Source: Hylemonella sp. (GTDB taxonomy: Bacteria > Pseudomonadota > Gammaproteobacteria > Burkholderiales > Burkholderiaceae_C). Taken from it: DNA of 64,000 nt. Every line of letters begins with the position of its first letter. Within the stretch, counting starts at the first letter, position 1. Where the stretch lies: NCBI RefSeq assembly GCF_046299695.1, contig NZ_JBKBHP010000017.1; one strand, 5' to 3'. This document shows positions 1 to 64,000 of the stretch, piece by piece. Both the position numbers and the translations under genes were made by a program. The notes beneath the pieces were generated by a model. That model made no database searches. It saw only the letters and a program-made list of their open reading frames with translations, and was not told the DNA's origin.

Positions 1-487
1 ACGATCTCGGACAGGTAACGCTGCAGGATCTCGTTGCCCGAGAGTTCGGCCAGGCGCAGGTGGTAGGCGCTGGCCAGGCGGGCCCAGGCGGGCTGGTCGA
101 AGCGGTGCATGGCTTCGTGTTCGGCGCGCAGCTGTTCGCGCAGGCCCTTGAGGTCGCGCGCGGTGGCGCGTTCGGCCACCAGGCGCACGATGCTGGCTTC
201 CAGCGCGCGGCGGGCTTCGAAGATCTGGCGCGTTTCCTCGCGCGTGGGCACGGCCACGATGGCGCCGCGATTGGGGCGCAGCTGCACGATGTGGTCGTGT
301 GCCAGCTTCTGCAGTACCTTGCGCACCACCGAGCGGCTCACCTTGAACAGTTCGCACAGCGGCGCCTCCGGCAGCTTGGTGCCGGGCTTGAGGCGCTGGC
401 TCATCACGCTGTCGAAGACCGCGCGGTAGATGCGGGCCTCCGCATCCGCGCTGTCGGCGCTGTCGCCCTCGGCCACCGTGTCGTCCA
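1..487 (-). CDS. GntR-family transcriptional regulator (winged HTH + FCD-like region); the 3' end runs off the window
   Basis: My reverse translation gives ARIYRAVFDSVMSQRLKPGTKLPEAPLCELFKVSRSVVRKVLQKLAHDHIVQLRPNRGAIV, a classic GntR HTH. It is absent from the ORF track because it is open-ended. The start (GTG at 487) is a guess. Confidence 0.6.
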
Positions 488-549
488 CGGGCGGCGCGGG
501 CGTGCGCTGGCGCGGAGGCGGTGCACGCCGGGCAGGGCGTGCGCTGCTG

Positions 550-1761
550 CTACGAGGCGGAGACGATTTGGGCATGCAGACGGCGTGCGAGTTGGATCAG
601 GGCCAGGTCGCTGCCGGCCGGTCCCAGCAGCGAGACGCCAAGTATGTCACCGCCCGTGGTGGGCACCGGCAGGCTGATCTGCGGCAGGCCGCAGAGGCCC
701 GCAATACAGGTGATGGCCATGGTGCGCAGGCGCACGGCGTCCACATCGGCCGGGTCGGCCTTGCGCAGCGGCGCCAGGCTCGCGGCCGAAGGCAGCAGCA
801 GCAGGCCGTCGCTGCCCAGCAGGCCGTGCACGTGCGCGCGGATCTGCGCCTGGGAGGCGCGCGCGGCGGCAGCGGCCTCGGCCGTGACCTGGCTCGCGGC
901 CTTCCAGCGGCCGGCGATGGCGGGGGAGAAGACGGGCTGGGTTTCGGTGATCCACGCGCCGTGCACCTGCCAGCCTTCAAAAGCGCCAGCCGTCACATAG
1001 GTCTGGCGCCAGGCGGCCAGACCCGTGTCACCGGCGATGCGCAGGCCTTCGGGCACGCATGCCAGCTGGTGGGCCAGCGCGTCGCGCGCGCGTTGCAGCG
1101 GGGTGGTGAAGATCTCGTCGGCCAGCTCCCAGGCGTCCAGCGGCAGCAGCAGGCGGCGCGGGGTGTAGGGGCTGGCGGGCAGCAGCACACGGCCCACACG
1201 TTCAAAGACCTCGGCGTCTTTGGCCAGCCAGGTGGCGGTGTCGAAGCTGGGGTGCAGGGGCACGAGGCCGGCACTGGAGACCAGACCATGCGTGGTGCGC
1301 AGGCCCCAGAGGCCGCAGTAGCTGGCAGGCACACGGGTGGAGCCGCCGGTGTCGGTGCCCAGGGCAAAGTCCACCAGGCCGGCGGTGACGGCGGCGGCCG
1401 AGCCGCTGGACGACCCACCGGTGACGCGCTCCGGGTAGCGCGTGTTGAGGGGCGTGCCGTAGTGCGTGTTGTCGCCGTGCAGGCTGTAGGCCAGCTCGTC
1501 GGTGAGCACCTTGCCCATGAGCGTGGCGCCGGCGGCCAGCAGCTGCGCGACGACGGGGCTGTGCTGCGTGGGCACGGGGTGGGTGGCGAGCCAGCTGGGG
1601 TTGCCGGCACCCGTGGGGTGGCCGGCCACGTCGAACAGGTCCTTGACCGCGAAGTTCAGGCCACTCAAGGGGCCACCGGCTTGGCCGGCGACGGTGAACT
1701 TGCCGTGCGGCACCCAGGCGCCGACGGTGTCCGTGATGGGGAAGGGCAGGGGAGCGTTCAT
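550..1761 (-). CDS. Amidase-signature family amidase (403 aa)
   Basis: Contains the GGSSSGSAAAV / GTDTGGSTRVPA amidase signature. Its start overlaps the stop of the upstream gene (ATGA at 1758-1761). Confidence 0.85.
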   Translation of the reverse strand: MNAPLPFPITDTVGAWVPHGKFTVAGQAGGPLSGLNFAVKDLFDVAGHPTGAGNPSWLATHPVPTQHSPVVAQLLAAGATLMGKVLTDELAYSLHGDNTHYGTPLNTRYPERVTGGSSSGSAAAVTAGLVDFALGTDTGGSTRVPASYCGLWGLRTTHGLVSSAGLVPLHPSFDTATWLAKDAEVFERVGRVLLPASPYTPRRLLLPLDAWELADEIFTTPLQRARDALAHQLACVPEGLRIAGDTGLAAWRQTYVTAGAFEGWQVHGAWITETQPVFSPAIAGRWKAASQVTAEAAAAARASQAQIRAHVHGLLGSDGLLLLPSAASLAPLRKADPADVDAVRLRTMAITCIAGLCGLPQISLPVPTTGGDILGVSLLGPAGSDLALIQLARRLHAQIVSAS

Positions 1762-2681
1762 GCGGTGGTCTCGGGGTGTTGGGCGGCCAGCTTGTCCATG
1801 TGCTGGCAGATGGCGCCGGGGGTGGTGAACCAGACCTCGCCGCGGTCACGCGCAGCCGCCAGGTGCTGCAGGGCGCGGCGCAGGTGGCGCAGGCGGTAGG
1901 GCTGGCCCACCAGATAGGGATGGAGTGCGATGCCCATGACCAGCGGTTGCTGGCGCGACTGTTCGAGCATCTCGTCGAAGTTGTCGACGATCATCTGCGC
2001 GAAGTCCTTGCCGTCCAGCTGGCGGCCCACGATCATGGGGATGTCGTTGAGCTCCTGCGGGTAAGGGATGGACCACAGGCCCGGGCCCTTGCGCGTCTTC
2101 ATGCGCACGGGCTGGTCGTCGTGGCACCAGTTGAGCGTGTAGCGGTAGCCGGTCTCGGCCAGCAGATCGGGCGTGAGCTTGCTTTCGCTGATCCAGGGCG
2201 AGAGCCAGCCCGCGGGCGCCGTGCCGCTGCGCGCGCGCATGCGGTCGCGGCAGAGCACGAGCAGCTCGCGCTCGGCCTCTTCGTCGAGCACGCCCTGGCG
2301 TTCGGCATTGCTGTGGCCATGGCCCACCAGTTCATCGCCGCGCGCGGCGCAGGCGGCCACGAGTTCGGGGCAGTGGTCGTAGAGGGCGGTGTTGATCAGC
2401 GCGGCTGCGGGCAGCTTGAGCTGGTCGAACAGTTCCAGGCAGCGCCAGGCGCCCACGCGGTTGCCGTATTCGCGCCAAGAGTAGTTGAGCACATCGGGCT
2501 GGGGCGAGGCCGGGCCGATCATGGCGCCCAGGCCTTCGCCAAAGGCGAAGTGCTCGATGTTGAGCGCCAGGTAGACGGCCAGGCGTGCACCGCCCGGCCA
2601 CTGGTAGTCCGCGCGCTGCGTGATGGGGCGGTAGGGGAAACGCCCGTGGTCGGGGAGGAGGCCAGGGTAGATGGCGGGCAT
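1758..2681 (-). CDS. Polysaccharide deacetylase / PuuE-like divalent-metal amidohydrolase family protein
   Basis: ORF 1758..2729. I prefer ATG 2681 (MPAIYPGLL), which has a GAGG about 9 nt upstream. NodB-type deacetylase-like sequence (LNIEHF, GHGHSN, ALHPYL). Confidence 0.7.
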   Translation of the reverse strand: MPAIYPGLLPDHGRFPYRPITQRADYQWPGGARLAVYLALNIEHFAFGEGLGAMIGPASPQPDVLNYSWREYGNRVGAWRCLELFDQLKLPAAALINTALYDHCPELVAACAARGDELVGHGHSNAERQGVLDEEAERELLVLCRDRMRARSGTAPAGWLSPWISESKLTPDLLAETGYRYTLNWCHDDQPVRMKTRKGPGLWSIPYPQELNDIPMIVGRQLDGKDFAQMIVDNFDEMLEQSRQQPLVMGIALHPYLVGQPYRLRHLRRALQHLAAARDRGEVWFTTPGAICQHMDKLAAQHPETTA

Positions 2682-2692
2682 GGTGCTGTACC

Positions 2693-3103
2693 TCACAACG
2701 TCGCCAGTCCCGCACGCACCAGCAGCCATTCGGCGCTGTCGTTCCAGACGTCCATCTGCGTGATCAGGCCCTGCTTCACGACGTAGCGGTCCACATAGCG
2801 GTTGCCTTCGAAAGGCATGCCGTCGGGCCAGACGCCGTAGAGCGTGCCGCGGCTGTAGACGATGGTTTCATCGTCTGTGCCGCCGGCCACGGTTTCGGTG
2901 GCCTCGATCCGCTTCTTGACCCATTGGTAGCGCGTGGCGTTGAAGGCCGCGCATTCGGCGGGCGCCTTCATGGCGCGACCGCCCGTGAAGCGGATCTGCA
3001 GGCCGGGCGCGACGTACTGGCTGGCCGCAGACGGGTCCGGGATCATCAGCAGGCGCAGGTACTCGTCGACGATGGCGCCGGGGCTCATCTTGGTGCTGGA
3101 CAT
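2693..3103 (-). CDS. SnoaL/NTF2-like small protein (136 aa)
   Basis: Only the last 136 codons of ORF 2693..4543 look real (MSSTKMSPGAIVDEYLRLL...). ATG at 3101-3103 was checked in the sequence. Size and pattern fit the NTF2-like fold. Confidence 0.6.
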   Translation of the reverse strand: MSSTKMSPGAIVDEYLRLLMIPDPSAASQYVAPGLQIRFTGGRAMKAPAECAAFNATRYQWVKKRIEATETVAGGTDDETIVYSRGTLYGVWPDGMPFEGNRYVDRYVVKQGLITQMDVWNDSAEWLLVRAGLATL

Positions 3104-3328
3104 ATCGGTTTCCTCTCGTTTCTTCCCCGTTTTGGTGCCGTGTGCACCAGGCGGGACTGCCAGGGGCGTTCCATCAAAGTGCGTGCAAAGAATGTGCCAT
3201 CTTGTCAACAATCTGAATATCTTAATGAAAACAAAGAAATAGACATCGTGGCGACACTGGCACGGCCCTTGCATGGCAGGAGGGGTCCGCGGGTTCGCCC
3301 GCATCCATCCCCCATCAGGAGTCCTGCC

Positions 3329-4513
3329 ATGAACCGTTCTTCCTTCTCCTTCGGTCGCCGCACCCTGCTCGCCGCCGGCCTGGCCCTGGCGGCCGCCACC
3401 CCGGTGCTGGCCAATGAGCCCATCAAGATCGGCCTGGTCACCGCGCTCTCGGGCCAGTCGGCCCTGGCCGGTGAAGCCATCACGCGCGGTATGCAGATCG
3501 CCATCGACGAGATCAATGCCAAGGGCGGCTTGCTCGGCGGCCGCAAGCTGGAGCTGGTGCGCCGTGACGACGAGGCCAACCCTGCCAAGGGCGTGGTGGC
3601 CGCGCGCGAACTGATCTACCGCGAGAAGGTGGCCGTGGTGTTTGGCGGTCTGGACACGCCGGTGTCCATGGCCATCGTGCCGCTGATGAACCAGGAGAAG
3701 GTGCCGTTCATGGGCCCCTGGGCTGCGGGCACGGGCATCACCCAGAACGGCGCCAATCCCAACTTCGCTTTCCGTGTGTCTGCCGTGGACGAGATCGTCG
3801 ACGTGGGCATGCTGGCCTATGCGCAGAAGACCTTCAAGACCGCCAAGCCCGGCCTCATCCTCGTCAACAACCCCTGGGGAGAGAGCAACGAGAAGGGCCT
3901 GAAGGCGGCCATGGCCGCCAAGGGCGTGACCCCCGCGGGCGTGGAGAAGTTCGAGGCCAACGACGTGGACATGGTGCCGCAGCTCACGCGCCTGAAGGCC
4001 GCCGGTGCCGACACGCTGTTCATGGTGGGCAACGTCGGCCCCTCGGCCCAGGTGGTGAAGTCGCTCGAGCGCATGGGCTGGAAGGTGCCCGTGGTCTCGC
4101 ACTGGGGTCCGGCCGGGGGCCGCTTCACCGAGCTGGCCGGCGCCATGGCCAAGGACGTGCACTTCGTGCAGACCTACAGCTTCTTCGGCAAGCAGTCGCC
4201 CGTGGGTGAGCGCGTGATCAAGGCCATGATGGCCAAGTACCCCAACGTCAAGGGCCCGGGTGACATCACGCCGGCCGTGGGCGTGGCCAATGCCTACGAC
4301 GGCATGCACCTGACGGCGCTGGCCATCCAGGCCGCCGGGTCGACCAAGGGCGACGACATCCGCCAGGGTTTCTACAAGATCGACAAGTACGAAGGCCTGA
4401 TCAAGACCTACGTCAAGCCCTTCACGCCGACCGTGCACGACGCCGTGCAGGCCAACGACTACGTCTGGGCGCAGTTCATCGACAACAAGATCGTGCCCGT
4501 CGGTCTCAATTGA
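3329..4513 (+). CDS. Periplasmic binding protein of a branched-chain-amino-acid/amide/urea type (LivK-like) ABC importer
   Basis: Signal peptide MNRSSFSFGRRTLLAAGLALAAATPVLA, then IKIGLVTALSGQSALAGE, typical of the Leu/Ile/Val-binding protein family. ATG 3329 is in frame with ORF 2924..4513. Confidence 0.85.
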   Translation: MNRSSFSFGRRTLLAAGLALAAATPVLANEPIKIGLVTALSGQSALAGEAITRGMQIAIDEINAKGGLLGGRKLELVRRDDEANPAKGVVAARELIYREKVAVVFGGLDTPVSMAIVPLMNQEKVPFMGPWAAGTGITQNGANPNFAFRVSAVDEIVDVGMLAYAQKTFKTAKPGLILVNNPWGESNEKGLKAAMAAKGVTPAGVEKFEANDVDMVPQLTRLKAAGADTLFMVGNVGPSAQVVKSLERMGWKVPVVSHWGPAGGRFTELAGAMAKDVHFVQTYSFFGKQSPVGERVIKAMMAKYPNVKGPGDITPAVGVANAYDGMHLTALAIQAAGSTKGDDIRQGFYKIDKYEGLIKTYVKPFTPTVHDAVQANDYVWAQFIDNKIVPVGLN

Positions 4514-4545
4514 TTGGCTGAGCACAAACAAGAGGAGACGCAACG

Positions 4546-5420
4546 ATGCTGGTGTTATCCGCGCTGGTCAGTGGCCTGGGCCTGGGCAGCATGTACGGGC
4601 TGATGGCCCTGGGCTTTTACGTGACCTATGCCGTCAGCGGCACGGTCAACTTTGCCCAGGGCAGCTCCATGATGCTGGGCGCGGTGCTCACCTACACCTT
4701 CGCGCAGACTTTCGGTTGGCCGGGCTACGCCGCCGTGCTGCTGGCCCTGGCCCTGTGCGCGGCCTACGGCCTGCTGGTGGAGTGGCTGGCCGTGCGGCCC
4801 TTCGTGAACCGCGGCTCGGACGCCTGGCTCATGGCCACGGTGGCGCTGGGCATCGTGCTCGACAACGTGGTCATGGCCACCTACGGCAAGGAGCCGCGCA
4901 GCCTGCCCTCGTCCCTGGCGCAGTCGCCGCTGGAAGTGGGCGGCCTGGGCCTGGGCGTGTACCCGCTGCAGCTGCTGATCCCCATCGTCGGGCTGGCGCT
5001 GGCGGCGGCGCTGCACTATGTGTCGCGCCGCACGCGCTGGGGCACGGCCATGCTGGCCGTGGTGCAGAACCGCGCGGCGGCGCGTCTCATGGGCGTACCA
5101 ATCCGCCGCGCCGTGGCGCTGGCCTTTGCGCTCTCGGCGCTGTTCGCCGGCATCGCCGGCGTGCTGATCGCGCCGCTGATGAATGTGCATTCCGACATGG
5201 GCACGCTGTTCGGCCTCAAGGCCTTTGCCGTGGCCATCCTCGGCGGCATCACCAGCGCCTGGGGCGTGATGATTGCCGGGCTGATCTTCGGCCTGGTGGA
5301 AGCCACCATCACCTCGACCCTGGGCTCGGGTTACACGCAGATCCTGACCTTCGCGCTCGTGATCGCGGCGCTGGCCTGGCGGCCCAACGGCCTGTTCGGC
5401 CGTGCGGAGGTGAAGAAGGT

Positions 5421-5424
<4 letters not shown>
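4546..5424 (+). CDS. LivH-like ABC permease
   Basis: 292 aa polytopic membrane protein with an AGAGGAG RBS upstream. Its stop overlaps the next start (ATGA 5421-5424). Confidence 0.85.
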
Positions 5425-7961
<2,537 letters not shown>

Positions 7962-7974
7962 GGAGCGTTGCAAG

Positions 7975-8358
7975 ATGGACATCAACCTGCCCGAGGTGCT
8001 GGCCGAAGTGAGTGCGGCCTTTGCCCGCTACGAGGACGCGCTGGTGCACAACAAGGTCGAGGTGCTCGACGAGCTGTTCTGGAACAGCCCGCACACGCTG
8101 CGCTACGGCGCGACCGAGAACCTCTACGGCTACCAGGCCATCCAGGAGTTCCGTGCCGGGCGTCCCTCCACGGGGCTGATGCGCGAGCTCTACAACACCG
8201 TGATCACTACCTACGGCCGGGATTTCGCGACGGCCAACACCGAGTTCCGCCGCGAAGGCAGCCCGGCCACGGGACGCCAGAGCCAGACCTGGATGCGCAC
8301 GCCCGCGGGCTGGCGCGTCGTCGCGGCGCATGTGAGCCTGCTCGCCGCGCCGCGCTGA
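7975..8358 (+). CDS. Small NTF2-like protein, tentatively AtzH-like / DUF3225 family
   Basis: 127 aa ([64 protein letters not shown]). AAGGAG RBS at 7961-7966. Family assignment is from memory of AtzH-like/HpxZ-like proteins. Confidence 0.55.
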
Positions 8359-8365
8359 GGGTGTC

Positions 8366-8833
8366 TCAGGCCGTCCCGGCGAGCACCGCCAGGGCCAGCA
8401 CCGCGCCCGTGCTCAGCCGCAGGCGCAGCGGCAGGTACCAGTGCGGCAGCGGCTGGTGGCGGGCCAGACGCCGGTCCTGCAGGTAGTGTGCGGCATAGGC
8501 CAGGATCAGCAGGGCCGCGGCCAGGGCCGTGCCCGTGCGCGAGTCGCTGCCCAGCAGGGGGAGCACGCCGGGCAGCAACAGGGCCAACCAGCCCAGCAGG
8601 GCCGGCACCACGCTCCAGCTGTAGAGTCCGGGCGCCTCGGACGCCGCGGCACTCATGGCGAAGCCCCAGTGCAGGGCTCCGACGAAGCTCAGGATGATGG
8701 CGGCGTAGCCCAGCAGCATGGCCTGCCACAGCGCATGGCCCTTGGGCATGAGCAGCAGGCCGAGGGCGCCCAGGACAAAAGGCAGCAGACCGCCATAGCC
8801 GAGCAGGGCGACGACACGGGGCGGCTGGTTCAT
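8366..8833 (-). CDS. DUF3429-family membrane protein
   Basis: 155 aa with 4-5 hydrophobic helices (LLGYGGLLPFVLGALGLL...HWGFAM). Start ATG 8831-8833 overlaps the stop of the upstream gene. Confidence 0.65.
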   Translation of the reverse strand: MNQPPRVVALLGYGGLLPFVLGALGLLLMPKGHALWQAMLLGYAAIILSFVGALHWGFAMSAAASEAPGLYSWSVVPALLGWLALLLPGVLPLLGSDSRTGTALAAALLILAYAAHYLQDRRLARHQPLPHWYLPLRLRLSTGAVLALAVLAGTA

Positions 8834-9210
8834 GGCTGGCTCGGCTGACGCACGTATTCGTGCGCGCGCAGCTGCTCGAGGGTGACGTAGTCCAGCGCGC
8901 GCGCGTGCGTGCTCTCCAGCACCACCGGCGGTGCGACGCCAGCCTCGAAGGCTTCCTTCCAGCGCAGCGCGCACAGGCACCAGCGGTCGCCTGCCTTGAG
9001 GCCCGGGAAGCGATGCTCGGGCCGTGGCATGAAAAGGTCATTGCCACGGGCCAGGGAGAACTCCAGGAAGGCCTGGGTGACCCGGGCACAGATCACGTGC
9101 GAGCCGCTGTCCTGCGCGTCGGTGTTGCAGCACCCGTCGCGGTAGTAGCCGGTCAGTGGGTCGTAGGAGCAGGGCACGAGCGGCGTGCCCAGGACGTTCT
9201 TCGCAGTCAT
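8830..9210 (-). CDS. DUF2237-family protein
   Basis: 126 aa. GYYRDGCCNT...GSHVICA...GNDL...GLKAGDRWCLCALRW is the conserved DUF2237 pattern. ATGA overlaps at both ends. Confidence 0.75.
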   Translation of the reverse strand: MTAKNVLGTPLVPCSYDPLTGYYRDGCCNTDAQDSGSHVICARVTQAFLEFSLARGNDLFMPRPEHRFPGLKAGDRWCLCALRWKEAFEAGVAPPVVLESTHARALDYVTLEQLRAHEYVRQPSQP

Positions 9211-10445
9211 GGTCTGGAGGAAGGTTGGGGGCGAGCATGAGGATAGTCCAAAAGCGCGGCCTTGCGCGCGCCGTGGTCTTGCAGCAGCTCGGCCGCCCGG
9301 CGCCGGCCGCGTGTGGCCCGGGTCCACCACTGCGAGAAGGAGTCGCGGCGCCGTGGCTCGGGGGCGAACAGCGGCACGGGCTCGCGCAGCTGCGCGACCT
9401 CGCCCAGCCACTGTGGCAGATGGGGCTCGGCCCAGGCCAGCACCTGCCGTGCGCCGGACAGCAGGGGCCGCAGCGTCTTGGCATCGGCTAGGCAGCGCCA
9501 GGGCGTGAGCTCGGCCATGCCGGCATCGACGAAGTGCCAGCGCGCTGCCGACCAGGGGTGCTGCCGGTGGAAGTCGGCCGGGTAGACGCCCAGCACCACG
9601 GTGTTGGCGGGCAGATCGGCGGGCGGCACCGACAGCGACCAGGGGTGGACCAGCCAGACGGTGCGGTCCCGCAGCGCGGCGGGCTCGGGCGAGGACAGCG
9701 TCAGCGACGCGGGCGCCTGGGTGTGGAGCGTCGGTTCGGTGACGCCCGTCGCGCCAGCGGGGGCGAGCACCTGATCCGCAGCGCGGGCCCAGGCCTGCAG
9801 TTCTTCGTACGAGGTGTCGATCGCGGAGCCCGCGCAGTGCCAGGCCGCCGGCGCGTGGCGCGCCACGTTCTCGGCGTTGAAGAGATAGGGCTGGTGGCTG
9901 CCAGTGCCGGCCACCCACTGCCAGCTCAGGTGGTTGCTGGCGAGATCGCCATCGAGCAGATGGGCGTAGAGCCAGTCGGCGCCGGCGCGCCAGTGCACCT
10001 TGCGCAGGTGCACCACATAACTGGCGAGCCACAGGCGGGCGTGGTTGTGCAGTGTGCCCGTGGCATAGAGGGTACGCACGGCCTGGTCGATCACGGGCAG
10101 GCCGGTACGGGCCTCGCGGATGTCGGCCGGCAGTTCGGGCGCGTAGGCGGCATCAGGCAGCAGCCCCGCATGCAGGGACGTGAAGATGCCCGCACCGCGA
10201 TGCGCCCAGACATGGCGGAAGTAGGCGCGCCAGCCGAACTCGAAGACCAGCTTGTGCTGCACCGGCAGATCCTCGCTGGCCAGCAGCTCGGCCAGGACCT
10301 CCGGCAGGTCGAGCAGGCCGTGGGTGAGGTAGGGCGAGAGGCCGGTGACGGCGCCCTCGAGGTGGTTGCGCGTGCGCGCGTAATCCTGCGGGCGCACGGC
10401 GGCCAGCCGGGCGCGGGCGGCGGCCTGGCCCGGAAGGGCGGTCAT
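9207..10445 (-). CDS. Photolyase/cryptochrome-related protein with an N-terminal FAD-binding helical domain and a C-terminal region resembling the photolyase alpha/beta domain
   Basis: 412 aa starting MTALPGQAAARARL. Carries GLSPYLTHGLL, FGWRAYFRHVW, TLHNHARLWLASYV and DGDLASNHLSWQWVAGTG (FAD_binding_7-type motifs) in residues about 1-215. See finding. Confidence 0.75.
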   Translation of the reverse strand: MTALPGQAAARARLAAVRPQDYARTRNHLEGAVTGLSPYLTHGLLDLPEVLAELLASEDLPVQHKLVFEFGWRAYFRHVWAHRGAGIFTSLHAGLLPDAAYAPELPADIREARTGLPVIDQAVRTLYATGTLHNHARLWLASYVVHLRKVHWRAGADWLYAHLLDGDLASNHLSWQWVAGTGSHQPYLFNAENVARHAPAAWHCAGSAIDTSYEELQAWARAADQVLAPAGATGVTEPTLHTQAPASLTLSSPEPAALRDRTVWLVHPWSLSVPPADLPANTVVLGVYPADFHRQHPWSAARWHFVDAGMAELTPWRCLADAKTLRPLLSGARQVLAWAEPHLPQWLGEVAQLREPVPLFAPEPRRRDSFSQWWTRATRGRRRAAELLQDHGARKAALLDYPHARPQPSSRP

Positions 10446-11983
10446 GGCAGGGCCCCGATCGCCCCGCGGCGGATGGCCGCGGCACGTTCCTGCACCGCCT
10501 GGCGCTCGGTGGCATCGAGCCGCGCGAGGTTCTTGACCTGCAGCGCGGTGCGCGGGTTGGCCGCGAGCCGGGCTTCGTGGCGCAGCAGGAAATCCCAGTA
10601 GAGCGTGGTGATGGGGCAGGCGCGTTCCCCCGTGCGCTGGGCCGGATCGTAGCGGCAGCCGCGGCACAGCGGGCTCATGCGTTCGATGTACTTGCCGCTG
10701 GCGATGTAGGGTTTGCTGGCCATGAGGCCGCCGTCGGCATGCTGGCTCATGCCCAGGGTGTTGGGCAGCTCCACCCACTCGACCGCATCCACGTAGACGC
10801 CGAGGTACCACGCGTGGATCTCCCTGGGTTCCACGCCCAGCAGCAGGGCGTAGAGGCCGGTGACCATGAGGCGCTGGATGTGATGCGCGTAGCCGTGCTG
10901 CAGCGTCTGGGTGATGGCGTCGCGCAGGCAGGCCAGGTCGGTGCGGCCGTCCCAGTACCAGGCTGGCAGCGGCTGGTGGGCGTCGAGCGCGTTCTGTTCC
11001 AGGTAACCAGGCATCTGCGTCCAGTAGATGCCGCGCACGTATTCGCGCCAGCCCAGGATCTGGCGGATGAAGCCCTCGGCGCTGGCCAGCGGCACCTGGC
11101 CCGCGCGGTACGCGGCTTCGGCGGCCGCCACGACCTCGCGCGGGTTCAGCAGCTTGAGGTTGAGCGCGGCGCCGAGCTGGGCGTGGTAGAGCCAGGGCTC
11201 GCCGGGCCAGATCGCGTCCTGCCAGGGGCCGAAATGCGGCAGGCGTTCGGTGATGAAGGCCTGCAAGGCCTGCAGGGCCTGCTCGCGGGTGACGGGCCAG
11301 GCGAAGGTGGCGAGCGTACCCGGGTGATCGGCAAAGCGCGTGCGCACCAGCGTCAGCACCTCCTGCGTGATCGCGTCGGGCGCGAAGCGCGGGGGCTGGG
11401 GCAGGAAGCCCGGGCCGTCCGGGCCGAAAGGCTGGCGGTTGTCGCTGTCGTAGTTCCAGCGCCCGCCTGCGGGCTCGTTCCCGTCCATGAGCACGCCGTG
11501 GCGGCGGCGCTGCTCGCGGTAGAAGTACTCCATGCGCAGGCTCTTGCGACCCTGGGCGTGGGCGGCGAACTCGCGCACCGTGGTGTAGAAGTGGCGGTCG
11601 TCCCGGATCTCCAGGGGCAGGCCGGCCTCGCGGGCTGCAGCCTGCAGGGCGCGCAGCACGCGCCAGTCGCCCGGTGCGGTGAGCACCAGTTCGCGGGGCT
11701 GCAGCTGCGCCAGATCGTGGACGAGCTGGGCGGCCAGGCTGCCCCGGTTGTCGGCATCGTCCAGGCGCGTGTAGTGCAGCGGCCGGCCGAGCGTGCGCAG
11801 CGCCTGCGCGAAATGCCGCATGGCGCTGAGGAAGAGCGCGGTGCGTGGCTGCCCGGAGGGGATGTGGGTGGACTCCTCGGCGACCTCGGCCATCCAGACC
11901 GCGTCCTGCGCCGGATCGAAGCCGTCGAAGGCGCTGGCTTGCGGGTCCAGCTGGTCGCCCAGCACGAGCACGAGGCGGCGCAT
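10442..11983 (-). CDS. phrB: FeS-cluster bacterial cryptochrome/photolyase (PhrB/CryB-type, COG3046; candidate (6-4) photolyase)
   Basis: 513 aa. N-terminus MRRLVLVLGDQLD; RMEYFYREQRR; C-terminal cysteines (ACLRD...LCRGCRYDPAQRTGERAC) match the 4-Cys [4Fe-4S] ligand pattern of this class. Confidence 0.85.
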   Translation of the reverse strand: MRRLVLVLGDQLDPQASAFDGFDPAQDAVWMAEVAEESTHIPSGQPRTALFLSAMRHFAQALRTLGRPLHYTRLDDADNRGSLAAQLVHDLAQLQPRELVLTAPGDWRVLRALQAAAREAGLPLEIRDDRHFYTTVREFAAHAQGRKSLRMEYFYREQRRRHGVLMDGNEPAGGRWNYDSDNRQPFGPDGPGFLPQPPRFAPDAITQEVLTLVRTRFADHPGTLATFAWPVTREQALQALQAFITERLPHFGPWQDAIWPGEPWLYHAQLGAALNLKLLNPREVVAAAEAAYRAGQVPLASAEGFIRQILGWREYVRGIYWTQMPGYLEQNALDAHQPLPAWYWDGRTDLACLRDAITQTLQHGYAHHIQRLMVTGLYALLLGVEPREIHAWYLGVYVDAVEWVELPNTLGMSQHADGGLMASKPYIASGKYIERMSPLCRGCRYDPAQRTGERACPITTLYWDFLLRHEARLAANPRTALQVKNLARLDATERQAVQERAAAIRRGAIGALP

Positions 11984-11986
11984 GGC

Positions 11987-12145
11987 TCAGCGGCTTGCGC
12001 CCGCGCGGCGGCAGGCCTCGCTGCAGTACTTGACCTGTTCCCAGTTCTTCTCCCACTTCTTGCGCCAGCTCATGGGTCGGCCGCAGGCCATGCAGGGCTT
12101 GCTGGGGAGGAACTGTTTATTGCCTTTGTGACTGGAGGAGCTCAT
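11987..12145 (-). CDS. DUF2256 zinc-ribbon protein (52 aa)
   Basis: [32 protein letters not shown] is the DUF2256 signature. It sits 3 nt upstream of phrB. Confidence 0.75.
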
Positions 12146-12392
12146 GGTGCCGCACGGTCGATGAGCCGCGACTCTAGCCGCGTCGGCGCTGCCTTGCCGT
12201 CGGGCCAGGGCATGCCTCTGTGGCGGGGGCGGGTAGTCCAGACCCGGGCGATACGGCAGGAATACCGTCTTTGCGGACTTATTGGACCGCCGGCACTCTG
12301 GGAGGTGCGGGGGGTGCATTAACATGCACCATGCACGCGTGGCCCGCCCCGGGGGCTTGGCCCGTCGGGTCACGCCGTGCCCTCTGACACAC

Positions 12393-15359
12393 ATGGGTTC
12401 TGCCGACGACAAGGATGAGATCACGCGCCTGCGCGCACAGCTGCGCGAGGCCGAGACACGCCTGCAGGCCCGCGAGCATGACTGGGCGCTGCTGGAGCGC
12501 CAGCGCCACAACACCGAGCTGCTGTTCACCGCCGCCTTCGAGGACAGCCCCGAGGCCATCGGGCTGTCGCGTCTGGAAGACGGCCTGATCGTCGACGTGA
12601 ATCGCGAGTGGCTGGCGTTGACGGGCTTCACGCGTGAAGAGGTCATCGGTCATACGGTGGTGGAGATCGGCCACTGGCCGGACCATCCCACACGCGACCT
12701 GGCCCTGGCGGAGCTGAAGGTCAGCGGCCGCCTGCGCGATCACGACGCCATCGTCTACTTCAAGAGCAAGGGCAAGCGCCTGGTGCGTCTCAACGGCACG
12801 TTGATCGACGTGGCCGGGGTCAGACACATCCTGATGTACGTCAAGGATGTCACGGCCGAGCGCATGGCCGAGGAGTCGCTGCGGGCGGGCGAGGTGGCGC
12901 TGGCCCAGGCCAACGAGCAGCTGGCCGCACAGCTGGACCTCTACACGCTGACCGAGGAACTTGCGCGCGTGGGCCACTGGAGCACGAGCGATGGGGGTGA
13001 GACCATCCATTTCTCGGGCGGCCTGCAGAACATCGATTTCGACAAGATCGGGTCGGTGCGCACCCGCGACCAGGCCCGCGGCCGCATCCACCCCGACGAC
13101 CTGCCGATGTTCATGGCGGCCCGCCAGAGCATGGACGGGCGCATCGTCGAATACCGCTCCGTCCATCCCGACGGCAGCATCTACTGGCGACGCAGCCGTA
13201 TGCGCCGGCACCAGAACAGCGACGGCAGCATCACGGATTTTGGCGTGGTGATGGACGTGACGGCCGAGATGCAGACCGCGCTGGCCCTGCAGGAGAAGCT
13301 GGAGTTCATCGAGAAGCTCACGAGCCGTGTACCCGATGTGCTGTTCCAGTACCAGCAGCGCGAGGACGGCCATGTGAGCTTCCCCTTCATCAACGAGAGC
13401 GTGCGCCGCATGTTCCACGCCACCCCCGAGGAGGTGCGCCAGGATGCGCGTACGCTGTTCGCGTCGATCGAGCCCGAGGATTTGCCCGCGTTGTTCGCGT
13501 CGATGCGCGGCGCGCACCATGACGGTGGGGTCTGGCAGCACGAGTTCCGCGTGCGGCAACCCGACGGTGGCACGCGCTGGGTGCGGGGCAATTCAGTCAC
13601 GGTGCGCGAAGCTGACGGCAAGCTGGCGTCCTATGGCGCGGTGCGTGATATCACCGAGAGCAAGCTGGCCGAGCGGCGCCTGCAGGAGAGCGAGGCGCGT
13701 TTCCGCAGCCTCACCGATCTGTCGTCCGACTGGTACTGGGAGATCGACGAGCAGTTCCGCTTCACGAGTTTCGCGGGCTACCGTGAGGGCAAGTCCATTA
13801 TGACCCAGGCCGACAGCATCGGCAAGACGCGCTGGGAGCTCGGGGCGCTGAACCTGGACGATGAGGACTGGGCCGCGCACCGCCGCGTGCTCGAATCGCA
13901 CCAGCCCTTCCGCGACCTGGAAATGCAGCGCATGGATTCCGAAGGCCAGACCTACTGGGTGGCGGTCAGCGGAGCCCCCTTCTTTGATGAGCGGGGCGTT
14001 TTCAAGGGCTACCGCGGCATCGGGCGCGACATCAGCAAGCGCAAGCGCGCCGAGGACGAGACCCAGCGCCTGGCCTTCTATGACACGCTCACCGGCCTGC
14101 CCAACCGCCGCCTGCTCATGGACCGGCTGGCCCATGCCCAGGTCACGAGCGCGCGCAGCAAGCGCTATGGGGCCTTGCTCTTCATCGACCTGGACAACTT
14201 CAAGGACCTCAACGACACGCTGGGGCACGACGTCGGGGATCTGCTGCTCGAGCAGGTGGCGCTGCGCCTGGTGTCCTGCCTGCGCGAAGGCGACACCGCC
14301 GCGCGCTTCGGCGGCGACGAGTTCGTGGTGATGCTCGAGGATCTGAACGAGAGCGACGCCGAGGCGGCCAGCCAGGCCGAACTGGTGGCCGAGAAGATCC
14401 TCAATCGCCTGAACGCGCCCTACGCACTGGTGGGACGCGAGCACAGCAGCTCGCCCAGCATCGGCATCACGCTGTTTTCCGGCGCCATGCTGGGGGTGGA
14501 CGAGCTGCTCAAGCGGGCCGATGTGGCGATGTACCAGGCCAAGGCGGCCGGGCGCAACACGCTGCGCTTTTTCGACCCGCAGATGCAGGCGGCCGTGCTG
14601 GCGCGTGCCGCGCTCGACGCCGATCTGCGCACGGGCTTGCAGCGCGAGGAGCTGCTGCTGCACTACCAGCCCGTGGTCGACGGACGCAGCCGGATCCTGG
14701 GTTACGAGGCGCTGCTGCGCTGGCGTCATCCCCGGCGCGGGCTGGTGTCACCGGCCGAGTTCATCGCCCTGGCCGAGCAGAGCGGCCTGATCCTGGGTAT
14801 CGGCCGGTGGGTGCTGCGCACGGCCTGCCGCCAGCTCGTGGCCTGGGCCCGTGAGCCGGCCACGCGCGAGCTGAGCCTGGCGGTCAACGTGAGCGCACGC
14901 CAGTTCCGGCAGAACGACTTCGTGGCCCAGGTGCAGTCGGTCCTGGAGGAGACGGGCGCCGATCCGCAGCGCCTCAAGCTCGAGCTCACCGAGAGCGTGC
15001 TGATCTCTGACGTGGAAGACGCGATCCGCAAGATGGGGGCGCTGCGCGAGCGCGGCGTGCGCTTTGCGCTGGACGACTTTGGCACCGGCTACTCATCGCT
15101 GAGCTACCTCAAGCGCCTGCCGCTGGACCAGCTCAAGATCGACCAGGGTTTTGTGCGCGATGTGCTGACCGACCCCAACGACGCGGCCATCGTGCGCACC
15201 ATCCTGGCCCTGGCCCAGAGCATGGAGCTGCAGGCCGTGGCCGAGGGGGTGGAGAGCGAGGGGCAGCGCCAGTTCCTGCTGGACAATGGCTGCACCGTGT
15301 TCCAGGGCTATCTGTTCGGGCGACCCGGGCCGCTGGGGCACACGGTCGTCCCTGCCTAG
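12393..15359 (+). CDS. Multi-PAS GGDEF/EAL c-di-GMP signalling protein
   Basis: Coiled-coil N-terminus and several PAS/PAC-like repeats. GGDEF ([11 protein letters not shown]) and EAL (YEALLRW...[10 protein letters not shown]) motifs are present. The start is uncertain (ATG 12393 preferred; 12324 possible). Confidence 0.85.
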
Positions 15360-15368
15360 GGGCCCGAC

Positions 15369-16286
15369 TTATTCGAAATTGCCCTGGTCCCGCTCGTCGC
15401 TGGCTTCGGGGTTGGCCGTGCCGGGCAGGCTGAGCTTCTCGGCGTTCTGGCGCGCCTGGGCTTTTTCACCGGCACCGGCGAACTTGCTGTACTTGTGCAG
15501 GATGGGCACGAGCTGGCCGTAGATGCGCGGATTGCCGGCCAGGCATTCCTTGTGCTCCATGAACTCGGGCTCGCCTGTGAAGTTGCCTACCAGGCCGCCA
15601 GCCTCGGTGACCAGCAGTGAACCCGCGGCCACGTCCCAGGGGCTCAGGCCCGTCTCGAAGAAGCCGTCGGTGAAGCCGGCGGCCACATAGGCCAGGTCCA
15701 GCGCGGCGGCGCCCGGACGGCGCAGGCCGGCGGTGCGTTGCATGACCTCGCCCATCATGGCCAGATAGGTCTGGAAGTTGTCGCCCTTGCGGAAGGGAAA
15801 GCCCGTGGAGATCAGGCTCTGGCCCAGCTGCGTGCGCTTGCTCACGCGGATGCGGCGCTCGTTGAGGAAGGCGCCACGGCCCTTGGTCGCGGTGAAGAGG
15901 TCGTTGCGCGTGGGGTCGTAGACCACGGCCTGCTCGACCTTGCCCTTGACGGTGAGCGCGATGCTCACGCAATAGACCGGGAAGCCGTGGATGAAGTTGG
16001 TGGTGCCGTCCAGCGGATCGATGATCCAGACGTGGTCCGAGTCTTTGGCGCCGCGCGTGCGGCCCGTCTCCTCGCCCCAGATCCCGTGGCCCGGGTAGGC
16101 GGTGAGCAGGGTGTCGATGATGGTCTCTTCGCTGGCGTGGTCCACCTCGGTCACAAAGTCGTTCACCTGCTTCTGCGAGACACGCACCGCTTCGACATCG
16201 AGGGCGGCGCGGTTGATGATGGCGCCGGCGGCGCGGGCGGCCTTGATGGCCACGTTGAGCATGGGGTGCAGATTGGGGGACGACAT
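15369..16286 (-). CDS. suhB: Inositol monophosphatase family protein (SuhB)
   Basis: FVTEVD...[12 protein letters not shown]...WDVAAG motifs. ATG 16284-16286 was checked. Confidence 0.85.
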
Positions 16287-16411
16287 AAATTGTGAGGCGT
16301 TGAGAACCGGAGCAAGGTGCGCCCGGTTCGGCTGGCTGGAAGAGCAAAAACGCCGTCCGGCGATGCGGGCGGCGACAATAGGCCAGATTCTACCCGTCTT
16401 GCCTGTTTTTG

Positions 16412-17182
16412 ATGCCAACCGACCTGTCCCCTCCTGGATTCCGCACCCGTTTCGTCCTGATCCAGACCAGCCACGCCGGCAATGTGGGCGCGGCGGCGCG
16501 GGCGCTCAAGGTCATGGGCTTTGACGAGCTGGTGCTGGTGGCGCCACGCTGGGCCAATGTGCTGCGGCGCCAGGAAACCATCGAACGCGCCAGCGGGGCC
16601 AACGATGTGCTGGACCGGGCCCGCATCGTCGAGACCCTGGACGAGGCCCTGGAGGGCATGACCCATCTCTGCGCCACGGCCATGACCCCGCGCGACTTCG
16701 GCCCGCCCACACGCGCCCCGCGCGAGCATTTCGCCCAGCTGGCGCAGACGGCCACGCCCGAGGCCGGCACCCAGGGGGTGGCCTTTCTCTTCGGCTCCGA
16801 ACGCTTCGGCATGCGCAACGAGGATGTGTACCGCTGCCACACCTGCCTGAGCATTCCGACCAACCCGAGCTTCGGCTCCCTGAACCTGGCCGCGGCCGTG
16901 CAGCTCATCGCCTACGAATGGCGGCTGGCGCTGGGGGGCTACGCCGTGCATGAAGCCACGGCACCGCCTGTGCGGGCCGACGCGCCCCAGGTGGCCGGCC
17001 TGCTGACGCATCTGGAGCAGGCGCTGGTGGCGGTGGACTTCCTCGACCCGGAGGCGCCCAAGAAGCTCATGCCGCGCCTCAACGCCCTGTTCAACCGCGC
17101 GCAACTGACCCAGGAGGAAGTCCATATCCTCAGAGGTGTCGCCAAGGCCATGCTCGAAACCGCGGCGAAGGCCAAGGGATAA
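16412..17182 (+). CDS. trmJ: SpoU-class tRNA (cytidine/uridine-2'-O)-methyltransferase TrmJ
   Basis: [24 protein letters not shown]...[10 protein letters not shown]...[16 protein letters not shown]. The track start 16409 is TTG; the ATG is at 16412. Confidence 0.8.
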
Positions 17183-17214
17183 TCCCCGCAACACGACAAC
17201 GACAGAGTCCCGCC

Positions 17215-17988
17215 ATGTTTTCGCGCCTACGCTCTGACATCCAGTGCATCCTGGACCGCGACCCGGCCGCCCGCAGCGCCTGGGAGGTGCTGACCTGCTA
17301 TCCCGGCCTGCACGCGCTGACGCTGCACCGCGGGGCGCACTGGTGCTGGACGCACGGCCTCAAGTGGCTGGGGCGCTTCATCTCGCACATCAGCCGCTGG
17401 CTCACGGGCATCGAGATCCACCCGGGCGCGAAGATCGGGCAACGCGTCTTCATCGACCACGGCATGGGCGTCGTCATCGGCGAGACGGCCGAGGTCGGTG
17501 ACGGCTGCACCATCTACCACGGCGTCACGCTGGGGGGCACTTCGCTCTACAAGGGCACCAAGCGCCACCCCACGCTGGGCAAGGATGTGGTGGTCAGCGC
17601 CGGCGCCAAGGTGCTGGGCGGCTTCGAAGTGGGTGACGGCGCCAAGATCGGCAGCAATGCGGTGGTGATCAAGCCCGTGCCCGCGGGCGCCACGGCCGTG
17701 GGCATTCCGGCGCGCATCATTCCGTCCAAGGCCGGCGAGAGCGCCGACGTGACCGCGCCCGAGCGCAAGTTCACGGCCTACGGCATCACGCAGGAAGACG
17801 ACCCGCTGAGCCAGGCCATGAAGGGCCTGATCGACAACGCGTCCGGCCACGAGCACCAGATCGCGCTGCTCTGGCAGGCCATCGAAAAGCTGTCGGCAGG
17901 CAAGTCCACCAAGGATTGCGTGCCCGGCGACGCCGCACGCGAAGAGCAGTTCGAGAAGGACAAGCTCAACCAGCTGATCGGCAAATAG
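17215..17988 (+). CDS. cysE: Serine O-acetyltransferase
   Basis: DRDPAARS...YPGLHAL...[44 protein letters not shown] hexapeptide-repeat CysE pattern. Confidence 0.9.
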
Positions 17989-18255
17989 GGCCTGTTCGCA
18001 CTGATTTCTCAAGATGCGTTGCGGATCAAGAAAGTCATGCGGTAGGCGCGTGGACGCCGCCGGGGTAGCCCCCCGGCAAGTCCGCGCAACACCCCGCATG
18101 ACTTTTTGGGCCGCAACCCGAAGGGAACGGGGTTAAAACCGCGCCACTCGTTGTTGCACTCCTAGCCCAGGCGGCCTGCCTGGGCGTCGTCGCGCGCCTA
18201 GATTGGCGCGGTTTTAATCACGTTCGCATTTGAGAAATCAGTGCGAACAGGCCCC
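17989..18255. repeat. 267-bp nested-palindrome (MITE-like/REP-like) element filling the cysE-eamA convergent intergenic gap
   Basis: Terminal inverted repeats GGGCCTGTTCGCACTGATTTCTCAA (17989-18012) and TTGAGAAATCAGTGCGAACAGGCCC (18230-18254). Internal inverted repeats at 18032-18042/18094-18104, 18131-18146/18204-18219 and 18166-18172/18178-18184. Confidence 0.7.
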
Positions 18256-18258
18256 GCT

Positions 18259-19134
18259 TCAGCGGCGCAGGGCCCGGGCGCCCAGCACGTTGACGGCCAG
18301 CCCGGCCATCACCAGCGCCGCGGCGCCCAGCTTCCAGGCCTGCAGCGGCTCACCGAGGATCAGGGCCGAGCTGCCCATGCCGAAGACCGGGATCAGCAGG
18401 GCCATGGGCGTGATGGTCGCGGCCGGGTGCCGCGCCAGCAGCCAGCCCCAGGCACCGAAGCCGAACAGCGTGTTGCCCAGGGCCTGCCAGAGCACCGCCG
18501 CCCAGGCGGCCAGGCTGGCCTGCGGCAGCGCGTCGGTGATGGCCGTCGTGCCCTCGAACACCAGGCTCAGGAGCAGCAGCGGCGGCACGGCAAACACGCT
18601 GTTCCAGACCATGAAGCCCAGCATGTCCACCTTGCCGATGCTGCGCGAGACCACATTGGCGCAGGCCCAGCACAAGGCGCCGCTGAGCGCCAGGCCCAGG
18701 CCCAGGGGGGTGACGTCGGCCTGGGTCTGGGCAAAGCTTTGCCAGGCGATCAGCGCAAAGCCCGTCGTGGCCAGGGTCAGGCCGGCGAACTGGATGCGCG
18801 GCATGCGTTCGTGCTGCAGCCAGGCCACGAGCAGCAGGGTCATGAAGACCTGGGACTGCATGAGCAACGAGGCCAGGCCCGGCGTGACGTCCGAACGCAT
18901 GGACAGGAAGAGCAGGCCGAACATGAAGCCCATGAGCACGCCATAGCCCACGAGGTAGCGCCAGGCCACGGCCGGACGGCGGATGAAGAAGAGCCAGGGC
19001 AGGGCGCTGAGTGCGAAGCGCAGGGTCGCCAGCAGCAGGGGCGGCAGTTCGCTCAGGCCGAACTTGATGACGACGAAATTGCTGCCCCAGACCGCGACCA
19101 CGGCCAGGGCGAGCAGGAGGTGCGTGAGTGGCAC
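18259..19134 (-). CDS. EamA/DMT-family exporter
   Basis: 291 aa, about 10 TM helices, two EamA-like halves (WGSNFVVIKFGL...). GTG start at 19134. Confidence 0.8.
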   Translation of the reverse strand: MPLTHLLLALAVVAVWGSNFVVIKFGLSELPPLLLATLRFALSALPWLFFIRRPAVAWRYLVGYGVLMGFMFGLLFLSMRSDVTPGLASLLMQSQVFMTLLLVAWLQHERMPRIQFAGLTLATTGFALIAWQSFAQTQADVTPLGLGLALSGALCWACANVVSRSIGKVDMLGFMVWNSVFAVPPLLLLSLVFEGTTAITDALPQASLAAWAAVLWQALGNTLFGFGAWGWLLARHPAATITPMALLIPVFGMGSSALILGEPLQAWKLGAAALVMAGLAVNVLGARALRR

Positions 19135-19189
19135 GGACAGGGCGGGCTGGGGTGGTCACGGGCGGCAGCCCGTGCGCAGGCCTGCCGCT

Positions 19190-20188
19190 TCATTTAAGCA
19201 CCGATTGTGCCACCCAGGCGTAGAGCGGGATGCCCGCCAGGATGTTGAGCGGGAAGGTCACGCCCAGGGACATGCCGAAGTAGAGCGCGGGCTGGGCCTC
19301 GGGTATCGCATGGCGCAACACGGCGGGCACGGCGATGTAGGAGGCGCTGGCCGCGAGCACCATGAGCAGGATGGTGTCGCCCAGCGGTAAGGCCAGCGCC
19401 GAGGCCAGGCCCAGCGCTACGCCCGCGTGCACCAGCGGCGCCAGCAGGGCATAGCCGATCAGCCAGGGCGAGTGCCGGCGCAGTTGGCCCAGGTTGCGTG
19501 CCGTCAGCAGGCCCATGTCGAGCAGGAAGAAGGCCAGCATGCCCTTGAACAGGTCGCCCGAGAAGGGCTGCATGGCGGCCTGCCCGCTCTCACCCGTGAG
19601 CATGCCGATCAGCATGGCGCCAAGCAGCAGCAGCTGGGCGCCGTCGGTGAAGGACTCGCGCAGGATGGGGCCGATGCCCACGGACTGCGGCGGTGTCAGC
19701 AGGGCGGCGCCGTGAGGCGAGGCGATCACGCCCGCGCTGGCCTGCCGGCGCAGGCCATTGGCCAGCAGCACCGCGAGCACGATGGCGGGCGACTCCATCA
19801 GCGCCATGGCCGCAGCCATGTAGCCGCCGTAGGCGATCTGCTGGTTGTCGAGGAACTGGGTGGCGGTGACGAAGGTCACCGCGCTGACCGAGCCGTAGGT
19901 CGCGGCCAGCGCCGCGGCGTCGAAAGGCGCGACGAGGCGGCGCAGCAGGTGGTAGCCCACCAGCGGCACGAGCACGGCCAGCAGCAGGGCGCAGGCCAGG
20001 CTGGTGGCGACCTGCAAGGTCAGGCCCGATTGCGAGAGTGCGAAACCGCCCTTGAGGCCCAGGGCCATGAGCAGGTAGAGCGAGAGAAAGCGCGTGATGG
20101 GCGCGGGGATTTCCAGGTTGGACTTGACGGTGCCGGCCAGCATGCCGAACACGAAGAAGAGGATGGCGGGGTCTAGCAGGTTGTGCAT
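19190..20188 (-). CDS. SbtA-like (sodium-dependent bicarbonate transporter family, COG3329) permease
   Basis: 332 aa polytopic protein beginning MHNLLDPAILFFVFGMLAGTVKSNLEIP, typical of this family. Confidence 0.7.
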   Translation of the reverse strand: MHNLLDPAILFFVFGMLAGTVKSNLEIPAPITRFLSLYLLMALGLKGGFALSQSGLTLQVATSLACALLLAVLVPLVGYHLLRRLVAPFDAAALAATYGSVSAVTFVTATQFLDNQQIAYGGYMAAAMALMESPAIVLAVLLANGLRRQASAGVIASPHGAALLTPPQSVGIGPILRESFTDGAQLLLLGAMLIGMLTGESGQAAMQPFSGDLFKGMLAFFLLDMGLLTARNLGQLRRHSPWLIGYALLAPLVHAGVALGLASALALPLGDTILLMVLAASASYIAVPAVLRHAIPEAQPALYFGMSLGVTFPLNILAGIPLYAWVAQSVLK

Positions 20189-20273
20189 CGGTTGGCTCCA
20201 GTGCCCGAATCATGGGGGAGCGTTCGATGAAAGTAAAATCGATAATCATCGGCATATCCATAGAGATTTATCT

Positions 20274-21182
20274 ATGAACGTAACTTTTCGCCAGCTGCGC
20301 CTCTTTCTGGCGCTGGCCGAGACCGGCAGCGTCAGCGGCGCGGCGCGCGCCATGCATGTGACCCAGCCCACGGCTTCCATGCAGCTGCGCGAGATCAGCG
20401 AGGCCGTGGGTCTGCCGCTCTACGAAGTGGTGGCGCGCCGTGTGCACCTGACCCAGGCCGGGCTGGAGCTGGCGCGCACGGCGCGGCGCATGGCGACCGA
20501 GTGGGAGGCTTTCGGCCAGACCGTTGACGGTCTCAAGGGGTTGACGCGCGGCCGGCTGCGGGTGGCCGTGGTGAGCACGGCCAAGTACTTCATTCCGCGC
20601 CTGCTCGGTCATTTCTGCAACCAGCACCCCGAAGTCGATATCTCGCTGGAGGTGCTCAACCGAGACGGCGTGGTCGGTCGCCTGCGCGAGAACCTGGACG
20701 ACTTCTACATCATGTCGCGGCCGCCGGCCGAGCTGGATCTCGAAGACCAGGTCTTTCTGCCCAATCCCCTGGTGCTGATCAGCAGCGCCGCACATCCGCT
20801 GGCCCGCAAGCGCAGCCTGAAGCTGCAGGACCTGCGCGGCCTGCGCTTCATCCTGCGCGAGCAGGGGTCAGGCACCCGCCTGGCCACCGATGCGCACTTT
20901 CTCAAACAGCGCTACACGCCCGATCTGCGGCTGGAGCTGGGCAGCAACGAGGCCGTGCGCGAGGCCGTCGCCGGTGGCCTGGGGCTGGCCGTGATCTCGG
21001 TGCATGCGCTGGCCACCAAGCCCGCCACCCAGGGGGTGGCGGTGCTCGATGTGCAGGGCTTTCCGATTGCCTCGCAATGGCACATCGTCTATCCCAGGGG
21101 CAAACGCCTGTCACCGATTGCCGAGGTGTTTCGCCAGCAACTGGTGGCCCAGGCCGGGCAACTGCTGCCGCAGGTGCGCTGA
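20274..21182 (+). CDS. LysR-family transcriptional regulator (CbbR/CmpR-like)
   Basis: MNVTFRQLRLFLALAETGSVSGAARAMHVTQPTASMQLREI HTH. Divergent from the SbtA-like gene. Confidence 0.85.
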   Translation: MNVTFRQLRLFLALAETGSVSGAARAMHVTQPTASMQLREISEAVGLPLYEVVARRVHLTQAGLELARTARRMATEWEAFGQTVDGLKGLTRGRLRVAVVSTAKYFIPRLLGHFCNQHPEVDISLEVLNRDGVVGRLRENLDDFYIMSRPPAELDLEDQVFLPNPLVLISSAAHPLARKRSLKLQDLRGLRFILREQGSGTRLATDAHFLKQRYTPDLRLELGSNEAVREAVAGGLGLAVISVHALATKPATQGVAVLDVQGFPIASQWHIVYPRGKRLSPIAEVFRQQLVAQAGQLLPQVR

Positions 21183-21190
21183 AGCGCCGC

Positions 21191-21781
21191 TTATTTCGGC
21201 GCGCGGATCGCCGACTTGGGACGGAAGGCCTTGCAGACGGCGTCGTCGGTTTCCATGTAGGGGCCGCCGATCAGGTCCACGCAGTAGGGCACGGCCGCGA
21301 AGATGCCGGCGACGATGGATTTCCCTTCAGCATCCTTGAGGCCTTCGAGCGTCTCCTGGATGGACTTGGGCTGGCCCGGCAGATTGATGATGAGCGACTG
21401 GTCGCGTATCACGGCCACCTGGCGCGAGAGGATGGCCGTGGGCACGAACTTCAGGCTGATCTGGCGCATCTGTTCGCCAAAGCCCGGCATCTCCTTGTGC
21501 GCCACGGCCAGCGTGGCTTCGGGCGTGACGTCGCGCAGGGCCGGGCCGGTGCCGCCCGTGGTGAGCACCAGCGAGCAGCCAGCGTCGACCAGCTCGATCA
21601 GCGTGGCGCTGATGCGCGCCTGCTCGTCGGGGATCAGGCGCGGCTCGAAGGTGATGGGGTTCTTCAGCGCGCGCGTGAGCCAGTCCTGCAGCGCGGGCAG
21701 GCCCTTGTCTTCATAGACGCCGCTGGAGGCGCGGTCGCTGATGGAGACGATGCCGATCTTGAGGGGGTCGAAGTTACTCAT
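21191..21781 (-). CDS. mog: Molybdopterin adenylyltransferase MogA
   Basis: 196 aa. IGIVSISDRASSGVYEDKG...VLTTGGTGPALRDVTPEAT...INLPGQPKS. Confidence 0.85.
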   Translation of the reverse strand: MSNFDPLKIGIVSISDRASSGVYEDKGLPALQDWLTRALKNPITFEPRLIPDEQARISATLIELVDAGCSLVLTTGGTGPALRDVTPEATLAVAHKEMPGFGEQMRQISLKFVPTAILSRQVAVIRDQSLIINLPGQPKSIQETLEGLKDAEGKSIVAGIFAAVPYCVDLIGGPYMETDDAVCKAFRPKSAIRAPK

Positions 21782-22433
21782 CACGGTTCTCGGGGGCAGG
21801 TTCTGCGTCGGAAGCGTCAACGGAAGCGAGCAGCTCGCGCACCAGCTGGAAGATCTCGCGGTAGGCGCGGCCCTGGCGCGGCGCCAGGCCCTGCGACACC
21901 TCGGCCTTGCCCATTGGGGGCGCGTCCTTGCGGGCCTGGCGGACCAGGGCGCGCAGCTGCTGGCTGTCGGTTTGCGGGAAATCGGCGATCCACTGGGCCA
22001 GTGCATCGTCGCTGGCGATCAGGCGGTCGCGCCACTGCTCGGCGGTGTGCAGCAGGGCGGTTTCGCGCGCCGAGGGCATGTGCTGTTCAACCAGGGCGGC
22101 ACGCGCGGCCTCGCGCACCTCGGGTTCGAGCTGGCGCATGAGCTTGCCCACGAACTGCATCTGGCGACGCTTGCCCTCGAAGTTGGTGATACGTTTGGCT
22201 TCGGCCAGGGCTTCGAGCAGCTTGTCCGGCAGGTCCAGCTTGGCCATCAGGTCGGCACGCAGGGTCAGCAGCTCTTCGCCGAGCTTCTGCAGCTCGGTGC
22301 TTTCACGCTTGAGGTCGGTCTTGCTGATGTCGACATCGCCCCGGAGCTCGCGCTTGAGCTCCAGGTCGAGCTCGCTGCCCTCGGCGACGAACTGGCCTTT
22401 GACGTAATAGCCTTTTTTGGGTTTGCGGGACAT
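21774..22433 (-). CDS. yjgA: Ribosome-associated protein YjgA/DarP (DUF615)
   Basis: 219 aa, highly charged. The ISKTDLKRESTELQKLGEELL...ITNFEGKRRQMQFVGKLMR pattern fits YjgA. Confidence 0.75.
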   Translation of the reverse strand: MSRKPKKGYYVKGQFVAEGSELDLELKRELRGDVDISKTDLKRESTELQKLGEELLTLRADLMAKLDLPDKLLEALAEAKRITNFEGKRRQMQFVGKLMRQLEPEVREAARAALVEQHMPSARETALLHTAEQWRDRLIASDDALAQWIADFPQTDSQQLRALVRQARKDAPPMGKAEVSQGLAPRQGRAYREIFQLVRELLASVDASDAEPAPENRDE

Positions 22434-22492
22434 GGGGGAATATTTCTGCGGCCCTGGGGGCTGCGTGCACGGGCAAGTATCATAGCCTCGCC

Positions 22493-23884
22493 ATGAACAA
22501 ACCCCATCTCCGTGCCCACGCCGGCAACGACAGCGGCTTCAGCTACAGCCGCGACACCTTCGAAGACCTCGTGGACGCCGCGCTGGCACACGCCAAAAAG
22601 CTGGGCGCCACCGATGCCGGGGCCGAGGCCTCCGAAGGCTGCGGGCTGAGCGTCTCGGTGCGCAAGGGTGAGCTGGAGAACGTGGAGCGCAACCGCGACA
22701 AGTCCCTGGGCGTCACGGTCTACCTGGGCCAGCGCCGCGGCAACGCCAGCACCTCCGACTTCTCGCGCGCCGCGATCGAGCAGACCGTGCAGGCGGCCTA
22801 TGACATCGCCCGCTTCACCGCCGAAGACCCGGTGGCCGGCCTGCCCGACGCCGAGGACATCGTGCATCACGACGAGGCCGGCCGCGAGCTCGACCTTTTC
22901 CATCCCTGGGCCATCGCCAGCGAAGAGGCCGCGCAGATTGCACGCCAGACCGAAGCCGCGGCCTTCAAGACCGACAAGCGCATCACCAACAGCGAAGGCG
23001 CTGCCGTCTCGGCCCAGCAGTCACATTTCTTCAGCGCGCACACGCGCGGTTTTCGCGGCGGCTACGCCAGTTCGCGTCATTCCATCTCGGTCTCGCCCAT
23101 TGCGGGCAAGGGCGAGGACATGCAGCGCGACTACTGGTACAGCTCGCACCGCCACCCCGAAGACCTGGCCCTGCCCGAGGCCATCGGCCGCTACGCCGCC
23201 GAGCGGGCGCTCAGCCGCCTCAAGGCGCGCAAGATCAGCACGCGCGAAGTGCCCGTGCTCTTCGAGTCGCCCCTGGCCGCCGGCCTCTTGGGCGCGCTGG
23301 TGCAGGCGCTCAGCGGTGGCGCCCTGTATCGCAAGAGTTCTTTCCTGCTCGACTCCCTGGGGACGCAGGTGCTGCCCAGCCACATCGATGTGCTCGAAGA
23401 CCCCTTCCTGCTGCGCGGCAAGGGCAGCTCACCTTTCGATGAAGAGGGCGTGCGCGTCAAGCCGCGCTCGGTCATCGCGTCCGGCCGCGTCGAAGGCTAT
23501 TTCCTCAGCAGCTACTCGGCCCGCAAGCTGGGCATGAAGACCACAGGCAATGCTGGCGGCTCGCACAACCTGATCCTCAGTTCCAGTCAGACCCGGCCCG
23601 GTGACGACCTCGACGCCATGCTGCAGAAGCTGGGCACGGGCCTCTTCGTGACCGAACTCATGGGCCAGGGCGTGAACTACGTGACCGGCGACTACTCGCG
23701 CGGCGCCAGCGGCTACTGGGTGGAGAAGGGGCGCATCGCCTATCCGGTGCACGAGATCACCATCGCCGGCAATATGAAGGACATGCTCATGGGCATCACG
23801 GCCGTGGGCGCCGATGCCTACAACTACGGCGCCAAGACCGTAGGTTCCATCCTGATCAACCGGATGAAGGTGGCCGGGAGCTGA
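22493..23884 (+). CDS. pmbA: Metalloprotease PmbA/TldE
   Basis: 463 aa. The C-terminal YVTGDYSRGASGYWVEKGRIAYPVHEITIAGN motif is typical of the PmbA/TldD family. Divergent from yjgA, as in enterobacteria. Confidence 0.85.
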   Translation: MNKPHLRAHAGNDSGFSYSRDTFEDLVDAALAHAKKLGATDAGAEASEGCGLSVSVRKGELENVERNRDKSLGVTVYLGQRRGNASTSDFSRAAIEQTVQAAYDIARFTAEDPVAGLPDAEDIVHHDEAGRELDLFHPWAIASEEAAQIARQTEAAAFKTDKRITNSEGAAVSAQQSHFFSAHTRGFRGGYASSRHSISVSPIAGKGEDMQRDYWYSSHRHPEDLALPEAIGRYAAERALSRLKARKISTREVPVLFESPLAAGLLGALVQALSGGALYRKSSFLLDSLGTQVLPSHIDVLEDPFLLRGKGSSPFDEEGVRVKPRSVIASGRVEGYFLSSYSARKLGMKTTGNAGGSHNLILSSSQTRPGDDLDAMLQKLGTGLFVTELMGQGVNYVTGDYSRGASGYWVEKGRIAYPVHEITIAGNMKDMLMGITAVGADAYNYGAKTVGSILINRMKVAGS

Positions 23885-23965
23885 AGCCGACGGCACCTGC
23901 GCGACAGGTGCCTGAGTCCTTGTGCTTTTAGCATCGGTGGGACGTTGTCCAGAGAGGCCCACCCC

Positions 23966-24757
23966 ATGCTTCCATTGCCGCAAGACCTGGCCGATGCCAA
24001 CCTGATCGAGGCCGTGCGCGAGCATGCGCGCTGGCAGGAGCCCTGTACCCTGAGTGAGGAGGGTGGCGTGCTGCTCATGGCCGGCGCCAATGCCTTTCCG
24101 GGCGCCTTCCGCAATTGCGTGCTGCGCGTCGATCCCCATGTGCCGCCGCATAAAGTGCTGGAGCGGGCCCACGCCTTCTTCCGGTCCCCTGGTCGAGGCT
24201 ACACCCTGCTGGCCCGTGCCAGCCGTGACGCCGACCTGATCGAGGTCCTGCAGGCCGTGGGCATGACGCCGCTGGCCGACAGTCCCTGCATGCTGGTCGA
24301 GGCACCGGTAGCCGAGGGTGAGCTGCCGGCGGGCATCCACATCGAAAGCATGAGCGAGTTGCGTCATGTGCAGGATGTGGTGCGCATCAATGCCGAGGCT
24401 TACGAGGCGCTCCGGTTGCCGGCTGCCGAAACGCGGGTGTTTTTCGGCAAGCCGCAGGCCCTGCTGTCACCGCGGGTGCGCGGCTTCGTGGCCTATCGCG
24501 GGGAGGAGCCGGTCTCCACCGCCATGACACTGTTCAGTGGCGCGGGGGCCGGGGTCTACTGGGTGGGCACGGCGGCCAGCGCCCAGCGCATGGGCCTGGC
24601 CGAACTCTGTACCCGGCTCGCCACCAACGCCGGCTTTGCGGCCGGCGCGCGGGCGGTGACGCTGCAGGCCAGCCCGCTGGGCGAGCCCATCTACCGGCGC
24701 ATGGGCTACAGCAACTACGACCGTCAGCTGCGTTTCCGCTTCCCTGCGATCACGTAA
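23966..24757 (+). CDS. GNAT-family N-acetyltransferase (putative)
   Basis: The C-terminal half (GFVAYRGEEPVSTAMTLFSGAGAGVYWVGTAASAQRMGLAELCT) resembles the acetyl-CoA binding core. The track start 23945 is TTG; ATG 23966 has an AGAGAGG RBS. Confidence 0.55.
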   Translation: MLPLPQDLADANLIEAVREHARWQEPCTLSEEGGVLLMAGANAFPGAFRNCVLRVDPHVPPHKVLERAHAFFRSPGRGYTLLARASRDADLIEVLQAVGMTPLADSPCMLVEAPVAEGELPAGIHIESMSELRHVQDVVRINAEAYEALRLPAAETRVFFGKPQALLSPRVRGFVAYRGEEPVSTAMTLFSGAGAGVYWVGTAASAQRMGLAELCTRLATNAGFAAGARAVTLQASPLGEPIYRRMGYSNYDRQLRFRFPAIT

Positions 24758-24766
24758 CAGACGCTC

Positions 24767-24974
24767 AGAACTTGTGAAGAAATCGTAGCGAGCGGCCCGA
24801 GCGCAAGGCGGACGGAGCGCAGCCACCGGAACGTACTTCAGGTACGTGAGGATGGTGACAACGAAGTTGCGGTGAAGGCTGACTTTCGTGCAACGAAAGT
24901 CAAGCGTAGCGGCCGCAACCAGCACCGCCCAACGCCGCGATCGGGTTGCGCAGTAGATTTATTCACAAGTTCTC
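24767..24974. repeat. About 208-bp element bounded by imperfect inverted repeats, with internal hairpins
   Basis: AGAACTTGTGAAGAAATCGTAGCG (24767-24790) versus the reverse complement of CGCAGTAGATTTATTCACAAGTTCT (24948-24974). Internal hairpins ACGTACTTCAGGTACGT and GACTTTCGTGCAACGAAAGTC. Confidence 0.55.
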
Positions 24975-25926
24975 AATCCAGCTTGATCTGGGCCTCGTTC
25001 ACCACGGCCTGCCAGCGTGCGCGTTCCTTGTTGAAGAACTGGTCTTGTTCTTCGGGGCTCATGGTCACGACCTCGGCGCCCTGGGCGGTCAGGCGGCTGC
25101 GTACTTCGGGGCTGCGGATCACCTGCACCAGGGCCGCGTTGAGCTTGTCGACCGTGGCCTTGGGCGTGCCGGCGGGCACGAGCACGCCCTGCCAGGTGCC
25201 CGATTCGAAACCGGTCAGGCCCTGCTCGGCCAGCGTAGGCATGTTGGCCACCAGAGGCATGCGCGTGCCTTTGGAGATGGCCAGCACCTTGAGCTTGCCG
25301 CTCTGCACATGGGGCAGGGTGGCGAGCATGCCATTCATGGTGACCTGGGTCTGGCCCGCGATGGTGTCGGTCACGGCCTGCACGCCGCCCTTGTAAGGGA
25401 TGTAGGACCAGTTCGCGCCGCTGGCGCGTTGCACCGACACGCCCGCGAGGTGCGGCGCGCTGCCCATGGCCGTGACGGCGAAGTTGAGCTCCGACTTCTT
25501 CGACAGCTCCACGAGCTCCTTGAGGTTGTTGGCCGGCACCGAGGGGTGGACCACCAGCATGTGCGGCGAATAGGCCAGCATGGTCACACCACGCAGGTCT
25601 TTGGATGGGTCGAAGGGCAGCTTGTAGATCGAGGGGCTGATGGCCAGGGCGCCGGTGTCGCACAGCAGCAGGGTCAGGCCGTCGGCCTTGGACTTGGCCA
25701 CCAGGTCGGCGCCCAGGTTGCCGTTGGCACCGGCGCGGTTCTCCACGATCACGGGCTGCTTGAGCGCGTCGGACAGGGGCTGGCTGATGGCGCGCGCGAT
25801 GATGTCGGACGAGCCGCCGGGCGGGTAGGGCACGACGATCTTGATCGGGCCGCTCTGGGCGGCGGCGCCCAGGCTCAGGGCCGCGAACAGCGCGCCGAGC
25901 CAGGTCTTGCGGAATGTGGACAGCAT
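24973..25926 (-). CDS. Bug-family (tripartite tricarboxylate transporter TctC-like) periplasmic binding protein
   Basis: 317 aa. Signal peptide, then IKIVVPYPPGGSSDIIAR...YIPYKGG, hallmark Bug motifs. Confidence 0.85.
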   Translation of the reverse strand: MLSTFRKTWLGALFAALSLGAAAQSGPIKIVVPYPPGGSSDIIARAISQPLSDALKQPVIVENRAGANGNLGADLVAKSKADGLTLLLCDTGALAISPSIYKLPFDPSKDLRGVTMLAYSPHMLVVHPSVPANNLKELVELSKKSELNFAVTAMGSAPHLAGVSVQRASGANWSYIPYKGGVQAVTDTIAGQTQVTMNGMLATLPHVQSGKLKVLAISKGTRMPLVANMPTLAEQGLTGFESGTWQGVLVPAGTPKATVDKLNAALVQVIRSPEVRSRLTAQGAEVVTMSPEEQDQFFNKERARWQAVVNEAQIKLD

Positions 25927-25973
25927 GGGAGTCTCCTTGTTGACGATTGAAATTTTTGTGTCTGACCGGACGC

Positions 25974-27536
25974 TCAAGTGACCGGAGCCGGGTTGAACAG
26001 CACCAGCGCGTTGTGCAGCTTCCACTGCTCGGCCCAGGTCTTCTTCCTGCCGCTGGCCACGTCGAGCAGCAGGCGGAAGAGCTCCCAGCCGGCTTCCTCG
26101 ATGTCGATCTCGCCGTCAGCCACACGGCCGGCGTTCATGTCCATGAGGTCGTGCCAACGGCGGGCCAGTTCGGTGCGCGTGGCCACCTTGATCACCGGGC
26201 ATTCGGCCAGGCCGTAGGGGGTGCCGCGACCGGTGGTGAAGACGTGCAGGTTCATGCCCGCGGCCAGCTGCAGCGTGCCGCAGATGAAGTCGCTCGCGGG
26301 TGTGGCGGCGTAGACCAGGCCGCGCTGTTCGCGGCTCAGCTTGTTGCCGGGCGAGAGCACGTGGGCGATGGGGGCGGTGCCGCTCTTGATGATGGAGCCC
26401 ATGGCCTTCTCGACGATGTTCGAGAGGCCGCCGGCCTTGTTGCCCGGTGTGGTGTTGGCGGCGCGGTCCACACGGCCGCGCTCCAGGTACTGGTCGTACC
26501 AGCCGAGTTCGCGCACGATGGCCTCGGCGATCTCGGGCGTGACGGCACGGCTGGTGAGCTGCTCCACGGCGTCGCGCACCTCGGTGTTTTCGCTGAACAT
26601 GATGGTGGCACCGGCGCGCACCAGCAGGTCGGCCATGTAACCGACGGCCGGGTTGGCGGTGACCCCGCTGAAGGCGTCGCTGCCGCCGCACTGCACGCCC
26701 ACCACCAGCTCGCTGGCGGGCACGGTCTCACGGCGGCGCGCATTCAGGCGCTTGAGGTGCACGTCAGCCTGCGCGACGACGTGGTCGATCATGCTCATGA
26801 AACCCACATGCGCGCTGTCTTGTAAGCAAACCACGTCGAGTGCAGTTTCCTTGCCGTCACCGCTGATCGGGATGCTGCCCGGGGGCAGCAGACGCTCGGG
26901 CTGCAGCTTCTCGCAGCCCAGGCTGACCACCATGACCTCACCGCCGAAGTTGGGGTTGAGGCTGATGTTGCGCAGGGTGCGGATCGGAATCGGCGCCTCG
27001 GGTGCATCGATGGCCACGCCGCAGCCATAGGTGTGTTCCAGGCCCACGACACCGTCCACGTTGGGGTACTTGGGCAGCAGTTCCTTGCGGATGCGTTCGA
27101 CCGCGATCTCGACGACACCGGCCACGCACTGCACCGTGGTGGTGATGGCCAGCAGATTGCGTGTGCCCACCGAACCGTCGGCGTTGCGGTAGCCCTCGAA
27201 GGTGTAGCCCTCCAGCGGGGCCAGCGGCGCCGGCTTGACGGTGGCCATGGGCAGGCCCTGCAGCTCGCGCGCAGCCGGCATGTCCAGCAGGCGTTCGTGC
27301 ACCCAGCTGCCCGCGGCGATGGCCGTCCTGGCGTAACCGATGGGCACACCGTAGCGCAGCACGGCCGCACCGGCCGCGATGTCGACCAGCGCGACCTTGT
27401 GCGCCTGCGGCACCTTGTCGCGCAGGGTGATGCCTTCGGCGGGCAGGATCGTGCCGGCCGGCAGGCCGCCCTCGTTGGCGACGATGGCCACGTTGTCCGT
27501 GGCCTGCATGCGGATGATGATGGGCTGGGTACTCAT
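25974..27536 (-). CDS. garD: Galactarate dehydratase (UxaA/GarD family)
   Basis: 520 aa. SAF N-terminal domain (DNVAIV...AGT) and the UxaA C-terminal domain. Lies in a glucarate/galactarate cluster. Confidence 0.8.
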
Positions 27537-27637
27537 GTCTGGATCGGGTGTCGTCCGCGCGGCGGAGGTCGGGGCCGGGAAACGGTGGCGGGGAGCGGAT
27601 CGGCTACAGTGCTGTTACGACTTGCATTTTGTCGTAT

Positions 27638-27650
27638 GTTGTCATACAAC
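27638..27650. promoter_or_regulatory. Candidate GntR/FadR-type operator in the garD / regulator divergent promoter
   Basis: GTTGTCATACAAC, a palindromic GTTGT...ACAAC of the GT-N-AC type. The related motif GTTGTATGA..GACAAC occurs upstream of kdgD. Confidence 0.3.
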
Positions 27651-27706
27651 TATCTTCAAGCTTCGTCCTCAAGATGTCAATTGCCAGAAAGCAAGGGTAA
27701 ACCCTA

Positions 27707-28453
27707 ATGAGTGCATCGTTGTCGCTGCCTGCGCGTCGTCGTCCCCGCACCCTGGCGCTGGAGCTCGTGGAGTCGCTGGGTGACCGCATCCGCGACGGGC
27801 GCATCGCCCCGGGAGACAAGCTGCCCACGGAGGCGGCCATCATGGAGGAGTTCGGCGTCAGCCGCACCGTGGTGCGGGAAGCCATCTCCAAGCTGCAGGC
27901 CTCGGGGCTGGTCGAGACGCGCCACGGCATCGGCACCTTCGTCGTCGGGCTCGGTGACGGCGCGGCCTTTCGCATCGCGCCCGAGCAGATGGGCACGCTG
28001 CACGACGTGATCGCCGTGCTGGAGTTGCGCATCGGCCTCGAGACCGAGGCGGCAGCCCTGGCCGCCCTGCGGCGCACGCCCGAGAACCTGGTCCAGATGC
28101 GCTCGGCGCTGGACGCCTTTTCCGCCGCGCTGGCCCAGGGGCGCGACGCCGTGGGACCCGACTTCCAGTTCCATCTCGAAGTGGCGCGCGCGACCCAGAA
28201 CCCGCATTTCGCCGAGCTCATGGGCACGCTGGGGGCCATGATCATCCCGCGTGCGCGCCTCGGGGCGGAGGCGGGGGCGCAGGACGCCCAGCGCAGCTAC
28301 CTGCAGCGGGCCAACGCCGAGCACGAAAACATCTACGACGCGATTGCCGGCCAGGATGTCGAGGCCGCCCGCGCGGCCATGCGCACCCATTTGGCCAACA
28401 GCCGCGAGCGCCGCCGCCGCGCCGCCGGCCTGTTGCCACAAACCGGCAAGTAA
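27707..28453 (+). CDS. GntR/FadR-family regulator (FCD domain), likely regulator of the glucarate cluster
   Basis: LPTEAAIMEEFGVSRTVVREAISKLQASGLVETRHGIGTFV HTH plus an FCD helical domain. Confidence 0.85.
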   Translation: MSASLSLPARRRPRTLALELVESLGDRIRDGRIAPGDKLPTEAAIMEEFGVSRTVVREAISKLQASGLVETRHGIGTFVVGLGDGAAFRIAPEQMGTLHDVIAVLELRIGLETEAAALAALRRTPENLVQMRSALDAFSAALAQGRDAVGPDFQFHLEVARATQNPHFAELMGTLGAMIIPRARLGAEAGAQDAQRSYLQRANAEHENIYDAIAGQDVEAARAAMRTHLANSRERRRRAAGLLPQTGK

Positions 28454-28508
28454 GCGGTCCCTGACCCGTTTCCAAGCAGCTTGCTCGGGTTTGACAACCG
28501 TATCTGAT

Positions 28509-28528
28509 GTTGTATGATGACTGACAAC
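28509..28528. promoter_or_regulatory. Candidate second operator for the same GntR/FadR regulator, upstream of kdgD
   Basis: GTTGTATGATGACTGACAAC shares GTTGTATGA and GACAAC with the reverse complement of the 27638 site. Confidence 0.25.
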
Positions 28529-28589
28529 AAATTCAGGGACGGCCCCATCCAGCCGTCGCTTCCCCACCCGCCGATTCCACAGGAGCCCC

Positions 28590-29501
28590 ATGAATCCGCA
28601 AGAACTCAAATCCATCATGTCCCAGGGTCTGCTGTCGTTCCCGCTGACGGACTTCGACGCCCAGGGCGACTTCAACGCCCAGGCCTATGCGGCCCGGCTG
28701 GAATGGCTGGCTCCGTATGGCGCCAGCGCACTGTTTGCGGCCGGCGGCACGGGGGAGTTTTTCTCGCTCACGGCCGATGAGTTTCCGAAGATCATCAAGA
28801 CCGCGGTCGACACCTGCCGCGGCAAGGTGCCCATCATCGCCGGCGCCGGCGGCCCGACCCGCTTTGCCATCCAGTGTGCGCAGGAGGCCGAGCGCGCCGG
28901 TGCCCATGGCATCCTGCTGCTGCCGCACTACCTGACCGAGGCCGGCCAGGAGGGTCTGATCGCCCACGTGGAGCAGGTCTGCAAGAGCGTGAAGTTCGGC
29001 GTCATCGTCTACAACCGCAACGTCTGCCGCCTCACGCCCGAATCGCTCGCCATCCTGGCCGAGCGCTGCCCCAACCTGATCGGCTTCAAGGACGGCATCG
29101 GCGACATCGAACTCATGTCGTCCATCTACATGCACATGGGCGACCGTTTCGCCTACCTCGGCGGCCTGCCTACGGCCGAGGTCTATGCCGCGGCCTACAA
29201 GGCCCTGGGTACGCCGGTCTATTCCTCCGCGGTGTTCAACTTCATCCCGAAGACCGCGATGGATTTCTACCACGCGGTCGCGAAGGACGACATGGCCACG
29301 CAGCACCGTCTGCTGCGCGACTTCTTCATGCCCTATCTGAAGATCCGCAACAAGGGCCACGGCTATGCCGTGAGCATCGTCAAGGCCGGCGCCAAGCTTG
29401 TGGGCCACGACGCCGGCCCCGTGCGCGCACCGCTCACCGACCTCAAGCCCGACGAGATGGACGAACTCGCCGCGCTGATCAAGAAGCTGGGTCCCCAGTA
29501 A
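28590..29501 (+). CDS. kdgD: 5-dehydro-4-deoxyglucarate dehydratase
   Basis: 303 aa DHDPS-family protein. [16 protein letters not shown]...[12 protein letters not shown] is typical of KdgD. AGGAG RBS. Confidence 0.85.
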
Positions 29502-29544
29502 AGACGTCCGCTTTTCCATTCTTACAACCATGAAGGAGATGACC

Positions 29545-30498
29545 ATGAAGAAGTTGCTGACCACCCTGACGCTGGCGGCCGCCGCCTGCAGTGCCTGGGC
29601 CTGGCCCGACAAACCGGTGACCCTGCTCGTGCCCTTCCCGCCAGGTGGCTCGACCGACCAGATCGCGCGCATCCTGGCGCCCAAGTTGCAGGAGAAGCTC
29701 GGCGGCACTTTCGTCGTCGACAACAAGGCCGGTGCCACCGGCACCATCGGCGCCAGCCAGGTGGCGCGCTCGGCCCCTGACGGCCACACCCTGCTGGTGG
29801 CTTCGCTCGGTCCCTATGTGATCGCCCCGCACCTGATCGCCAAGGTGCCCTACAACGCGCTGACCGACTTCGATTACATCAGCGTGGCCGTGCAGGCGCC
29901 CAATGTGTTCGTGGTGCCGGCGGCTTCTCCGTTCAAGACCATGGCGGACGTGATGGCCTACCAGAAAGCCCATCCCGGCAAGATGAGCTTCGCCTCCTCG
30001 GGCAACGGCAGCAGCGACCACCTGACAGCCGAGCTGTACTGGCAGCAGACCGGTACCACCGGCGTGCATATTCCCTACAAGGGCGGCGGCCCGGTGATGA
30101 ACGATCTGTTGGGCAACCAGGTGGATTCGTCCTTCATGAACATCAATACCGCCATGCCGCAGATCACCGCAGGCAAGCTGCGTGCCCTGTCCATCACCAG
30201 CGCCCAGCGTTCGCCGCTGCTGCCCAATGTGCCCACGCTGGAAGAGCTGGGCATCAAGGATGCCAACGTCTATTCCTGGCAGGCCGTCGCTGCGCCCAAG
30301 GGCCTGCCCGCCGACATCAAGGCCAAGTTGCACGCGGCCATCGTGTCGACCATGAACGATCCGGCGATCAAGTCCAAGTTGCTGGATGTCGGTTTCGAGA
30401 TCGTGGCCAACACACCGGCGCAGTTCACGGCCTTCCAGGCGGCGGAGTTCGCCCGCTGGAAGAACCTCATCACCAGCCGCAAGATCTCGGCTGACTGA
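29545..30498 (+). CDS. Bug-family (TctC-like) periplasmic binding protein
   Basis: [19 protein letters not shown] signal, then [14 protein letters not shown]...[18 protein letters not shown] 6 nt before ATG 29545 (the track start is 29530). Confidence 0.85.
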
Positions 30499-30566
30499 TC
30501 ACGGTCCCATGCCCGCCCCGGCTCGAAAAGCCCGGGCGGGTCGGTTTTCGCCTTACGCTACCGTCC

Positions 30567-31901
30567 ATGCCCAACGCCTCGACCCCCGTCGTCACCGAGC
30601 TGCGCGTCATCCCCGTCGCGGGCCGTGACGGCATGTTGCTCAACCTCAGCGGCGCGCATGCGCCTTTCTTCACCCGCAACCTGCTGATCCTGCGCGACAG
30701 CGCCGGCCATACCGGCGTGGGCGAAGTGCCCGGTGGCGAGAAGATCCGCCAGACCCTCGAAGACGCGCGAGCGCTCGTCGTGGGCCAGCCCATCGGCGCG
30801 CACCAGCGCGTGCTGCAGCAGGTGCAGCAGACGTTCGCCGACCGCGACGCCGGCGGCCGCGGCCTGCAGACCTTTGACCTGCGCATCGCCATCCACGCCG
30901 TGACCGCCATCGAGTCCGCCTTGCTGGACCTGCTGGGCCAGCACCTGGAGGTGCCCGTGGCGGCGCTGCTGGGTGAGGGGCAGCAGCGGGAGTCCGTGGA
31001 GATGCTGGGCTATCTCTTCTTCGTCGGTGATCGCAGGAAAACCGACCTGCCCTACGCGAGCGAGCCCGACGCGGACAACGACTGGTTCCGCCTGCGCCAC
31101 GAAGAGGCCATGACGCCCGAGGCCATCGTGCGCCTGGCCGAGGCCGCCTACGCACGTTACGGCTTCAACGATTTCAAGCTCAAGGGCGGTGTGCTGCGCG
31201 GCGACGAGGAAGTCGATGCCGTGACCGCACTGCACGAGCGTTTCCCGCAGGCGCGTGTGACGCTGGACCCGAACGGCGGCTGGCTGCTCAAGGACGCGAT
31301 CCGCCTGGGCCAGCGCATGCGCGGTGTGGTGGCCTACGCGGAAGACCCGTGTGGCGCCGAAGACGGCTTCAGCGGCCGCGAGGTCATGGCCGAGTTCCGC
31401 CGTGCCACCGGCCTGCCGACCGCGACCAACATGATCGCCACCGACTGGCGCCAGCTGGCGCACGCGCTGGCGCTGCAGAGCGTGGACATTCCGCTGGCCG
31501 ATCCGCATTTCTGGACCATGGCCGGCTCCGTTCGCGTGGCCCAGACCTGCCGCGACTGGGGCCTGACCTGGGGCTCGCATTCCAACAACCACTTCGACGT
31601 CTCGCTGGCCATGTTCACCCACGTCGGTGCCGCGGCGCCGGGCAAGGTGACGGCCATCGACACGCACTGGATCTGGCAGGACGGCCAGCGCCTGACCAAG
31701 GACCCGCTGAAGATCGTCGGCGGCCACGTGCAGGTGCCCAAGAAGCCGGGCCTCGGTGTCGAGCTCGACATGGCCGAGGTGGAGAAGGCGCACCAGCGCT
31801 ACCTGCAACACGGCCTGGGCGCGCGCAACGACGCCATGGCCATGCAGTACCTCATCCCCGGCTGGACCTTCGACCCCAAGCGTCCCTGCCTGGTGCGCTG
31901 A
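30567..31901 (+). CDS. gudD: Glucarate dehydratase (enolase superfamily)
   Basis: 444 aa. The N-terminus [33 protein letters not shown] closely follows the GudD pattern. Confidence 0.85.
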
Positions 31902-31919
31902 ACCTGGACAGAAACTTTC

Positions 31920-33410
31920 ATGAGCACCACCTTCTCCTCCTACAACGCCCGCACCGGTGAGGTGCTGGGTACGCTGGCCGCCTCGACAACGGCCGAGATC
32001 GATACCGTGTGCGCCGCCGCGTCCGCCGCTTTCCCGCTTTGGCAGGCCAGCAGCGGCACGCAGCGCGCCGCGCTGCTGCGCGCCCTGGCCGCTGGCCTGG
32101 AAGTCGGCCGTGAAGCGCTTGTGGCCCTGGCCGACCAGGAAACCGCCCTGGGCCCCGTGCGCCTCAATGGCGAACTCGACCGCACGGCCTTCCAACTGCG
32201 CCGCTTTGCCGACATCGCTGAGCGTGGTGTGCCTTTCGAGGTCCTCGACGATCCTGCCGTGGCCGGTGCCCCGCCTGCAGGCCACCCCGCCATGCAGCGC
32301 TGGTCCGTCCCCGTGGGCCCCGTGGCCATGTACGCGGCCAGCAACTTCCCCTTTGCCTTCTCCGTGCTCGGTGGTGACACCGCCTCGGCGCTGGCGGCCG
32401 GCTGCCCGGTGGTGATCAAGGGCCACCCGGGCCATCCGCAGCTCACCCGCAAGACCTGGGACATGATCCAGCAGGTGCTCGCGGCGCAGAATCTGCCCGC
32501 CGGCCTCGTGGGTCTGGTGCAGGGCGCCAGCAACGAGGTGGGCGTACAACTGGTACGTCACCCGGCCATCGCGGCAGCGGCCTTCACGGGGTCCACGTGC
32601 GGTGGCGCGGCTCTGGCAGCCGAGGCGGCGGCGCGTCCGCGTCCGATACCCTTCTACGGCGAGCTCGGTTCCATCAACCCTGTGATCGCCTTGTCGGCCG
32701 AACTCAAGGCCAGGGGCGCGGAACTCGCCGTCACGCTGGCCGGCTCCATCACCCTGGGCTGCGGCCAGTTCTGCACCAATCCCGGCGTGATCGTGCTGCT
32801 GGATGCCGACGCAGAGGCGAAAAGTGCCAATGACGTCTTCGTGCAGCAGCTGGGCCAAGCCCTGGCCGGCCAGAACCCGCACGCCATGCTGACGCCCGGT
32901 ATGCGCAAGAACTTCGACGCTGGTGTGGCCCACTGGGGCGAGGCGGGCGCGACTTTTGTCGTGCATGAAGTCGCTGCGGCGGGTCAGCCGCCGCGCCCGG
33001 TGCTGGCGCAGGTCAGTGCATCCGATTTCATCGCCAAGGCCGCGCTGCGTGAAGAGGTCTTCGGACCGAGCAGCCTCGTGGTGCGTGCGGCCAGCGTGGC
33101 CCAGGCCCTGCAGGTGCTGCAGGCCGTGGGTGGCTCGCTGACCGTCACGGTCTGGGGGGCGCAGACCGACAGTGCGGATGTGCAGGCCCTGGTGCGCGGC
33201 GCCATGGCCATCGCCGGGCGTGTGCTCTTTGCCGGTGTGCCCACGGGCGTGGCCGTCACGGCGGCCCAGCAGCATGGCGGCCCCTGGCCCAGCAGCACCC
33301 GGCCCGAGAGCACCTCGGTGGGTGATGCGGCACTGGCGCGCTTCCTGCGCCCGGTCAGCCTGCAGGACGCGCCGGCCTGGCTGACAGCCCGCCAGGGCCG
33401 GCCCTTGTAA
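31920..33410 (+). CDS. Aldehyde dehydrogenase, probable 2,5-dioxovalerate (alpha-ketoglutarate semialdehyde) dehydrogenase
   Basis: 496 aa ALDH-family protein (GELGSINP, GQFCTNPG). Its position directly after gudD/kdgD completes the glucarate-to-2-oxoglutarate route. Confidence 0.75.
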   Translation: MSTTFSSYNARTGEVLGTLAASTTAEIDTVCAAASAAFPLWQASSGTQRAALLRALAAGLEVGREALVALADQETALGPVRLNGELDRTAFQLRRFADIAERGVPFEVLDDPAVAGAPPAGHPAMQRWSVPVGPVAMYAASNFPFAFSVLGGDTASALAAGCPVVIKGHPGHPQLTRKTWDMIQQVLAAQNLPAGLVGLVQGASNEVGVQLVRHPAIAAAAFTGSTCGGAALAAEAAARPRPIPFYGELGSINPVIALSAELKARGAELAVTLAGSITLGCGQFCTNPGVIVLLDADAEAKSANDVFVQQLGQALAGQNPHAMLTPGMRKNFDAGVAHWGEAGATFVVHEVAAAGQPPRPVLAQVSASDFIAKAALREEVFGPSSLVVRAASVAQALQVLQAVGGSLTVTVWGAQTDSADVQALVRGAMAIAGRVLFAGVPTGVAVTAAQQHGGPWPSSTRPESTSVGDAALARFLRPVSLQDAPAWLTARQGRPL

Positions 33411-33440
33411 AGGGAAGCTTGCCTTGACGCGCGCTGGCGT

Positions 33441-33887
33441 TCAGCCCGCCAGCGCGGCCTTCACGGCGGCCGAGACCTGGCCCATCTCGGCCTTGCCGGC
33501 CAGGCGGGTCTTGACCACGCCCATGACCTTGCCCATGTCGCCGGGGCCCTTGGCGCCGAGTTCGGCCACGATGGCCTTGACTTCGGTCAGCACTTCCTCA
33601 GCCGACAGGCGTTGGGGCAGATAGGCCTCGAGCACCTTGATCTCCGCCGACTCCTTGTCAGCCAGATCCTGGCGCGCGGCCTGCACATAGGCGGCCACCG
33701 AATCCTTGCGCTGCTTGATCAGCTTGTCGATGATGGAGACCACGGCCGCGTCATCGAGCGTGACGCGCTCGTCCACTTCCTTCTGCTTCATGGCAGCCAG
33801 CAGCAGGCGGATGGTGCCCAGGCGCTCGCTGTCCTTGGCGCGCATCGCGGCCTTCATGTCGTCGTTGATCTGGTCTTTGAGGGACAT
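33441..33887 (-). CDS. yqeY: GatB/YqeY-domain protein
   Basis: 148 aa. MSLKDQINDDMKAAMRAKD...LSAEEV is the typical YqeY pattern. Conserved pairing with rpsU. Confidence 0.85.
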   Translation of the reverse strand: MSLKDQINDDMKAAMRAKDSERLGTIRLLLAAMKQKEVDERVTLDDAAVVSIIDKLIKQRKDSVAAYVQAARQDLADKESAEIKVLEAYLPQRLSAEEVLTEVKAIVAELGAKGPGDMGKVMGVVKTRLAGKAEMGQVSAAVKAALAG

Positions 33888-33901
33888 AGGAAATCTCCGG
33901 A

Positions 33902-33940
33902 GAAAAACAAAACCCGCGCCAGGCGTCCCGGGCGCGGGTT
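33902..33940 (-). terminator. Rho-independent terminator downstream of rpsU
   Basis: The minus strand reads AACCCGCGCCCGGGACGCCTGGCGCGGGTT followed by TTGTTTTTCT. Confidence 0.7.
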
Positions 33941-33977
33941 CTTGGATAGCTTGAGGTCGAGGACCCCGCTGCGCCGA

Positions 33978-34190
33978 TCAGTACAGCTTCTTGGGCAGCT
34001 GCATCGAGCGGATGCGCTTGTAGTTGCGCTTGACGGCGGCAGCCTTCTTGCGCTTGCGCTCGGCGGTGGGCTTCTCGTAGAACTCGCGGGCGCGCAGGTC
34101 GGTCAGCAGGCCCAGCTTTTCGATGGTGCGCTTGAAGCGGCGCAGAGCCACGTCAAACGGCTCGTTTTCTTTAACACGGATGGTCGTCAT
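33978..34190 (-). CDS. rpsU: 30S ribosomal protein S21
   Basis: 70 aa. [49 protein letters not shown]. Confidence 0.95.
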
Positions 34191-34370
34191 TACGTAATGG
34201 TTTCCGAAATGTGCGGGCAGAGGGAGGGCAGGAAGATCGGGCCTGCACGCCGTGTACCGCGAAATGCCCCGCCTGTAACTAGTATTTGGCCGGCGAGGCT
34301 ATGCCAGCAAAGTCCGACATTATAGCGGTTCAAGCCATTCCGGCAACCACGCCCCTCGGGCCCAAAACCC

Positions 34371-34440
34371 ATGGTCGCCGCAGGCGGCCTGCCCCCTGAA
34401 GGGGGCAGCGCCCCACACGGAGTGGGGGCGCAGGGGGGGA
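34371..34440. repeat. GC-rich REP-like hairpin repeat (diverged member of the family at 35727 and 53584)
   Basis: CTGCCCCCTGAAGGGGGCAG and GCGCCCCACACGGAGTGGGGGCGC hairpins. The TGCCCCCTG-AA-GGGGG core is shared with 35757-35775. Confidence 0.4.
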
Positions 34441-34442
34441 AT

Positions 34443-35666
34443 CTAGTGCGGCCGCAGGTCCTGGGCGAGCGCCACGCCGCAGGCGTGGGCGCTCGCCCAG
34501 GACCACTGGAAGTTGTAACCGCCCAGCCAGCCCGTCACATCCACCACTTCCCCGATGAAATACAGCCCGCGCTGCTTCTGGACTTCCATGGTCTGGCCCG
34601 AGAGTTCCCGGGTGTCTACCCCGCCGGCCGTGACCTCGGCCTTGGCATAGCCCTCGGTGCCCGTGGGCGTCAGCTCCCAGCGGCTGAGTTTCTCGGCCAG
34701 GGCGGCCAGGGCCTTGTCGCTGGCTTCGTTGACGGGGCGCAGCCAGGCCGGGTCCTGCCCGGCCCAGGCCTCGGCCAGGCGGCTGGGCAGCAGAGCGGCG
34801 AGCTCGTTGACGATGAGCTTGCGCGAGCGCAGCTTGGCCTCGGTCAGACGCGCGGCCAGGTCCTGCTCGGGCGCCAAGTTGATGCGGATGGGCGTGCCGG
34901 GCCGCCAGTAGCTCGAGATCTGCAGCACCCCCGGGCCCGAGAGGCCGCGATGGGTGAACAGCAGGTCTTCAAGGAAGGCCATGCGTTCCTTCTTGCTGCC
35001 GGTCTCGATCTGCACGGGCAGCGCCAGGCCGGACAGTCCGGAGTAGGGAGCCCAGGCCGCGCCGTCGAAGGTCAGCGGCACCAGGGCCGGGCGGGTCTCG
35101 ACGATCTTCAGGCCGAACTGCTTGGCGATGCGGTAGCCGAAGTCCGTGGCCCCGATCTTGGGGATGGACAGGCCGCCGGTGGCGATAACCAGAGACTTGC
35201 AAGTGACCTGACCCTGATCGGTATCGAGTTCATACCCCGCGGCCCCATGCCGCACGGCTTGCACCCCGCAGGGTTGCCAGCGGGTCACGCCCCCCTTGTC
35301 GCACTCGCGCAGCAGCAGTTGGATGATGTCGTCGGCCGAACGGTCGCAGAAGAGCTGGCCCTTGTGTTTCTCGTGGAAGGCAATGCCATCACGCTGCAGC
35401 AGCGCGATGAAGTCCGCCGGGGTGTAGCGTGAGAGCGCCGAGCGGCAGAAGTTCGGGTTCTCGCTGAGGAAGTGCTTGTGCGGCTGGCGCACGTCGATGT
35501 CGCGATTGGTGAAGTTGCAGCGCCCGCCGCCCGAGATGCGGATCTTCTCCGCCACCTTGGGGGCGTGGTCAATCAGCAGGACCTTGAGGCCACGCTGCCC
35601 GGCCACACCAGCACAAAAAAGGCCGGCCGCACCTGCGCCGACCACCACCACATCGAATTGCTGCAT
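34443..35666 (-). CDS. YhiN/BaiN-family NAD(P)/FAD-dependent flavoprotein
   Basis: 407 aa. N-terminal FDVVVVGAGAAGLFCAG Rossmann motif, then ISGGGRCNFTN, typical of the HI0933/YhiN family. Confidence 0.8.
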   Translation of the reverse strand: MQQFDVVVVGAGAAGLFCAGVAGQRGLKVLLIDHAPKVAEKIRISGGGRCNFTNRDIDVRQPHKHFLSENPNFCRSALSRYTPADFIALLQRDGIAFHEKHKGQLFCDRSADDIIQLLLRECDKGGVTRWQPCGVQAVRHGAAGYELDTDQGQVTCKSLVIATGGLSIPKIGATDFGYRIAKQFGLKIVETRPALVPLTFDGAAWAPYSGLSGLALPVQIETGSKKERMAFLEDLLFTHRGLSGPGVLQISSYWRPGTPIRINLAPEQDLAARLTEAKLRSRKLIVNELAALLPSRLAEAWAGQDPAWLRPVNEASDKALAALAEKLSRWELTPTGTEGYAKAEVTAGGVDTRELSGQTMEVQKQRGLYFIGEVVDVTGWLGGYNFQWSWASAHACGVALAQDLRPH

Positions 35667-35726
35667 GCCCCGAGTTTAGGGGGTAGGCGACGCGTGACGA
35701 GCGAAATTGGCCAGATTGGGAACGCC

Positions 35727-35790
35727 GTGGAACCGGCTTCGCCGGGCCACTGGCGTTGCCCCCTGCAAGGGGGGTGGCGTAGCGACACGC
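35727..35790. repeat. REP-like intergenic repeat, copy B
   Basis: GTGGAACCGGCTTCGCCGGGCCACTGGCGTTGCCCCCTGCAAGGGGGGTGGCG. The first about 27 nt are near-identical to 53584-53610. Confidence 0.55.
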
Positions 35791-35818
35791 AGTGCGCGCA
35801 GCCTGGGGGTGTGCAACT

Positions 35819-36529
35819 TCAGGCCGCGAGCTTGTTCCGGTCCGCCAGCACTGCCGCCTTGCGTGTCAGGCCGTCGATCTCGCCCGTGATGTCCGAGAGT
35901 ACGTTGGCCACCACCGCGAATTCGCGGCCGTGCTGGCCGGCGCGTGCCGCCATGATCTGGGCGTTGAAGCTCACCACCTTGGCCTCCTTGGCCACGCTCT
36001 GGATGTCGCCCACGATGCCGGCCAGCTCCTTCATCATGGCGTCCGACTTGGCCTTGGTGACCTCGTCGAAGGCCGTGGTCGCGGTGTTGAGTGCTTCGAG
36101 GATGCGGTCGGTCAGGCCCACGAGTTCGATCAGCGACTCGGCCACGCTGGAGGCCTTGCGTTCGATCTGCTCCAGCGTGCGCTGCATGAGTTGCATGAAT
36201 TCCGTGATCACGGGGCCGACGCCGCGCGGGCCGTGGTAGGTGCCATCGATCTTTTCCGCCGCGGCTTTGTCCAGCTGATGGATGGTGCCCAGCAGATGCT
36301 GCTGGCTCTCGCTGAAGATCAGCAGGCTGCGTTGCGCAGCCTCGAACTTCTGTGCATCACCACGCGAGGCCAGCAGGGTCTGCAGGATCATGCGCTGCGA
36401 CAGCATGCGCTGGCGCGCGGCCAGGTTGACGAGGGAGAGGCCCTTGATGTGGGCCGGCAGCTCCTTCTTCTGGAGCGTGACGAGTGGACGCGGGGTGAAG
36501 GTGGTGACGGAGTAAGAGCTTGTGTTCAT
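35819..36529 (-). CDS. Soluble protein with a PilJ/NarX-like N-terminal sensor module fused to a truncated MCP signalling (hairpin-tip) segment
   Basis: 236 aa with no TM or signal peptide. NLAARQRMLSQRM motif at residues about 36-47; VVSFNAQIMAARAGQHGREFAVVANVLSDI (MCP tip consensus) at about 185-213. ATG 36527-36529 was checked. Confidence 0.65.
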   Translation of the reverse strand: MNTSSYSVTTFTPRPLVTLQKKELPAHIKGLSLVNLAARQRMLSQRMILQTLLASRGDAQKFEAAQRSLLIFSESQQHLLGTIHQLDKAAAEKIDGTYHGPRGVGPVITEFMQLMQRTLEQIERKASSVAESLIELVGLTDRILEALNTATTAFDEVTKAKSDAMMKELAGIVGDIQSVAKEAKVVSFNAQIMAARAGQHGREFAVVANVLSDITGEIDGLTRKAAVLADRNKLAA

Positions 36530-36660
36530 GGCAGGCACCGCGATAAGGCAGGGCCCGACGACATGAGCCCTGATCAGGTACCCCAAGCAAACTGCGGGCC
36601 AGTTCCCGGCAGCGCTGCGAGGCACGGCGTGGTGCACGCCGCACCAGCGTGGCGCGGAAC

Positions 36661-37785
36661 TCAGCCTTTCCAGGTGAACGGGAACTTCAGCTGCTTGAAG
36701 AAACCGTCGGGCACGTAGTCACCGAGCACACCGTAACGTTCGGGCCAGAGCTTGGTGCTCTTGACCGCGGTGCCGAACAGATAGTCCAGGAAGGCGAAGT
36801 GCGCCGCGTAGTTGCGGTCCAGCGCTTCCTGGTCCTGGCTGTGGTGCCAGTGGTGGAAGTTGGGTGTGACAATGACGTAGCGCAGCGGGCCCAGACGCAC
36901 GCTGACGTTGGCGTGGTTGAACACGGCCTGGAAGCCGACGATCACGATGTAGGTGTCGATCACTTCCTTGGAGAAGCCCAGCACGAAGATGGGCGCCAGC
37001 ACCAGGGTGCGGGTGATCAGCAGCTCCAGCAGGTGCTGGCGCGAGCCCGCCAGCCAGTCCATGCTCTTGGCGCTGTGGTGCACGGCGTGCAGGCGCCAGA
37101 GCAGCGGCACCTCGTGGTAGGCGCGGTGCGTCCAGTACTGCACGAGGTCGGCCACCAGCAGGATCAGCAGCACGGCCGCCCAGAAAGGCAGGTCGCGTAC
37201 CCAGGCCTGGATGCCGTCGGCCGCGGCCCAGCCGAAGAGGCGGTGCACCAGCAGGTTGGTGGCCAGCAGGATGAAACCGACCACCATGTGGTTGACCATG
37301 AAGTGGTTGAGGTCGGTCTGCCACTCTGGGCGGAAGATGGGCTGCTCCTTGCGCAGGGCGAAGAGTTTCTCGATGAAGATGAAGATCAGCGAGGAACCCA
37401 GCAGGTCCAGGATGAACCAGTCCAGGCCGATATAGGGCGTGTGGTCGGCAAAGTCGTACACCGGCACCTTGTGGCCGCCCAGCAGGGCGGTCAAAGCGAC
37501 CAGCAGGAAGGCAAAGGCCGAGAGCCAGCGCGAGCGGTTGAAGAGCACGTTGACCAGCGACAGGCCACCGGCGATCACCATGGCGATGAACATGACGGTG
37601 CGCAGGGTGTCGACGTCGTAGTTCCTGCGCAGCTCGGGTGTGGTCAGGTACTCGGGGAAGTGGAAGGCCAGCACGCCCAGAAAGCAGAGAAAGGCCAGCG
37701 TGAGCGCCAGCACGCCGGTGACCAGGCCGGCGCCGGGCTTGAGCGGGCCCGAGCCTTCGGCGAGTTCGTTGAGATCCTTGAGCAT
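36661..37785 (-). CDS. Fatty acid hydroxylase / sterol desaturase-family membrane protein
   Basis: 374 aa. Histidine boxes HRAYHE, HAVHHS and HHWHHS, with multiple TM helices. Confidence 0.8.
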   Translation of the reverse strand: MLKDLNELAEGSGPLKPGAGLVTGVLALTLAFLCFLGVLAFHFPEYLTTPELRRNYDVDTLRTVMFIAMVIAGGLSLVNVLFNRSRWLSAFAFLLVALTALLGGHKVPVYDFADHTPYIGLDWFILDLLGSSLIFIFIEKLFALRKEQPIFRPEWQTDLNHFMVNHMVVGFILLATNLLVHRLFGWAAADGIQAWVRDLPFWAAVLLILLVADLVQYWTHRAYHEVPLLWRLHAVHHSAKSMDWLAGSRQHLLELLITRTLVLAPIFVLGFSKEVIDTYIVIVGFQAVFNHANVSVRLGPLRYVIVTPNFHHWHHSQDQEALDRNYAAHFAFLDYLFGTAVKSTKLWPERYGVLGDYVPDGFFKQLKFPFTWKG

Positions 37786-37869
37786 GTCGCCTCCCCATCT
37801 TGTGTGCCGTCGAATCGCGGCTGGCCCGCAGTGTAGCCGCGAGGGCTATGTCGGCAACCTCCGCAGGGG

Positions 37870-38664
37870 TCAGACGGCCGCGCGCTGTGGCCATTCGGTC
37901 ACAGGTAGGGCAGCGCTGGCCACAGCCCGCAGCACCTCGCCCACCACGATGATGCAGGGGCTGCCGAGTTCTTCACGCACCAGGGTGGCGTGCAACTGGT
38001 CCAGGGTGGTGAGTGCCTGGCGCTGCGTGGGCAGGCTGGCGTGCTGCACCAGGGCCACGGGCGTGGCACCGGGCAGGCCGCTGAGCAGGCCGGCTTCGAT
38101 CTGCTGGACACCGCTCACGCCCATGTAGATCACCAGCGTCAGCTGTTCGGCGTGGGCGGTGGCGGCCAGGGCGGCCCAGTCGGGCGCGCGGCCGCCGGGT
38201 TTGGCGTGGCCGGTGATGAAGAGCACGCCGTGGGCATGGTCGCGGTGCGTGAGCGGTGCGCCGAGACTGGTCACGGCGGCCAGGCCAGCGGTGATGCCGT
38301 TGACGACCTCCACGCGGATGCCGGCTTCACCCAGGTGCTGCACCTCTTCACCGCCGCGACCGAAGACATAGGGGTCGCCGCCCTTGAGGCGCACCACATG
38401 CTCGCCCTCGCGCACCGCGGTGATCATGAGCTTTTCGATGAAAGACTGCGGCGTGGACGTGCAGCCGCCGCGCTTGCCCACGTGCACGATGCGCGCGTCC
38501 GGCTGGGCATGCACGAGCACGGCCTCGTTGACCAAGTCATCGACGAGGATCAGCGTGGCGCGCGCAATGGCCCTGACGGCCTTGAGCGTGAGCAGATCGG
38601 GGTCGCCCGGGCCGGCGCCGACGAGGGTGCAGGAACCGGTCAGTGGAAAGTGTGTGGCGTGCAT
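37870..38664 (-). CDS. cobA: Uroporphyrinogen-III C-methyltransferase (siroheme branch)
   Basis: 264 aa. LVGAGPGDPDLLTLKA...RLKGGDPYVFGRGGEE...VNGITAG. Confidence 0.85.
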   Translation of the reverse strand: MHATHFPLTGSCTLVGAGPGDPDLLTLKAVRAIARATLILVDDLVNEAVLVHAQPDARIVHVGKRGGCTSTPQSFIEKLMITAVREGEHVVRLKGGDPYVFGRGGEEVQHLGEAGIRVEVVNGITAGLAAVTSLGAPLTHRDHAHGVLFITGHAKPGGRAPDWAALAATAHAEQLTLVIYMGVSGVQQIEAGLLSGLPGATPVALVQHASLPTQRQALTTLDQLHATLVREELGSPCIIVVGEVLRAVASAALPVTEWPQRAAV

Positions 38665-38683
38665 GCGGTGGTCCTTGCAAGCT

Positions 38684-41488
38684 TCATGCCGCCTGTTTGA
38701 GCGGAATAACCCTGCGCACCAAGCGCTGCAACTCGGGCACGCAGGAGCCGCAGTTGGTGCCGCACTTCAGGGTCTGCTGCAGGGCGGCCAGGCGCTCGCT
38801 GTCGTTGCCGTTGCATTGCGCCAGCGTGCCGGTGATGGCGTCTTCGTTCACGTTGAAGCAGGTGCAGACCTGGCGGCTGCGTGCGGGCATGGCCACCGGG
38901 GCCTGGGCGCCGGCCAGCAGGATCAGGCGGCCATAACTTTGCGCCGGCAGTTCCTGCTGCAGCAGGCTACGGATCCAGCCCTCGGCGCTGGTGTCGCCGG
39001 CCAGCAGTACGGCGCGCAGCGTGGTCTTGTCGCCCTGGCGGTCCAACAGAGCGGCACGGCGCTGGCCGCGCTTGCGGTCGGCGTAACGCAGCGTGCCCGC
39101 GGCATCCAGGCCCAGCAGGGCTTCGATCTCCGCCAGCAATTCATCGGGCACGGGCTCGTGCGCCGCAGCGCGGAAGAGCAAGCCTGTGGGTTGTGCTGCA
39201 GCCTCGCCGTCCAGCGGCGCGGCGTTGGCAAAGGGCACGCAGCTGGCATAGGGGAAACGCAGCATGAGCTTGCGCAGCGCCTCGCGTGCGGACAGCGCAC
39301 GGTTGGCCGGCAGCCAGGCCAGGCCCAGCAGGGTCCAGGGCAGTTCGGCCTTGAGGATCTTGACGGCCGCGTGCTTGAGCTCGGGCTGTTTGGAGCTGGG
39401 GCAGTAGCTGGAAGTGGTCAGCGCGTTGACGCCGGCCAGGGGCTGGCCTGCGCTGCTGATGCCGCTCACGAACTCCGGGCCCCAGTGCATGGCCATGAAA
39501 GCCTGGCCGCTGGCCAGTTCCTCGCTGGACTGCAGGGGAACGAGGATGGAGCCGCGTTTGCTGGTCACGTGCACGAGGTCGCCTTCCTTGAGGCCGCGGC
39601 GTGTCATGTCGCCCGCGTTCATTTGCACCGTGGGCTCGGCCACGTGGCCGAACAGCCGGCCCAGGGTACCCGTGCGGCTCATGCCGTGCCACTGGTCGCG
39701 CAGGCGGCCCGTGGTCAGCGCGAAGGGGAAGCGCGATTCACGCGGCTCGGCCACGGGCTGGTAGGCCACGGCGGCAAAGCGAGCACGGCCATCCTCGGTG
39801 GGGAAGACGCCGTCTTCGTAGAGGCGAGCCTTGCCTTCGGTAGCGCCCGGTTTCAGGGGCCACTGCCGCGGGCGCTCTTCGAGCATGGCGTAGCTCATGC
39901 CGGTGATGTCGAGATCGCGCCCACGTGTTGATTCGCGGTGCTCATTCCAGACCGACTCCGGCGTCTCGTAGGGGAAAAGCGCGTTACGCGGACCGATGCC
40001 CTGCGCCTGCAGGCGGCGCGCGAAGTCCACCCCGATCTGCCAGTCGTGGCGCGTGCTGCCCGGTGGCGTCACGGCCGGACGCACACGGCTGATGCGGCGT
40101 TCGCTGTTGGTCACAGTGCCGTCCTTTTCGCCCCAGGTGGTGGCGGGCAGCAGCAGGTCGGCGTAGTCGCAGGTGCTGGTGGTGAGGAAGGCCTCCTGCA
40201 CCACGACGAATTCGGCGCGTTGCAGGGCACGGCGCACGGTGCTCAGGTCAGGCATGCTCTGCGCGGGGTTGGTGCACGCTATCCACAGCGCTTTGATCTC
40301 GCCGTCGGCCGCGGCCTGGAACATTTCCACCGCGGTCTTGCCCGGTTTCTCGGGCACCGAAGGAATGCCCCATAGCGCGGCGACTTCGGCGCGGTGCGCG
40401 GGGTTGGCCAGGTCGCGGTGGGCACTCAGCAGATTGGCCAGGCCGCCGACCTCGCGCCCGCCCATGGCATTGGGCTGGCCCGTGAGCGAGAAGGGGCCGG
40501 CACCCGGTTTGCCGATCTGACCTGTGGCCAGGTGCAGGTTGATGAGGGCGGCGTTCTTGGCCGTGCCGCTGCTGGATTGGTTGAGGCCCTGGCAGTAGAG
40601 GCTGAGCGTGGCCCTGGACGTGGCGAAGAGGCGGGCCGCTTCGTAGAGCGTATCCTTGGAGATGCTGCAGGTCTGCGTGACCATGTCCGGCGTGTAGTCG
40701 CGTACCAGGGTCTTGAGGGCGTCAAAGCCGTTGGTGTGATGGGCGATGTAGCGCGCGTCGGTCCAGCCTTCCCAGAGCATGAGGTGCAGCATGCCGTGAT
40801 AGAGCGCGACGTCGGTGCCGGGCTGGATCTGCACGAACAGGTCGGCTGTGCTGGCGGTGTCGGTGCGGCGCGGGTCCACCACCACGATCTTCATCTCGGG
40901 GCGGTTCTTCTTCGCGTCCTCGATGCGGCGGAACAGGATGGGATGGGCCCAGGCCGCGTTCGAACCGGTGATGAACAGGCAGTCGGCGTGGTTCACGTCC
41001 TCGTAGCTGGCGGGCGGCGCGTCGGCGCCGAGCGTGAGCTTGTAGCCGGCCACCGCACTGCTCATGCACAGGCGCGAGTTGGTGTCGATGTTGTTGGTGC
41101 CGATCAGTCCCTTGGCCAGCTTGTTGTAGATGTAATAGTCCTCGGTGAGCAACTGCCCGCTGACGTAAAAGCCCACGGCATCGGGGCCATGCGTGCGGAT
41201 GGTGTCGGCAAAGCGCGTGGCCGCGAGGTCCAGCGCGGCATCCCAGGCCAGGGGCTGGGGTGCGGCATCGCGCCGCAGGCGTTGCAGGGGGTGCAGCAGG
41301 CGCACCTGTCGCGTCACCTCGGGTGCGGCCGTGAGGTGCAGGGTCGAGCCCTTGGAGCACAGACGGCCAAAGTTGGCCGGATGATCGGGATCCCCGCGCA
41401 CGCCGACGATCTGGTCGCGCCGCGACTCGATGATGACGCCACAGCCCACGCCACAGTAGGGACAGGTGGATCTGGTTTCCTTATGCAT
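38684..41488 (-). CDS. nasA: Assimilatory nitrate reductase catalytic subunit (molybdopterin; C-terminal BFD-like [2Fe-2S] region)
   Basis: 934 aa. N-terminal CPYCGVGCG...C 4Fe-4S motif, MopB-type body and C-terminal CTCFNV...CGTNCGSCVPEL. Confidence 0.9.
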   Translation of the reverse strand: MHKETRSTCPYCGVGCGVIIESRRDQIVGVRGDPDHPANFGRLCSKGSTLHLTAAPEVTRQVRLLHPLQRLRRDAAPQPLAWDAALDLAATRFADTIRTHGPDAVGFYVSGQLLTEDYYIYNKLAKGLIGTNNIDTNSRLCMSSAVAGYKLTLGADAPPASYEDVNHADCLFITGSNAAWAHPILFRRIEDAKKNRPEMKIVVVDPRRTDTASTADLFVQIQPGTDVALYHGMLHLMLWEGWTDARYIAHHTNGFDALKTLVRDYTPDMVTQTCSISKDTLYEAARLFATSRATLSLYCQGLNQSSSGTAKNAALINLHLATGQIGKPGAGPFSLTGQPNAMGGREVGGLANLLSAHRDLANPAHRAEVAALWGIPSVPEKPGKTAVEMFQAAADGEIKALWIACTNPAQSMPDLSTVRRALQRAEFVVVQEAFLTTSTCDYADLLLPATTWGEKDGTVTNSERRISRVRPAVTPPGSTRHDWQIGVDFARRLQAQGIGPRNALFPYETPESVWNEHRESTRGRDLDITGMSYAMLEERPRQWPLKPGATEGKARLYEDGVFPTEDGRARFAAVAYQPVAEPRESRFPFALTTGRLRDQWHGMSRTGTLGRLFGHVAEPTVQMNAGDMTRRGLKEGDLVHVTSKRGSILVPLQSSEELASGQAFMAMHWGPEFVSGISSAGQPLAGVNALTTSSYCPSSKQPELKHAAVKILKAELPWTLLGLAWLPANRALSAREALRKLMLRFPYASCVPFANAAPLDGEAAAQPTGLLFRAAAHEPVPDELLAEIEALLGLDAAGTLRYADRKRGQRRAALLDRQGDKTTLRAVLLAGDTSAEGWIRSLLQQELPAQSYGRLILLAGAQAPVAMPARSRQVCTCFNVNEDAITGTLAQCNGNDSERLAALQQTLKCGTNCGSCVPELQRLVRRVIPLKQAA

Positions 41489-41588
41489 ACCAAGTCCCTG
41501 CTGTGGCGTTACACATATCCGCAGCGCGGTGAGCTGCGTCAGCAGCTACTCCGCAGTAGGGACAGGTGGACTTGGTTTCCTTGTGCAT
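41481..41588 (-). other. 35-codon upstream ORF created by a duplicated copy of the nasA 5' end; its stop overlaps the nasA start
   Basis: My translation gives MHKETKSTCPYCGVAADAAHRAADMCNATAGTWYA*. Its first 13 codons are near-identical to nasA codons 1-13 (MHKETRSTCPYCG). TAA at 41481-41483 versus nasA ATG at 41486-41488. Confidence 0.3.
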
Positions 41589-41623
41589 GCCGGGTCCTCG
41601 ACGATCTTGTGATGCCCTTGGTC

Positions 41624-42013
41624 TCAGGCGCAGGACGCCGTCTTGCGTGTGCAGGGCCCGGCCACGGGTGGCGCGATGTCCAGCGCCAGGGTGGCGAGTT
41701 CCTGGCCGTCCAGATGCACCGTGCCGTCCACCACCTTCACCGCGAAGCGCTGGGTGCTGCCCTCATCCGGTGCGCGGGCGCAGCCGGTATCGAGACCGAT
41801 GGTCCAGTTGTGCAGCGGGCAGGCCACGCTGGTGCCGAAGACGATGCCTTGCGACAGCGGGCCGCCCTTGTGCGGGCAGCGATCGAGCAGGGCGAAGACC
41901 TGGTCCTGGTCGTTGCGGAACACGGCCACGGCCATGCCCTGGGGGCGGTTCACGCGGCGCGAGCCCAGAACAGGGATGTCTTCGACGCGGCAGATGGGTT
42001 TCCATTCACTCAT
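41624..42013 (-). CDS. nirD: Nitrite reductase small subunit NirD (Rieske-like)
   Basis: 129 aa. WKPICRVEDIP...CPHKGGPLSQG...CPLHNW. Confidence 0.85.
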   Translation of the reverse strand: MSEWKPICRVEDIPVLGSRRVNRPQGMAVAVFRNDQDQVFALLDRCPHKGGPLSQGIVFGTSVACPLHNWTIGLDTGCARAPDEGSTQRFAVKVVDGTVHLDGQELATLALDIAPPVAGPCTRKTASCA

Positions 42014-42024
42014 ATCCATACTCC

Positions 42025-42804
42025 TCAAGCTTTCAGACCGGCGTACAGGCCGGTGATGCGGTCCATGACGGCGAGCAGGTTTTCGCTGGTCACGAACATG
42101 TCGGACAGGGCCTTGGGACCGACGCCGTTGATCTCCTTGAGCGCCAGGTCGAAGAACAGCCACTGGTTGTCGGCGAGAGCCAGCTGGTCCTGGATGGCTG
42201 CGGTCGCTTCAGGCGCGTTGCGCAGCAGCTCCATGGCACTGAGGAATTCGCCTCGCGCCTTGGCAATCTCGGTCTGGGCCCGGGTGGGCTCCACCTTCAG
42301 CGCGGCGGCGTAGAAGTACTTGGCCATGCGTTGCGAGAGCATGCGCTGGCGCCCCGCGATGTTGACGAGTTTGCCCACGGGCTTGCTGGAGACGGCCTCG
42401 TACTGCACCGTGCCCTGGTGGGCCAGGGCCAGCACGCGTGCGTCGGTGTCGAGCAGGGCGCCCGCGCCATCGCGGCTCGGGTGCTTGCCGACGAGCACAC
42501 CCTTGTACTCGCTCCAGGCGCTTTCGAGGTCTGCATAGGTCTTGCGCAGCTCGGCGTTGGGCGCATAGGTCTTGAGCTCGACGAGCTGGCGGTCGAACAG
42601 GGCCATGGAGCGGTCCAGCACCAGCCGGGCCGAGCCGCTCTCGGTCTTGTGCACCAGGGCCAGCCAGGCCTTGGCCATGCGCTGCGAGAGCATGCGCTGG
42701 CGGCCGGCCTTGTTGATGGCGTCGTTGAGGTCCAGCACCTGGGCCTGGGTGCCCAGACCCAGGCCGGCGACACCGGCGAATGCGAGCAGGTCGCGGCGCT
42801 TCAT
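42025..42804 (-). CDS. Exported protein with two PilJ/NarX-type N-terminal sensor-like domains, encoded between nirB and nirD
   Basis: 259 aa. Twin-arginine-like signal MKRRDLLAFAGVAGLGLGTQAQV. NKAGRQRMLSQRMAK at about 31-45 and NIAGRQRMLSQRMAK at about 148-162. ATGA overlap with the nirB stop (42801-42804). Confidence 0.75.
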   Translation of the reverse strand: MKRRDLLAFAGVAGLGLGTQAQVLDLNDAINKAGRQRMLSQRMAKAWLALVHKTESGSARLVLDRSMALFDRQLVELKTYAPNAELRKTYADLESAWSEYKGVLVGKHPSRDGAGALLDTDARVLALAHQGTVQYEAVSSKPVGKLVNIAGRQRMLSQRMAKYFYAAALKVEPTRAQTEIAKARGEFLSAMELLRNAPEATAAIQDQLALADNQWLFFDLALKEINGVGPKALSDMFVTSENLLAVMDRITGLYAGLKA

Positions 42805-45260
42805 GCCGACACCCCTTCGACCTGGATCGGGATGAACTGGCGCGTGTCCACCTGGGCCTTGTCGGTCTCGAACCAGGGATCGGGCTCCCCATCCAGTGCG
42901 TACTGCAGGCGCTCCCACAGAGCCTTGCGGCCTTCGTGGTCGTCGAGGATCTTCTTCTTCACGTAGTCCAGGCCCACGCGGTTCACATAGTGCACCGTGC
43001 GCTCCAGGTACCAGCCTTCCTCGCGGTAGAGCTGCATGAAGGCGCCGGTGTACTCCAGCACTTCCTCGGCGGTCTTGAGCTTGGTGAAGAAATGCGCCAC
43101 CTCGGTCTTGATGCCGCCATTGCCGGCGATGTGCATCTCCCAGCCGGAATCGACGCCGATGATGCCCACGTCCTTGATGCCGGCCTCGGCGCAGTTGCGC
43201 GGGCAGCCCGAGACGGCGAACTTCACCTTGTGCGGGGCGTACATGCGCCACATGGCGCGTTCCAGGTCCTTGCCCATCTGGGTGCTGTCCTGCGTGCCCA
43301 TGCGGCACCATTCGCTGCCCACGCAGGTCTTGACCGTACGCAGGGCCTTGGCGTAGGCGTGGCCGCTGGGCATGCCGATGTCGTTCCAGACGGCCTGCAG
43401 GTCTTCCTTCTTGACACCCAGCAGGTCAATGCGCTGGCCGCCCGTGACCTTGACGGTGGGGATCTTGTACTTGTCCACCGCGTTGGCGATGCGGCGCAGC
43501 TCGTCGGCCGTGGTCTCGCCGCCCCACATGCGCGGGATGACGCTGTAGGTGCCGTCCTTCTGGATGTTGGCGTGGCTGCGCTCGTTGATGAAACGGCTCT
43601 GCGGGTCGTCCTTGGCCTCCTTGGGCCAGCTGGAGATCAGGTAGTAGTTGACGGCCGGGCGGCAGCTGGCACAGCCGTTGGGCGTCTTCCAGTTCATGAA
43701 CTTGAAGACGTCGGCGATGGTCAGCAGCTTGTTGGCGACGATGGCCTCGCGCACGGCCTGGTGGCCGTGGTCCGTGCAGCCGCACATGGCCTTGGTCTTG
43801 GGTGTGGCCGAGTAGTCGCCGCCAGCCGTGAACATGAGGATCTGTTCCACCAGGCCCGTGCAGGAGCCGCAGGAGGCGCTGGCCTTGGTGTGCTTGCGCA
43901 CCTCGTCCAGGGTGAACAGGCCCTTGTCCTTGATGGCCTTGCAGATCGTGCCCTTGGTCACGCCGTTGCAGCCGCAGACCTCGTCCGTGTCGGCCATGGC
44001 CGCGGCCTTGCTGTGGCCCTCGTGGCCGGCGTCGCCGATGTTCGATTCGCCGAACATCAGCTTGTCGCGGATGTCGCTGACCGTGCGGCCGTCGCGCAGC
44101 AGCTTGAAGTACCAGCTGCCGTCCACGGTGTCGCCGTAGAGGCAGGCGCCGATGAGCTTGTCGTCCTTGAGCACCAGCTTCTTGTAGACGCCGCCAGCCG
44201 GGTCGCTCATCACGATCTCTTCGGTGTCCTCGCCGCCCATGAAGTTGCCGGCGCTGAAGAGGTCAATGCCTGTGACCTTGAGCTTGGTGGAGGTCAGCGA
44301 ACCGGTGTAGCGCCCGATGCCGAACTGCGCCAGGTGGTTGGCCAGCACCTTGCCCTGCTCGAACAACGGGGCCACCAGACCGTAGGCGATGCCACGGTGC
44401 GCCGCGCATTCGCCCACGGCATAGATGCGCGCGTCGGTGGTGGTCTGCAGCGTGTCGCTGACGACGATGCCGCGGTTCACATGCAGCTTCATCTTCTCGG
44501 CCAGCGCCGTGTTGGGGCGGATACCCACGGCCATGACCACCAAGTCGGCCGGCACTTCGCTGCCGTCCTTGAACTTCACGGCTTTGACGCGGCCGTCGGC
44601 CCCGCCCACGAGCGCTTCAGTCTGCGCGCCGATCAGGAAGCTCATGCCGCGGTCTTCCAGCGACTTCTGCAGCATCTTGCCCGCCACGTCGTCGAGCTGG
44701 CGTTCCATGAGCCAGGGCATCACGTGCACCACGCTGACCGTCATGCCGCGCTTCATCAGGCCGTTGGCTGCTTCCAGGCCCAGCAGACCGCCGCCGATGA
44801 CCACCGCGTGCTTGTATTTGGCGGCGGCCTCAATCATGGCTTCGGTGTCGGCGATGTCGCGGTAGGCCAGCACGCCTTTCAGGTCCTTGCCCGGAACGGG
44901 CAGGATGAAGGGGTTGGAGCCCGTGGCCAGGATCAGGCGGTCGTATTCGGCGCTGATCGTTTCGCCCTTGGCGTTGGTGGCGTGCACCACACGCTTGACG
45001 CGGTCCACGTCGGTCACGGTGTAGCCCGCGTGCAGGGTGATGCCGTTGTCCTGATACCAGGCCCAGTCGTTGAGGATGATCTCTTCGAGCTTCTGTTCAC
45101 CGGCCAGCACCGGCGAGAGCAGGATGCGGTTGTAGTTGGGGTGGGGCTCGGCCCCGAAGACCGTGATCTCGTACAGATCGGGCGCGATCTTCAGCAGTTC
45201 TTCCAGCGAGCGCACACCGGCCATGCCGTTGCCGATCATTACCAGTTTGAGTTTCTTCAT
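42801..45260 (-). CDS. nirB: NAD(P)H-dependent assimilatory nitrite reductase large subunit
   Basis: 819 aa from ATG 45258-45260 (MKKLKLVMIGNGMAGVRSLEELL). BFD-like and siroheme/4Fe-4S regions (SGCPRNCAEA). Confidence 0.9.
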   Translation of the reverse strand: MKKLKLVMIGNGMAGVRSLEELLKIAPDLYEITVFGAEPHPNYNRILLSPVLAGEQKLEEIILNDWAWYQDNGITLHAGYTVTDVDRVKRVVHATNAKGETISAEYDRLILATGSNPFILPVPGKDLKGVLAYRDIADTEAMIEAAAKYKHAVVIGGGLLGLEAANGLMKRGMTVSVVHVMPWLMERQLDDVAGKMLQKSLEDRGMSFLIGAQTEALVGGADGRVKAVKFKDGSEVPADLVVMAVGIRPNTALAEKMKLHVNRGIVVSDTLQTTTDARIYAVGECAAHRGIAYGLVAPLFEQGKVLANHLAQFGIGRYTGSLTSTKLKVTGIDLFSAGNFMGGEDTEEIVMSDPAGGVYKKLVLKDDKLIGACLYGDTVDGSWYFKLLRDGRTVSDIRDKLMFGESNIGDAGHEGHSKAAAMADTDEVCGCNGVTKGTICKAIKDKGLFTLDEVRKHTKASASCGSCTGLVEQILMFTAGGDYSATPKTKAMCGCTDHGHQAVREAIVANKLLTIADVFKFMNWKTPNGCASCRPAVNYYLISSWPKEAKDDPQSRFINERSHANIQKDGTYSVIPRMWGGETTADELRRIANAVDKYKIPTVKVTGGQRIDLLGVKKEDLQAVWNDIGMPSGHAYAKALRTVKTCVGSEWCRMGTQDSTQMGKDLERAMWRMYAPHKVKFAVSGCPRNCAEAGIKDVGIIGVDSGWEMHIAGNGGIKTEVAHFFTKLKTAEEVLEYTGAFMQLYREEGWYLERTVHYVNRVGLDYVKKKILDDHEGRKALWERLQYALDGEPDPWFETDKAQVDTRQFIPIQVEGVSA

Positions 45261-45290
45261 CGCCAACTCTCCGTCATCCAAATAAGGCGT

Positions 45291-45387
45291 GCCAAACAAA
45301 AAAGGCGTCCACAGATGGACTGCCGCTGGGCAGTGCATGTGTGGACGCCTTTGTCCTGTCTGCTTCCGATCCGCCTTTGCACCGGAA
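45291..45387 (-). promoter_or_regulatory. nirB leader: ANTAR-type dual hexaloop hairpins overlapping an intrinsic terminator (NasR-type antitermination target)
   Basis: Minus strand: P1 CCGGTGC-AAAGGC-GGATCGG (45364-45387); P2 GGAC-AAAGGC-GTCC (45343-45356). The 3' half of P2 is the 5' arm of the terminator AAAGGCGTCCACA...TGTGGACGCCTTT (45301-45352), followed by TTTTTTGTTT. Confidence 0.75.
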
Positions 45388-45429
45388 GAGTGATAGAGGG
45401 CCAACTTTGGCCGGGTACGGTCTAGGTCA

Positions 45430-45445
45430 TGCAAGGCCCGTGCCA
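45430..45445 (-). promoter_or_regulatory. Sigma54 (-24/-12) promoter for the nirB operon
   Basis: The minus strand reads TGGCACGGGCCTTGCA, matching TGGCAC-N5-TTGCA. Confidence 0.7.
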
Positions 45446-45537
45446 GGTTTGTGCAGGGCAGCAATTCAGCAGGAAGTGGCTCAGACGGGGCTGCAGAATG
45501 CACCATCACGGGCATCAAACTTGCACAGAGAACAGGC

Positions 45538-47292
<1,755 letters not shown>

Positions 47293-47348
47293 GGTGAGGG
47301 AATGGCGAGACGGGAAGCTGCTATAAATCGGCGACTTCCGACCTCACC

Positions 47349-48014
47349 ATGAAATTCTCCCCCTACCTCCTTGCTTTTTTTCTTCTGACAGCTTGCGCCG
47401 TTCCGCCTGTGCGTGACGCCGGCAGGCTGGCGCCTATCCTGGTGCCTGAAGACGTGCAGACCCGGGACATCGAGCTGGGGCCGCTGGTGGCGAAGATGGC
47501 ACAGGCCCGTGTCGGCATCCAGTTTGGTTTTCTATGCGAGCCTGGCGAAGCCCGACTGCTCTCGACGACACGACTGCCGGTGAGCCAGGAACAGATCAAC
47601 AAGGGATTCAAAACAGTCTTTGAATCCCTTGGGTATCGAGTTCTAAAAGAGGAGGCGGATTCCGTTTTTGGGAAAGGATCGTCCGCCGATCTTGTACTCG
47701 GCGGAACTCTGACGCAGTTTCAATCCAATCTTTGCTATCCGTTTTCCGGTCGTGCCGATCTGAGTGCTGGCAGCACTAATTCTGTCAAGGGTGCGGCCTT
47801 TGTCGAGATTGACTGGGAGCTCTATAGCGTTTCCGAGCGCAAGGTGGTCTTCCGAAGCAAGACCCAAGGCAGTTTCGAGACCAAAGAGACCGTGCGAGGT
47901 GGTTTCGAGACCATCGTTCTGAGTGCAGTGGCGGCCAGCCTCACGAATCTCGCGGCAAATCCTGCATTCCATGCCATTGCCGCCCGACCTGTAGCGCCGG
48001 CCAAGGCCATCTAA
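47349..48014 (+). CDS. Lipoprotein of unknown function
   Basis: 221 aa. Lipobox LLTAC at residues 12-16. AT-richer than the flanks. No family recognised. Confidence 0.6.
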   Translation: MKFSPYLLAFFLLTACAVPPVRDAGRLAPILVPEDVQTRDIELGPLVAKMAQARVGIQFGFLCEPGEARLLSTTRLPVSQEQINKGFKTVFESLGYRVLKEEADSVFGKGSSADLVLGGTLTQFQSNLCYPFSGRADLSAGSTNSVKGAAFVEIDWELYSVSERKVVFRSKTQGSFETKETVRGGFETIVLSAVAASLTNLAANPAFHAIAARPVAPAKAI

Positions 48015-48023
48015 CGCCTTTTC

Positions 48024-48295
48024 ATGACCAACCTTCACATCTCCGACGTCCGCCCCTTCATCCCCGCCCAGGACTTTGCGGTCTCCAAGGCCTTCTATGA
48101 GGCGCTTGGCTGGAAGGTCGGCTGGTCCGACGAGACCCTGGCCCTGCTGGAGAACGGCGGGCACAGCTTCTATCTGCAGCCCTATTACGTGAAGGACTGG
48201 GCCGATAACACCATGCTGCGCCTCACGGTGCAGGACGCGCAGGCCTGCTAAGCGCAGAGTGAACTTGTCATCGACAGTGGACGCTACCCCGATAG
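48024..48295 (+). pseudogene. Truncated paralogue of the VOC/glyoxalase-family gene at 50001..50375
   Basis: Collinear with 50001-50272. A premature TAA (48249-48251) sits where the intact copy has TAC. Homology continues about 45 nt past the stop (VIDSG.YP) and then ends. Confidence 0.65.
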
Positions 48296-48425
48296 ATGTC
48301 TTCCCGGTGAATGATGATCATGCTCAGCCGTGCTGACCGCGGCCTCATGTCGTCTGCAATAAAGCAAGGGCATCATGGAAGAGCGCATACTTCTTTACCT
48401 CAGATTCTCTCGTGCTGATAAGTAA

Positions 48426-49922
48426 ATGTTTCCAAACATCCCCAGACTGATCCATCAGGCCACCCGGCACATAGAGCAAGGCGAGCTCATGCTTGCACAA
48501 CAGGCCCTTGAAAAAGTGCTTGCTGTGCAGCCTCGGGAATTTGATGCCTTGCGCATCCTCGGTGTCGTTCACAGTCTTCAGAAAGACTATCCTTTGGCGT
48601 TGGCTGTTTTTCGGAAGGCCCTGTCGATCAGGAAGAACGACGGCATGCTTCACTTCAACCTGGCGAAGTCATTGGCGGAATCGGGGGCGGACGCCGAGGC
48701 TCTGGAGCATCACAAGAAAGCGATCCAGCTGGCACCTGATCACGCTGGCGCCTGGCTGGGATATGGCACAAGCCTGGTCAGACTCGGGCGCATCGACGAG
48801 GCGCTTGATATCTACGAGCGCGCTCTTCAGCGATATCCGGCGTACATAGAAGTGCATATTAACAAAGGGATAGCGCATGCAGAGCAGCATGATTTCGATG
48901 CAGCGGTTCGCTGTTTCCAGGATGCACTCAATATCTCTCCTCAGCACGCCAATGGGCACTGGAATCTGGCGCTTGCAAGATTGCGGATGGGGCAGTTCGG
49001 CGCCGCCTGGGATGACTTCGAGTACCGGCGCGGTTTGTCCGGGAACAAGGCGCCTGAATCGACAAGGCATCGCCCACAGTGGACAGGGCAAGCGAGCGGT
49101 AGCACGCTACTGTTTTGGGGTGAGCAAGGGCTAGGCGACCAGATTCTCTACTCCAGCATCCTTCCAGAACTGACCTCATTTCCCCAGCGCAAGCTGGTAG
49201 CTTTGGATCAGCGTCTGATTCCCTTGTATCAACGGTCCATTCCCGGTTTCGACTACATCAGCCTGTCCCAGATCGATGGCACCCTGGACTTTGCAGAGCA
49301 TCTCCCCCTAGGCTCCTTGCCTCGGCTTTTCCGTCCCGATCTGGCCAGCTTCAGGCGAGCTACTTATCCATTTCTTCGGGCAGACCCTGACCTGACCAAG
49401 GCCTTGCGTAAGCAACTCTCACGTCCAGGAAAGCTGATATGTGGCATCAGCTGGATCAGCCATCGCGAGAAATGGGGAGGGCGGAAAAGCATTTCATTGG
49501 CTGAACTGCTTCCCCCGCTGGCCAGTGACGCGCTGCAATTTGTCGATCTCCAGTACGGTGATACAGACATGGAGCGAAGCGCACTGGAGGAATCACACGG
49601 CATTCAGATCCAGCACATCGACAGTATCGACAACCATCAAGACATAGACGGGCTGGCTGCGCTGATGTCCGCCTGCGACTGCATCATTACCGTTAGCAAC
49701 AGCACGGCTCACCTTGCGGGCGCATTGGGCCTTCCGACCTTGTTGCTGGCGCCCAGAGGAGAGGGGCGCTTCTGGTATTGGGTATCGCATGAGGGGCGCA
49801 ACCCCTGGTATCCGGCAGTTCGCAGCATTGAGCAGACGACGATGGGTGACTGGGGGCCGGTTCTCAGCAAGGTCAGAGCCCATCTTCACGCCACCGGGCA
49901 ATCGTCCGACCATCATGCCTGA
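48426..49922 (+). CDS. TPR-repeat protein with a C-terminal glycosyltransferase family 9 (heptosyltransferase-like) domain
   Basis: 498 aa. N-terminal TPR units (ALRILGVVHSLQKDYPLALAVFRKAL...). The C-terminus (LLFWGEQGLGDQILYSS...ITVSNSTAHLAGALGLPTLLL) resembles GT9. Markedly AT-richer than its surroundings. Confidence 0.7.
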   Translation: MFPNIPRLIHQATRHIEQGELMLAQQALEKVLAVQPREFDALRILGVVHSLQKDYPLALAVFRKALSIRKNDGMLHFNLAKSLAESGADAEALEHHKKAIQLAPDHAGAWLGYGTSLVRLGRIDEALDIYERALQRYPAYIEVHINKGIAHAEQHDFDAAVRCFQDALNISPQHANGHWNLALARLRMGQFGAAWDDFEYRRGLSGNKAPESTRHRPQWTGQASGSTLLFWGEQGLGDQILYSSILPELTSFPQRKLVALDQRLIPLYQRSIPGFDYISLSQIDGTLDFAEHLPLGSLPRLFRPDLASFRRATYPFLRADPDLTKALRKQLSRPGKLICGISWISHREKWGGRKSISLAELLPPLASDALQFVDLQYGDTDMERSALEESHGIQIQHIDSIDNHQDIDGLAALMSACDCIITVSNSTAHLAGALGLPTLLLAPRGEGRFWYWVSHEGRNPWYPAVRSIEQTTMGDWGPVLSKVRAHLHATGQSSDHHA

Positions 49923-50000
49923 TATAGATGATTGCAAAAGTGCGGTGTCAGGCTGTGTTGACGGGAGACTCGGCTCCTCGTCTACTTTCTTTTGTTGCAG

Positions 50001-50375
50001 ATGCTGAATCTCAAGATTTCCGACGTTCGCCCCTTTATCCCCGCCCAGGACTATGCCGTTTCCAAGGCTTTCTATGACGCCCTGGGCTGGAAGATCACTT
50101 GGTCCGGCGAGAAGCTGGCCCTGCTGGAGAACGGTGGCCACAGCTTCTATCTGCAGCCCTATTACGTGAAGGACTGGGCCGAGAACACCATGCTGCACAT
50201 CACCGTGCAGGATGCGCAGGCCTGCTACGCGCAGATCAAACCCGTGATCGACAGCGGCCTCTACCCCGGCGCGCGGGTGGCCGAGCCGCGGCCCGAGCCC
50301 TATGGCGCGCTCGTGACCTATGTGTGGGACCCGTCCGGCGTGCTGCTCCATCTGGCGCAGTGGGCACGCGGCTGA
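50001..50375 (+). CDS. VOC (glyoxalase/bleomycin-resistance) family protein
   Basis: 124 aa from ATG 50001 (MLNLKISDVRPFIPAQDYAVSKAFYDALGW...). The track start 49992 is TTG. Confidence 0.7.
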   Translation: MLNLKISDVRPFIPAQDYAVSKAFYDALGWKITWSGEKLALLENGGHSFYLQPYYVKDWAENTMLHITVQDAQACYAQIKPVIDSGLYPGARVAEPRPEPYGALVTYVWDPSGVLLHLAQWARG

Positions 50376-50549
50376 GCCTGTCGCCATGCCCTTGAGCCTG
50401 TGAGCGGGTACCTACCCCGGCAGGGCACCTCCCCAGTTTGTGGGATGTTCAGCTTCTGGCGGCCTCACTAGACTGCGCCGCTTGCATCGCAGAGGCTGCG
50501 CTGCGGCCGGGCCCGGCCAGGGCCGACATCACAACAAGGGAGCAATGCA

Positions 50550-50972
50550 ATGAAGGTGTACTGGATGGTCACGGTGCCGCGGGTGGTGCTGGGGCTGATA
50601 TTTCTGGCGGGCGCGATCGACGGTTTCTTCTTCGTCGCCACGGGCTCGCATCTGATGCACCCGCCCACTTCCGAGCGCGGCCTGGCCCTGGAAGCGGCCC
50701 TCAAGGCCACGGGCTTCTTCTGGCCCTTCATGAAAACCGTGGAGCTGGTCGGCGCCCTGTGCCTGCTGTCCAACCGCGCGCCTGCCCTGGGTCTGGCCCT
50801 GCTGTCGCCCATCATGGCGGTGGTGGTGCTGTTCCACTTCTTCCTGAACCCGCAGGGCATCCCCCTGGCCCTGCTGCTCATCGTCTGCGGCGGCTTGCTG
50901 CTGCGCGTCTATGCGCCGCGCTTTGCGCTGGCCTTCAGCTCGGGGCTGGCGTTGCAGATGCGTGCCGAGTAA
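50550..50972 (+). CDS. Small 4-TM membrane protein (DoxX-like, tentative)
   Basis: 140 aa with four hydrophobic helices. AAGGGAG RBS upstream. Confidence 0.5.
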   Translation: MKVYWMVTVPRVVLGLIFLAGAIDGFFFVATGSHLMHPPTSERGLALEAALKATGFFWPFMKTVELVGALCLLSNRAPALGLALLSPIMAVVVLFHFFLNPQGIPLALLLIVCGGLLLRVYAPRFALAFSSGLALQMRAE

Positions 50973-51020
50973 ATCGCGCGCTACGCGCGCGGATGCTCTT
51001 CTGGTTTCGGCACGCTGCGT

Positions 51021-51312
51021 TTAACTTTGCTGGCGCCAAGTTAGCCTACTCTGAAGGTGAGGCGAAGCGCTACGCGCTTCATCGGCTTACGCCGATCACG
51101 CACTTCGTGTGCAGGGGAGCATTTTGTCTACGGCCGTCCGCTATCGCGGACTTAACTTCGCGCAGCGAAGTTAGCCTGCGACGGAAGGGTGGCCCAGCGC
51201 TGCGCGCTTCCGACCTCCCTTTTAGTTTCGACCCGCTTGCGCTTAACTTTGCGGTGCAAAGTTAGTCTTTACTGGAAGGGTGGTCAGGCGCTACGCGCCC
51301 GACCACCCTTCT
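51021..51312. repeat. Three copies of an about 65-bp structured repeat (hairpin TTAACTTYGC-N-GCRAAGTTAG + GAAGG(G)TG + GCGCTRCGCGC)
   Basis: Units start at 51021, 51152 and 51243. The third unit overlaps the last codons of narK and contains the hairpin GGGTGGTC...GACCACCC. Confidence 0.65.
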
Positions 51313-52498
51313 CCGCCCAGGTTCGGGTCCAGCGGATCTGCATCACGCGCATCATCCCGAGTGCGGCCAGCGAGAGCAGGGCGAAGAGGGCGAAGCCCCA
51401 GAAGTAGGTGCCGGCGTATTGTTTGGACAGACCCATGGCGTTGGGGACCAGGCCGCCGCCGAGCGCGCCGATCTCGCCGATCATGGAGCCGGCCACGGCC
51501 GTGGTCATGGGCCAGCGCAGGGGCACGAGCTGGAACAGGGCGCCGTTGCCGGCGCCGAGCGCGGCGAAGCACAGCATCATGAGCAGGGTGGTGAGCACCA
51601 GCGAACCACCGGCCAGGCCGCAGAGCAGCAGGGTGACGGCGACGATGACGAGCACCGCGGTCAGGGTGTTGATGCCGCCCCAGTGGTCCGAGATCCAGCC
51701 GCCGAAGATGCGCAAGGCGGCACCCATGAAGGCGGCGAGCATGGTGAGCTGTCCGGCCTGCACCTTGCTCACGCCGAACTGGTCGTAGTAGTAGCTGGGC
51801 AGAAAGCTGGTCAGGCCGATGAAGCCGCCGAAGGTGATGGCGTAGATGATGGAGAAGGCCCAGCCGTCCTTTTCGAACAGGCAGGCGATGTGCTCGCGAA
51901 AGCTCGCGTGCTTGTCCACGTCGTCGGGTTCGCGGGCCAGGAAGATCATCACCAGCACGGGCAGCAGCAGGCCGATGGCGGCAATGCCGTACACGGATTT
52001 CCAGCCCCAGGCCTGCGCCAGTTGTGGCGCCAGCAGGGCCGCGATGGAGGTGCCCACATTGCCGGCACCCACCAGGCCCATGGCCAGGCCTTTGTAACGC
52101 GCGGGGAAGGAGCCCGAGCCCAGCGAGAGTGCGACGCCGAAGCTGGCGCCGGCGATGCCCAGCAGCACGCCCATGGCGAGCAGGTCGTTGAAGGTCTCGA
52201 CGAAGAAGTAGCCGTAGAGCAGGGCGATGGCGATGCCGCCCATTTCCACCAAAGTGGCGTTCTTGCGGCCGATGTACTGGGCCAGGATACCCAGGGGGAA
52301 GCGCATGAGGGCGCCGGCAAAGATGGGCACCGAGAGCATGAGCCCGATCTGCGCCGGGCTGAGGTTCAGGCTTTCCTTGATGAACGGCGCCATGGCGCCA
52401 TTGCTCACCCAGACGCCGCAGCAGTAGGTGAAATAGACGAAGGCTGCCAGCAGCGTGGGGCTGTGGCCGGCCTTGAGGAAATTGCGCAGGCTGTTCAT
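51284..52498 (-). CDS. narK: MFS nitrate/nitrite transporter (NNP/NarK family)
   Basis: 404 aa, 12 TM-like helices. GALMRFPLGILAQYIGRKN and GAGNVGTS motifs typical of NarK/NasA-type porters. Confidence 0.85.
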   Translation of the reverse strand: MNSLRNFLKAGHSPTLLAAFVYFTYCCGVWVSNGAMAPFIKESLNLSPAQIGLMLSVPIFAGALMRFPLGILAQYIGRKNATLVEMGGIAIALLYGYFFVETFNDLLAMGVLLGIAGASFGVALSLGSGSFPARYKGLAMGLVGAGNVGTSIAALLAPQLAQAWGWKSVYGIAAIGLLLPVLVMIFLAREPDDVDKHASFREHIACLFEKDGWAFSIIYAITFGGFIGLTSFLPSYYYDQFGVSKVQAGQLTMLAAFMGAALRIFGGWISDHWGGINTLTAVLVIVAVTLLLCGLAGGSLVLTTLLMMLCFAALGAGNGALFQLVPLRWPMTTAVAGSMIGEIGALGGGLVPNAMGLSKQYAGTYFWGFALFALLSLAALGMMRVMQIRWTRTWAEKGGRARSA

Positions 52499-52513
52499 CG
52501 TCGTGTCTCGTCG

Positions 52514-52609
52514 GCAAAAGCATAAAGGCGTCTATCCGTGCGCCGCAACGGGGCAGCGCACGGATAGACGCCTTTGTCTGGTGGGGAAACCGGTGCGCCT
52601 TTGCACCGG
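52514..52609 (-). promoter_or_regulatory. narK leader: second ANTAR dual-hairpin / terminator attenuator
   Basis: Minus strand: P1 CCGGTGC-AAAGGC-GCACCGG (52590-52609); P2 AGAC-AAAGGC-GTCT (52566-52579), overlapping the terminator AAAGGCGTCTATCCGTGCGC...GCGCACGGATAGACGCCTTT (52524-52576), then ATGCTTTTG. Confidence 0.7.
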
Positions 52610-52654
52610 ATCAGGGAGTTCAGGCCGGCATCGGCCTCGGGTGATCTATCTCAA

Positions 52655-52669
52655 GCAATATCCACGCCC
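52655..52669 (-). promoter_or_regulatory. Possible sigma54-like promoter ahead of the narK leader
   Basis: The minus strand reads GGGCGTGGATATTGC (GG-N10-GC spacing is correct, but there are three mismatches to TGGCACG-N4-TTGC). Confidence 0.3.
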
Positions 52670-52716
52670 AGTCCTGGGACGGATGAGTGGCCCGGTTTCA
52701 AGCCCGGGCCGCGGGT

Positions 52717-53553
52717 TCAAGCAGCTTTTTCCACGTGCCCCTGGCGCGTGTAGAGGAAGTCGATCACGGCCTTGCGGCAGTGCAGGTAGCGCGGGTCTTC
52801 GGCCAGTTCCACGCGCGAACGTGGGCGCGGCAGGTCGACCTTGAGCACTTCGCCGATGGTGGCGGCGGGTCCATTGGTCATCATCACGATCTTGTCGGAG
52901 AGCAGCACGGCCTCGTCCACGTCGTGTGTGACCATGACCACGGTGCTCTTGGTGCGGGCCACGATCTCCAGCAGCTCGTCCTGCAGCTTGGCGCGCGTGA
53001 GCGCGTCCAGCGCGCCGAAGGGTTCGTCCATCAGCAGCACCTGGGGTTCCATGGACAGGGCGCGGGCGATGCCCACGCGCTGCTTCATGCCGCCCGAGAT
53101 CTCGCCCGGGCGTTTCTGTGCGGCGTGCGTCAGGCCCACCAGGGCCAGGGCCGCCTCGGTGCGGGCCTTGAGCTGGGCCTTGTTCTCGGCCGGGGCGCCC
53201 GTGCTCTTGCTGGCGGCGCCGAAGACGCGCTCGACCGCCAGGTAGACGTTCTCGAAGCAGGTCAGCCAGGGCAGCAGCGAGTGGTTCTGGAACACCACCG
53301 CACGCTCGGGGCCGGGGCCGGCGATCTCGCGGTTGGCACAGAGCAGCGCACCGTTGGTGGGCGTGGTCAGGCCGGCGATGAGGTTGAGCAGCGTGGATTT
53401 GCCGCAGCCCGAGTGGCCGATCAGCGCCACGAACTCGCCCTTGGCCACCGTGAGGTTGATGTCGCGCAGCGCGGGGAACAGGCCCTTGGCGGTCTTGAAG
53501 GTCTGCTCGACACCCTGGATCTCGATGTACTTGGTGCTGAAAGATTCGCTCAT
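52717..53553 (-). CDS. nrtD: Nitrate ABC transporter ATP-binding protein (NrtD/NasD-like)
   Basis: 278 aa. GHSGCGKSTLLN, LSGGMKQRVGIARAL, LLMDEPFGALD. NitT/TauT family, located in the nitrate cluster. Confidence 0.85.
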   Translation of the reverse strand: MSESFSTKYIEIQGVEQTFKTAKGLFPALRDINLTVAKGEFVALIGHSGCGKSTLLNLIAGLTTPTNGALLCANREIAGPGPERAVVFQNHSLLPWLTCFENVYLAVERVFGAASKSTGAPAENKAQLKARTEAALALVGLTHAAQKRPGEISGGMKQRVGIARALSMEPQVLLMDEPFGALDALTRAKLQDELLEIVARTKSTVVMVTHDVDEAVLLSDKIVMMTNGPAATIGEVLKVDLPRPRSRVELAEDPRYLHCRKAVIDFLYTRQGHVEKAA

Positions 53554-53583
53554 GGTTCGCTCCTTGTTCTTTCGGGGGCCACG

Positions 53584-53650
53584 GTGGAACCGGCTTGGCC
53601 GGGCCGCTGGTGGCGCTCCCTTGAGGGGGTGACGCGCCCTTGGGCGCGGC
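53584..53650. repeat. REP-like intergenic repeat, copy C (between nrtB and nrtD)
   Basis: GTGGAACCGGCTTGGCCGGGCCGCTGGTGGCGCTCCCTTGAGGGGGTGACGCG. See copy B at 35727. Confidence 0.55.
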
Positions 53651-53661
53651 TCAGGGGTGGG

Positions 53662-54573
53662 CTAGTTCTTGACTTCTTCGAAGGTGAAGGCGGTGGCGAG
53701 CTTGATCAGGGCGAACTCGAGCACCAGGCCGACGATGCCGATCACGAAGATGGCGATGATGATGTTCTTGACGTTGAGGTTGTTCCACTCGTCCCAGACC
53801 CAGAAGCCGATGCCTACGCCGCCGGTCAGCATCTCGGCTGCGACGATCACCAGCCAGGCCGTGCCCACCGCCAGGCGCACACCGGTCAGCATATAGGGCA
53901 GCACGGCAGGAAAGAGAATCTTGGTGACGATCTTCCACTCGGAGAGCTGCAGCACCCGCGCCACGTTCATGTAGTCCTGCGGCACGCGCTGCACGCCCAC
54001 CGCGGTGTTGATGATCATGGGCCAGATCGAGCAGATGAAGATGGTCCAGATGGCCGCGGGGTTGGCACCCTTGAAGACCAGCAGGCCGATGGGCAGCCAG
54101 GCCAGGGGCGAGACCGGGCGCAGCAGGCTGATGAGCGGGTTGAACATGCGGCTCAGGAAGGTGAAGCGCCCGATCATGAAACCGGCCGGGATGCCGACCA
54201 GTGCGGCCAGGCCGAAGCCCAGAGCCACGCGCTGCAGCGACATCAGCACGTTCCAGCCCACGCCCTGGTCGTTCGGACCCTTGCGGTAGAACGGGTCGCT
54301 GAAGACATCGACCGCCTGTGTCCAGGTCTCAGCCGGGCTGGGGATGCTGCTGCCGCTGGTGGAGGCGATCAGGGCCCAGATGCCGACCAGCAGGGCCAGG
54401 CCCAGTACAGGCGGGACGATGCGCTGCCACAGGCCGCGCCAGTCGTAGGCCGGAGCCTTGGCAGCCGGCGGTGCTGCGGGTGCAGCGGCCGCTAGGGCGG
54501 GCCTCGGTGCAGGAGCGCTAGGCGCCGCTTCCGGCGCCAGGGCGGCTGGGGGATGAAACACGGCGCTGACCAT
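53662..54573 (-). CDS. nrtB: Nitrate ABC transporter permease (NrtB/NasE-like)
   Basis: 303 aa. Ala/Pro-rich N-terminus, then a BPD-type permease core. Confidence 0.85.
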   Translation of the reverse strand: MVSAVFHPPAALAPEAAPSAPAPRPALAAAAPAAPPAAKAPAYDWRGLWQRIVPPVLGLALLVGIWALIASTSGSSIPSPAETWTQAVDVFSDPFYRKGPNDQGVGWNVLMSLQRVALGFGLAALVGIPAGFMIGRFTFLSRMFNPLISLLRPVSPLAWLPIGLLVFKGANPAAIWTIFICSIWPMIINTAVGVQRVPQDYMNVARVLQLSEWKIVTKILFPAVLPYMLTGVRLAVGTAWLVIVAAEMLTGGVGIGFWVWDEWNNLNVKNIIIAIFVIGIVGLVLEFALIKLATAFTFEEVKN

Positions 54574-54583
54574 GATGTGCTCC

Positions 54584-55837
54584 TTAGGCCTTGATCTTGA
54601 AACCGTCGGCGTACTTCTTCGGGTCCTTGCCGTCCCAGACCACGCCGTCCATCAGCTTGCTGGTGCGCAGATCGCTCTTGGGCACGGAGATCTTCATGGC
54701 CGAGGCGACCTGCTTGTAGAGCTCGGTCTGGTTGATCTGCTTGGCCACGGCCAGATAGTCCGGGTGCTCCTTGAGCAGGCCCCAGCGCTTGTGCTGCGTC
54801 AGGAACCACATGCCGTCGGACAGGTAGGGGTAGTTCACCGCGCCGTCGTTGAAGAACTTCATGTGGTCCGGGTCGTCCCAGGTCTTGCCCATGCCGTTCT
54901 GGTAACGGCCCAGGATGCGCTGGTTGATGGCGTCGACGCTGGTGTTGATATAGGACTTCTCCGCGACGACCTCGGCCATCTTGAGCTTGTTCTGCAGGCC
55001 GGTGTCGATCCACTTGCTGGCTTCGAGCACAGCCATCATCACGGCACGCGTGGTGTTGGGGTACTTCTTGGTGAACTCGGCCGTGGTGCCCAGCACCTTT
55101 TCAGGGTGGTCCTTCCAGATGTCCTGCGTCGTGTTGGCCGTGATACCGATGCCGTCCATGATGGCGCGGTGGTTCCAGGGTTCACCCACGCAGAAGCCGT
55201 CCATATTGCCCACGCGCATGTTCGCCACCATCTGGGGCGGCGGCACGGTGATGAGCTTGGCGCCGGAGAGCGGGTTGATGCCGGCGGCGGCCAGCCAATA
55301 GTGCATCCACATGGCGTGGGTACCGGTGGGGAAGGTGCCGGCAAAGGTGTATTCGCGCTTGTTGGCCGCCATGAACTTGGCCAGCGAGGGGCCATCGACC
55401 GCGCCCTTGTCGGCCAGGGCCTTGGACAGGGTGATGGCCTGGCCGTTGTTGTTCAGGGCCATGAGAACGGCCATGTCTTTCTTGGGACCGGAGATGCCCA
55501 GGTGCACGCCGTAGACCAGGCCATAGAGCACGTGGGACATATCGAGTTCACCGTTGACCAGCTTGTCGCGCACGCCGGCCCAGCTGGCTTCCTTGCTGGG
55601 AATGATCTTGACCCCGTACTTCTGGTCGATGCCCAGCACCGAGGCCATCACGACGCTGGCGCAGTCGGTCAGCGGGATGAAGCCGATCTTCACTTCCTTC
55701 TTCTCGGGAGCGTCGGAGCCCGCGGCGTACACGGCGGCACGCAGGGCGGGGGTCAGGCCCACGGCGCCGACGGCGGCGGCTTGCAGGACGGTGCGGCGGG
55801 ACGGACCGGCGGCGTTGGCGATCACGGGGTCTTGCAT
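54584..55837 (-). CDS. nrtA: Nitrate-binding periplasmic protein (NrtA/CmpA/NasF family)
   Basis: 417 aa. Tat-like signal SRRTVLQAAAVGAVG. IGFIPLTDCASVVMA is typical of NrtA. Confidence 0.85.
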   Translation of the reverse strand: MQDPVIANAAGPSRRTVLQAAAVGAVGLTPALRAAVYAAGSDAPEKKEVKIGFIPLTDCASVVMASVLGIDQKYGVKIIPSKEASWAGVRDKLVNGELDMSHVLYGLVYGVHLGISGPKKDMAVLMALNNNGQAITLSKALADKGAVDGPSLAKFMAANKREYTFAGTFPTGTHAMWMHYWLAAAGINPLSGAKLITVPPPQMVANMRVGNMDGFCVGEPWNHRAIMDGIGITANTTQDIWKDHPEKVLGTTAEFTKKYPNTTRAVMMAVLEASKWIDTGLQNKLKMAEVVAEKSYINTSVDAINQRILGRYQNGMGKTWDDPDHMKFFNDGAVNYPYLSDGMWFLTQHKRWGLLKEHPDYLAVAKQINQTELYKQVASAMKISVPKSDLRTSKLMDGVVWDGKDPKKYADGFKIKA

Positions 55838-55870
55838 GATGAACTCCAGTTACGGGCTAAAAGCGAAGCA

Positions 55871-55981
55871 CAAACAAAAAACGGCACCCATTCCACCGCC
55901 GCCCATTCGGGTCGCGGGGAATGGACGCCGTTGTCCAGTAATGTCTCGAAGAGACCTGGGTCAGGCCGCCTTTGGCCTGAC
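55871..55981 (-). promoter_or_regulatory. nrtA leader: third ANTAR dual-hairpin / terminator attenuator
   Basis: Minus strand: P1 GTCAGGCC-AAAGGC-GGCCTGAC (55960-55981); P2 GGAC-AACGGC-GTCC (55923-55936), overlapping the terminator AACGGCGTCCATTCC...GGAATGGGTGCCGTT (55880-55932), then TTTTTGTTTG. Confidence 0.75.
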
Positions 55982-55994
55982 TTGGTAGGCATCA

Positions 55995-56010
55995 AGCAGA
56001 TACCGTGCCA
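55995..56010 (-). promoter_or_regulatory. Sigma54 (-24/-12) promoter for nrtABD
   Basis: The minus strand reads TGGCACGGTATCTGCT (TGGCAC-N5-cTGCt). Confidence 0.6.
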
Positions 56011-56153
56011 GGCTGTGCTTGGGTCTGGATTTTTAAAGAGAAGTCATTTAAAAACAATGACTTGCATGTAATGCACCAGGCTAGCCAGGGTCCTGGAAGC
56101 TGGTGCGCAGGCACTTTTATTGTGCGTTGCACCATGAGGTGCGCGGGAAGACC

Positions 56154-57365
56154 TCAGAGATAGTCAGACATGGCCAGCACGGTCTTGGCCACATCCACCA
56201 GGCGCCGGCCCTGGTTCATGGCGGTCTGGCGCAGCATCTTGTAGGCCTCGTCCTCGCTGAGCTTGCGCGAGGCCATGAGCAGGCCCTTGGCGCGCTCGAT
56301 GACCTTGCGCTCGTTGAGCGCGGCGCGCGCGGTTTCGAGCTCGTCGCTCATGTTCTGCAGCCGGCGCGACTGCTCCTGCACCATGCCCAGGATGGAGCGT
56401 TCCAGGTGCGGGCCGAGCAGGGCCGGGGGCTCGTTGCCGGCCTCGCCGGCCTGACGCTGCAGCGCGTCCAGGATGGCCTGCTGGTCACGCAGATCGGCAT
56501 GGGCCTGGGCGATGCGTTCGTCGCAGAGCAGGCGCAGATTGGCGGCCAGCTGGTCCTCGAAGCTCTTCATGGCGTCGATGCGCAGCGTGCAGGCCTCGTA
56601 CCAGGCGGGGCTGGCATTGGGGTCCAGCGTGCCGCTGGCGTTGGCTGAGGCCACGCGGCGCATGCGTTCCAGCGTGGCGACGGCGTCCGCAGGCAGGCAG
56701 GCCAGCCAGGCGCTGCGCACGGCCTCGTCGGAGAAGTCGGTGAAAACCTGCAGGCAGGCCTCCTGCGCCTCGATCAGGTGCTGCCATTGCTGGCGGTGGG
56801 CGGTGTCAATCTGGCCCGAGGCGTAGGCCGCACCGCCGAAGGCGCGCTCCTGGCCCGCGTATTCCTTGCCCTGCAGGAAATGGAAGAGCGCCACGAGCGC
56901 GCGCGAGATCTTGGGGTCGGTGGCGCTGTCGGCGGCCTCGAAGACCACGTTGAGCAGGCCGGCGATCAGGCGGGTGTAGGTGGCTGTGGCCTCTTCGGCA
57001 GGCTGGGTCTGACTGGCAACACGCTCGCGCAATGCGGGCAGGCCTTCGAGCGCATGCAGCACGAAGGCGATGCGACTGAACAGGCGCGCGCCGTTGCGCA
57101 CGCGGCGAGCGTCGGTGTCCAGGGCTTCCAGCCGGGTCAGCACCTGGGCCTGCACGGCCTCGCAATCGGCCACCTGCTGCTGCAGCGCATCGGCGAAACG
57201 CGCGCCGCGCGAGGCGAGGTAGACGTTGGAGATGCCGCGTTCGCGCTGCAGCGCATGCACGAGGCGGCCGATCACGCCGACCAGCTCGCTGGTCAGCGCA
57301 AGGTGCTCCAGCTCGCTGATCTCGCACTGGCGGGCGGCGACGAGGAAGTTCAGTCCGGCATTCAT
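56154..57365 (-). CDS. nasR: Nitrate/nitrite-responsive antiterminator NasR (NIT sensor domain + ANTAR RNA-binding domain)
   Basis: 403 aa. NIT-type N-terminus (LVHALQRERGISNVYLAS...). C-terminal ANTAR (LNERKVIERAKGLLMASRKLSEDEAYKMLRQTAMNQGRRLVDVAKTVL). Confidence 0.85.
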   Translation of the reverse strand: MNAGLNFLVAARQCEISELEHLALTSELVGVIGRLVHALQRERGISNVYLASRGARFADALQQQVADCEAVQAQVLTRLEALDTDARRVRNGARLFSRIAFVLHALEGLPALRERVASQTQPAEEATATYTRLIAGLLNVVFEAADSATDPKISRALVALFHFLQGKEYAGQERAFGGAAYASGQIDTAHRQQWQHLIEAQEACLQVFTDFSDEAVRSAWLACLPADAVATLERMRRVASANASGTLDPNASPAWYEACTLRIDAMKSFEDQLAANLRLLCDERIAQAHADLRDQQAILDALQRQAGEAGNEPPALLGPHLERSILGMVQEQSRRLQNMSDELETARAALNERKVIERAKGLLMASRKLSEDEAYKMLRQTAMNQGRRLVDVAKTVLAMSDYL

Positions 57366-57507
57366 GGTGGTGTGGCGTTTTTATGATTCAGCAAAGGCGG
57401 GTTCTGTGGCGTTCGTTACGCAGGCACCGGATCGGGGCATGGTGCACGCCATCGATACATCAGGCGGCTCGTGCCCAGTCATCAGCCGGACGCATGGCAT
57501 AGAATCA

Positions 57508-57616
57508 GCCTTGCTCCGGGGTGTCGTCCGCGTAAGCGGAGGGCTGAGATGGTGGGACGTGATCCCTGTACCGAACCCGTGAACTTGACTCGGATCATAC
57601 CGACGTAAGAAGAGCT
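57508..57616 (+). promoter_or_regulatory. TPP (THI-box) riboswitch aptamer
   Basis: GCTCCGGGGTG / P3 hairpin TCCGC-GTAA-GCGGA / GGCTGAGA / ...ACCCGTGAACTTGACTCGGATCATACCGACGTAAGAAGAGC. This matches the conserved CUGAGA and ACCC..GAAC.UGA.C.GG.UAAU.CC.GCGUAGG cores, with P5 TCGG/CCGA and P4 CTT/AAG. Not verified with a covariance model. Confidence 0.75.
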
Positions 57617-57686
57617 GTCTGCAGGCCTCACTCGTCCTGCCACACCTTTCGGAGCACATGTGCCGGGCACAGAAAGAAAGGACGTC

Positions 57687-58793
57687 GTGGCAGAGATTCT
57701 CCAAGCATCGTCGATCAGCGCAGCCGGACCCGTGCCGGAGCTGCTGGCTTTCATCGCGCGCGACGATGCGAGCGAGGCGGACTTCAATGCCCTGGCCCTG
57801 CGCCTGTTTGCGCACCAGTTCCAGCACAACACCGCTTTCCAGAAGTTCTGCCAGCAGCGCGGGCGCACGCCGCGCACCGTGAAGCACTGGCACGAGATTC
57901 CGGCCGTGCCCATCAATGGCTTCAAGGACCTGACGCTGAGCTGCGTGCCCACGGAGCGGTGCGCGCGCGTCTTCATGACCAGCGGCACCACGCGCGGCGA
58001 CGTCAAGGGCCGGCACTGGCATCCGGACCTCGCGGTCTACGACCTGTCAATGACGCGCAACTTCCGCGCACGTTTCATGGCGGGGCGCGACAGGATGCGC
58101 ATGGGGGTGCTGTTTCCGGACGAGCAGCTCATGCCCCATTCCTCGCTGGCGCATTACCTGGCGCTGGCGCTGCATCATTTCGGTACGCCCGACAGCCGCT
58201 ATTACCTGGACGGCACGGGCCTGCAGATCGACGCGCTGTGCGCCACGCTGGAACAGGCGCAGAAGAGCGGCGAGCCCTTGGCCCTGCTGGGCGCGAGCTA
58301 CAGCTTCGTGCACCTGTTCGACGCCTTGCAGGCGCGCGGCCTCAGATTCCAGCTGCCCGCGGGCAGCCGCCTGCTCGACACCGGCGGCTTCAAGGGCCAG
58401 TCGCGCGAGATGGACATGGAGGATTTCTATGGCCAGCTCGCGTCCACCTTCGGTGTGCCGCGCAGCGCCTGCATCAATATGTATGGCATGACGGAGCTGA
58501 GCACACAGTTCTATGACGCGGGCAATGCCACGCTACCCGCCGTGAAGTCCGGCCCGCACTGGATCCGCACGCGCGTGCTGGACCCGCTCACGGGCCAGGA
58601 GGTCCCCAAGGGCGAGCGCGGCATCCTGGCGCATACTGATCTGGGCAACTACAACGCGGTCACCACCATCCTGACCGAAGACGTGGGCATCGCCGTCGAG
58701 GGTGGTTTCCTGCTGCTGGGCCGCGCCCAGGGTGCACAGGCCAAGGGCTGCTCGCTGGCGGTGGACGAGTTCCTCAAGGCGGCGCGCGCATGA
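57687..58793 (+). CDS. LuxE-family acyl-protein synthetase / adenylate-forming enzyme
   Basis: The FMTSGTTRG nucleotide-binding motif, DTGGFKG and YGMTE resemble LuxE-type acyl-protein synthetases. The track start is GTG 57660; GTG 57687 has an AAAGGA RBS 5 nt upstream. Confidence 0.7.
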   Translation: MAEILQASSISAAGPVPELLAFIARDDASEADFNALALRLFAHQFQHNTAFQKFCQQRGRTPRTVKHWHEIPAVPINGFKDLTLSCVPTERCARVFMTSGTTRGDVKGRHWHPDLAVYDLSMTRNFRARFMAGRDRMRMGVLFPDEQLMPHSSLAHYLALALHHFGTPDSRYYLDGTGLQIDALCATLEQAQKSGEPLALLGASYSFVHLFDALQARGLRFQLPAGSRLLDTGGFKGQSREMDMEDFYGQLASTFGVPRSACINMYGMTELSTQFYDAGNATLPAVKSGPHWIRTRVLDPLTGQEVPKGERGILAHTDLGNYNAVTTILTEDVGIAVEGGFLLLGRAQGAQAKGCSLAVDEFLKAARA

Positions 58794-60238
58794 GGGTCCA
58801 GGCTGCTTATCTGCCGGGTCTGAAGCCGGATGAGCTCTCATGGCACACGCTGGCGTTTGGCAGGGAGCCCCGGCCGCTTGAGGTGCAGGTGCCGCAACTC
58901 ACTCCCGGACAACTGCAGGCACTCGCGCGGCATGTACGTACAAAGGGCGGGGCACAGATCCGCGCCTTGAGCGTGTCGCAGATCATCGCGGCCATCGACC
59001 AGGCGATTGCGCGCCTGCTCGACACACGGGACCCGTACCGCCAGCAACTCGACCACCTGCTACCTTTGATCACCGGCTTCGACGCCGAGATGGTGCGCCT
59101 GGGCCTCAACGCCTACCTCAAGACCTTCCGCGCGCCGCAGCTGCAGCGCTTCGTGGCCGAGGACTTTGCCAACCCCAGGCTGCTCGACGAATTCCAGCCG
59201 GCGCTCAAGGGCGGCATGGCGCGCGCGCTCGGTCCCGAACTGCTGGTCCATGTCTGGGCCGGCAATGTGCCGGGCCTGCCGCTGTGGAGCCTGGTCTGCG
59301 GCCTGCTGGTCAAGGCGCCGGCCCTGGGCAAGACAGCCAGCGCCGAACCCCTGTTTGCCGCGCTCTTCGCGCGTCTGCTGGCCGAGGTGGAGCCATGCCT
59401 GGCCGATGCGCTGGCCGTGGTCTGGTTCAAAGGCGGCGACACGGCCAGCGAACGCGCGCTCTATGCCGAGGCCGACACCGTGCTGGCCTACGGCGGTAAC
59501 GAGACCCTGGCTGCGCTGCGGCAACAGCTGCCCGTGACCACGCGCTTCCTGCCGCACGGGCACAAGCTCAGCGTGGGCCTGGTTTCGGCCGCCGCGCTGG
59601 ACGCGCAGCACCTGCCGGCCGTGGCACGCGCTGCGGCACTCGATGTGGTGCGCTACGAGCAGCAGGGCTGCTATTCGCCGCACACCTTTTACGTGGCCCG
59701 CGGTGGCCGCGTGAGCCCGCGCGAGTTTGCACTGGCCCTGGCCGGCGAGCTCTCGGCCCTGCAGCACAAGTTCGCGCGCCGCGCGCTGAGCCTGGAGGAG
59801 GCGGCCAGTGTGGCCGGCTGGCGCCAGGGGCAGGAGTTCAAGGGCCAGGACGGCTCGGTGGAGCTGATCGGCGATGCGCAAGCCAATTGGGCCGTGGCCT
59901 ATGCCGAGGCCGCCGGCCCGCTGCTGCCCTGTGCGCTCAACCGCACGGCGCAGGTGCAGGCCGTGGACGCGCTCGACGAGACCTTGCCCCTGCTGGCCGC
60001 GCAGCGCGACTTGCTGCAGACCGTGGGCATCGCTGCCTCACCCGAGGAGCTGCACGCGCTGGCCGAAGGCCTGGGCCGTGCCGGCGCCACACGCATCTGT
60101 GCCTTGGGCCAGATGACTGCGCCCGAGGCGGGCTGGCACCACGACGGGCGCTTCAGCCTGCTGGACCTGGTGCGCATGGTCGAGATCGAAGCTTCGGCCG
60201 AGGCGGCGGCCGAGCCCTACGCACGGTACCGGGATTGA
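58790..60238 (+). CDS. LuxC-family acyl-CoA/acyl-protein reductase (aldehyde-forming)
   Basis: 482 aa ALDH-like fold protein. VWAGNVPGLPLWSL...YGGNET...YEQQGCYSP (catalytic Cys context) as in the LuxC family. ATGA overlap with the preceding gene. Confidence 0.7.
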   Translation: MRVQAAYLPGLKPDELSWHTLAFGREPRPLEVQVPQLTPGQLQALARHVRTKGGAQIRALSVSQIIAAIDQAIARLLDTRDPYRQQLDHLLPLITGFDAEMVRLGLNAYLKTFRAPQLQRFVAEDFANPRLLDEFQPALKGGMARALGPELLVHVWAGNVPGLPLWSLVCGLLVKAPALGKTASAEPLFAALFARLLAEVEPCLADALAVVWFKGGDTASERALYAEADTVLAYGGNETLAALRQQLPVTTRFLPHGHKLSVGLVSAAALDAQHLPAVARAAALDVVRYEQQGCYSPHTFYVARGGRVSPREFALALAGELSALQHKFARRALSLEEAASVAGWRQGQEFKGQDGSVELIGDAQANWAVAYAEAAGPLLPCALNRTAQVQAVDALDETLPLLAAQRDLLQTVGIAASPEELHALAEGLGRAGATRICALGQMTAPEAGWHHDGRFSLLDLVRMVEIEASAEAAAEPYARYRD

Positions 60239-60239
60239 G

Positions 60240-60998
60240 ATGAGCACCTCGCCCTTCCTCGACATGCGCCAGGTGAGCTATACCTTCCCGGGCTGGCCGC
60301 CCGTGGTGCAGCGTGTGGACTGGGACATCGCGCCCGGCGAATTCCATTGCCTCGTGGGTCGTAGCGGCTGCGGCAAGACCACGCTGCTCAAGCTGGCGGC
60401 CGGCCTGTTGCGGCCCGACGAGGGCACGGTGCAGCTGCAGGGCCGGCCCCTGCCCGAGCCCGGGCCGCAGATCGGCTTCGTGTTCCAGCAGCCCACGCTG
60501 CTGGATTGGCTCAGCGTGCGCGACAACGTGCTGCTGCCGCTGAGCCTGCAGGGCCACGTCGGTGCCGACGACGTGGCGCGCGCCGAGGCGCTGCTGGCCC
60601 AGCTGGGCCTGGGCGCGCATCTGCAGCATCGCCCGCGCCAGCTCTCGGGCGGGCAGCAGAGCCGGGTGGCGATTGCGCGTGCGCTGCTGCCCGGGCCCTC
60701 CATCCTGCTCATGGACGAGCCCTTCGCCGCGCTCGATGCCCTCACCCGCGAGGAGCTGCAGGACGCGCTGCTCGCGGTCTGCCGTGAACGCGGCACACCG
60801 GTGTTTTTCGTGACCCATGACATCGCCGAGGCGGTCTACCTGGCCGACCGGGTGGCCGTGATGGATGCGGGTCGCATCCGCCACGACGTGCGCGTGGCGC
60901 TGCCGCGTCCGCGCGTTCAGGATGTGCGCTACAGCGCCGCCTTCAATGCCATCTGCGCCGAGTTGCGGCACGCCATGGACGGGGAGGGCGCCGTATGA
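60240..60998 (+). CDS. NitT/TauT-family ABC ATP-binding protein (ThiZ-like)
   Basis: 252 aa. GRSGCGKTTLLK, LSGGQQSRVAIARAL, LLMDEPFAALD. Confidence 0.85.
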   Translation: MSTSPFLDMRQVSYTFPGWPPVVQRVDWDIAPGEFHCLVGRSGCGKTTLLKLAAGLLRPDEGTVQLQGRPLPEPGPQIGFVFQQPTLLDWLSVRDNVLLPLSLQGHVGADDVARAEALLAQLGLGAHLQHRPRQLSGGQQSRVAIARALLPGPSILLMDEPFAALDALTREELQDALLAVCRERGTPVFFVTHDIAEAVYLADRVAVMDAGRIRHDVRVALPRPRVQDVRYSAAFNAICAELRHAMDGEGAV

Positions 60999-61753
60999 GA
61001 TATCCCCGCCTGCTGGCCCTTGCACTTCTGGTGCTGCTCCTGCTCGCCTGGGAATGGGCCGTGCAGGCCTTCAAGTTCTCGCCGCTGGTCCTGCCTGCGC
61101 CCAGCGTGATCGGCGCCGCGCTCGGCCGCGGCCTGGTCACGGGCTACCTCTGGCCGCACATCGCCCAGACCCTGCTGGAACTGGGACTGGGCTTGGCCCT
61201 GGGCGTGTTGCTGGGTTTTGCCGGCGGCGTGCTGCTCGGTGAATCGGCCTTGCTGCGCCGCGTGTTCATGCCCTATGTGGTGACCAGCCAGGTCGTGCCC
61301 AAGCTCGCGCTGCTGCCGCTCTTCATCGTCTGGTTCGGCTTCGGCACCACGCCCACGGTGGTGATCACGGCGCTGATCTGCTTCTTCCCGCTGCTGGAGA
61401 ACACGCTCACGGGCATCGCGCAGGTGGATGCGGCGCGCCTGGAGCTCTTCCGCATGCTGGGCGCCACACGTGCCCAGACCCTGTGGCGGCTCAAGCTGCC
61501 GGCCAGCCTGCCCGCCATCCTGGCCGGCCTGCGCGTGGCCGTGGTGCTGGCGCTCGTTGGGGCCGTGGTCGGCGAGTTCATCGGCGCCAGCCAGGGCCTG
61601 GGGGCGCTGATCATCGCCGCCCAGGGCTCCATGGACACGGCGCTGATGTTCGCCGTGCTGCTGCTCATCACCATCATCGGCCTGCTGCTTTACGAGGCCA
61701 CCTTGTGGCTGGAGCGCAAGCTGCTGGCGACCTATTCCTTTTCTACGAACTGA
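60995..61753 (+). CDS. NitT/TauT-family ABC permease (ThiX-like)
   Basis: 252 aa BPD-type permease. ATGA overlap with the ATPase gene. Confidence 0.85.
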   Translation: MRYPRLLALALLVLLLLAWEWAVQAFKFSPLVLPAPSVIGAALGRGLVTGYLWPHIAQTLLELGLGLALGVLLGFAGGVLLGESALLRRVFMPYVVTSQVVPKLALLPLFIVWFGFGTTPTVVITALICFFPLLENTLTGIAQVDAARLELFRMLGATRAQTLWRLKLPASLPAILAGLRVAVVLALVGAVVGEFIGASQGLGALIIAAQGSMDTALMFAVLLLITIIGLLLYEATLWLERKLLATYSFSTN

Positions 61754-61763
61754 GGACGACACC

Positions 61764-62759
61764 ATGAAACGACACACCCTGCGTGCCCTGCTGGCCCTGG
61801 CCGCGCTGAGCCTGCTCGGGGCCACGGCCAGCGCCCAGGACGCCAAGCTGGAGAAGATCACCATCGCCAGCTGGGGCGGGCCGATCTCCGAAGTGACCAA
61901 CCTGCTGGTCGAGCCCGACAAGGGCTTCTTCCGCGCACGCGGCATCGAGCTGGTCTACATGCCGGGCACGGGCGGCGGCGATGCGGTGCGCAACCTGCTC
62001 AGCGGCCAGGCCGACGTGGCCTTCACCGACCCCGGTTCCTTCTACGCCGCGCTGGACAAGGGCGAGAAGCTGCGCGCCATCTACGACATCTATCCGCAGA
62101 ATGTCTTCAACGTGGTCTCGCTCAAGAGCGCCAACATCCGCAAGCCCGCCGACCTCAAGGGCAAGAAGATCGGCGTCTACAGCCTGTCCAGCGGCACCCT
62201 GGCCAACCTGCAGCTGCTGCTGAACCAGGCTGGCCTGAGCACCAAGGACGTGACCATCGTCGTCACCGGCCTGCTCAATTTCGCGCCGCTGATGCAGGGC
62301 CAGGTGGACGCCACCGCCGCCACCGACACCGGCCTGCTCGTGGCCCGGGCCCGCGGCGTGGGCGAGGTCAACGTGATGGAGGTGCGTGACTCGCTCAATC
62401 TCTCCAGCGACCTCTTCGTGGTGCGTGAGGAGACCTACCAGAAGCGCAAGGACGTGCTCAAGCGCTTCCTCGCCGCCTACCGCGACAGTGCGCAATGGAT
62501 GATGGACCAGCCGGAAGAGGCCGCGAAGCTGGCCGTCAAGCGCGCCATCAATGGCCAGAACGAGGCCGTGAACCTGGAGGTGATCAAGCTGCGCAATGCC
62601 ACTAGCGTCTCGCCGCTGACGCAGAAGAACGGCCTGGGCGCCATCAACGTCGACATGCTGCAGAAAGGCGCCGTGGCCTGGAAGCAGATCGGCCTGATCG
62701 AGCGTGATCTCGACATGAAGGCCGTGGTGAGCCAGGACCTGTTGCCGGGCAAGAAGTGA
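61764..62759 (+). CDS. NMT1/THI5-like (SsuA/ThiY-type) periplasmic binding protein
   Basis: 331 aa. Signal peptide MKRHTLRALLALAALSLLGATASA, then the two-lobe pattern typical of the NMT1/SsuA family (ITIASWGGPISE..., GKKIGVYSLSSGT). Confidence 0.75.
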   Translation: MKRHTLRALLALAALSLLGATASAQDAKLEKITIASWGGPISEVTNLLVEPDKGFFRARGIELVYMPGTGGGDAVRNLLSGQADVAFTDPGSFYAALDKGEKLRAIYDIYPQNVFNVVSLKSANIRKPADLKGKKIGVYSLSSGTLANLQLLLNQAGLSTKDVTIVVTGLLNFAPLMQGQVDATAATDTGLLVARARGVGEVNVMEVRDSLNLSSDLFVVREETYQKRKDVLKRFLAAYRDSAQWMMDQPEEAAKLAVKRAINGQNEAVNLEVIKLRNATSVSPLTQKNGLGAINVDMLQKGAVAWKQIGLIERDLDMKAVVSQDLLPGKK

Positions 62760-62761
62760 TC

Positions 62762-63529
62762 ATGAAATTCCAGGGCCAGGTCATCCTCGTCACCGGCGCC
62801 AGCCGCGGCATCGGCGCGGCCATCGCGCGCGCCTTCGCGGCCGAGGGCGGCTTCGTGGTCGTCAACTACCTGCGCAACGAGGCCGCGGCCGAGGCCGTGG
62901 TGGCGGACTGCAAGGCCGCCGGTGGCGACGCCTGGGCGATCCGCGCCGATGTGAGCGACGTGGCCCAGGTACAGGCCCTGGTGGCGCAGGTGCAGTCCGA
63001 GCTGGGGCGCATCGACGTGCTGGTCAACAACGCCTTCGCGCCGTATCGCTTTGATCCCGAGCAGCGCAAGCGCTTTTGGGAAACGGACTGGGCCGACTAC
63101 CAGGCCCAGTTCGAGGGGGCGGTGCGCACGACGCATCAGGTGACGCAGGCCGTGCTGCCCGGCATGCGCCAGCGCGCCCAGGGCTGCATCATCAACCTCG
63201 CCAGCGACCTGGTCGAGCGGCCCGTGGTGCCCTACCACGACTACGCCACGGCCAAGTCCGCGCTCGTGGGTTACTCGCGCAACCTCGCGGCCGAGCTGGG
63301 CCCCCTGGGCATCCGCGTGAACTGCGTGGCGCCGGGCCTGGTCTACCCGACCGACGCAAGCCGGGCCACCAAGGAGGACGTCAAGGAAGCCATCGTGGCC
63401 CAGACCCCGTTGCGCCGCATCGCGCGGCCCGAAGACGTGGCCGGTCCCGTGCTCTTCCTCGCTTCGGACTGGAGCCGTTTCATGACGGGGCAGGTGCTGG
63501 TGGTGGACGGTGGCCTCGTGATGCGCTGA
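62762..63529 (+). CDS. Short-chain dehydrogenase/reductase (FabG-like)
   Basis: TGASRGIG cofactor motif, NNAF and YxxxK (YATAK). The track start 62756 is GTG; the ATG is at 62762. Confidence 0.85.
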
Positions 63530-63576
63530 AACCCGGTTTTGGGCGCGGGGCAGGGGCCTTGGCCTACACTCGCCGC

Positions 63577-64000
63577 ATGACAGATGTGGCACCGCTGATC
63601 CTTGGCATCGAATCCTCCTGCGACGAAACGGGCGTGGCCCTGGTTGAATCGCAGGCCAGCGGTGTGCCCAAGCTGCTCTCGCATGCGCTCTACAGCCAGA
63701 TCGAGATGCACCAGGCCTATGGCGGTGTGGTGCCCGAGCTGGCCAGCCGCGACCACATCCGCCGGGTGCTGCCGCTCACCCAAACGGTCATGGCCGAGGC
63801 CGGCAAGTCGCTGCAAGACATCGACGTCGTGGCCTATACACGCGGCCCGGGCCTGGCGGGCGCCCTGCTGGTGGGCGCCGGCGTGGCCTGCGCCCTGGGT
63901 GCGGCCCTGGGCAAGCCCGTGCTGGGCGTGCACCACCTCGAAGGCCATCTGCTCTCGCCCTTCCTCAGCGTCGATCCGCCGGAGTTTCCCTTTGTGGCCC
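63577..64000 (+). CDS. tsaD: tRNA N6-adenosine threonylcarbamoyltransferase TsaD (5' part; continues beyond the window)
   Basis: My translation gives [23 protein letters not shown]...[13 protein letters not shown]...[11 protein letters not shown]...HHLEGH. Open-ended, so absent from the ORF track. Confidence 0.85.

Follow-up and report, generated by a model that had tools for sequence, protein, structure and literature searches.

Why should a TPP riboswitch stand ahead of genes that resemble the fatty-acid reductase of luminous bacteria? This question is raised by a 64 kb stretch of a Hylemonella sp. contig (NZ_JBKBHP010000017.1), referred to below as the window, in which a TPP aptamer precedes six genes for a LuxE-family protein, a LuxC-family protein, the three components of an ABC importer and an SDR. 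Synthesis of thiamine is expensive for a cell, and fragments salvaged from it are what many bacteria depend on. The initial annotation of this DNA proposed that the operon imports and reduces an oxidised thiamine precursor, and we examined the leader, the genes, their distribution and their known relatives with that proposal in mind.

Six genes and their leader

The six genes follow one another closely on the + strand (Table 1). An ATGA overlap joins luxE to luxC (at 58790) and the ATPase gene to the permease gene (at 60995), and gaps of 1 nt and 10 nt separate luxC from the ATPase gene and the permease gene from the binding protein gene, respectively. The ORF coordinates, overlaps and gaps were as initially described, and Pfam and NCBIfam agreed with the families that had been assigned to all six products.

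Table 1. Features of the TPP-riboswitch operon and its leader in the window.
Feature	Position	Strand	Basis
Possible -10 box TAGAAT	57497-57502	+	By eye, few nt 5' of aptamer; weak
TPP riboswitch aptamer (THI element)	57507-57628	+	RF00059 match; own covariance model R1 match
Expression platform hairpin (predicted)	57637-57693	+	MFE fold
LuxE-family acyl-protein synthetase	57687-58793 (ORF also readable from GTG 57660)	+	PF04443 5e-24
LuxC-family acyl-thioester reductase (aldehyde-forming)	58790-60238	+	PF05893 2e-83
ABC transporter ATPase (NitT/TauT type)	60240-60998	+	PF00005 4e-34
ABC transporter permease	60995-61753	+	PF00528 (BPD_transp_1) 6e-31; TauC/SsuC-like, below cut-offs
Periplasmic substrate-binding protein, NMT1/THI5/ThiY family	61764-62759	+	PF09084 1e-49
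OarX-family SDR, proposed aldehyde reductase	62756-63529	+	NCBIfam NF006393/PRK08642 303.8 bits

The luxE product scored 85.3 bits against PF04443 (gathering score 24.9) and matched LuxE in the PDB (7xc6_E, E 4e-18), with its C-terminal KGCSL cysteine aligned to the KGCSL of that protein. The luxC product scored 280.8 bits against PF05893 (threshold 21) and matched LuxC (7xc6_A, E 4e-17), with the catalytic cysteine aligned (QQGCYS versus QQACFS). Every locus kept the GCS motif of the LuxE-like protein and almost every one its TSGTT, and the LuxC-like catalytic cysteine motif was kept in 81 of 82 loci. The scores against the NCBIfam equivalogs stayed far below the cut-offs, at 69.3 bits for the luxE product (NF052244, cut-off 550) and 82.6 bits for the luxC product (NF052251, cut-off 750), and luxA, luxB and luxD are absent within the operon; the earlier statement that this is not a bioluminescence operon holds. 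The ATPase found its best NCBIfam matches in nitrate, taurine and sulfonate ATPases, all below cut-offs. The binding protein has a signal-peptide-like N-terminus, and the SDR carries the TGxxxGIG and YxxxK motifs. A nitrate ABC system adjoins the operon.

A THI-box core had been noticed ahead of the operon, and Rfam bore this out: RF00059 matched significantly over the full model (positions 1-105; 54.4 bits, gathering score 54.3, E 7e-08), and this was the sole Rfam match within the window. Taken alone, the score is marginal. At its gathering score, however, RF00059 missed three clear aptamers (Polaromonas, Comamonas and Thauera) out of eight loci, so we built our own covariance model, R1, from 21 orthologous upstream regions. 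R1 matched the site in the window with 84 bits (E 3e-20), and the aptamers of relatives scored up to 82.7 bits with RF00059. A six-aptamer MAFFT alignment was poor in the variable P3 region, and alignment A2 was used instead. In an alignment of 78 orthologous aptamers, 97.2% of the cells in helices P1-P5 were paired and seven pairs had changed on both sides, compared with at most 50% pairing in slid controls; because this alignment was fitted to the model, the pairing figures carry some bias toward the structure. The element in the window is confirmed as a TPP riboswitch by RF00059, and TPP binding and switching are predicted.

The luxE reading frame is present as initially described, but its likely start is GTG 57687, preceded by the Shine-Dalgarno sequence AAAGGA (57677-57682), and not 57660. 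The aptamer does lie upstream, with its 3' end about 60 nt before this start; a distance of 70-80 nt had first been given for the THI-box core. In the MFE fold, two segments of the platform hairpin are paired: CCUUUC lies against the Shine-Dalgarno GAAAGG, and CUGCCAC against GUGGCAG, in which the GTG start is contained. The motif C[CU]U1-3C(A/G)GGAGC, in which an anti-Shine-Dalgarno sequence runs into the complement of GCUCC, the 5' strand of P1, was found downstream of the aptamer in 66 of 78 cases. The folding energy of the leader was not significantly better than that of shuffled sequences (z 0.39), so the support for the expression platform is comparative and not thermodynamic. A terminator scan found no intrinsic terminator, and a consensus promoter scan of the + strand found no full sigma-70 site; inspection of other loci revealed TAnAAT-like hexamers at the position equivalent to that of the possible -10 box. 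From the fold and the conserved motif, we infer how the riboswitch may switch. Under TPP shortage the first gene would keep its ribosome-binding site open, and when TPP is bound, P1 would close and the downstream anti-Shine-Dalgarno sequence would mask the Shine-Dalgarno sequence and the GTG start.

Conservation of the module and its thiamine neighbours

Up to the ends of their contigs, some of which break off early, all 80 genome loci carried the same six genes in the same order; they come from Comamonadaceae, Alcaligenaceae, Thauera, Azospirillum and Rhodospirillales. R1 located an aptamer ahead of the operon in all 76 loci that retain upstream DNA; the four others are contigs cut inside luxE. 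With a strict regular expression for the THI-box the count was 66 of 80, the misses being contig edges or loci in which thiD stands between the aptamer and luxE. A TPP aptamer also precedes the LuxE-LuxC-SDR core in Pantoea, Priestia, Lactiplantibacillus (L. plantarum), Leuconostoc, Bifidobacterium and Modestobacter, with a PbuX-like nucleobase permease as the transporter or none at all; in the Gram-positive modules this permease takes the place of the ABC importer. A 10-kb Lactiplantibacillus plasmid carries the module as well. The module is conserved in four bacterial phyla, and in the loci compared LuxE, LuxC and SDR form an invariant trio whereas the transporters vary. These counts, together with the distant versions in other phyla, agree with the expectation that the THI-box is kept upstream of orthologous operons. 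The link between riboswitch and operon is not a matter of chance.

In several lineages, genes for thiamine synthesis lie within or next to the module. Fusions to the module most often involve thiD, which is the first gene, between the aptamer and luxE, in nine loci. Ramlibacter-type loci have thiE, or thiO-thiG-thiE, after the SDR gene. The order in Paenibacillus is thiS-thiG-thiF-thiD-thiE-NCS2-luxE-luxC-SDR, with no aptamer found within the fetched locus. In Leuconostoc a separate riboswitch-thiW-thiM unit for thiazole salvage adjoins the module. Since thiD and thiE are needed for de novo synthesis too, this linkage shows a role in thiamine metabolism but not which moiety is salvaged.

The SDR had been assigned to its family correctly, but it is not an anonymous member: it belongs to the OarX family, whose link to TPP riboswitches was already known. 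Its score exceeds the NF006393/PRK08642 cut-off of 292, Rhodococcus OarX scores 435.3 bits, and the module SDRs of Pantoea (278) and L. plantarum (276) fall just below the cut-off. The SDR of the window shares 47% identity (E 3e-75) with a Rhodococcus SDR from a riboswitch-oarX-fmnO operon, in which fmnO encodes an NtaA-type monooxygenase. In a rough NJ tree, the SDRs linked to LuxE/LuxC branched as the sister group of a clade of OarX proteins, FmnO-linked or stand-alone, from Rhodococcus, Dietzia and Stenotrophomonas. OarX was flagged as a TPP-riboswitch-linked FabG-like reductase in 2002 (Rodionov et al. 2002) and was revisited by Oliveira-Filho, Rodionov and Hanson (2024; PMC11223231). These authors reported that OarX genes cluster with thiD, thiE and thiOSG, and proposed that OarX serves to return 4-amino-2-methylpyrimidine-5-carboxylate (PCA), 4-methylthiazole-5-acetate (MTA) or thiamin acetic acid to the alcohol level by reduction. 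These three acids are the main products of oxidative thiamine breakdown. C. glutamicum, for which the paper describes the oarX-fmnO operon alone, did not grow on PCA, MTA or thiamin acetic acid (PMC11223231). An "acyl-CoA synthetase" is occasionally named in that paper among the neighbours of OarX, LuxC or luciferase never.

The initial annotation knew of no characterised thiamine salvage route that uses LuxC- and LuxE-type enzymes. The idea of reductive salvage had in fact been published in 2024 (PMC11223231), but the LuxE/LuxC part is apparently undescribed. A literature search for TPP riboswitch or thiamin with LuxE, LuxC or uracil permease returned nothing relevant apart from that paper, and as far as the search reached, the LuxE/LuxC link and the complete module appear to be new, whereas the concept of reduction was already known.

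Which acid, and why

We consider it on balance probable that the operon, repressed by TPP, serves to import an acid derived from thiamine and to reduce it (COOH to CHO to CH2OH); conversion of PCA to HMP is the most likely case. The ABC system with its ThiY/THI5-family binding protein would import the carboxylate, the likeliest being PCA, which is documented as a product of thiamine breakdown and for which no fate is known (PMC11223231). The LuxE-like enzyme would adenylate the acid and hold the acyl group on its C-terminal cysteine, and the LuxC-like enzyme would take the acyl group onto its own cysteine and reduce it with NAD(P)H to the aldehyde; such an ATP-dependent route from acid through acyl-enzyme to aldehyde is expected because the cysteines of both proteins are conserved. 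The OarX-family SDR would then reduce the aldehyde to the alcohol, HMP, which would enter thiamine synthesis via ThiD and ThiE. The sequences establish the conserved aptamer, the gene families with their catalytic residues, the synteny and the link to thi genes; what the substrate and the cofactor are, and in which direction and sequence the three enzymes act, is inferred. The initial reading, salvage of an oxidised thiamine precursor, is supported by the comparative sequence data, and each computational check suggested with it turned out in its favour, the class of the substrate being presumptive.

The transport genes point to a pyrimidine. A profile of 11 orthologous binding proteins matched THI5 (3e-11), ThiY 3ix1 (6.5e-09) and TauA (1e-06) in the PDB, whereas a single sequence matched ThiY 3ix1 remotely (E 1e-05), and 3qsl, 4nmy and THI5 ranked ahead of ThiY 3ix1. 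The known thiamine binding protein TbpA, a member of a different family, was absent among these PDB matches. The pyrimidine acid is favoured over a thiazole acid because the binding protein resembles THI5 and ThiY more closely than TauA, because the Gram-positive versions use a PbuX-like nucleobase permease, and because Leuconostoc keeps its thiW-thiM thiazole unit separate, next door.

The same machinery could instead import MTA and reduce it to hydroxyethylthiazole (HET). OarX genes are more often found beside the thiazole genes thiOSGF, tenI and thiM (PMC11223231), and in three loci (L034, L042 and L053) thiO and thiG directly follow the SDR gene. We nevertheless regard this as unlikely, since thiM, the HET kinase gene, was inside no module examined, the transporters have either a ThiY/THI5-family binding protein or a PbuX-like permease, and the separate riboswitch unit of Leuconostoc suggests a different job for the module. 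Less likely still is the import of intact oxidised thiamine, with thiamin acetic acid being reduced to thiamine. This acid is a known oxidation product in bacteria and mammals (PMC11223231), and it retains the pyrimidine ring, by which a ThiY-like protein could recognise it. A nucleobase permease, however, is an improbable carrier for a bicyclic cation, TbpA did not appear among the matches of the binding protein, and salvaged thiamine would need no thiD, the commonest fusion to the module.

A doubtful possibility, to which we give more room than to either of these two acids, is that the substrate is some other compound related to thiamine, for instance PCA or MTA with a further modification, or that the SDR acts on a carbonyl other than the LuxC product, so that there is no simple line from acid to alcohol. 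Nothing in our analysis fixes the substrate, and after five negative tests the authors of the OarX study suggested that it may be a derivative of these acids (PMC11223231). Against this, an invariant LuxE-LuxC-SDR trio with varying transporters is the pattern to be expected of consecutive steps, and the conserved cysteines that carry the acyl group speak for a true reduction of carboxylate. It is hardly credible that the locus is an ordinary fatty-acid reductase, fatty-alcohol or sulfonate/nitrate-type ABC operon that happens to lie beside a riboswitch-like sequence and has no role in thiamine metabolism. The Pfam names refer to the luminescence fatty-acid reductase, RefSeq names a fatty acid--CoA ligase and an acyl-CoA reductase, a nitrate ABC system is adjacent and the Rfam score is marginal; yet the aptamer precedes every locus with upstream DNA, recurs in four phyla and shows covariation, the module is found inside thi operons, and the equivalog scores are very low. 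A fatty-acid or bioluminescence role is effectively ruled out by the comparative data.

Beyond PCA salvage in this operon, it is possible, and we suggest it tentatively, that OarX-family SDRs in general are dedicated reductases of 4-amino-2-methylpyrimidine-5-carbaldehyde to HMP, a shared last step behind two aldehyde-making front ends, LuxE/LuxC acting on the pyrimidine carboxylate and FmnO. FmnO is an FMN monooxygenase of the NtaA/DmoA type, a family whose members attack a methylene adjacent to N or S by hydroxylation, with an aldehyde as the product. Its target could therefore be the methylene bridge of thiamine or that of aminomethyl, formylaminomethyl or sulfonomethyl pyrimidines. If true, a shared last step would explain why C. 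glutamicum, with only oarX-fmnO described, fails on PCA, and would at once provide functions for OarX, for FmnO and for a large clade of LuxC/LuxE homologues that are not luminous. The LuxE/LuxC front end is known from Pseudomonadota, Bacillota and Actinomycetota.

For that clade, reductive salvage would be a first physiological role; the present names, fatty acid--CoA ligase and acyl-CoA reductase, and the bioluminescence GO term attached to them would be corrected, and models of how microbial communities exchange B1 would gain a new vitamer. The operon supplies the parts that were missing from the OarX tests, namely an importer, an enzyme that activates the acid with ATP and a reductase that forms the aldehyde. 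Since the module occurs in culturable and tractable hosts (among them Comamonas testosteroni, Pantoea dispersa, Priestia megaterium and Leuconostoc), the two-decade-old question of what OarX does is directly testable.

Comparison with known systems

The OarX/FmnO system shares with the operon a PRK08642 SDR behind a TPP riboswitch and clustering with thi genes, and the published hypothesis, reduction of carboxyl fragments of thiamine, is the same as that proposed here. The partner of OarX there is FmnO, whereas the partners of the SDR here are LuxE-like and LuxC-like proteins and a transporter.

The ThiXYZ/ThiY importer of formylaminopyrimidine, which works with TenA-YlmB, is likewise a TPP-riboswitch-controlled ABC system with a NitT/TauT-type ATPase and a permease in one operon, an NMT1-family binding protein and entry into the pyrimidine branch via ThiD. 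The binding protein of the operon is a remote relative of ThiY and probably not its orthologue, and the operon lacks tenA and ylmB. Deformylation and hydrolysis are the chemistry of that pathway; ours would be reductive, from COOH to CH2OH.

LuxC and LuxE of luminous bacteria (7xc6) represent the same two families, adjacent and translationally coupled, and their acyl-carrying cysteines are kept here. In contrast to the luminous pair, the operon is without luxA, luxB and luxD, its scores are far below the equivalog cut-offs and its PDB matches are remote, and an SDR and an importer are coupled to it under TPP control. The luminous enzymes use myristate; the substrate here is presumably a small heteroaromatic acid. 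Carboxylic acid reductase (CAR) with an aldehyde reductase also converts an acid to an aldehyde and an alcohol with ATP and NADPH. CAR is a single multidomain enzyme with a phosphopantetheine arm, whereas the operon would divide the task between two separate proteins with cysteine thioesters.

Conservation and regulation of the operon

The initial annotation had described a THI-box followed by six tightly packed genes encoding LuxE- and LuxC-family proteins, an ABC transporter and a short-chain dehydrogenase/reductase (SDR), and this account was accurate by Rfam, ORF and Pfam/NCBIfam analysis; the ORF and Pfam/NCBIfam survey also found no luxA, luxB or luxD with the operon. The TPP riboswitch is the single Rfam family across the entire 64-kb window. 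Six plus-strand ORFs follow the aptamer, with 4-nt overlaps or 1-10 nt gaps between them, and their families were assigned by Pfam and NCBIfam. We would move the luxE start to the GTG at 57687, which appears better placed, with the Shine-Dalgarno sequence AAAGGA 5 nt before it. A tsaD-like gene (tRNA threonylcarbamoyladenosine synthesis; read by eye; 63579-64000, plus strand) begins 50 nt past the SDR stop, and no terminator-like site was found between the two. On the other side, a nitrate/nitrite assimilation cluster (42801-57365, minus strand) is divergent from the operon; it forms a second NitT/TauT-type ABC system adjoining the thiamine-linked one, outside riboswitch control. An ORF at 45451-47292 (plus strand) encodes a PP2C phosphatase domain at its N-terminus, fused to a Ser/Thr protein kinase domain.

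Features of the window and of related modules in other genomes
Locus	Feature	Position	Strand	Match or remark
Window	NirB-like reductase	42801-45539	minus	nitrate/nitrite cluster
Window	MFS transporter	51284-52498	minus	nitrate/nitrite cluster
Window	NrtB-like permease	53662-54573	minus	nitrate/nitrite cluster
Window	NrtA-like NMT1_2 binding protein	54584-55837	minus	nitrate/nitrite cluster
Window	NasR-like NIT+ANTAR regulator	56154-57365	minus	nitrate/nitrite cluster
Window	TPP riboswitch aptamer, full-length	57507-57628	plus	Rfam, 54.4 bits vs gathering score 54.3, E 7e-08
Window	Gene 1, LuxE-family acyl-protein synthetase		plus	PF04443, 5e-24
Window	Gene 2, LuxC-family reductase		plus	PF05893, 2e-83
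Window	Gene 3, ABC ATPase		plus	top matches are nitrate, taurine and sulfonate ATPases
Window	Gene 4, permease		plus	TauC/SsuC-like
Window	Gene 5, NMT1/THI5-like binding protein		plus	PF09084, 1e-49; N-terminus signal-peptide-like
Window	Gene 6, SDR		plus	Pfam and NCBIfam
Pantoea dispersa megaplasmid	aptamer, LuxE-like, LuxC-like, SDR			71.7 bits; without transporter
Priestia megaterium plasmid	aptamer, all six genes			49 bits, E 1e-06
Lactiplantibacillus plantarum plasmid, 10 kb (L085)	aptamer, NCS2 permease, LuxE-like, LuxC-like, SDR			67.6 bits
Leuconostoc (L089)	two tandem aptamers, then NCS2-LuxE-LuxC-SDR	3240-3331, 3417-3514		74.9 and 78.5 bits
Leuconostoc (L089)	third aptamer, before thiW-thiM	10355-10448		82.7 bits; few kb downstream of module
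Bifidobacterium	aptamer, then NCS2-LuxE-LuxC-SDR
Modestobacter	aptamer, then LuxE-LuxC-SDR-NCS2			49 bits
Paenibacillus	thiS-thiG-thiF-thiD-thiE-NCS2-LuxE-LuxC-SDR

Because the Rfam score of the window aptamer was marginal, we tested its conservation across relatives. A one-genome-per-species scan for relatives of the LuxC-like protein gave 497 loci, and the best 80 (59-90% identity) were taken. The six genes of the window recur in unchanged order, to the extent of each contig, in all 80, which belong to Comamonadaceae, Achromobacter/Bordetella, Thauera, Azospirillum/Roseomonas and Rhodospirillales. Rfam at its gathering score recognized an aptamer in 5 of the 8 loci sampled. When the operon leaders were searched with a covariance model made from 21 upstream regions, the window and 76 loci (E 4e-23 to 9e-15) each gave a single aptamer, immediately before the operon and on its strand. 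Each of the remaining four loci is cut inside luxE by a contig end and was discounted, so that the aptamer is present in 76/76 testable loci. Of the pair cells in the 78 aligned aptamers, 97.2% hold standard pairs, and at 7 pairs both sides have changed; pairing falls to 50% or less when the 3' partners are slid as a control. In three Variovorax loci (L060, L063 and L069) the aptamer (~6550-6635) lies about 220 nt before the estimated luxE start, compared with 30-80 nt elsewhere.

In the predicted fold of the region 3' of the aptamer, the Shine-Dalgarno GAAAGG is paired to an anti-Shine-Dalgarno segment, CCUUUC, and the stretch GUGGCAG, with the GTG start inside it, to CUGCCAC. Directly behind the anti-Shine-Dalgarno segment lies GGAGC, the complement of the P1 5' strand (GCUCC), and the combined motif is found in 66/78 loci. 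The complementarity implies that, in the absence of TPP, an open P1 can capture the anti-Shine-Dalgarno/GGAGC segment, which would free the ribosome-binding site. A leader scan found no intrinsic terminator, and the folding energies are unexceptional. We infer that the arrangement fits a translational OFF switch.

The operon is also linked to thiamine genes. In 9 loci (Ramlibacter, Rhodoferax and a Burkholderiales MAG), thiD (PF08543, 3e-94) stands between the aptamer and luxE, placing the aptamer ~1 kb farther upstream; in 2 more, thiD is convergent, immediately behind the SDR gene. One locus (L081) has the order thiD-luxE-luxC-ABC-permease-SBP-SDR-thiE, and in three others (L034, L042 and L053) the SDR gene is followed by thiO- and thiG-like ORFs, read by eye, and then by thiE, found by tblastn.

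LuxE-like, LuxC-like and SDR proteins

Among solved structures, the sole match of both Lux-like proteins was 7xc6, the LuxC-LuxE complex of Photobacterium (E 4e-17 and 4e-18). The catalytic cysteine of LuxC is aligned (QQGCYS vs QQACFS in 7xc6), with the motif kept in 81/82 loci, as is the acylated C-terminal cysteine of LuxE (KGCSL in both), kept in all loci; the LuxE nucleotide motif TSGTT is kept in nearly all. The NCBIfam luminescence equivalog cut-offs were far from reached (69 vs 550 for the LuxE-like and 83 vs 750 for the LuxC-like protein). The window proteins retain the residues that define the mechanism of the Lux fatty-acid reductase but are not its orthologues. At three compared loci (L083, L084 and L085), RefSeq tags the LuxC-like genes with the GO term 'bioluminescence' and calls the LuxE-like genes long-chain fatty acid--CoA ligase or acyl-CoA synthetase; these labels are probably systematic misannotations, judging by the gene context.

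The only NCBIfam match of the window SDR over its cut-off is NF006393/PRK08642 (303.8 bits vs 292), and by this profile the protein is a member of the OarX family. PRK08642 is likewise the only strong NCBIfam match of every module SDR tested. Among 1.84 billion cluster representatives searched, a small top group (>220 bits) stood apart from the general SDR background; it includes a Rhodococcus protein with 47% identity to the SDR of the window (E 3e-75). Its gene lies in an operon (L086, 6917-9132) in which a TPP aptamer (69.8 bits) is followed by the SDR gene and a gene for an NtaA/DmoA-family luciferase-like FMN monooxygenase (FmnO; PF00296; TIGR03860, 548 bits). This is the oarX-fmnO operon reported by Oliveira-Filho, Rodionov and Hanson (PMC11223231). 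The annotated oarX start at 7001 is probably miscalled, since the aptamer (6917-7010) overlaps it. In a rough neighbor-joining tree without bootstrap, 12 LuxEC-linked SDRs form one clade, sister to a Rhodococcus/Dietzia/Stenotrophomonas OarX clade. A Stenotrophomonas mori SDR of the latter clade (L088, 7001-7762; 452 bits to PRK08642) is encoded by an isolated gene: its locus has no thi genes nearby and no TPP aptamer at E<0.01. Riboswitch linkage is not universal in OarX-family SDRs.

The module beyond Proteobacteria

Distant modules were found by tblastn of plasmid records and by searching proteins with the LuxC-like protein of Lactiplantibacillus as query. The NCS2 permeases in them are PbuX-like nucleobase carriers scoring under every equivalog cut-off. 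Because the core recurs in other phyla with a differing or missing transporter, LuxE, LuxC and SDR under TPP control are the constant unit, and the transporter varies. On the L. plantarum plasmid (10,287 bp) the riboswitch-NCS2-LuxE-LuxC-SDR unit is the sole metabolic cargo, and Limosilactobacillus fermentum carries a LuxC-like protein 98% identical to the plasmid's on 65 contigs (P0405). Together, these observations suggest a mobile vitamin-salvage cassette among lactic acid bacteria.

Candidate substrate and relation to OarX operons

In the proposed pathway, a carboxylate would be imported and adenylated by the LuxE-like protein, forming a thioester on it; acyl transfer to the LuxC-like protein and hydride reduction would yield the aldehyde, which the SDR would convert to an alcohol to be passed to ThiD. 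Salvage of some thiamine-related carboxylate is very probably the function of the operon. As to which one, we lean towards 4-amino-2-methylpyrimidine-5-carboxylate (PCA), with HMP as the product, because the binding-protein profile is closer to THI5 (3e-11) and ThiY (6.5e-09) than to TauA (1e-06), because the alternative carrier of the Gram-positive bacteria is a nucleobase-type permease, and because thiazole uptake and phosphorylation in Leuconostoc (thiW-thiM) form a separate unit adjoining the module. Against PCA, the similarity to ThiY is remote, the linkage to thiD does not single out salvage, and OarX genes elsewhere lie mostly beside thiazole genes (PMC11223231).

The link between OarX and both TPP riboswitches and thi genes goes back to 2002, and the authors of a 2024 paper hypothesized that OarX serves the reductive salvage of three orphan thiamine oxidation products, PCA, 4-methylthiazole-5-acetate and thiamin acetic acid; Corynebacterium glutamicum with oarX-fmnO uses none of the three (PMC11223231). 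The same paper lists an 'acyl-CoA synthetase' as an occasional OarX neighbour, and this may be the LuxE-like gene, since RefSeq gives such names to LuxE-like genes. LuxC, LuxE and luciferase are mentioned nowhere in it, and the literature searched held no other paper tying these families to thiamine. TPP-controlled salvage operons are already known, as are OarX and the idea of reductive salvage, but the use of LuxE/LuxC for activation and the first reduction appears to be undescribed, as does the complete importer-enzyme module with its range over four phyla and small plasmids. The module explains how the published OarX tests could fail, and tractable organisms for a decisive experiment are also identified.

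The partner of OarX in the oarX-fmnO operon is FmnO, whereas the partners of the SDR in the window module are the LuxE-like and LuxC-like proteins. Speculatively, OarX could be the reductase of a pyrimidine-5-carbaldehyde made either by LuxEC from PCA or by an NtaA-type FmnO from methylene-bridged pyrimidines, which, if true, would unify the two operon types.
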